DNA of 38,245 nt from assembly GCF_006345805.1 (NCBI RefSeq), contig NW_021835708.1, positions 1 to 38,245 of the forward strand. Direction: 5' to 3'. Shown one piece after another: positions 1 through 38,245 of the stretch. Under the pieces are notes generated by a model. That model had not been told where the DNA came from and searched no databases. It saw nothing but the letters and a program-made list of their open reading frames with translations. The position numbers were made by a program, and so were the translations under genes. The first letter of the stretch is position 1. Each line of letters starts with the position of its first letter. This DNA is from Octopus sinensis. Its lineage: Eukaryota.

Positions 1-613
1 AAAAGGACGTAAAAATTACAGACTTGACAATTTCGAATTACTTTTCTGATTATGTCATTCTTTACAGTAAAGTACCTTTGTCGACACTGATATTCAATTT
101 TATTCACTCCTCCGTGAGAATACTTGTGCGATGTTTTTGCAACAAGCTTCATATCAGATTCAGTGTCCAGGGTAATGACTAACTTGGGATCAGAGGATTT
201 AAGATACAATCTGAAACTTATTACGCATTCAAAATACCTTTCATTTATCATAGTACAATTCTCTATTTTTTTGGCAAGCCTATATTTTTTGTGCCTCGAG
301 AAATTTTCGGGAAATTTACCAGCCAACACATCCTTTAAAATCTCATATTCGATAATTTTTTATACAAAACCCTTGGAAGAACTCATTACAACAAGATTAA
401 ACAATAAAAAACACGCTAGAAATGTAGGTTTTCCAGGTTAAAAAATTAAAATCTTAATAATTGTAACATTAATAAATTAAGATAATTTAACATGTTTGAA
501 ATCGATTAATTTAATATATTTTTGTTACTATACAAAAATTAAATTTCTGCTAATCAAAGAATTCTAATTTGACAGTTTCAATGTAAAAAAATGTAACGCG
601 CGATTATGTCACA
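1..613 (-). mobile_element. 5' part of a Ginger-like DNA transposon (retroviral-type integrase), running off the left edge of the window
   Basis: The minus-strand frame from ~386 to 1 reads MSSSKGFV*KIIEYEILKDVLAGKFPENFSRHKKYRL...HKYSHGGVNKIEYQCRQRYFTVKNDIIRKVIRNCQVC, an HHCC integrase zinc-binding motif with one premature stop. There is a candidate in-frame 27-nt GT-AG intron at ~211-237. A 5'-TGTGACA terminus at 613 abuts the satellite. Confidence 0.65.
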
Positions 614-641
614 TATTATGCAATTTGGGGAGGCTTATATA
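614..641 (+). repeat. Partial monomer of the ~75-bp satellite (left flank of Tc1-A)
   Basis: tattatgcaatttggggaggcttatata matches the monomer seen at 12746-13312. It joins in register to 8702 once Tc1-A is removed. Confidence 0.7.
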
Positions 642-855
642 CAGTAAATTAAAATAAAAAACGAACACTACATTTTTCCTAAAATTTTTAAGAAACGAAT
701 TTAAAAAAAATATCTAAATAGAATTTTAACAATATATAAACAACTAGCTCGGCAGCTCGCTTCGCTCACCGCGACCTAGCTCCTGCGGAGGGCCTGTTTC
801 ATCAAACAACTATAAGTTTATGTAGATGTATAAAACTACCTGGTTTAATGTAACC

Positions 856-1505
856 CTATTCTATCGCCTGTTGATAAACGATGTTTGTCGTCCGTCCTTC
901 CTTGGCATATATGAATAAATTTTCTCTTCTGACTACCCTCGAGCATCCCACATACAGCTGTCCATGTGAAAAGCACTCACTCTCTAAAAATAACCCAACT
1001 ACCTTTAATGACTGTCCCTGGGCCTTGTTTATTGTCATTGCAAAACTCATCCTCAAAGGAAATTGCAGCCTTTTAAATCTAAATGGTAATTCATCAGAAA
1101 TTATCGGAATTCGTGGAATATAAACATCCTCACCTCTATACTTGCCTGTTAATATCGTCGCCTCTATTACGTTAGCCATCAAATTTTTGGTAACTAACCT
1201 CGTTCCGTTGTATAATTTAGGTGGCGCAAGATTTCGTAATAAAACCACTGGAACGCCTATCTTTAATTTTAAAAGATGATTCGGCATTCCAGAGGGATCT
1301 AAGGGTTTTAAAAATTCAACGGATATTCGCAGGCTCTTTCATGGTCCATAATAACGTCCACCGATTTATATATTTTTCTTCTCCAGGGATTTTGATTAAT
1401 AAATCTAAATTTATATTAAGTACCTCATCATTTAGCGGAGCTAATATAGCTCGTTCACGAAGCCAGTCGAAATTCCTGTAGTGTTCTGATAGTTCAGAAT
1501 ATAAA
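856..1505 (-). pseudogene. C-terminal PIF1-like helicase fragment of Helitron RepHel, frameshifted
   Basis: DWLRERAILAPLN (1316-1519 ORF), then after two frameshifts PSGMPNHLLKLKIGVPVVLLRNL...NGTRL...FPLRMSFAMTINKAQGQSL...FSHGQLYVGCSRV (856-1287 ORF). Confidence 0.9.
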
Positions 1506-2300
1506 AATAAAAAAAACAAATAAAAATAAATAATTTAAAAACAAAAAAATAAAAAAAACAAAAAAAAACTTTAAAAATTTGTAAAATAGTATAAACAAAA
1601 AAAATCTCTGCCTGTCTAATTTTTTTAACAGCCAATTAAGATAATGCTTAGGAGCCTTTATAGTCCGCAGATTTAGCTTAGTGACCTTGATTAGACAAAC
1701 CACTGGCGGAAATGGGGCAGGCGCAGATGCGGCAAGCAGAGTAGCAGCAGCCAAAAAAGCGACACACAAAAAAGATTTACCTTAAGCTGACCGTTTTTTC
1801 TTCAGCTTCGTTTTTCCTCCTTCGGTTATCTATTTAAAAAATTATTTTTGAATAATAAAAAATATTAGGAAAAAAGAGGCATACAGAAAATAAATTCTAT
1901 CTTTACGAAAAACTTCTTTTCTTAAGGTCGTCTTCCCTCCTTCAATTAACAGATTACGAAAAACTTAACTAAATAGTTTATATTTTTACGCAAATTCTTC
2001 TGATTGCGCTGTCAATTGGTGGTAAATTGTGTTAATGATTGTCCTAATGTGGTTTCAACTATCAAAGTGTTTTTCACACTCTATTCAAGGTCGTGCAATT
2101 GCACATTCTGTCAAAGTCAAATATGATAATAGCTTTAATTTTGATTCATGGTCGATAATGATATATGCATTTAATTTTAAAGAGAAAATCATAGGATGAA
2201 TTGAATTTCTTTATCGCGAATAATTGGGAGTTCATCATTGTTAATATTCTCGCTGTCGTTTTCATCAAGGATATTCTTAATACGTGAGATTTTTGCCTCG

Positions 2301-2627
2301 AAGGTTTTAATGGACCTCATCATGTAAGTCGAGGACATCGTAGTTGTTCATTTTAAACCAAATGCAGAAAATTTTTTTTAATTTTTTTTTGGGGGGAAGG
2401 TTTTAAGGACCTCATCATGTAAGTCGAGGACATCGTAGTTGTTCATTATAACCAAAATGCAGAAAATTTTTTTTAATTTTTTTTTGGGGGGAAGGTTTTA
2501 AGGACCTCATCATGTAAGTCGAGGACATCGTAGTTGTTCATTTTAACCAAAATGCAGAAAATTTTTTTTAATTTTTTTTGGTGGGAAGGTTTTAAGGACC
2601 TCATCATGTAAGTCGAGGACATCGTAG
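2301..2627. repeat. ~95-bp tandem repeat (about 3.4 copies) inside the Helitron
   Basis: aaggttttaaggacctcatcatgtaagtcgaggacatcgtag... starts at 2301, 2397, 2492 and 2586. Confidence 0.9.
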
Positions 2628-2744
2628 GGTGGAAGATTCTTGGAGGAGTTCATGATTTTAAGCTTGTTCCCCATTATTGGCTAATTATAAGGGGGAAAGA
2701 TTTTGACAATTTATCTGTACTTTGCCAATTTGAAGTTGGTGTGC

Positions 2745-2771
2745 ACACACAGACAGACAGACAGACACACA
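2745..2771. repeat. (CA)/(CAGA)n microsatellite near the Helitron 5' end
   Basis: cacacacagacagacagacagacacac. A 5'-subterminal microsatellite is common in animal Helitrons. Confidence 0.8.
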
Positions 2772-2897
2772 CCGTACCATTTTATTATTAAGATAACTAA
2801 TATTTTTATTTTTGCAAAAAAAATATATTTATCGCATTTTTACGGCAAAAGTATAATCTGAACAAAAATAAAAAACGAACAAAATTTTATTTACAAA

Positions 2898-3243
2898 TTA
2901 AAATTTAGTATGCCCACCACGTGTCGCAATTACAGACAATATTCGTTCACTCATAGTTCCTACTAATGATTTTGCATAATCCACTCCTATCTCATTCCAA
3001 ATTTTTTGTAATTCTTCAAAAAGTTCCTCTTTTTTGGAATACGGTTTCCCCCTTATTTTTGTTTTCATATAGCTCCATACGTGTTCAATGGGGTTAAGAT
3101 CCGGGCTTTGCGCTGGCCAAGGTAGCAATTCGATATTATTAGTCTCAAAGAATATTTTTGCAAGCACACATGTGTGTTTTGGGTCGTTGTCCTGTTGAAA
3201 AATTGGATCAATAATCCTAATTTTTTCCAGAAATGGCAACAAA
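2898..3243 (-). pseudogene. Tc1-A transposase, C-terminal half of the DDE domain
   Basis: FQQDNDPKH...WPAQSPDLNPIEHVW with 34 residues between D and E; ends RGGHTKF. Confidence 0.9.
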
Positions 3244-3314
3244 TTTTTTTTTTTTTTTAAATTTATTTCACAATTTTTAACGAAGCTAGGTTAGTTTAAT
3301 TATATTATAAATCG

Positions 3315-5894
3315 TCACGCTCCGGCAGCCAGTATCGCGTGCGTGTTGCCACGAAGAACTGCAATTCCGATACGTTGGCGAAGCCAATACCCCTCGCGAC
3401 TGTCCCTCCTTCGTTTAGCCAGCATCGCCCCAATTTCCTTGAGAAATTCCGCGGTTTTGGATCCCACTACACCAGACGTCTCTATCGAGATTGGGACAAA
3501 ACGGAAAAGTTTTCCGATCTCCAAATACTTAGAAATCTTCGCCTTTTCCGCTGCATTAGCAGCCCAACCGGGCGAATGAATATTCCGAAGAATCATGGAC
3601 TGGGAGAACGTGTCTACGCACGTCGCATCCCATGCGAGTGATTTTCCCTGGGAGTACGGGAAAAGAGTTATCCCATCGGGCCTTCTGCCATCTCCCCGGT
3701 CAAGCCCGATGGGTTCCAGGTGTGCTGGAAATCCTGCGCTCTCGAGGGCCCGTCGTATTATGTCGTTGAGTGCGGCATGGCGGGGAGCGCGACCTGCACT
3801 CCTCTTGCAAGACAAAGGGTGTAGTCCTTTCGAATCGACTATTCCTCCACACCGGCATCTGTGTTCCTGACAGACGTCAAGACCCAAGCGTTGTGCAACA
3901 CCGATTCTCACACAATCGTCGTCCATAAGCGTACCGAATGAACTGCATGGAAATGCGTGGAGCCATGCACCACTCCCGTGCTGTGCCCCGGATAGCAAAC
4001 AGACGAGCCGGTGTTGGTTCAACTCCCGCTTCAGGTCATCAACGACAGCCTTGCATGATATTGCGTCCCAACAATTCTGTCTCGAGACATCATCTGGGAT
4101 TGAAAGTCCGGCTTCCTTCCATTGCAAGCAAGCCTTGTCAAATACTGTGTCCAAGGAGAGTCCAGTAGTGTTACGTAGGACTTACTGGACGAGATGACTA
4201 CACTTTGAAAGCGATGACAGATATGTCGGGAGTGCAAGTCCAGCGCCGACCTGAGACTTGTGCCTCCGGCGTTTGTAGAAAACTTGCACTGATTCCAACC
4301 AGGTTCGTCAAAGTGGATGTTCAAGAGCACTTCAGCTGAATTTTTCAGTCCTATCCAGTGACTGTAGGATGTCCCGATGTTCCAAGCAGGAGAACAACGG
4401 AGAGCGTATTGGAGTTTAGGCAAGTCAATGCTATTTTTCAAAAGAAAGAATGCATATGAGCATTGAGTAAGGAGAGTTTCTCCGTAACTCTAGAAAGGCC
4501 CTTGTTTTTTTCCAGCAGATGGCACCGCAGTTCCTTTTCGCCAAGTGGGCACCCAAGAAAGTATGCCCTCTCCCGAGGTAAGACAGTAATCCCAGGTAAT
4601 ATCGATTGGAAAGACTTGACCACGTTGATAAAATCACTTTCCGAGTATGTGATATTTATCAGCTCCGATTTCTTTATATTTATATCCAGTCCGAGTTTTC
4701 GTAGTACAGGCACGGCTTGTGACAGAACGTCAAAAACTTTTCCCCACGGCCCTCCAATCGTGGCATCATCAAGATACCAGAGGTTCAGTTCCGCGCTGAT
4801 AGAACGTACAGTTTCGTCGATTGCCAACGCAAAGAGAAGTGGACCAAGCGGGTCCCCTTGCTGGACTCCAGTCTCCGAATAGATAATCTTGTCCGCAAAG
4901 ACGAGTGAAGACTTGGTTCCGTAGGCCAGGTAGACGAGTGGAATGAGTTCCGGGGCTCGTTTGCTTACAGTCTCGAAAATTTGATCCCTCCGCAGTGAAT
5001 TAAAGGCATTGCAGATGTCAAGCTTGACTCCCATTTTTGGATTTTGTTCGTTTTTCTGTGTGAAAAAGCACCTTGCGGCATGCACCGCCGCCTCACATCC
5101 GTTCTTTACCCCAACTCCGAGTTGGAAGGGGGAGAATTCTTCAGATATTCTCGGACAGACAAGACTGCATGCAATTTTAGCTGTTAGCCTTCTGAAGTAG
5201 TTCCCGACCGCGATAGGGCGGGCCCCACCTTCGGGTTTTTTGAAGCCAAGTAGATGTGCGCTGAAAAGAAGCTCCCTTGCGAGAGGAGGGATATCCCCGT
5301 TCAAAATGCGCATAACCAGTCTTGTGATTGATTTGACAAGGTTGCGGCCCGCCTCCGCAGTAGCCCCAGCCGTGAGATCCTTGATGTGACCTGGTCGTAA
5401 GCCATCGAGACCTCCACTGCTGCTCGCCGCGAACGACGAAATGCTGCGCCGCACTTCGCCTTCAGTAACAGTTGTCCTTGGCATATCTCCCGGGAGCACG
5501 AATGGGCGGTAATCTTCCGGCGGACATGGATGTTTTCGTCTGATCTGCTCGAGGACTTCAGGTGTTGGAGCCAAAACGGTATCGTCGCTGGAAACGACCC
5601 GCAACGCCGCCCGGACGTCGCCTTCAAGAAGTTTACGATTTACTCTCTCTCCGAGTGTATCTGGGCAATTCCGAAAGAGCGTATGATCGGCGTCCGGATG
5701 TTTTGCTTTGGAAAATTCCGTTTTGTTAATAGATCGTGATTGGAAATCGTGGATATTTTTCTTCATTTTTGAGGAGAGTGAGTTTCCATGCATGGAACTT
5801 TCTCTAGTGTTCCGATGTGGCTCCTTTGACTCAGTGTAAGGTATGCCAAGTGCAAGCGGGGCGAAACCGAAGAGTTTGAGCCAGGCCTCTTGGT
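3315..5894 (-). pseudogene. RT-CCHC-RLE ORF of the CRE-like element, frameshifted between ~4150 and ~4440
   Basis: ORFs 4438-5793, 4031-4441 (in part) and 3315-4154 are collinear with the intact 1004-aa ORF at 24725-27739. Confidence 0.88.
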
Positions 5895-8186
5895 CAGTGT
5901 TCCCTCTAAGCTGCGCGCGTGCGCGGCCGCGCAGCAGTTTGCACCTTGCTGCGCAGCGAAATTTTTTTCTGCGCAGTAGAAAGTATAATATTAAAAATTG
6001 CTATTTTTTTTAATTTTTTATATGAATTTATATATTCTTATTTTCATTTCAAAACGAAAACGTGTCTATAATATTGATATGAGACTTAAGAAAAATTCTC
6101 CTTCTTTTAAGCCGGAATGGTTGATAGAGTACGTCGAAACCTTAACACCAGATTCAAAAATTCCCAACATGTGCAACTGGGTGATATTTTTAGTTTTTCC
6201 GAAGACTGCGGAGTTGTTTGTAAAATATGTGGCGACGCTAAAGCGACTTGTGATTTTGCGAGTGGAAAAACCTGGGATATATGGAAATTGGATTATCTGA
6301 AGAGACATATTACCCATAAAATTCATTCAGATTCAATAATAAAATTAAGAAGAATTCGAGCAGGAACTGGAATCAGCTGCTTGCTCACAGAGTCTAAGGA
6401 TGACCGACAGATGAGATTCAAAATGAGTGATCGTGCACGAAGTAAAATTGAAAAAGTGAAAATTCTCATTGACAATGTTATTTTGGCTCTCTCCATGAAT
6501 GCTTCATTACTTTCTGTTATGAATATACATGATCATATGGCAAAATATGTAGAACTTCCTGATAGCTGGCGAAGTAAAAATTATGCATTTGAGTTTGTTG
6601 AATGCATCGACTACGTGGTCAAAGAGATATGTATGCAGGAAAATAGAGAGTCTCGGTTCCATACACTCATTGTGGACGAAAGCACAGATATATCCGTAAC
6701 CAAAATGCTTATTATATATATTAAATATCGTCCTACGGGGACAAATTATCACAAAACAGTTTTTGCTAGCATAATGAAACTTACAAGTTGTGACAGTAAA
6801 TCTATTTTATTGCAATCAAGAAATTCTACATGACAAACAATCTTGATTTTCAAAGATGGTAATGTTTACATCAGATGGGGCATCCGTTATGCTAGGGAGA
6901 AGAAATGGCGTGGCATCACTGATCCGTGCTGAGGTTCCTCATCTTACTGAACAACATTGCGTCGTTCACAGACAAGATCTAGGGATCGATGATGCATGGA
7001 AAAAAAATAATCTTGTGAAAAATATTGAAATATTACTCCGGACTGTTTATACTGTTTTCAGTCGATCAAGTATAAAAAAAGCTGCATTTCAGGACCTGGC
7101 TAATGTTGTTGTTGAAGATGTCGTTTCATTTAAGCCACTAAATGAAGTGAGATGGATGTCTCGGCATTTTGCTGTTAAAGCTTTGATAAAAAACTACACA
7201 ATTTTAATTGAATATTTCAAGAAACAGGTTGAAGATGATAATGATCCGATTGCAAAATATTGCTTAAAACAACTTCAAAATCCTCTTATTCATGTTGCTT
7301 TAACTGTCTTAAATGAAATTTTGGCTGAATTAGCAGATTTGTGCACAGTTTTACAAAGAAGCTGTATATCGACCATAGAAGCTGTACAGTTTGCCAGAGC
7401 AAAAATTTCGAAGCTGAAATCTCAATATTTGGATGGAAATGAAATTACTGGAGTGACAGTGTGAAGATGTTGTTATCAACAACTGGTTATGGAGATATAA
7501 ATACAGATGAAATCCTATGCTTTATCGAGCATGTTTATCTGCATTTACAAGAAAGATTTCCAGCTGACGAATTAAGAGAATGGGTAGCATTTGACACTCA
7601 AGCAATTCAAAATCAGACACAACTTTGAATTTGGAAAAGAAAAGATAATTAAATTAGCGAAAAAATATAAAATTTACTCTCTTCAGAAGTCCCACTCATA
7701 AAACTGCAGTCGGAATATACAGATCTCAAGTTTATTTTAAAAGAAAACTGCACTCTGGTGCTTTGAAAACATTTGAAGATGTAATTTACTATATACTAGC
7801 GGAGAAAAAAATTTCAGCCACTGCAACATTTGTGGATATTTGTGGCACATTTCAAGCGTCGAGTGCTGATGCTGAACGTGGATTTAGTTTGATGAACTGT
7901 ATCAAAACTAAACTACGTAATAGACTTGAGATTGACCATTTGGAGATGATCATGCGAATAAGTTCTATTTAACAAGTGGGAATACAGTGGATCTTGATCG
8001 AGTATACAAATTTGGATACAAAATAAAACAGAAGAGAATATCCATTGACTAGACCTATTTTTTAACCATTGGTTTTTTAATTGTAAAATTTCCCCCCCAA
8101 AAATTTTTTGCACACGTCACTTTATAACGCTGCACAATGCAATGTGCCCAGCGCGCATAGCTACCACTCGCTTAGAGGGAACACTG
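5895..8186 (+). mobile_element. Near full-length hAT DNA transposon (ZNF862-like transposase)
   Basis: Perfect 17-bp TIR CAGTGTTCCCTCTAAGC (5895-5911 / 8170-8186) and perfect 8-bp TSD CTCTTGGT (5887-5894 / 8187-8194). Confidence 0.95.
6078..8049 (+). pseudogene. hAT transposase, frameshifted
   Basis: CKIC zinc-finger part, TLIVDESTDIS, FTSDGASVMLG, HCVVHRQDL, EVRWMSR and SSADAERGFSLMN, spread across ORFs 6117-6833, 6856-7464 and 7763-7972. End coordinates are approximate. Confidence 0.88.
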
Positions 8187-8202
8187 CTCTTGGTCGTTTG
8201 CT

Positions 8203-8604
8203 GTTTGCCAAAATGTTAATGATCCATTCATTATTTTTTTATCCAAACCAGATTACTAAAATATTCAGACGTAAATGCACCCCATATCATCACACTTCCT
8301 TTTCCAAATTTTACGGTTTCAGTAATATTACGTGAAACAAACTTTTCGGATTGTTGTCCATACAAATCTTCGTCCGTCGTTGTTTACTAAGTTGAATTTG
8401 CATTCGTCGCTGAATATAACGTGATTCCAATAAGTAGATGGTAGCATATTCCATCTTTGACAGATTTCCATTCTTTGTTCTTTGTGTTTTTTAGTAAGAT
8501 GTGGTCTTTTAGTAGGCGGAAATGCTTTGAAACCTCTTTGTTTTAGTGTATTTCTGATTGTTTCAGGTGTTACATTTTTCCCAGTTTCTTCTTTCAGTGC
8601 CTTC
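8203..8604 (-). pseudogene. Tc1-A transposase, N-terminal/middle part (extreme N-terminus and inner TIR deleted)
   Basis: The minus strand reads ETIRNTLKQRGFKAFPPTKRPHLTKKHKEQRMEIC...WNHVIFSDECKFNL...TVKFGKGSVMIWGAF...INILAN, which continues as NLLPFL at 3243. Confidence 0.85.
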
Positions 8605-8699
8605 GCATATTGTTAAAATTCTATTTAGATATTGTTTTTGATTCGTTTTTTGGAAATTTTAGAAAAAATGTAGTGTTCGTTTTTTATTTTGGTTTACTG

Positions 8700-8923
8700 T
8701 ATGTAAGGGTCTTAGAGTATTTTAGATTATGTATTGAATTTCGTAATATATTATCCAATTTGGAAGGTCCCTAGATGTGAGGATATGGAGGTACTTGAGA
8801 TTATGAAATAAATTGAGTAATATATTAAGCAATTTAGAGAGGTTCGTAAATGTAAGGATTTGGGGGTACTTGAGATTATGTAATAATCTGGATAACATGT
8901 TATTTAATTTGGGGACGCTTATA
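8700..8923 (+). repeat. Three monomers of the ~75-bp satellite between Tc1-A and Tc1-B
   Basis: tgt(g/a)agg...gagattatg...aatatatt...caattt...gg units start at 8702, 8776 and 8851. Confidence 0.9.
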
Positions 8924-8956
8924 CAGTGCCTGACAAAAAAAAATGGATTTGTAATA

Positions 8957-10243
8957 TTATTATTATTATTTGCAACATACGTAGAATCATATTAGTTATA
9001 ATTTTACTCGTGCAGCATTAAAAACAATCCTTTGAACCAGCCTCCTCCAACCTCCTCTGTCGTGAGCGAGTTTCCTCAGCTCGTCCAGATCCTCACCACT
9101 CCTTAGCCTTTTCTTCACACATTTCAGGTCTCCGTCAAGTGTTTCCGGCAGCGTAACACGTGGACGTCCACGGAAGCTCGATCCCTCTTTCAGGAAGTAG
9201 CCCTCCATTGCTATGTTAGCTGGGGCAAGCATGTCCATTCGTAGAATATGGCCAAATAACCTCCACCGCATATTAACGATTTCCACACTCAGAGGGCCAG
9301 TTCTGCATCTATTGTATAGCGATTCCTGGTTGATTCTTATAGGCCAGTTCAATCCCAGTAGGGATCTAAGTTGCCTGCGGTGAAAAGAATCGAGTCCACG
9401 TTCTTGCTAAACACCTTACGGAAACTTTTGGGATTAGTTACACTGAACCGAATAAGAGAACAAGTGGACAACTATCTATCCCCGAGTCATAGTGGATTTA
9501 GGACAGGAAGATCCACCGCCGATGCTGTTTGGGCCCACAAGTGGTACTGCGCTATCACCCAGAGATACAAAAGTGCAACAACAGTCCTGGGAATAGACCT
9601 GTCTAGGGCCTTTGACACGGTACGCCGTGGTCTACTCCTCAAAATACTGGAACAATTCCTGGACCCTGACTCTGTCAATATGATAAGAGTACTACTATCG
9701 AACACAAAGCTCAAGGTGCGGGTCGGCACGGCGTTTTCCCGTGAATTCACGTGCAACGTCGGTACCCCTCAGGGAGACGCCCTCTCGCCGTTGCTATTCG
9801 TGATCTATCTGGAGACGGCACTACGAGACCTTCGAAAATTCTATGCTGGCAATATCGTCGAAATTGTATATGCAGATGACGTCGACTTCGTGTCAGACGA
9901 CAAATCGGCCTTACTTCGACTCCTTGAAGTGGCACCTGCTGAGCTGAACAGATGGTCCTTAAAATGAACGTTGGAAAAACCGACATCGTTGAAATCATGA
10001 GGATGGAGAGCAGCTCAAGTGAAGCCTGGCGCAAAACGAACAACTCGGTTCTCTACTTGGGGACGGCCATGATATTGTCAGAAGAAAGGCTCTCGCTTGG
10101 GCCACGATGAACAAGATAAAGAAAGAGTGGATCGGCAAACGACGACTCTGTACGTCACTTCGTCTGAGGATGTATGAAGCCTTTGTCAAACCAATCCTGA
10201 CATATAATTCGGCGACCTGGGGAATGTCTAGTACTGAACAACG
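8957..10243 (-). mobile_element. 5'-truncated, 5'-inverted RTE-like LINE
   Basis: 13-bp TSD TGGATTTGTAATA (8944-8956 / 10244-10256) and (TAA)n tail at 8957-8970. The 3' part is on the minus strand (8996-9402: RWRLFGHILRM...RGRP...LAHDRGGWRRLV). The RT core is on the plus strand (9403-10243: DLSRAFD, GTPQGDALSP, YADD). Confidence 0.9.
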
Positions 10244-10315
10244 TGGATTTGTAATAAATCGACTTTTTTTAAATAAATTATAATTTAATTTTCTTACATT
10301 ATTCTTGGTAAAATT

Positions 10316-10522
10316 TTTTCAAGAGTTCAATCAATTTACTTAAACAACGAAAATCGTTAGGTCCCAGCGGCAAGGACGCAGTGTGCATTGCCCCGAACAA
10401 TGGCCAGACCGATGCGCTGGCGGAACCAGAGGCCCTCTCTCGTGTCCTTGAGCCTCCTCCCAATGGACTGCCCGACCTCGTTGAGGAACGAGTCAGTCTC
10501 CTTTCCCGCAGCTCCAGCGGTC
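10316..10522 (-). mobile_element. 207-bp 3'-terminal stub of a CRE-like retrotransposon
   Basis: 13-bp TSD TCTTGGTAAAATT (10303-10315 / 10523-10535). The minus strand encodes ETAGAAGKETDSFLNEVG...REGLWFRQRIGLAIVRGNAHCVLAAGT*, followed by a short A tail. Confidence 0.9.
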
Positions 10523-10656
10523 TCTTGGTAAAATTAGAATTATTTTGTAAATTTTTAAAATTATTTTTGGGTTTTAGAATTTAATTTTAAAGCAGAATTT
10601 AAAATTTGCCGGACAAAAAAAATGGATTTTTTTATTTTAATGAAACAAATTAAAAT

Positions 10657-11475
10657 TTAATAAGTTGATATCCCTTCACGTGCTTCATAAACTTCCAAAC
10701 CTCTTTTTTTCATTGAAATAACTAAATTTTCTAGGTATTTTTTCGGTATTGACTCCCATATCACAACTAATTTTGTCTCCAAATCTTTCACGTTTTTCGG
10801 CGGTTTTTGCAATAATTTTCTCTTCATAATTGCCCAAACATGCTAAATTGGATTAAGGTCAGGTGATTGAGACTGCCAATCAATAATTTTATATTTTCTA
10901 TCGTATATAAATTCTTTAACTACTCGAGAACTGTGGCATGGAGCATTATCTTGTTGAAAAATAAATGAGTTTAACCCCATTTTAGAGCTGATTGTTTCAG
11001 ATTATTCGACAAAATGTTTAAATAATAAGCACTGTTCATTTTTCCATTTATAATAACAAGATTTCTGACGTCTTCATATGAGAAACATCCCCAAACCATT
11101 AACTTTCCTCCACCATACTTTACAGTAGGTACGATATTGGATTTTAATAGGCAGTACCGTTTTTTTGATGTTATAGATCCTTATTTTGCTGTTATAAACC
11201 TCAAAACATGACTCATCGGAGAAGATGACTTTCTTCCATTCTTCGTCAGATATGGCTAAAAACTTTTTCGCAATTAACCATCTGGATTCGATGTTTTTTA
11301 AGTTAAAAGAGGTTTGTGTTTTGCAACTCGGGCATGTAATCCAAATGAATTTAGTATTCGACCAATGTTCTGGGAGATACGTCCACATTCAACTGAGTTT
11401 TTTGTTATTTCAGAAAAAGACACAGCAGAAATTGAGGGTTCATCTCTCAAGATTAATTGTATTGTATTGTTTCAT
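10657..11475 (-). pseudogene. Tc1-B transposase, degraded
   Basis: WKKVIFSDESCF, TVKYGGGKLMVWGCF, FIFQQDNAPCH, QSPDLNPI*HVW. The catalytic E codon is mutated to a stop and there are frameshifts. Confidence 0.88.
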
Positions 11476-11676
11476 CAAAAATCAGATAAATGGAATTTTG
11501 AATTACGCTTTATTTATACGAAAATCCAATTTTTTTTGTCCGGCAAATTTTAAATTCTGCTTTAAAATTAAATTCTAAAAGCCAAAAATAATTTTAAAAA
11601 TTAAAAAAATAATTCTAATTTTACCAAGAATGATGTAAGAAAATTAATATAATTTATTTTTAAAAAAGTCGATTTA

Positions 11677-12712
11677 CAGTCCGACCCCAAAATGGGGCAG
11701 ACCCCAGGGGTGGGGCACCCCCGCAATTTGGGGCACTTTATTCCAAAAGTACATTTTGGCAGAAAAAAAATAAAAATCGATAAAAAATTATGGAATTTTT
11801 GGGGCACCATAAAATCATTTATAAGGAATTAAAAATAAAATAAAATTATAATAAATTAATTATTTTTTGTTTTATTTTCAATTTATATTTTTATTGTTGT
11901 GGTTATGGATTACGAAACTAAATTGAAGATTGCTAAAGAAATTTTGAAGAAAAATTTATCTGAGAGGCAACTAATGAAAAGTACAACACAAGTAAAGGAA
12001 CAATATCAAGAATAAAACGAAATATTGTACCTTTCTTGCAACACGGCAATACTATTCTGAGGAATATGACACATTTAAAGCCGATAAAGATAAATTTGAT
12101 GATCAAGTCTTTGAAATATTTCAAAGACTACGCGTAGATAAAATTCCGATTTCAGGCCCTATTTTGAAAAAAATTGCCTTAGTTACAGCTTCAAAAATTG
12201 GATTTACTTCTTTTAAAGCTTCCAATGGGTGGCTTGATAGATTTAAATTGCGGCATGAACTTCAATTCAAGTCAATATGTGGTGAAAAAGCTTCATGTGA
12301 TTCGTGATTCTTATGCAACAAAAAACTGTCTAACAGATGAACATTTAGATCAAGTTGTTAACGAAACAATTGATGGAGAATGCGAAGACATGAACAATAA
12401 TGTTTATGATACATATTCAGAAACCGAAAAAAGTGAAAATGTCGTAGCAAAAACAAAAGATCTGCTTAACAATTTAGAAGAAAAATTTCTAATGTTGCAC
12501 CAAGTATGCTCCGAGATTTTTTTGATTTTCGGCTGAAATTGACGAACAATATCAGACAAAACTCTACAAATAAAAGAAAATAACTGAATATTTTAGTAAA
12601 AATGTTTTTTGATGTTTATTAAAGGTTTAATTTTTAAAAAAATAACAAACCCCTGTTTTTGGGGCACCCCCGCATTTTGGGGCACTTGGTGCCCCATTTG
12701 GGGGTCGGACTG
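11677..12712 (+). mobile_element. pogo/Tigger-like element with the DDE domain deleted
   Basis: TA TSD and ~23-bp TIR CAGTCCGACCCCAAAATGGGGCA (1 mismatch). Internal remnants of an N-terminal HTH (KYNTSKGTISRIK) and a CENP-B-type HTH (IPISGPILKKIA...FKASNGWLDRFKLRH...ICGE). Confidence 0.9.
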
Positions 12713-12745
12713 TATTACAAATCCGATTTTTTTTGTCAGGCACTG

Positions 12746-13312
12746 TATATGTGAGGATATGGAGGTATTTGAGATTATATATTGAATTGAGTAATATATT
12801 CTGCAATTTCGGAAGCTCAAGAGGTGTGAGGATATGGAGGTACTTTAGATTAATTAATAAATTGCGTAAGATATTATTCAATTTTGGGTGGTCCCTAAAT
12901 GTTACGATATGTTGTTGAGATTATGTAATGAATAGCCTCATATATTATTCAATATTTGGAGGTCCCAAGATGTGAGGATATGGAAATACTTGAGATTATG
13001 TAATGAATTGAGTAATATATTCTGCAATTTAGGAGGTCCCTAGATGTGAGGATATTGGGGTACTTGAGATTATGTAATGAATTGTGTAATATATTATGAA
13101 TTTTGGAGACGTCGCTAGAGTTGAGGATATGGTCGTACTTTAGATTATGTAATAAATTGCGTAATATATTAAGCAATTTGGATAGGTCCCTAGGTGTGAG
13201 GATATGGAGGTACTTAGATTATGTATTGAATTTGCGTAATATATAATGCAATTTGGGAGGTCCTTAGATGTGAGGATGTTGGTGTATTTGAGATTATGTA
13301 ATGAATTTAGTA
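12746..13312 (+). repeat. ~7.6 diverged monomers of a 74-75-bp satellite/minisatellite
   Basis: tgtgagg-type anchors at 12750, 12825, 12900, 12971, 13045, 13120, 13195 and 13269. Confidence 0.92.
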
Positions 13313-13611
13313 ATTCCACGCATGTGAAGATCTATAATATTTATTTTTTATTTCTTTAGTAGGCCTATCTTTTACTATCACGTTACATGATTCCATAGTT
13401 TGAGATGTAGGAAGGGTGTACAAGTGTTCGAAAAGGTTAATATATTCGACATTCAGGTGATTGTTTTCTTTAAAAAATAATGTTGATTGATATTACACAC
13501 GTGGAGGCTAAGTAATTTATTTGCTTACTTTTATAATGGGCCTCACATCTTAAAACTTAGTAACTTAATTGCTTGTTTAAGAGGTAGGAAAGGTTTAGTA
13601 GAGTTCAAACA

Positions 13612-13801
13612 AGTTAAGACATCAGGAGTAATCGGTCCGGAAACACTTTCTTTCCTTCGTCGGCTTGAGACAAAGGTCGCCAAGAAAAGTGAAAACCCAA
13701 ACGAGACTCGTCATCTTTTGGAAAGAGTCTTGTTGACGATCGCCAGGGGGAACAGCCAGGCCATCTTATGTGCCGGAAATTCGAAATCGTTAATTATTTA
13801 G
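13612..13801 (+). mobile_element. 3' stub of a CRE-like element (close to the 24.7-27.7 kb family)
   Basis: TSGVIGPETLSFLRRLETKVAKKSENPNETRHLLERVLLTIARGNSQAILCAG closely matches the C-terminus of the 1004-aa ORF. Confidence 0.85.
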
Positions 13802-14186
13802 TATTATTTCAAGGAAATGCCATTGTTAAAAACATTTTTATTCTTGAAATGGTTTTTATCTGTAAATTCCGATAAATTCCGATTTTATATGTAAATTCCA
13901 ATAATTCTACTAACTTCCATTTGAATTACTTAAATATTAGCAATTAGCTTATAAATTATAATTAAAAGGTGTTTACTTAGCAGTTTATGGATTTATATTT
14001 AAGTTAAGTAGTCACTTACGCGGTATCCTTTGATTAAGAAAATTAAATAACTTGCCAAAACATTTTGATCGTCTAGAAAAACATGTTCGATTTTAAGCAC
14101 TAGTAACTGAATTATTTAAGTGGAGGATATTCAAAGAATAGACGCAATATTATTTATATATAAATTTTATAACGAATGAAATTAAT

Positions 14187-14666
14187 ATGTACAAGAAACA
14201 ACTTAAAGAAAAAATATATACTAAAAACAAAAACATTCGAAATGATTTTCATACAAACTTTTATACTGGAATGGAAGAAAGAACACAGATTTCAGTCCGT
14301 GGGAGTGCATCTCTGGCTTTGGCTAGAGAAAATAGGTTTTTTGTAAATGTAAGACCACCTTATTCGTACATCGCATTAATAACAATGGTAATTGAAGCAT
14401 CCCCGCTTGGAATGCTTACGTTGGATGAAATTTATCAATCTATATGTTATCATTTCCCATACTATAAAACTCAAGGAAATAAATGGAAAAACTCGATTAG
14501 GCACAATCTGTCATTGAATGATTGCTTCATAAAAATATCAAAAGCAAAAAATCATTTTTCGAAAAACAGTTATTGGACAATTCACCCACAATGCAAAGAC
14601 ATGTTTTCTGATGGTTCATTTCTAAGAAGACAGAATCGCTTCAAGCAAAAAGACATTGGTGATTGA
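14187..14666 (+). CDS. Forkhead (winged-helix) transcription factor, intronless; start may be the ATG at 14271; subclass not assignable by eye
   Basis: RPPYSYIALITMVI...MLTLDEIYQ...FPYY...WKNSIRHNLSLNDCFIK...SYWTIHP...MFSDGSFLRR. Confidence 0.9.
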   Translation: MYKKQLKEKIYTKNKNIRNDFHTNFYTGMEERTQISVRGSASLALARENRFFVNVRPPYSYIALITMVIEASPLGMLTLDEIYQSICYHFPYYKTQGNKWKNSIRHNLSLNDCFIKISKAKNHFSKNSYWTIHPQCKDMFSDGSFLRRQNRFKQKDIGD

Positions 14667-14904
14667 AACAACTTTTCAATCAAAATTAATCATTTAATCT
14701 ATATTTGATAATAATGTTTGGTTAAATTAAATTTTAATTTTGTGGAGAGAGTGAGTAATACTATCCTAAAAATTGTTTTCCAAGTGTTTAAAATACTAGA
14801 GAGTAGTCTACCTGGCTATACCTGTTAGTGGTTTTTTAGCAAAAATTTTAACTATTTTAGGAGTAAAATTTTCACTCTAGTGTTTGGAATAAAGTTTTTT
14901 TTAC

Positions 14905-15770
14905 CTGTCCTCTCATTCTCCCTCCCGCACTCTCTCAGACATCATTCTTCGAAACCTTCCCGAACGGAAAGTGTCTGCAGATTTTGTCGCGGCAGGTCTC
15001 TTATGGAAGGCCCGGTTTGACTCGAGGCGGCCTGAGTCCGAGGACAACTAGCGCCAGTGGGACGAGATTGTATGTCGGTCTTTGTACGAAAAACTCACTC
15101 CAAAACTTAACCAACATAGGCTCGCCTGCCTTCGTGCTGGCTGTCACTCAGGCAGCGGTACTTGGATTAATGCCTTCCCCCCCTTCAATTGGGAACTTCC
15201 TGGACTCCGAGTGCCTAAGAATCGGCATCTCCTCACGTGTCGGGCTCGAAATCTGTCAGGCACACAAATGTTGCGGAACTGTGGACAAGTTCTGGTTACA
15301 TCCCCCTCCTGCGCCCGCAGTGCAGGCCGCGCTCCTCGCTACGGTGAACTGAACAACATCGTGAAGAGTTCCCTCGAAGCCACCGGGGTTCCGTTCGTCC
15401 ACGAACCTGTTGGTTTGGACAGAGGTGACGGTAAACGCCCTGACGGCTTAACTACATTACCCTTTAAGTAGGGAAAATTCCTTATATGGGATTCCACTTG
15501 CTGTGACACATTCTCCAACGGGAACCTAGCCAGGTCTGCCGTCGACCCAGGCTTTGGGTCCAATAGCGCTGAAAATCTCAAAATCCTGAAATACGGTCAT
15601 CTCTCCAGCTTCGTTTTCACACCCATCGCCGTTGAGACCTCTGGGGTTTTCGGCCGCAAGTCGCTTTGTTTCCTACGCTGAGAGAGTCCTTTTGGCTTCT
15701 TCAACGCCTCTCCATTGCTGTAATCCGCGGCAACTGCTTCGCAATCCGTAAGGCTGGGAGAGCGCCCTAA
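14905..15770 (+). mobile_element. Degraded 3' third of a CRE-like element
   Basis: LNQHRLACLRAG, LDSECLRIGI, CARSAGRAPRYGELNNIV, EPVGLDRGDGKRPDGLT, WDSTCCDTF, AVIRGNC, with frameshifts and a stop. Confidence 0.88.
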
Positions 15771-15894
15771 CCTGCGTAGTCTTAAAGTTTAAGATTGGGG
15801 GCCGTACTTGAGAATCACTGTCTTAAACAATCCTTCTCCCCTTTAATTGTACGCGTTTTTTATCTGTTTTTCATGCGCATCATTGTTAGTAATA

Positions 15895-16012
15895 TGTCAC
15901 ATGCGCTGAGCGTTACCGAGCGCTACGGGTTACCCGAATGGACTTCGAAAAAAATCAAGAAAAAATACTTGAAATTTTATTTTTCAAATTAATATACTTA
16001 ACGCCTGTGACA
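15895..16012. mobile_element. Candidate 118-bp Ginger-type MITE
   Basis: TGTCACATGCGCTGAG vs the reverse complement of the right end, TGTCACAGGCGTTAAG (13/16). Flanks TAATA / TAATG form a 5-bp TSD with one mismatch. The termini resemble the element at 16880. Confidence 0.5.
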
Positions 16013-16464
16013 TAATGAAAACAATAAATATAAAGGTGAGATTCCATAGATGGGTAAACTAAAAGATCAAAATTATCAAGTGCTGTCTGATAGGATAACA
16101 AGTCCGTATCACAAATTTCAGCTCCAGCGTTACCTATTTTCAAATTCCTTGAGTCTAGGCATCCAATATCGATATTTGCTGATTATGGCACATTCGTTTG
16201 GTGGAGGCAAGAATAATATCCATACTTTAGTTCGGAGAAGACTGCCAGCTATTTCTAGACTTATGAAATATTTGAAAAAAGCTTCCAGGGATAATTATGC
16301 TAAAAAATCAGAAAACGTGCACACGGCAGTAATGTTCTGTTGTATTTGTATTGTAGTCGATGTGCTGACTTCGATATAAGGGAGTCAGTAAGACTGATGC
16401 CAAAACTCTAATTAATTTCTTTAATCACTTGGAGGGGATTGCTCAGGCTAGCGTGAAAAAACTC

Positions 16465-16847
16465 AGTTTGTGTAAAAAGTTGAGCCCCACAAAAACTAGC
16501 CAGATTCCTGCTCGTGTGCCTTCCACATGTCCTGTGGCGCAATGACTTAAAGATCCTCGGCGGTCATTTCTGATTGGCATTATCGGGCATTTCTCCAACC
16601 AGATAATACGACAAACTCCTCCCTACGCTACACTTCTAAACATGCCCCACTAGACCATCAGGAAATACTTGAATTGATCTCAAACCTGACACATACACGA
16701 AGACTCCTGATCAGGATTCCCAAAGCTGCCCATATATCTGTCGCGGACTGTCTATGTGAGTGCATTGAAAGGGCTGTTTCTTCGGACGACTCTGAGGATT
16801 GGTTACGACTATTTTGCTTCGCTCCATTCACTATGCATACCCCATAG
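16465..16847 (+). pseudogene. Degraded 5' part (PHD finger plus pre-RT region) of a CRE-like element
   Basis: SCSCAFHMSCGAMT*RSSAVISDWHYRAF aligns to SCKSFFHLSCAGISKLAASTLSKWTCPSC. IRIPKAAHISVADCL...DDSEDWLRLFCFAP aligns to VKIPKAARILSAESL...NDPSSWNHFFCFG. Confidence 0.8.
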
Positions 16848-16879
16848 GAGTGGGAAATGTTGTTTATTCTTACATTGTG

Positions 16880-18127
16880 TGTCACAGGCTGGATAATGCC
16901 CTGGGTTGGATAATACCCCCTTAAAAATTTTATTAAAATCAAACGAAAATAACCTGATAATTAATTAAAAATAACTTAATAATGAAATTAAGTCGATTTG
17001 TTCAATTTTTTATCAATTTTTTGATTGAATGAATTTTTCCAAGAGTCGGCAAAAACCGGCATCACCAATTTTTCCGAATCAATAACGTTTTTTATTATAA
17101 TTATACAATTTTTTAGGTCTACCATTTAAAAACAAATATTAAAAATTCATGAATTTTTATTATATAAAAAATTATTTGGATTTGCAACAATATCATGTCT
17201 CAGTAGGACATTATCTTCTAAGGCTAAATCTTCATTAAATTTTTATTTCCGCCTCCTTTTCATTTTTTCTCCGGCGAAAACATGGCTTTCATACACACTT
17301 TGTTGATTCAAACAATCGTCCTCGTTTTCAAAATAATCGGATCCAATTATCTCCGATTGACTTGATTCAACCGCTTCATTTCCATCGAATGACAATAACG
17401 CCGATCTTATTTCCTCCGGGATTAAATTATTTCCTCGCATAAAAATTTCGAAAGGTGTCCTCTTGGTCGTTTCATGCTTCGCCATGTTATATTTATAAAC
17501 GATTTCTTGATAGAAGTCTTTATAGCTTCCAAAAGACCCATTTGAGGCACTAGTCTAGTTGACATTGTTTCCATACATTTGTTCTTAAATTCTTTCCCAA
17601 ATATCCGTCTGTAGAATAAATGGGGGACCAATCATGTAAAAAATATTCTTTAATTTTCTAGTAATTTACTCCGCTGATTTCCGCCTGGCAAGTTTTACAA
17701 CTGCGAATTTAGAAAATGAGTCTATAACCACAACCAACTACAATTTATACAAAAAGAAATACCCATCCATTATCGTTATTAAGGCTAGCATACCTTCTTA
17801 AATCCACTAAATCTGCAATCGGTCCATATAAAAAACATCTATTTGAATATTTTTGATTGCTTCAAGTTCATCTTTAGTAAGGTTGAGTAAAACCATTTCT
17901 GAAATATAGATTTGATCAATTATACTTATTATTTTTTCAAATTGGAAAACTTAGATAACCAAAATAAATTTGCACGGTAGATTAATTTGAAAAAAACTTT
18001 GATAAATTACTAAAATAATTAAGAAAATCAAAAAATCTAATCAAAATTAATTTGGAAAAATATTTATTTTTTTAAAATAACGTTGAGGGGGCATTATCCA
18101 ACCCAGGGCATTATCCAGCCGGTGACA
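16880..18127 (-). mobile_element. Internally deleted Ginger-like (Ginger2/TDD-type) DNA transposon
   Basis: ~42-bp TIR TGTCACAGGCTGGATAATGCCCTGGGTTGGATAAT... and perfect 5-bp TSD TTGTG. Minus-strand rve integrase remnant IADLVDLRRY...GW|LVVVIDSFSKF...ILQTD..GKEFKN...KHETTKRTPFEIF with a 25-nt intron (17738-17762). Confidence 0.88.
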
Positions 18128-18947
18128 TTGTGTATTCCAAGGCTCTCCAAAGTATCAGATTCCAAGGCTCTCCATGTTTGTCGAAAATTGTCGCGTAGTT
18201 TTGATCTATGTTAAATCACACCATGTCTGAACTAAAGATGGCTGGGAACTGTCTCAAAACAAGCCGTTTTTTGCTTATGTTCGATGAACGTTTTTCTTCG
18301 CAGCCTCATTTTAGGGTATTGAAAGAGTTATTGACCCAGGTTAAATTTGTATTTTGATTTTAAACGTTTTTTACTCCTGCATATCATTCTAAGAGTCAAC
18401 CCTTTTTCGACCACATTTTTGTTTGTCTTCGACAAGGATAGAATTTAGTTCAGAAATTACTAAATCATAGATGAAAAAACGCTCAGTTTGGCCAAAATTA
18501 GCCATTTCTAATATTGCATGTTGCAGGTCTATGTTTTGTTCTGAATCCAATAAAGATTCTCGCGGGTAATTTAAGGAGGAGCGTGCTTTACAGTAACCAT
18601 GCATATGTGTCTTCCAACAAAGTGTGGAGTTTTGTAATATTTAACATTGGAAAATTCTCCGCAGACAAGCTGAAATGAAAGTTAAGGAGAGACTGGCCAG
18701 TAAACAAAAACCCAAATGTCACGGTTTGGCACACATTAGTGATCCAGTTGATGCTATTTTTAAATATATAAGTTTTTTTACATTTTCTGTGTCCCGTTTA
18801 TGGCTGCAGGTTTAAGAGGTTAGCAGGTTAACTAACATCAGTTTTTTCTCCAACTGTTCTCTTAGAAAATGAAAGCATTTTTTGGTTTTTCCTTTATTTG
18901 TCTGTATGAATTTGTCATGTATAGAGAACACAACTCTCACTCTAAAC

Positions 18948-20297
18948 CAGCGGTTCTCAAATGCGGCCCCTCTAGAGTAACTAACTTTTTTAATTTTTTA
19001 ATAATGTTAAAATTTAATTATTTATTGATCGTTCCAAAGATATAACCGAAAATAGTTTCGATTAATTAATATGGCATCACTGCATAATTCACCAGGAAAA
19101 TCTTATCGCCAAGTCCATTAAAATGGAACATGTTTCCAAAAAAGTCGTTAATATCGTTAATTGGATACGCTCAAAAGCGCTCAATCACCGATATTTTAAA
19201 TCTTTTTTGGAAGAAGTTGATGCTGAGTATGGAGATGTTATTTTTCATACTGAAGTGAGGTGGTTAAGTCGTTCGAAATGCCTTAATATTTTATTAAAGG
19301 CTCTATAAATTGCTTCCAGGAATTAAGGAGTTTACCAAAGACAAAGTAATTTTCGATGAACTTTACGATGAAAGATGGATTGCCGATTTGGCTTTTTATG
19401 TTGATTTAACCACGCATTTGTCGGATCTCAATGTTGAATTACAAGGAAAAGGCAAACTCTGTTATCAGTTATATGGATATATTTCTTCGTTTATCGAAAA
19501 ATTATATTTATGGATGACTTCCCTTAAAGAGGGAGATACATCTCATTTTTATTCACTATCTGAAAACAACGAAGGCGCTGCTTATGAAAAATACATATCC
19601 ATAATTGGTGATTTAATTAATCAATTTGAAGCACGTTTTGGGGTACATTTATATAAATTTAATTTTTAGAATTTTAAAGAATTCCTTCCTTTAATGAAAA
19701 TATTCGCAACTCCATTCAGCGTGGAAATTAAGGATGCGCCTGCAAAGTTTCAACTAGAACTCATTAATTTACAACATGATATAGAACTGCGGCATTGTTC
19801 AAAAAAGCGTCCATTATTAATTTTTACGAATTAATTCCTCAAGACAAATTCAAAAATATAACACACAATGCATATATGAATATATCAATGTTTGGATCTA
19901 CTATTTATGCGAATCAATATTTAGTAAAATGATTCGCATAAAAAATAAATATCGTAACAAACTCACGGATAATCACTCGAGTCAGCTTTTACGAACTTCT
20001 TTGACTTTACTTATTCCGGATTTCAAAAACTTAATAAACAAATAATACTTTCTTTTTAGTTACAACGCCTTTTTTTAGATTTTTTAGCTTGTAATTCTTT
20101 ATAAAGGAAATGGAAATTAAAAAAAGAAAAAACAGAGTCCAAAAACTCATTACGCATCAGCAGTGGCTGCACTTCGGATTGCAAGCGAGTTACCGGCTTG
20201 GAAAATATAAAAATATATAAAATATTTTTTGTGCGGCCCGCGAAGCTAATCTTAATTATCGATTTGGCCCTTGAGCTAAAAAGGTTGAGAACCCCTG
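18948..20297 (+). mobile_element. Internally deleted hAT of the Buster/Charlie group (GTF2IRD2/SPIN-like transposase C-terminal half)
   Basis: TIR CAG(C/G)GGTTCTCAA and perfect 8-bp TSD CTCTAAAC. HCIIHQENL, KALNHRYFKSFL, HTEVRWLSR, QLELINLQ. 27-nt intron at 19643-19669. Confidence 0.92.
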
Positions 20298-20408
20298 CTC
20301 TAAACCCTCATGAATATGGCATTATCCAGCGAATCTTTGAAAATTTTTTTCCATCAAAGAAAACATTTAAAATTAAATAACTTAAGCTAGACTATTTAAT
20401 TTAGATTC

Positions 20409-20776
20409 TCAGTCACGACTATTGGAAATTTCTCTCCTCCTTTTAGGAGAAGAGTTTGCAACCAGTTCCTCCTCACTCTCCATCTCCCTGTCAGATAAAC
20501 TTTCTATTTATCTCGTAGCTTTCACCGGCGTGTCACGGCAGCATGCCACTTCTGCAAACTGATAAGTAGCAGAAATGTATTCTTCGGCAGATACTCTCAC
20601 TCCATGTCTGTGTTCAACTACCATGCTTTCTAGAGTCCTTTTTAGAACAACAGACTGAATATAAGTTCTTGTGGCTTATTCAATCGATAATTTGTTTATA
20701 TAGTTTTTGAAGTATCTCGAAACAACGCTATCCCACGTCAAGACAACCGGGATAATCTTTACCTTTGCACCATAAG
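20409..20776 (-). mobile_element. 3' fragment of a different RLE non-LTR retrotransposon (R4/Dong-like C-terminus)
   Basis: YGAKVKIIPVVLTWDSVVSRYFKNYINKLSIE*ATRTYIQSVVLKRTLESM resembles the post-nuclease IIPxVxxxxG...IQxxVL signature; two stops. Family assigned from memory. Confidence 0.6.
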
Positions 20777-21062
20777 TTCGTACTTTCATCAATAACAATA
20801 ATTGTTTGTAAATATATTGATTTTGTTTGGTCTTATTTTTGTTATTGATACATTTTAATGAGAAGCATTTGTTCGGAACATACTTAAGACGTGAACCTCG
20901 AAAGCACACAAGTAAGAGTTCATTAAAGGGCAATGAATGACAAGTCCGAAATAGGCCAGATAACAAATTAAATCTTTAACTTTTTTTATTTTCCTGTTAA
21001 GTTATAGAGAAAAAAGTCCGAAAAGAAGAACATCTCGATCTGCAAGCATTGCTAGAAAACGG

Positions 21063-22085
21063 TTAGATCCCGACCAACCGGATAGTCTGCACGTTGCCAC
21101 GCACGATTGCAAGCGAAAACCTCTGTCTTGCCCAAGAGGATTCGCACGCCCGGAGGCTAACCGTTTTTTATTTTCCTTCAAAGAGGCCGACATCTGTCAG
21201 GAATTTTGTTGTTTGCGGCCCGGAGGCTCTAGAGGTTTGAATGGCAGACCAACTGGTTCGAATACATTCGGGAAACGGAACCATTGAATGCTTGGGAGAT
21301 TATGTCATTGAGTGTTCTTCTTACACTGTTGAAAGCTGTGCTTAAATTGAACTTCACAGCTGTGTGGGGGAGATAAGTGGTCCATTAAAAAAGAAAAGAC
21401 TTTTGGGAGCCTGAACTGCGGCTTCACAATCGTTAGCGATTCTTACTCTCAGTTAGCAAGGAGAATAGTTAGGGCTGAAACAAGGCATACACTCCTTGCT
21501 GCCAATTTAGCAATCAGGCGCCAGAAGTAGTTCCCAACTGCTATAGGGCGGATTCCGCCGTTCTTTATTCGGAATGCAAGTAGATGTGCCAGGATGAGCA
21601 TGTTCCTCACAATGCGGGGTATCTCACAGCTCAATATCGTACTAACTAAAACGGCTATACCGGATATCAGGGTATTGCCTGCCTCTCCAGTTGAGAGAGA
21701 GATGAGGTCATTCATATGGCCCGGACGTAAGCCATCGAGTTCACTGTAGCAGCTTTTCCCAAATAACTGGATTGAAATTCTGATTTTTTCTTCTGAGAGG
21801 TTGAGGGTGGAGGGCACAGATGGACGGGCAATTAAGAGGTCGTACATTCGGAGGGGGGTCTGGGTGTTTTGATCTCAGATTGGTAATGACACGTTCAATC
21901 CATCTCGTCTCGCTTCCATACGGTTCGGAGAGTTGTCTTGTGTATAGGAATGAGATCATCCGTTCGCAGACTAGCGTGCAACAAGGTGACCCGCTGGAGC
22001 CACTTCTCTTACAAATTGATAAGGCAGCTCCACTTGCTGTCTCTCTTTTCAATCTGTGGTATCTGGATGATGCCACATTAGCTAA
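21063..22085 (-). mobile_element. Scrambled CRE-like element: deleted minus-strand copy plus an inverted internal RT segment
   Basis: Minus strand 21885->21063: KHPDPP...DGLRPGH...GGIRPIAVGN...AFNSVRR / LNDII..EPVGL / LAIVRGN. Plus strand ~21895-22085: LVSLPYG...VQQGDPL...WYLDDATL. Confidence 0.82.
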
Positions 22086-23432
22086 GAACCATTAAGAGTG
22101 AATCTTTTTTCTCTATTCAGGATTTCTCAAAAAGATAAAATCAAACTTAATCGCCATATGACTCCCCCGACTCTTCTGCCTAGACACCTGTCATTCTCCT
22201 CCAACATCAACGCTCAGAATTTCTAAAGATGTTTAGTAATAGTTTCCAGTTTCTATATGATTGTCAAGATAACTAAAATTTTAGAATCTAAAGTTAAGAA
22301 TATGGGGGTCGGTTCTTCTTCCCCCACTACTTTGAGACGGCCTGCTTCCACAAACCGACACTCGTGCAACAATCCGGGGTTGGCACGCCTGAATTAATCT
22401 CTTTGGGGGAGACTACCTAGTCCAGAATACCTCCATTTGTACAACTGATATATACTAACACCTCCACACACCAATTCTACCTTTCCCATGCTCTCCCCTG
22501 CATGTTCAACTCAGTGAAGGGAACTCCAAAATTAATGAACCGAACAAAGTGAGACTGCTACATGTTGCAATACTTCCGAATCACCCCGTTTTTCACAATT
22601 GCGGGGAGCTGATAGTGATCGCCCAACATACGTTTTTGGTTATTTTCTTTTCTTGCTTATTAAAAAAATTATTGATTTTTTCAATATCGGATAATTGCAT
22701 AAGATTTTCCGTGGACAAATGCAATTAACCGATTTCTGCTGTACTACATTCAAGCACAGACTAATCAATCCTATAACCGTCCTATAACCGTCTTTGGCTG
22801 AAAGAGTAGTTAAGAGTCTAAGTGTCAGGTCAACGACGCCCCACTGCGTATTGAATGACAGTTTCCGCAGAATACGGTGACCAAGGAAAGAGCCAGCTCG
22901 TCTCTCTTCGGTCGTTTGTTTTCGAGGAAATTCTTTTACCAATGTCAATGAGGAATTGGTTTTTTAATTTATGACTTTCAGTAAATGGCCTGGTTTGGCT
23001 AATCATTGAACGATGTTTAAATAATTGGAAAATAATGTTTTTATGGATATTTTTCAGCTTAGGATTCTGCAGATACCCTTCGATAGAATAATGACTGTTT
23101 TATTAGCAAATAAATGAAATACTTACTAATGTTCTATCAGGGTCTTCCAAATATAATATGAACACGCGCTCTTTGGCTGATTTTAGGGCATGTTAATGTC
23201 CGCGGGGAGAGGAGATATACTAAAGTCAATATTCTTTGGCTGGTATTAGTATGTATAGTATTCTCTAAATGTACACTAACAGTTGGATGCATTTCATAGC
23301 TTCATTATAAGAATGAATATAATTGTAATTTTATGAGAAATATGTTATATATTAATATTTTAGATTAAAAAAAGATTATGTAAAATAAATAGTATAATCT
23401 TATTACTTGTGCGTTCTGTTTATTATAATAGA

Positions 23433-23994
23433 ATGGGTGCATCCAGAGTAAAAGTGGTGGTTGTGGGTGACGGAGCCTGTGGCAAAACAAGTCTACTCTT
23501 ATCCTTCACTAAAAACGAATTCAATCAAGGCTACATCCCCACAGTATTCGAGAACGACGTGGCAGATATAAAAGTGGATGGGAAGGATGTGAACCTGTCA
23601 CTGTGGGACACAGCTGGTCAGGAGGACTACGATCGACTACGCCCCCTGTCATATTCTGACTCGAATGTGATTCTCCTGACTTTCTCAGCTGACTCCCAGA
23701 CTTCCTATGACAATGTGGTAAACAAGTGGATTGCAGAGGTTGAGGGGTTGTGTGTTAGCATAGTTAACTCATTTTTGTCCCAACGTCCCCATCGTCCTTG
23801 TCTGCACCAAAGTCGACCTCCGTAATGACTCTTCCGTTTCGAAGGAGGACGGCGAACAGTTGTCCAAGAAAATACATGCCTTCAGTTACCGAGAATGTTC
23901 GGCCAAAACATCTGACGGGATTAAACAAGTCTTTTTGGATGCAGCCCGTGCTGGCCTGACGAAGAAGCAGAGCAAGTCTTGTTTTATTCTTTGA
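23433..23994 (+). CDS. rho: Rho-family GTPase (RhoA-like), 2 exons (23433-23738, 23764-23994), 178 aa, CAAX = CFIL, lacking the Rho insert
   Basis: [39 protein letters not shown]|[29 protein letters not shown] 25-nt GT-AG intron restores the frame. Confidence 0.95.
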
Positions 23995-24185
23995 ACTGTT
24001 TAATTCATTTCTTTCCTTTTTAATCAACTTTCTAGTGACTTTATCCTAGCAGAGCAGGTATATTATACAGTTGACTAGATAGCGTTATTCAATAGTCGAA
24101 AATTACTCCAAGAATCTTCTGGGTATGCATATATGGAATAGGACTTCACCACAACAAAGGAACGTCTCTAATACTTAAAAAATAC

Positions 24186-24605
24186 TTTATTGACCAAAGG
24201 ACCAGGGTAAGCCAGTTAATTATAATCCCCGTGATCCCCGATTCAAGCGAGGGAGATCCTCCTGTAAGGTTCGATCCTGTCCTCAATGATCGGACTAAGA
24301 CAACGATGTCCCAGGGTCAGAGTTCTAGAAGTCCTTTTTCGGTGCATTAAGTGCCTCCTGAGTGTTTCCATATCCGATTGGAAGTTTTAACTGACATGGT
24401 GGACCCCATAACGCCACGCTAAGACCGGAAGGAAGGTGAGAGATCTTTTCAACTGTGTCGTGCCAGAAGTACTCATTGCTTCACGGGCAGGGGAACGATA
24501 ACGAGAATTGACCCCGGCTGGAAAATAGCCTCCTTCGGATACGAACCCACGACTGTTCAGATCCATTATCCATAGCTTAAGTTTCAGCGAATAAATAGCT
24601 CGAGT
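24186..24605 (-). mobile_element. Possible tRNA-derived SINE-like element
   Basis: The minus strand has a T-arm/B-box-like GTCGTGGGTTCGTATCC near 24537-24553, a GC-richer ~350-bp body and AATAAA at the end. No clear A-box or TSD. Confidence 0.25.
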
Positions 24606-24724
24606 TCTTATGAATTAATGTCTTATATTGCTTTTAATATGAAATAGAATCACATCTCCGAAAAATGCATTTGATACGTATAAGTGCCATTAACTACCAC
24701 TTCGAAAATAACTAGACAATGCAG

Positions 24725-27700
24725 TTATTTTGAACTGCCGGCGCATAAGATGGCCTGGCAGTTCCCTCGGACGATCGCCAACGAGACTCTTTGGAAAAGA
24801 TGACGAGTCTCGTTGGGATCCTTGTTTCGTCTGGCAATCTTCGACTCCAGCCGACGAAGGAAAGAAAGCGATTCTGGGCCGATGACCCCGGATGTCTCCA
24901 CGGCTACTGGCGCAAAAATGTGGTTTCTGGCCAGGTACGAGTATTTTCTTGTTTTTGTGACCTCCGCATGTCTTGCCGCTGAGCCGGGCTCAGCAACTGA
25001 AGAGATCAGGTTATGCGGGGAGAATGTGTCGGAGCATGTCGCATCCCAGATGAGGCATTTCCCGTGATCGAAGGGAAATGTTGTCATGCCATCTGGGCGC
25101 TTTCCATCTCCGCGATCCAACCCGACTGGTTCCAGCACATTAGGGAATCCCGCAGATGCCAGGGCGCGGCTCACCACATCATTAAGCCCAGAGTGTCGAG
25201 GGAAACGTCCAGCGCTACGCCGGCAGGATAGCGGGTGCAGTCCTAGGGTGTCAATCATCTGGCCGCAGCGGCATTGATGTTCACGGCAGATGTTTAATCC
25301 CAAGCGCAGAGAGACTGCGATGCGGAGGCATTCGTTATCCAGTAATGTCCCGACTGATACCATTGGGATAGCTGTCAGCCAGGCTCCCGAATACTCTTGG
25401 GACCCAGCAAGCAGGCAGCTCAGGCGGTTTTGATCAAGTTTACACTTGAGGAGGAAAAACTTGTGGTCCGAATAAATTCCGTCCCACTGCCGCTGTTTGG
25501 TCGAATCATCAGGAACTTTGAGACCATTAGCGGACCAGCATCTGACAGCCGAAGAGAACTCAGTGTCCACGGGGGATTCAATAGCGGATTGGAGAATCTC
25601 GTGGACCGGAGAGCTGGTGGCGTGAACAGAGGAAAGAAATCCTGGCAGGGAAAGATCGGCGGCAGAGCGCACACCGATGCCACCGTGGCTAACCGGGAGG
25701 ATTGCCTGCTCCCAGCCGAGGTCATCAAACGGGGCATTACAAAATGCTTCGAGGCATGCCCTGAGGGCACGGTCGAAGCTGAAGAGGCCCACGTGATTTG
25801 TAAAACAGGGGGCACTTCGGAGGGTGAACATTAACTTGGGGATCGCAAAGCAATTTCTCAATAGAAATAAAGCCGCATGGGAATCAATTGTCGTGAGCTT
25901 ACTGGACATAGATATGAGATTCGAGGTTTTTTCGGACAGAGTTTGATCCACTCCAGTGTTGAATATGGGGGAGCCCAAAATCTTGAGATTCGATGGCGTG
26001 GTGACTTGAATGTTCGATAAAAACGAGTTGAAGGAACGAAGAATATCGGAAAAATGGTGCGGGTCGTAACTGATGTTTATGATTTCAGATTTATTGGAAT
26101 TGACTTCGAGACCAATGGCGTGCAATGAAGGGATTATGATTCTCAGGTCATCAAGAACGGATTCAGATGTACCACCTATGGTGGCGTCGTCCAAGTACCA
26201 AACGTTGAATTTGGATGATACATTCCTGGCAACGTTATCCATAGCCAGAGCGAAAAGGAGAGGGCCCAAAGGGTCATCTTGCTGTACTCCATTACTGGAC
26301 GGGATTTTCTGATTACCAGCGACAAGGAGGCTGGGCTGGCCGTAGGCCAACGCGATGAGACGGGAGATTGCTGGACAGCGACGGGTAGCGGATTCGAAAA
26401 AAGTGTCACGACGCACACAGTTGAAAGCATTAGCCAAGTCTATCTTGATAAGAAGACAAGGCTTGTCTTGACGATCTTGAGAGGCAATCACAAACTTTCT
26501 CGTGGCGTGGACTGCTGCTTCGCAGCCACCCCGAACTCCTACGCCGAGTTGTATTGGGCGTAATTCGGACCCCAGCAATTTGATGGCTTGTCTGCAAGCT
26601 ACCTTCGACGCCAGACGGCGGAAGAGGCAACCCACGGCGATGGGACGGACACCGCCTTCCTTTTTCCTCAGGGCAGTGAGATTAGCGGCAAAAAATAGGT
26701 CGCGGGCATACTCGGAGATTTCTCCGTTCAAAATTCGGTTCGTAAGAGCCGTTAGGGACGATAGGAGGCGCTGACCGGCTTCACAAGTTTGGGGAGAGAG
26801 CATGTCTTTGACGTGTCCGGGCCGGAGGCCGTCTATACCGCCACAGCTACCAGTTGAAAGAGAATTAATGGCATCGAGGACTTTCTCATCTGAGGCATGT
26901 GAGATTGGAAGGTCAGAATGGGTGATAAGGGGCCGTTGGTCGTCTGGAGGATTGGGGTGCTTTGCTTTTAGTTCTGTAAGGATTTGGGGAGTTATTTCGA
27001 GGGCCTTGGAATCAGATGCCAGTACTCGCACAGCGCCGGCAACGTTTCCTTCTAGTAGTTGGGCGTTTACACGTTCACGTAGACGTATGGCGTCACGGTT
27101 AATAGCCTCGTCGTTTTGTGGGACGCGGGGCTGGTGCGTCTGGTTCTTCCGTTGGGCCTTCCCTGTGGCACCTAGCCAACTAGAGAAATCCGAGGGACAC
27201 GGCATGTAGGCCAATATGTTAGCCTTAAATCGCGACGAAGTAGAAATGGGATGGATGTTATGGCCTCTGGACTGTTTATGGGTGCCTTCTTTAGGGAGAC
27301 CGAGAGCCATTATGCCAAAACAGAAAAAATGGTTCCAGCTGGATGGGTCGTTAAAAGAAAGCGCTTTGTTGATAACGGATGATAAAGACTCGGCCGAGAG
27401 AATGCGCGCAGCCTTAGGTATTTTGACTGGGATAGTACGGACCCTTTTGGCTCGGGAAACCGACAAGAGGAAATCTTTCACTGATAGGATGGGTGTAATT
27501 GGTTGGGAATTATTGGAATCGGAAAGAATTTTGGAAGATACCGGCCGCGAACCGCGGGCAAGAGGGTGGCATGAGGGGCAGGTCCATTTGGACAAGGTTG
27601 AAGCAGCCAATTTAGAGATTCCAGCACAGGAAAGATGAAAGAAGCTTTTGCAGGAGGAACACAGGCAGCCGTTCTTCCTCAGGTTGCTTAAGTTGCACGA

Positions 27701-27739
27701 AGAGCATAGGAGAGACTTTTTAGAGAAAGGTAGTACCAT
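24725..27739 (-). CDS. Uninterrupted 1004-aa ORF of a CRE-like non-LTR retrotransposon: PHD finger, RT, CCHC knuckle, restriction-like endonuclease
   Basis: C4HC3 pattern CSSC...CSSCKSFFHLSC...WTCPSC. RT motifs RPIAVG, KIDLANAFN, GVQQDDPLGP, WYLDD. CRC...HPLSC, RH..LND, KRPDG...WDATC. Confidence 0.93.
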   Translation of the reverse strand: MVLPFSKKSLLCSSCNLSNLRKNGCLCSSCKSFFHLSCAGISKLAASTLSKWTCPSCHPLARGSRPVSSKILSDSNNSQPITPILSVKDFLLSVSRAKRVRTIPVKIPKAARILSAESLSSVINKALSFNDPSSWNHFFCFGIMALGLPKEGTHKQSRGHNIHPISTSSRFKANILAYMPCPSDFSSWLGATGKAQRKNQTHQPRVPQNDEAINRDAIRLRERVNAQLLEGNVAGAVRVLASDSKALEITPQILTELKAKHPNPPDDQRPLITHSDLPISHASDEKVLDAINSLSTGSCGGIDGLRPGHVKDMLSPQTCEAGQRLLSSLTALTNRILNGEISEYARDLFFAANLTALRKKEGGVRPIAVGCLFRRLASKVACRQAIKLLGSELRPIQLGVGVRGGCEAAVHATRKFVIASQDRQDKPCLLIKIDLANAFNCVRRDTFFESATRRCPAISRLIALAYGQPSLLVAGNQKIPSSNGVQQDDPLGPLLFALAMDNVARNVSSKFNVWYLDDATIGGTSESVLDDLRIIIPSLHAIGLEVNSNKSEIINISYDPHHFSDILRSFNSFLSNIQVTTPSNLKILGSPIFNTGVDQTLSEKTSNLISMSSKLTTIDSHAALFLLRNCFAIPKLMFTLRSAPCFTNHVGLFSFDRALRACLEAFCNAPFDDLGWEQAILPVSHGGIGVRSAADLSLPGFLSSVHATSSPVHEILQSAIESPVDTEFSSAVRCWSANGLKVPDDSTKQRQWDGIYSDHKFFLLKCKLDQNRLSCLLAGSQEYSGAWLTAIPMVSVGTLLDNECLRIAVSLRLGLNICREHQCRCGQMIDTLGLHPLSCRRSAGRFPRHSGLNDVVSRALASAGFPNVLEPVGLDRGDGKRPDGMTTFPFDHGKCLIWDATCSDTFSPHNLISSVAEPGSAARHAEVTKTRKYSYLARNHIFAPVAVETSGVIGPESLSFLRRLESKIARRNKDPNETRHLFQRVSLAIVRGNCQAILCAGSSK

Positions 27740-27901
27740 GTGGATATGCTAAATTGAGGCAATGTAAAAAAGATGGATATAGTAAATAGAGACAATGAAA
27801 GAAAAAGACAATAAGAGAAGGATATAAGAGATAGATGTAATAGATTGGGACAATGTAATAAAATGGATATAAGAGAGAATTAGTAAATTGAGACTATAAT
27901 G

Positions 27902-28763
27902 CAGTGGTTCTCAACCTTTTTTGTCCGCGGACCCCTTGTGAGTAAATGAAAAATTTCGCGGACCCCCTACATATTTATTAAGTTTTTTGTCAAAAAAATT
28001 TTACTTATCTAAAAACAAAATTTATTATTAAATCAATAGAGAAAATTAGTGAGGTACTATGTCTTTACAACAAGGAAGAATCAGTTTTTCGGCAATATTA
28101 TGAGGTTTCTTTTCTTTCGCTATACGTAATGAAATCATGTAAGATGCTAATAGCATGGAATTATCAGAAGGCAAAGTTTGTATGAAACGAGTCAATACTT
28201 GATTTTTCATCATTTTACGCAAAGAAATAAAATAATCCTTATTTTTGTGGATTAGATGGGGATGACATGTGCGCAAGTGTCTCACAAGAGTTGTTGGTTT
28301 CATGCTATTGTGTGACAGAATTTTCATGCACACAACACATTTTGGGCTTTCAAATCCATCTTTATCAATACAAATAAACCCATATTTTATATAATCAGGA
28401 TTATATTTGCGTATCTTAATAACATTCGAGGAATTCATATCAATAGCGTGCTTAAAAATTTTATTAACTTTTACTAAAAAATAAATATATATACGATTTT
28501 TATAAATAATTGAGTTACATTCAGCTTTAAAGTAATTTAGCCTCCTCAGTATTATTGAATATTAAAATATATTAATTTATTTAGCCCCCTCAGTATTATT
28601 GAATATTAAAATATATTAATTTATAATATATCTAAAAGAGATATTATTAATTATGATTTAATTCTATTATATATTAATTTAAAATTGTTATCATTAAATA
28701 GAAACATTTAAATAAAGTTTCAGAAAAATCTCGCGGACCCCCTGGAATCTTTCGCGGACCCCA
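27902..28763 (-). mobile_element. Internally deleted hAT (Buster/Charlie group) retaining the BED-finger N-terminus; one TIR missing
   Basis: CAGTGGTTCTCAACCTTTTT terminus at 27902 and subterminal cgcggacccc repeats at both ends. ORF 28046-28438: RKYNPDYIKYGF...PKCVVC...SMKP..LVRHL...KKPHNIAEKLILPC. Confidence 0.85.
28536..28624. repeat. 44-bp tandem duplication
   Basis: tttagcc(t/c)cctcagtattattgaatattaaaatatattaattta, two copies. Confidence 0.85.
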
Positions 28764-28984
28764 GAATTTATTAAAAAACATTGAAAACGAGCATGATGTC
28801 TTACTAATCTCATCTATAAGACGTTACAAAGAAAATATACTTATATCTAAAAAAAACAAATGGGAATTGAATTTTACTTAAAAAAATTGAGATTTTTTTT
28901 TATTTTCTTTAAATTTAAAAAAATTATGCTAACTGAAGATAAATTAAAGTAGTTTCTATGTAAAATTATCGATTTGATTCTCTA

Positions 28985-29054
28985 ATTGGCCATTTCTCAA
29001 ATTGGCCAACAAAATTGAAGGAACCAAAAATGGCCAGTTTGAGAGGGTTGAGTG
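28985..29054. mobile_element. Solo terminus of a pogo/Tigger-like element
   Basis: ...aattggccatttctcaaattggcc...tggccagtttgagagggttgagtg|TA has Tigger-like terminal and subterminal repeat organisation. The partner end was not found. Confidence 0.45.
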
Positions 29055-29248
29055 TACGTCTGAATTGCGAGATTCAAGCGATTTGGTGAATCACGTTAGT
29101 TAAAACCGAGTATCTAATTACAATTAATTCCCAAATGAAATAAAAACTACAGAACAAATAAAATCTCATTCAAATCGTTTTAGTCTGACTTAAACATATC
29201 GTGCCTGATCTCAAACAGTAAACTAAACATATCAAGACATAATATTTG

Positions 29249-30011
29249 TCAGGCTCGCCATCCACGTTCAGCAGCTTCACAAACCCGATCACACACAGTG
29301 GCAGCAGAAAGAGGGAATTCACTAATAGAGATAACACGGTGACAGAGTGAATGAGAAATCTCGAAACTGAGAGCGAACAAAATACAGTGCCATGTGCCAT
29401 TGCTCCAATAAGAACTGCGAGGGGCTGACAAGTCCTGATGGATGTCAGAAGAGGGGAGAGGTCTGCGTGCAGTTCAGTCGAGTGTACTGATAGGCCGAGA
29501 ATATAACAATTGGTAGGAAGGTGATCAGTCACTGGATTGCGGATTGCCTGAACATGTCAGACAGATTTACCTTCATTAACTTGCGACCTGAGCCATTCGC
29601 CCGAACACTCAGCTTTGAAAGGAGTTGTACTTAACTAAATTGAGAATTGAGCACCCATTAGTCCAGCAAAGCGAACGAATGTGCGAGGAATACGCATTTG
29701 AGGGTCTACTTTGATGAGAACATTGCTCGATGTCATTACATACACTTCCAGACGACCTGCCTTGTTGAGGGGACTATCCAACAACATCATAAGACACTAT
29801 AAATAAAGAAATCAGCCAACTTGGTGGCATATATCTGGTCGGATTTGTAATTTATTCAGTTTCTTCTTTTCGATTAACTTGTGCTTGTCTGCGTTGAGTA
29901 GTTCTTGGTCCTTCCCTTTCTATTTTGCATCACCAATGTCCGTACTTTAGTCAGGATTAAACTGGCTCCTTCCAATATCACTGTTAGCTTATTATCCGCA
30001 GAATCCGCCAT
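29249..30011 (-). CDS. EMG1: 18S rRNA pseudouridine N1-methyltransferase Nep1/EMG1, 6 exons, 212 aa
   Basis: The spliced translation contains RPDICHQ|[46 protein letters not shown] and [10 protein letters not shown]. Introns are 29920-29945 (26 nt), 29797-29820 (24), 29630-29654 (25), 29548-29570 (23) and 29360-29385 (26). Spliced length is 639 nt. Confidence 0.93.
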
Positions 30012-30922
30012 TCTTTAAATACAAAAACGAAAACACACGTGTTGAGTTTGTTTATTTTATTTAAATAATTTTGCTATATTAAAAGAGTTACAGTTAAAGA
30101 TCAAACAAAATTCTTTCAAATTCCAGTTCAGAGCAAACAGAAAGACAAGTCCTTATTATTGCTCAATGTCCTTATGGCTATCTATCTCGATCTACCCTAG
30201 TATAACTGTGTGAACTGGGATCACTTTTTAAGTCAAATAATTTGTTTAAAACTGTCTACGTCAGTAGTTGATTGATTCGGAAATCCCACTGGTGGTGAAC
30301 TTGCGAAATTAATGAATACTTTTGACAGTCTGCTTTCTCGTAGACTACACCAGCTCAGAATAGCCACCTGTAGACTCGTCTTATTCTCGATTTCTAGCGT
30401 TCCTGTTCTGCTGGAAACGAATTCGATAAGAATCCCTGTCTGATGCAGTCTAGTTTGTCGATCACAACCCCAAATATACAAAAGCTACCCAAAATTAGAC
30501 AGTTGATTCAAAAATATACTAATCTATTGTTATTGAGTTAATTGTGCATTGATTTTTGTTTATAATGACCACGGCCCTTCATTCTCATCGCCACATGCTT
30601 CAATGCGTTGATTAGTAATCACTCCAATAGTGAATGAGTGCACAGTGAGTGTTTTTATTGTTTATTCAGACTAGCCGGACAGAATATGATCAGACATGAA
30701 TCCTATTTGTAACGAATAATTTGATTTATTTGGTTTATCATTAAATAATAACTGAAATTCCTAAAATTCCTTTAAACCGCACATTCAGATCAAGTTCCAG
30801 TGCCTATTATACTTTCATTGATTGATGTGACTGAAACAGTCTCGTAACCACGACAATCTTATTGCGCATTGCCGCTCTAAGATCATTACAAATGTTCAAA
30901 AATTCGCCATTCACGTTTAAAT

Positions 30923-33753
30923 ATGGTTAAAAAGGTTGTGGCTTACTATTTTAATTACTCAATTGATGACTTTTTTGTACCCTTAGATCTCTCTTGTTGT
31001 CAAAAATGAATCAGTACGGATGGAATTCGCCGTCAAGGTCAATCAACTGGGGCGTAGTGTCGTAGAAATGGCATGTTCTTATTACACATTCCTAGGTCTG
31101 CTCTGCTTTCAACCTCCGTGAGCCATGGTACCTCACTCTCAGCTACCCACAAAAGAACGGAGAAAGCTACTACTACTTGCGAAAGTCAACCAAGGTCTAT
31201 TTAGTTGATAAAAGTGAATAGTTGTCCAAACAGCCTCTGGGAAAACTATCCGGGAATGTAGAATGCAATATATGCGTGTATTTGTACCCAGAAAACACTG
31301 TCACTGGTCTCATCACCCAGTCTATGATTGTAGTCCTTCACAGTTATAGCTAGGACTTATTTTACAACCATGTAAGACGTTTGGTTAGCGAAGGAGTGCT
31401 CTACATTCCTCCAGAGAGGTGTCTGGTGCTGTCCTCGATGGCAGTGCTGAATGACTACGGACTGTACAACTCACTGCGACACAGCGGGGAGTATGTTTCC
31501 GTGGAGAATTACATTCCCGAGAGGTTCTGGTTTGACGTCATTTCAGAATGTTTGAGCAGTACGACTTGCCCAGAAGTGCTTGGCAGAATAAACTGGTTTT
31601 GTTCCACCAGCAGATCAGCGACGATTAGTAGTTTTGCACTAACTTACGTGCAGTGTCCAGAACGAGCGACAAATAAACCCGGCAGCGGAGTACCTGAAGT
31701 ACTGCCAAGACGTAGACATGTTCGGAGTGGAGTACGTGCCCATCGCCAACAAGAACGGCACCAAAATGTATTTGGGACTCACTCCATATGGAATGCACGT
31801 GTATAACAACGACAACAAGTAGACAAGTCTGTGTATTGTAGAATTGACATTATTGCCACTTTTCCATACGGAGAAGTCAGGTCGGTCACTCGCAAGAACA
31901 GGCGAGTCAAGATTGTCTTCAGTGGGGGGACGTCCTCCGATTCGGTAAGAATGTTGGAGTAAGCAGACCTTCACAATATGGTTGGAGAATGCAGAGGACG
32001 GGACCATGTTGACTGACATGATCATGGAATACCGAACACTCTACATCCAGAACAGGAAGGACGACTCTGAATTTATCAAACTGCTTAAAAAACAGTCCTA
32101 TTCAGAAGAGGAGACTCTTCGCAGACAAAAGTAAGAATTCTTTGTGACTGTAGGGAAGTCATGGCACTCAAATACAAGGAGATTACGCAGATGGAGGATC
32201 GGGTCAGACTGATGAGTGCTCAATTGAGCAATTACGAGAATGGGGAGCAATCGGGTAGTGTGTCTCCAATATTCAGACTTATCTGAACTGGGGGACCAAA
32301 TCCAACGACTGTCTGAGCAACTCGAACAGATCACTCTCGAGAAGAGGGAGATGGAGTCTCAGTTGAGTCAGAAAATGACCGGAGACATGGATGCAACCAA
32401 TCGTATCCTGGAAGACAAGACAATGCAGATCGAGAGAATGTCCCTTCAATTGGAAAGAGCAAATGAGTTGTTGCGAGCACGTGAATATGGAGAACTGTGT
32501 GTGAAGTGAATATATTCTTTTAGTGATGTACAGACCCAAGTGATACAACAGGAAATGGAGAGGCAATTGACAGCAGGTGGGTCACTGCAGTCGTGTTGTA
32601 GAACAGAACGTATATGAATCCATTTGCCAGCAGCGAGACCAGTTGCAGGACAAACTCCGCCTCACTCTTGAGCGACAGAGCATAACGGAGAGGGAGAGGG
32701 AGGAGCAGTTGAGGTTGGAAGAGGAGTTGAGGGCGACTGAGCGGAATTTGACTAGCAGTATTCGTTCTGTCCCTCATTCTCAGAGTACGACGATGTCACT
32801 CCCCAAATCGACACTTTGTCGGTCAAACTACAACTTTTAATTGAAGAGAAGACAGAACTGGAGCGTCTTCTTAGGGACGTGACCAAATCTTCCTCCGTGG
32901 CCTCGGAAGTCCGTCTCATCATGGTTGTGGTCATGTCTGATTATTTTCTTAGGAACAAGACCTTGAAAAGAAGAGGGGTGAGGTGAATAGCATGCAGAGT
33001 CAGATCTCGGACTTGGAAGAAGAGTTGAAGCGAGCAAAGAGGCTGTTGGAGACCACAGAACAAGAAAGGTACAACACGCATGTGATTCCGAGGACTAAAA
33101 CTCGTTTAATGCAACAAGAGCAAATGAACCGAGATATGGAGGAGGCCTCTCGTCTTGAACTGGAGATAAATAGACAGGAGGAACGCATGTCCGAGGTTAG
33201 ACGAGAAAATGCACAGGAAATGGAGAAGAGGGCTCAATTGATGAATGATTTGGAGGAAAACAGAACCGCAATGCTCGAACAACTCAGAAATATTGATGGT
33301 ACTTTCAGTATTTCTCTAATTTAGAATCCGAGGCACCAAAATCATGTTCCTCTGCTGACATGATTGAGCAGAATTACGTCCAGTTAGAAGTTGCCCAAGT
33401 TGTAGCAGCAGAGGCTCCAATAAACCGCGTAGAGTCGGACGATGGTGATTGACTTGGGATATGTGTTTTAGTTGAGGTTGTATTTGACGTGGAGGCAGTT
33501 TCTAATCTCCCTCGGTATGAACAAGATAGAGAACCAGCCCAGATAATGGTCAATCGGGAAATGGAGGTTATAACTGTTTAACATTTAGAACTTTGCTTCT
33601 CTCCTGGAAAGGACTAAGATTGGAAGCAAGGAGACTACTAATGACGTGATTTATCGGGCAAACATTCGCCAAGGACGAGACAAGTACAAAACTCTGCAGA
33701 TGATTCGTTCCAATAATACTCGCAAGCACATCGAAGCATTCGAGCTTCGTTAG
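30923..33753 (+). CDS. ERM-family protein (ezrin/radixin/moesin-like), about 19 exons, ~786 aa, divergently transcribed from EMG1
   Basis: FERM motifs MEFAVK, NLREPWY, LYPE, LYIPPE, EYLKYCQDVDMFGV, NKNGTKMYLG; long coiled coil; C-terminal NDVIYRANIRQGRDKYKTLQMIRSNNTRKHIEAFE. About 18 introns: the first is 52 nt and the rest 22-27 nt. One donor (~32924-32930) and one in-frame intron (33069-33092) are uncertain. Confidence 0.9.
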
Positions 33754-34319
33754 TTAGTTTTCATTTACGGACTTTCTTAATAAACTAATCAATTTCTGAA
33801 GTAATGTGACAGAACAAGGAGTGTTCCAATTCATAACAGGTGATCTTGTGATAATCAACAATGGTGGCCGATTTTCTCAGTGTTAGTGATAGATCATTTA
33901 ATCTATACCATTTTCAGTTCAATTCTGACAATGCGATATTCAAATTTGACACTTTTGCATTAGTTTTGACATTTTTATGTTAATTTTGACCTGCCGATTT
34001 GTCATTTATTTTATATTTTCTGATAGGCTGTTCTTGTACGAATTTTTCATTTGAGAGTCTTGAAATAAATCGACTAGAGGCTGTTATTAATGAAATAATT
34101 TTTTTTGCAAAAAATATACAAAGAAGAAAAGTTTAATTTAGATTAGTCACCGAGCTGATGGACAGGAAATTTCCACGTAATACCGCGAGCGATATCCGTT
34201 AAAAAAGCCAGTGGGACTAAGCAACAAGTGTCGACTATAAAAGCATACTTTGCAATTTTCTTACTTGCCAAGTTTGGTTTGACACAGTTTTGCCACGTTT
34301 GGTTGCTAATTGAGTGTCT

Positions 34320-34830
34320 TGAAGCTTTAGGATGATACTGATTTCGTCTTAATTTTTAAATTTTGTATGTATTTCCATGAGTTTAATCCTGTGAACTGAA
34401 TCGAATGGTCTGGACATGTCAATTCCGAGTATTTCGGTGCATTGTTTGTATTTTTGACATAAGACGACTGTTCATCTATGATAACATCAGCAGTGGATCT
34501 TTCAGTTCTGAACCCACTTTGCCTCGACAAAAGAAAATTTTCCACTTTAGTTCTTGTCCTCTTTAATGATCAGCGACAGTACTTTTCGGAGCGTCGCTAG
34601 TAGGATAATAGGTTTTAATTTGGGTAGGGGATCTTTTTGTTTTCAGAGTTTCTGCAGTAGAAACTGTCAGATGTCCCTATTCGTCATCACCCAAAAAAGA
34701 TTTAAATAAAATCGGGTATGTTCTGCTGCCTAATTATATGGATCATTGATATACAGGTTACGATTATGAAATCCCATGACCCGACCGGTTTAAAAAAACC
34801 CTCCAAACTTCTTCACCATTATTAACCCTG
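34320..34830 (-). mobile_element. Degraded RT fragment of an RTE-like LINE (related to the 9.4-kb element)
   Basis: LKPIILLATLRKVLSLII, VENFLLSRQSGFRTERSTADVI; compare LLNTLRKLL...VDNYLSPSHSGFRTGRSTADAV. Confidence 0.7.
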
Positions 34831-35079
34831 AGTATTCGGTCGGTAAAAACCATTGATGGCTTAAAAATATTTGCTATTCTCTTTTATCTGTCTGTCTTCT
34901 AACTAAAGCTTATACAGTTCGCCGTAGAAGAGGGAAAGTTCAAAACTGCACAAGAAAAATTTTAAATTCTGGAAACTTTAACCGGGACGGAGGCAAAGGG
35001 AGAAGAAATCATACTTAAATGGGTAGATGGAGCCTTTGTTCATACTGAGGAAGTCCTGGAGGTTTTACGCCAGCAGCTA

Positions 35080-36085
35080 GCAGTGATTCAGAAGGTGGAC
35101 CCTTCGTTAATGTTTCTTCGGGATATATTTGAGAAGTTGACTCTTAATTCCCGCTTGAAATATGTATTTGATGAACCCTTGTGCAGAGAAATAACCATAG
35201 AAGATACGATCGAAACAATCAGAGGTTGTAAGAATAATCCACATGGGTTTGACTTCATCCCCATGGGGGGCACCAGAATGCCTGGTTCGAATCCTTGGGA
35301 CAATGGTCATATCCCAGCTGACTGGAAACGGACAATCGTCCAAATGATCCCAAAACTTGGAAAACCAAATACGCAGAAAGCTATAGCTCAATTAGTCATA
35401 TCTGCACAACTTCGAAGATAATAGAACAAATTGTTTTCAATCGTTTATCGGCTTACGTTGAGCAAAATAATATACTCGTGGAAGAACAGTGGGATTTAGA
35501 CCTGGTAGATGAACCGGTCACTGTTTCTCGCTTCTTGAGAAAAAACTGTTTCGGGGCAAGCTCTATAAAGCTTGCCTAACGGCAGCTTTCTTGGATGTCT
35601 GCAAGGCTTTTGACAGTGTCTGACACTTTGGGTTGTTAGAGAAAGTGGCAAAATCGGGTGCTGGGCTGAAAATTGTCAGATGGCTATAGAGTTTTTTATG
35701 CGATAGAAAATAGTTCGTGAGTTGTGGAAATTAGCTATTGAAAGCCGCAAATCTGAGGAGAGGGATTCCCAAGGGATCAGTTATCAGCCCATTGCTTTTC
35801 GATATATTCCTGGCTGACGTCCCGAAATCGAATTTTATTACGAACAGACTGATTAGAAATCTGGTTAATGGTAAAGGCTTGAATCTCGCACGGGACAAAA
35901 GCACTATTTGTTGGATTTCGACGGTTCGTGACAAAAAACCGACTTTTAAGGATTATGGGAACCTGGTCGAAGAACCTACGCTATTTGAGAGTAACAGTAG
36001 ACACCACCGGATCCTTCAAACTACATGTGGACACAAAGCGTAAACAATGTGGAAGATCATTAAAAGGACTGAAGCGTTTTTCTTT
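35080..36085 (+). mobile_element. Degraded RT region of an APE-type LINE (Jockey/I/CR1-like)
   Basis: IPADWKRTIVQMIPKLGK, KIIEQIVFNRL, GFRPGR, FLDVCKAFDSV, GIPKGSVISPLLFDIF, LRYLRV, with many stops and frameshifts. Confidence 0.75.
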
Positions 36086-36199
36086 TTTCTTGATAGAATG
36101 TCAATTTTTTGTCATATAGACGGCCTTTTTGGCTTTCTTGAACCATCTTTTAGCAACGAATGTGCAATGTTTTTAATTCAGTTCGAGATTAAAGTCCGA

Positions 36200-37075
36200 T
36201 CATCAGGTGGATATTCGGGATTATTTTGAAACAAATGTGTCGACTTTCTTACTGAATTAATTGCGCGTAGCATCATTTGTAAGTAAATGTTCTACTGCCA
36301 ATTTTCCAAAAGAGTGTTTTTTGTTTTTTCTTTTAATCACATTCTGACGTAAATGAAGTTTAAATCGAGAGAAAGCAGCTTTGTGGTCATTCTATACAAG
36401 TGTGACTATATAATATCGTGAGTCCATCAGCATGCTTTTGAGATTATCAGATGATGTAATCAATTTGATTGTAAATAGGTACACTCTCTCCATTCTGATT
36501 CTGTCTGCCCCGCCACGTCGTCATATATCTTGCCGGATGTTTGAATGCCATGTTGCACAAAAAAAGATCACATGCACTGAAGAAGTCTATTAAAGCTGCG
36601 CCATTCAAGTTCTCTGTTCCTCTACTATGAGTTTCATAAAATTTTCATCTTTACGAGTGTTCCCACTTTTGTATTCCAGTCGCCTGCAAGGAAAGTGAGT
36701 GGAGAAGCGCATATATTGCCTATGGTCATGGCTAAATTCGAGTTGAAATTTTCAACTTCTTCAGGACGTGTTATTCATATAACTATTGTTAGTGCATATG
36801 CGTCAAAAGCGTTTTCCCCAGCATTAGCTGTAAAACTGATCCGCAGTTGTGAATTGAGTTGGCATAGCGCTTATTAATTGAAAATACATGTCCATAGGTC
36901 TAAATTCCCGTTTTAGTAAGATAATCCTATATGATCCAACAATATCATCTGAATCCTTGTTGAGCTTAGTTTCTTGAAGATAAGCTACTAAATCTCCACA
37001 ATGAATAAGGTCCTCAGACAATTGTGTTCCTTGTACTGAAGAAGAATTTCCTCTGAAATTAAACTTCATAAATAG
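36200..37075 (-). mobile_element. Degraded AP-endonuclease domain of an RTE-like LINE
   Basis: FNFRG...LQETK, FKHPARYMTTW, YNQIDYI, DSR...NDHK motifs. Confidence 0.7.
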
Positions 37076-37174
37076 GAACCCTCCAGGAAGTGTATTAAAC
37101 ATTAGTACAAGAGAAGGACGTCACCACCTCAACCAAAAAGATCTCCGCTAATATTCTCTCGTTAAAATGTAAAG

Positions 37175-37411
37175 GGAAACGTTTTAAGGACCTATTCATG
37201 TGAATCAAGGACATATTTCTTGTTCATTTTAACCAAAGTGCAAAAAATATTTTTGGCGGGAAGGTTTTAAGGACCTCGTTATTGAGGATATTCTTGATAT
37301 GTTAGATTGTTGGATGGAAGGTTTTTGGAAGACATCATTTTGTACATATTCCCATTAATAAAGGGGAAAGATTTTCTGAATTTATCTGTATTTTTCTAAT
37401 TTAAAGTTGGT
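37175..37411 (-). mobile_element. Diverged fragment of the same Helitron family (5' subterminal region)
   Basis: Aligns by eye with the 95-bp repeat unit and with 2685-2741 (aaggggaaagatttt...aatttatctgta...aagttggt). Confidence 0.7.
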
Positions 37412-37850
37412 TAAGGCATTCCTTGTCCACCAGGTTCCCGATGGAAGGGAGGGGGAGAGCTTTTAACCAGACACCGCTGCCTTCGCAGCGACCTGCACAA
37501 AGGCAAGCGACACGGTGTTGATTGGAGACAGGAAGGAGGCCTTCGAAAATTGCCTGAAAAGAGATTTCGTCCCATTGACGCTGTACAGATTGAGAATTAG
37601 GCAGCTTCGAACCAAACCGAGCCTCCCACCGACCACGGGCTGCAGAGTAATCTTCAGACAATTTCCGTTCGGGGAGGTTTCTAAGAATCTGAGAGAGTAC
37701 GAGAAGCATAGTGGGCGGATAGGAATGCGGGGAGGGCAAGATCGGAATAAGATCTCAAGGCAAGGCCGCCCAGCGCACAGGCAGGGATGCCTGAGTCCAG
37801 CCTGGATCGTCGAAAGCCAGATTGCAAAGAGAGCTCGTACCGAGCCATAC
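37412..37850 (-). mobile_element. Internal fragment of a CRE-like element (related to the 14.9-15.8 kb copy)
   Basis: ILRNLPERKLSED..., QRQWDEI, NQHRVACL, SGVWLKALPLPSIGNLVDKECL. Confidence 0.82.
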
Positions 37851-37895
37851 AATTTTATTATTAAGATTTAAAATAATATTAGTCACTCCTATAAC

Positions 37896-38245
37896 TTAGA
37901 ATTGTTCCAAATTAACTTCCGTTTTCTAGCTTTATGAAAAAAAGTACTTTTTTGGTAACACGCTTCTTCCGCTTAGGACGTGATTTGGATGGAGAACTCT
38001 CTTCCTGTCCCTTACAAAATAATATTAATATCACTAACATCTGGGAGGTCAAACACGTTTGAAACATGGGGAACATGTTCACTTGGTACTCTGTCGACGT
38101 CCTTCCCTTTCTCTCTTTTATTTGATTTTATCTTTGTCGGCATAAAATCGTCTGGATTGGCCAATTTCACTAAAAGTTTATGAAATATTAAATTACAGGA
38201 TGGCAGGACGGGATTCCCAGCCTCGCTCTAATTAAATAACACACA
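37896..38245 (-). CDS. Possible 3' end of an unidentified micro-intron gene running off the right edge
   Basis: AT-rich GT-AG segments of 27 nt (38170-38196), 24 or 28 nt (38011-38034/38038) and 22 nt (37926-37947) splice to an open frame ...KLANPDDFMPTKIK...SPSKSRPKRKKRVTKK|KTEVNLEQF*. No recognisable domain. Confidence 0.4.

Follow-up and report, generated by a model that had tools for sequence, protein, structure and literature searches.

The ORF at 24725..27739 on the reverse strand of the window, the 38,245-nt stretch of the Octopus sinensis assembly analyzed here, encodes a CRE-like non-LTR retrotransposon of the restriction-like endonuclease (RLE) type whose protein begins with a PHD finger. 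This finger is, by sequence comparison, a conserved feature of its family that is held at the level of identity of the reverse transcriptase (RT), and, judged by its residues, it is a PHD whose usual histone-mark-reading residues are missing in this clade. We tentatively favor, at somewhat less than even confidence, a reading in which this single-ORF LINE has no shared target and its basic finger would act as a low-specificity grip on DNA and not as a histone-mark reader.

Architecture of the element and its surroundings

In translation the ORF is single and uninterrupted over 1004 aa and encodes, in order, the PHD finger (aa 12-57; 27569..27706, reverse strand), an RT core (25973..26668, reverse strand; Pfam RVT_1 at aa 358-589, YLDD at aa 515), a CCHC zinc knuckle (25223..25273, reverse strand; C823, C825, H835 and C839, aa 823-839) and a restriction-like endonuclease (24860..25198, reverse strand, lower bound approximate; RH at 848, E870, KRPD at 880-883 within KRPDG, and WD at 898 with D899). 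A single ORF with an RT, a CCHC knuckle and a C-terminal PD-(D/E)xK-type nuclease is the layout of RLE-type elements of the R2 group. Set against the CRE pattern given in the available text of PMC12857005 (C-x1-3-C-x7-8-H-x3-4-C-x9-10-RH[DN]-x19-33-E-x9-21-[RK]PD-x12-14-[DE]), every Cys, His, RH, E, RPD and D is present, with spacers of 1, 9, 3, 8, 19, 10 and 15, three of them off by one, and with RHS at the RH motif. The R2 proteins (R2Bm, R2Tg and R2Pm) are the best matches among solved structures by sequence (E 7e-19), and R2 proteins are likewise the best Foldseek matches to a predicted model of the whole protein (E 3e-23, TM about 0.55). The copy carries Asp488 in the RT QGDPL motif, where Gly is the family residue: G is found in 71 of 76 matches, D in 4 and E in 1, with D only at the window site and in a duplicate contig.

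The 3′ UTR and 3′ end are very short (24701..24724, reverse strand), with sister copies diverging at 24701-24713. No poly(A) was found at the 3′ end of this copy, and among 40 scored candidates the approximately 110 bases beyond it matched only the window and the duplicate contig. Upstream of the ORF, a pyrimidine-rich 5′ UTR remnant (27740..27901, reverse strand) is 99% identical to a sister copy (L002) that extends further. The 5′ junction itself is lost, and the terminal repeat of a hAT/Buster-like DNA transposon (27902..28770, far end approximate, no strand assigned; BED-finger ORF at 28046-28438, reverse strand) cuts the UTR at 27901. The 8-bp NNNTANNN site of the hAT is LINE UTR sequence, and TA occupies positions 4-5 of the 8-bp site at 9 of 9 such hAT termini. 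Copies of the element had been taken to land in other transposons; at the window copy the order is the reverse, the hAT having entered the LINE.

The LINE family makes up 22% of the window. Its other pieces include a copy of another subfamily at 3318..5901 (reverse strand; 5′-truncated, frameshifted, PHD absent, 87-98% identical to L048), a 3′ fragment of another subfamily at 14902..15764 (forward strand), and further pieces at 10360-10524 (reverse), 13613-13786 (forward), 21488-22089, 22887-22970 (reverse) and 37413-37880 (reverse). A multi-copy SINE-like repeat of about 410 nt (24186..24591, reverse strand), with a tRNA-like head in which box A/B-like motifs were recognized by eye, was used as a control; an Rfam scan of 23900-29000 gave no match.

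Fold of the N-terminal domain

The zinc ligands and Trp of the finger are C12, C15, C27, C30, H35, C38, W52, C54 and C57. The C4HC3 pattern with a Trp before the last Cys pair is present as originally described, the Trp lying two residues before the pair, although the spacers count as x11 and x13 and not as x10 and x12; in a six-frame scan of the window this pattern was matched once, in the 1004-aa ORF. PF00628 scores 28.9 bits on aa 1-80 (cut-off 24, E 1.2e-6) and 22.2 bits, below the cut-off, on the whole protein. A RING or other zinc finger was ruled out, with zf-RING_2 reaching only E 0.26 and Foldseek returning PHDs, and the profile scan of the N terminus bears out the original assignment. 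In a predicted structure of the 70-aa finger region, pLDDT is 82-90 across aa 11-60 and every Foldseek match listed is a PHD-containing structure (TM at most 0.82 by target); the finger is predicted to adopt the cross-brace PHD fold. Its nearest sequence and structure matches are PHF2, PHF8, BPTF and Alfin, and it probably descended from a PHD of the H3K4me3-reader type (PHF2/BPTF/Alfin-like) whose pocket has since been lost.

Conservation and relatives of the finger

Beyond the window, the assembly contains 12 divergent subfamilies that keep the finger, at a mean identity of 51%, alongside 52.5% for the RT, 57% for the RLE and 16-18% for the linkers, and its ligands and Trp, C15 excepted, are invariant across them. 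The original prediction of a family feature, not a one-off fusion, holds on the strength of these subfamilies and not of the copy near 16.5 kb. That copy, described as keeping the motif at 16465-16847, is a decayed 5′ fragment of a related element (16506..16850, forward strand, followed by an inverted-repeat element at 16880-18127). By tblastn it shows homology to subfamily L053 (E 6e-21), yet only half a PHD remains, interrupted by a stop codon inside the finger. Only C4, H, C5 and W are in frame; the closing Cys pair is missing and nothing of the front half can be recovered, and with its finger broken the remnant was rejected as proof of conservation.

ORFs combining PHD, RT and RLE were also sought elsewhere, as the original prediction had proposed, and relatives were found in other datasets; a word-seeded search with aa 1-330 returned 2 proteins only. 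The assembly subfamilies and these relatives form one clade (SH-aLRT 100, FastTree 1.0) in trees built from search hits and our own copies only. In sister branches, the same slot holds C2H2, CCHC-type or CXC-like modules (regex labels) or RFX or OTU domains (Pfam), and further branches (P0019, P0023 and P0035) have canonical acidic PHDs in which the cage Trp is present. Several clade members (P0009, P0162, P0210, P0225 and P0021) end in a ubiquitin-specific protease that includes a Cys box.

Residues and charge of the finger

In H3K4me3-reader PHDs, the cage Trp two residues before the His (His-2) and a Met or Tyr three residues before the third Cys (Cys3-3) have reader roles; both positions were located here by alignment. 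The cage Trp is also absent from many K4me0 readers. Across 35 finger rows, into which one core (L105, the same as L054) entered twice, the cage Trp is found in 2 (and in 1 of 12 cellular control PHDs), and the Cys3-3 position is Gly in 17, Met in 2 and Phe in 2. Asp follows Cys3 in 5 of the 35, compared with 8 of the 12 controls. A near-invariant basic pair is formed by Arg at Cys3-6 (32/35) and Lys at Cys3-5 (33/35), corresponding to R21-K22 in the window copy, whose finger has Phe in place of the cage Trp, a Ser following Cys3 and no D/E at all. Element fingers average 1.1 D/E against 4.9 in controls. Their net charge lies between +2 and +10 and averages +6.1, whereas the 12 cellular PHDs, taken from the same assembly, lie between -6 and +6 and average -1.0; the p value of 3e-6 for charge is overstated because the element rows are related, and one control (L083) likewise stands at +6. 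The family thus shows neither the cage Trp and Met/Tyr expected of an H3K4me3 reader nor the acidic residues with which H3-tail readers contact H3 R2 and K4. With these positions and the Asp after Cys3 lost and acidic residues scarce, the histone-mark reading first proposed for the finger is not supported by its residues.

Insertion behavior of the family

At the family level the element shows the hallmarks of TPRT: a poly(A) tail, 5′ truncation and target duplication. Tails of A8 or longer follow 25 of 45 copies, compared with 72 of 3600 windows; a stretch of 400 kb contains 24 3′ ends and 3 PHD ends; and junction-spanning repeats of at least 10 nt were found for 9 of 26 copies versus 3 of 149 mismatched pairs. 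The target duplications measure 10-15 bp and have no sequence in common. A shared target site was not found among 102 flanks, which yielded 3 look-alike pairs, and a site-specific target was rejected with neither flanks nor duplications holding a common sequence. A 5′-terminal motif occurs in 15 of 60 copies versus 14 of 2640 control windows, in subfamilies only about 44% identical in protein; it too was rejected as a target, its upstream flanks differing and its downstream sequence being element UTR.

Adjacent flanks lie in repeats in 27 of 101 cases (27%) against a background of 14.5% (bootstrap 10.7-18.8%), an enrichment of about 1.8-fold, and at 900 bp the share is 8 of 61. Flanks of the SINE control lie in repeats in 7 of 26 cases, the same 27%, in what is a small control; this equal value is expected if selection removes gene insertions. 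Before counting, duplicates were removed, amounting to 3 flanks or loci of the element and 2 of 15 SINE loci. Of the original proposal that sequence targeting was swapped for chromatin targeting, the lack of site specificity is supported and the swap itself is not, the repeat enrichment being equal to that of the SINEs.

Host of the element

All 150 scored PHD matches and all 150 scored RLE matches (the best 150 of 440 and the best 150 of 7742) lie off chromosome-scale contigs, on small contigs; further copies may lie on host chromosomes. A Rho GTPase gene in the window (23433..23994, forward strand) has a 25-nt GT-AG intron at 23739-23763, and introns of 24-27 nt were read by eye in 5 Rho-family genes. 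At the Rho gene, X3 and X4 contigs align with 25 gap letters and X1 contigs with none; the X3/X4 contigs, which come from one study, are without the Rho intron and also cover stretches of the element, its PHD region among them, a weak hint of element expression. No RNA dataset was listed as carrying the element. GC content is 36% across 400 kb. The animals reported to have introns this short are dicyemids and myxobolids, as given in the available text of PMC13644364, and the sequence has the characters of a dicyemid-type genome, with introns under 30 nt, metazoan-type genes and a compact, repeat-rich layout. Judged by intron size and contig class, the element likely resides in a parasite with a compact genome, most plausibly a dicyemid, that was co-assembled with a large-genome animal. 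Database proteins of the LINE family that are labelled octopus may therefore stem from the co-assembled parasite.

Possible roles of the finger

Under the DNA-grip reading that we tentatively favor, the element protein would bind its own RNA, and the finger, on a flexible linker of about 30 aa, would hold duplex or linker DNA with its basic face, doing the work of the ZnF/Myb module in R2. Charge and absent residues bear on such binding only indirectly. The RLE would then nick A/T-rich DNA, reverse transcription would be primed via the poly(A) tail, and a second nick 10-15 bp off would give the target duplication. The available text of PMC5636791 describes a PHD, that of BAZ1A, in which the cage and acidic residues are absent, histone arrays are blank and DNA is bound via two lysines, and also reports two further PHDs in which a basic pair was not enough to bind DNA. 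H3 is the ligand of most PHD fingers according to the accessible part of a 2018 review, which lists only two DNA-binding PHDs, both atypical C3HC2H (PMC6222470).

Distinctly less likely is a role of the basic finger in binding RNA of the element itself, for example at its conserved 5′ end, in place of an ORF1-type RNA-binding module. The same basic, non-acidic surface would serve, the 5′-terminal motif is common to these divergent subfamilies, and PHDs are frequent in ORF1 of CR1/L2 elements (PMC4120745, in the text available); however, that motif may be an internal promoter, and sister clades hold DNA-binding types (C2H2, RFX) in the slot. Slightly less likely again is that the finger reads H3 tails or a nucleosome surface and steers insertion to repeat-rich chromatin. 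Its nearest matches are H3K4me2/3 readers, the repeat enrichment of flanks declines with distance, canonical acidic PHDs exist in other branches and the invariant Arg could be an acidic-patch anchor, but the clade is without cage and acidic residues, the SINE control reaches the same repeat share, and in the window a DNA transposon entered the LINE.

A bolder proposal, which we regard as improbable, is that a CRE-like LINE clade of several unrelated datasets turned a histone-reading PHD into a basic nucleosome grip, with chromatin chosen and opened without a sequence target. The Arg-Lys pair would dock on nucleosomal DNA or on the H2A/H2B acidic patch, and a deubiquitinase would have been added at the opposite end in some members; if true, this would be a chromatin-directed RLE LINE that accounts for at least 4.5% of the genome of a parasite concealed within its host's assembly. 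We give a little less weight still to a protein-interaction or ubiquitin-pathway module (for dimerization, a host cofactor or a silencing factor) unrelated to target choice, for which one might cite the protease of several clade members and the binding of a non-histone peptide by the PHF2 PHD (7m10, as far as the entry describes it); yet the subfamilies of this assembly have the finger and lack the protease, which also occurs in C2H2 branches (P0053 and P0061), so that finger and protease do not co-travel. A finger that is merely cargo the element could do without, or that stems from a single fusion, is very improbable and largely refuted. Although the clade member P0166 has a CXC-like module in place of the PHD, the finger is conserved like the RT in 12 subfamilies, and of 261 database proteins examined, 22 have it, 19 of these being of the basic type.

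Relation to known systems

LINEs of the RLE type serve both as models and as tools for RNA-templated gene insertion, and where they insert is set by the N-terminal module. The C2H2, CCHC, CXC-like, RFX, OTU, canonical PHD and basic PHD modules of this slot make up a natural swap series, and with a compact finger of 46 aa and a prediction for R21/K22, the loss of site specificity and the function of LINE PHDs become testable. Repbase includes animal CRE families, PHD+RT clusters are already in the ESM Atlas, unnamed, and the PHD-CRE architecture may already be catalogued. In the literature searched, which consisted of main texts with Repbase and Dfam outside the search, we found no description of a PHD-bearing RLE/CRE family; none appears in the available portions of PMC9977147, PMC13580325, PMC5678591, PMC4640811, PMC3636483, PMC12857005, PMC13188248, PMC13708176 and PMC6736024, the first of which mentions a PHD in a figure legend, with the element not named.

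Members of the CRE clade (CRE1/2, SLACS, CZAR, Cnl1, MoTeR and FoTeR) have a single ORF of the form RT-CCHC-RH..E..RPD..D and target-site duplications, as set out in the available text of PMC3636483 and PMC12857005. The element shares all of these, from the order RT, CCHC, endonuclease to the duplications, but has an N-terminal PHD where they have C2H2 fingers, and is without the spliced-leader or telomere target of classical members. With R2 it would share the TPRT mechanism, whereas identity is 15-17% and the ZnF-Myb module and 28S rDNA specificity are absent. CR1/L2 LINEs carry a PHD in ORF1 or at the head of a single ORF, and the accessible text of PMC4120745 suggests chromatin targeting for them and records no functional study of a LINE PHD as of 2014; chromatin targeting via a LINE PHD is therefore not a new idea. 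The N-terminal position is common to both, but CR1/L2 elements use an APE endonuclease, unlike the C-terminal RLE and basic, cage-less finger found here. By analogy, a counterpart of this finger is the BAZ1A PHD, likewise Cys4HisCys3 with the aromatic cage and acidic residues absent and a basic pair present, although BAZ1A is a cellular ISWI subunit and DNA binding is shown there and predicted here. Relative to PHF2, PHF8, BPTF and Alfin, M/Y-x-x-C-D has become G-x-x-C-S and W-F/Y-H has become F-F-H, and R-K takes the place of the S-K that follows acidic residues in BPTF.

A single ORF joins a PHD finger to RT and RLE domains

The LINE ORF at 24725–27739 (minus strand) encodes a single 1004-aa protein that begins with a complete C4HC3 finger, including Trp52 (aa 12–57), followed by RT (aa 358–589), a CCHC knuckle (aa 823–839) and an RH..E..KRPD..D endonuclease. 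Pfam scored its N-terminus (aa 1–80) as a PHD at 28.9 bits, against a cut-off of 24, and the whole protein at 22.2 bits; a RING identity scored far weaker and was rejected. PHD structures were the sole structural matches to a predicted model of the finger alone, and R2 proteins were the best matches to the full-protein AlphaFold model (mean pLDDT 82). Pfam, motifs and models bear out the PHD-RT-CCHC-RLE order originally noted. This copy may be inactive, because Asp488 replaces the Gly found in 71 of 76 motif matches.

The architecture is real and conserved. An own-assembly search with aa 1–70 gave 440 candidates, the best 150 of which are the scored matches; we retrieved 20 long-frame loci and built an alignment of 12 proteins from the same assembly, which are 41–47% identical to the focal protein. 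Seven of the eight ligands, Trp52, Leu36, Arg21 and Lys22 are invariant among the aligned proteins. The finger's mean pairwise identity of 51% is close to that of the RT (52.5%) and RLE (57%), and the linkers reach only 16–18%. This indicates selection on the finger and makes it a family feature, as proposed, rather than a one-off fusion. The second copy near 16.5 kb, thought to retain the motif, is homologous, but its finger is broken, with three zinc ligands and the Trp left in frame and a stop codon inside. Family coding sequence made up 4.5% of a 400-kb sample, which was taken in even steps from 40 small-contig stretches already known to hold copies and is therefore not a genome-wide figure; it contained 24 3′ ends vs 3 PHD ends.

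Basic PHD fingers define one clade of relatives

PHD-bearing relatives also exist beyond the locus: two protein searches yielded 261 stored proteins, 22 of which match the finger profile, including 19 with a basic-type finger. FastTree, applied to the RT-RLE core (117 rows, all full-length, with truncated ones excluded), places the basic-PHD proteins in a single clade of 30 with support 1.0, and IQ-TREE with 70 rows gave SH-aLRT 100 for 33 rows that include N-truncated proteins labelled barnacle. A CXC-like module replaces the PHD in one clade member. Outside the clade, the slot holds C2H2, CCHC-type or CXC-like modules (regex labels), or RFX or OTU domains; in two or three branches, separate from one another, it is filled by a canonical PHD that has the cage Trp. 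Sister-branch proteins (P0019, P0035, P0023, the first finger of P0162, and P0041) carry such canonical PHDs, PHD plus RFX, or an OTU protease plus C2H2, and P0162 has two PHDs; these canonical PHDs would be better candidates for true histone readers than the basic fingers. The top ESM Atlas cluster has 201 unnamed members (PHD 42%, RVT_1 41%).

Several proteins within and outside the basic-PHD clade end in a ubiquitin-specific protease (USP), with Pfam UCH matches up to E 2e-65; several also fit the Cys-box and His-box patterns. These CRE-like proteins (P0009, P0012, P0162, P0210, P0225, P0021, P0053 and P0061) fall in basic-PHD and C2H2 branches, and two USP-bearing proteins are labelled at source as barnacle USP genes.

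A possible nucleic-acid-binding role for the finger

The original proposal took the finger for a possible chromatin reader, and its closest matches are H3K4me2/3 readers, e.g. PHF2, PHF8, BPTF and Alfin. Of 35 element fingers, in which one core is counted twice, however, 2 have the cage Trp, 5 have Asp following Cys3 and 17 have Gly at the Met/Tyr cage position; an Arg-Lys pair retains its Arg in 32/35 and its Lys in 33/35. This pair sits just before the H3-pairing strand. Element fingers average a net charge of +6.1 with 1.1 acidic residues, vs −1.0 and 4.9 in 12 cellular PHDs of the same assembly. Since one control also reaches +6 and only 1/12 has the cage Trp, the charge and Asp contrasts outweigh the Trp contrast.

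The BAZ1A PHD has such a profile and binds DNA without binding histone peptides, although a basic pair alone was insufficient for DNA binding in two relatives (PMC5636791); for the element finger, binding is a prediction. Only two other DNA-binding PHDs are listed in the consulted part of a review (PMC6222470). Because of the residue, charge and BAZ1A evidence we favour nucleic-acid binding, tentatively with DNA as the ligand. Binding of the element's own RNA, to which the residue and charge evidence would extend, seems less likely, and histone or nucleosome reading, despite the reader matches, slightly less likely again given the lost cage Trp and Asp and the positive charge.

Insertion pattern

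Both ends were recovered for 45 of 60 PHD-bearing loci retrieved. Tails of at least eight A residues occur in 25/45 copies vs 72/3600 control windows, and direct repeats of at least 10 nt span the junctions in 9/26 copies with a recognisable 5′ motif vs 3/149 mismatched pairs. Target duplications are mostly 10–15 bp and A/T-rich, with no sequence common to those of the family's copies, and look-alike flanks are scarce (3 pairs in 102 flanks).

Copies were proposed to land in other transposons. Flanks next to LINE copies match repeats in 27/101 cases (400-kb sample) against a tiled-window background of 14.5% (10.7–18.8%), an enrichment that fades with distance; but flanks of an unrelated SINE-like repeat match at the same rate (7/26). 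The pattern is compatible both with targeting and with the survival of copies that landed outside genes. In the case of the focal copy it was the DNA transposon that entered the LINE, since a hAT terminal repeat adjoins 27901 within the LINE 5′ UTR, where the 8-bp site has the central TA that 9/9 such termini show.

Two of the 45 copies (L041 and L050; weaker in L058) carry, at the 5′ junction, 35–37 nt of their own 3′ end in inverted orientation, which suggests abortive priming from the second strand. A 5′-terminal CACGTTG-(TTG)n-GTGGTG-type motif, 110–220 nt before the start codon (loci L044, L045, L054, L055, L057 and L067–L076), is common to divergent subfamilies (15/60 vs 14/2640 controls) and may serve as an internal promoter. 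In L063, a similar sequence precedes a host Rho gene.

Host genome and neighbouring features

In the 2.7-Gb assembly, a Rho search matches both chromosome-scale contigs, where exons lie kilobases from one another, and small contigs, where the genes are compact; the best 150 PHD and best 150 RLE matches listed are all on small contigs. The window's Rho gene requires a 25-nt GT-AG intron; contigs from two runs bridge this gene with precisely 25 gap letters and those of a DNA-type run with none. Four other Rho-family genes have 24–27-nt introns. Introns <30 nt are reported among animals only from myxobolids and Dicyema (PMC13644364). The 67.5-Mb Dicyema genome has 49% repeats and a GC of 36.7% (PMC6736024). 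Sampled small contigs have a GC of 36%. Among named homologues, the nearest are labelled octopus. Cephalopod kidneys house dicyemids, and introns, contigs, GC and label make a co-assembled dicyemid the likely host of the LINE.

Contigs C1794, C8702, C6303 and C9497 exemplify what appears to be a second genome, compact, ~36% GC and with introns of ~25 nt, co-assembled with the large host genome; proteins of this second genome may be mislabelled in databases. A stretch of C9532 (62782–70088), identical to the window across the Rho gene, SINE, LINE and hAT end, is a probable haplotype or assembly duplicate. Many similar 44-aa PHD matches (~31 bits), scattered over chromosome-scale contigs (C2, C3, C9, C14 and others), may belong to a distinct PHD-bearing LINE family of the host.

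The window also contains a multi-copy, ~410-nt SINE-like element (24186–24591, minus strand) whose head is tRNA-like and whose tail is rich in AATAAA, a forkhead gene (14187–14666, plus strand) and, read by eye, an ERM/merlin-like gene with many apparent ~25-nt introns (~31050–33500, plus strand). Other mobile DNA (856–1287, 6117–7464, 9000–10300, 10523–11629, 16880–18127 and 34200–36400) comprises a Pif1/Helitron-like helicase end, hAT-like ORFs, a decayed RT-bearing LINE, two inverted-repeat elements and more LINE fragments, along with 75- and 95-nt tandem arrays.

Comparison with known systems

No PHD-bearing RLE family, including the PHD-CRE families that might already have been described, was found in the open literature searched (titles, abstract starts and term look-ups), and the architecture is seemingly undescribed there. 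Single-ORF CR1/L2 elements that start with a PHD are known, with a proposed targeting role (PMC4120745), as are non-specific RLE elements such as HERO (PMC4640811). The focal LINE works like an R2-group element. It resembles CRE elements in duplicating its target and, apart from three spacers that are off by one, in the pattern of its endonuclease (PMC12857005, PMC3636483). Classical CRE elements differ in their site specificity and C2H2 fingers, both absent from this family, and our tree holds no reference CREs; we therefore call the element CRE-like.
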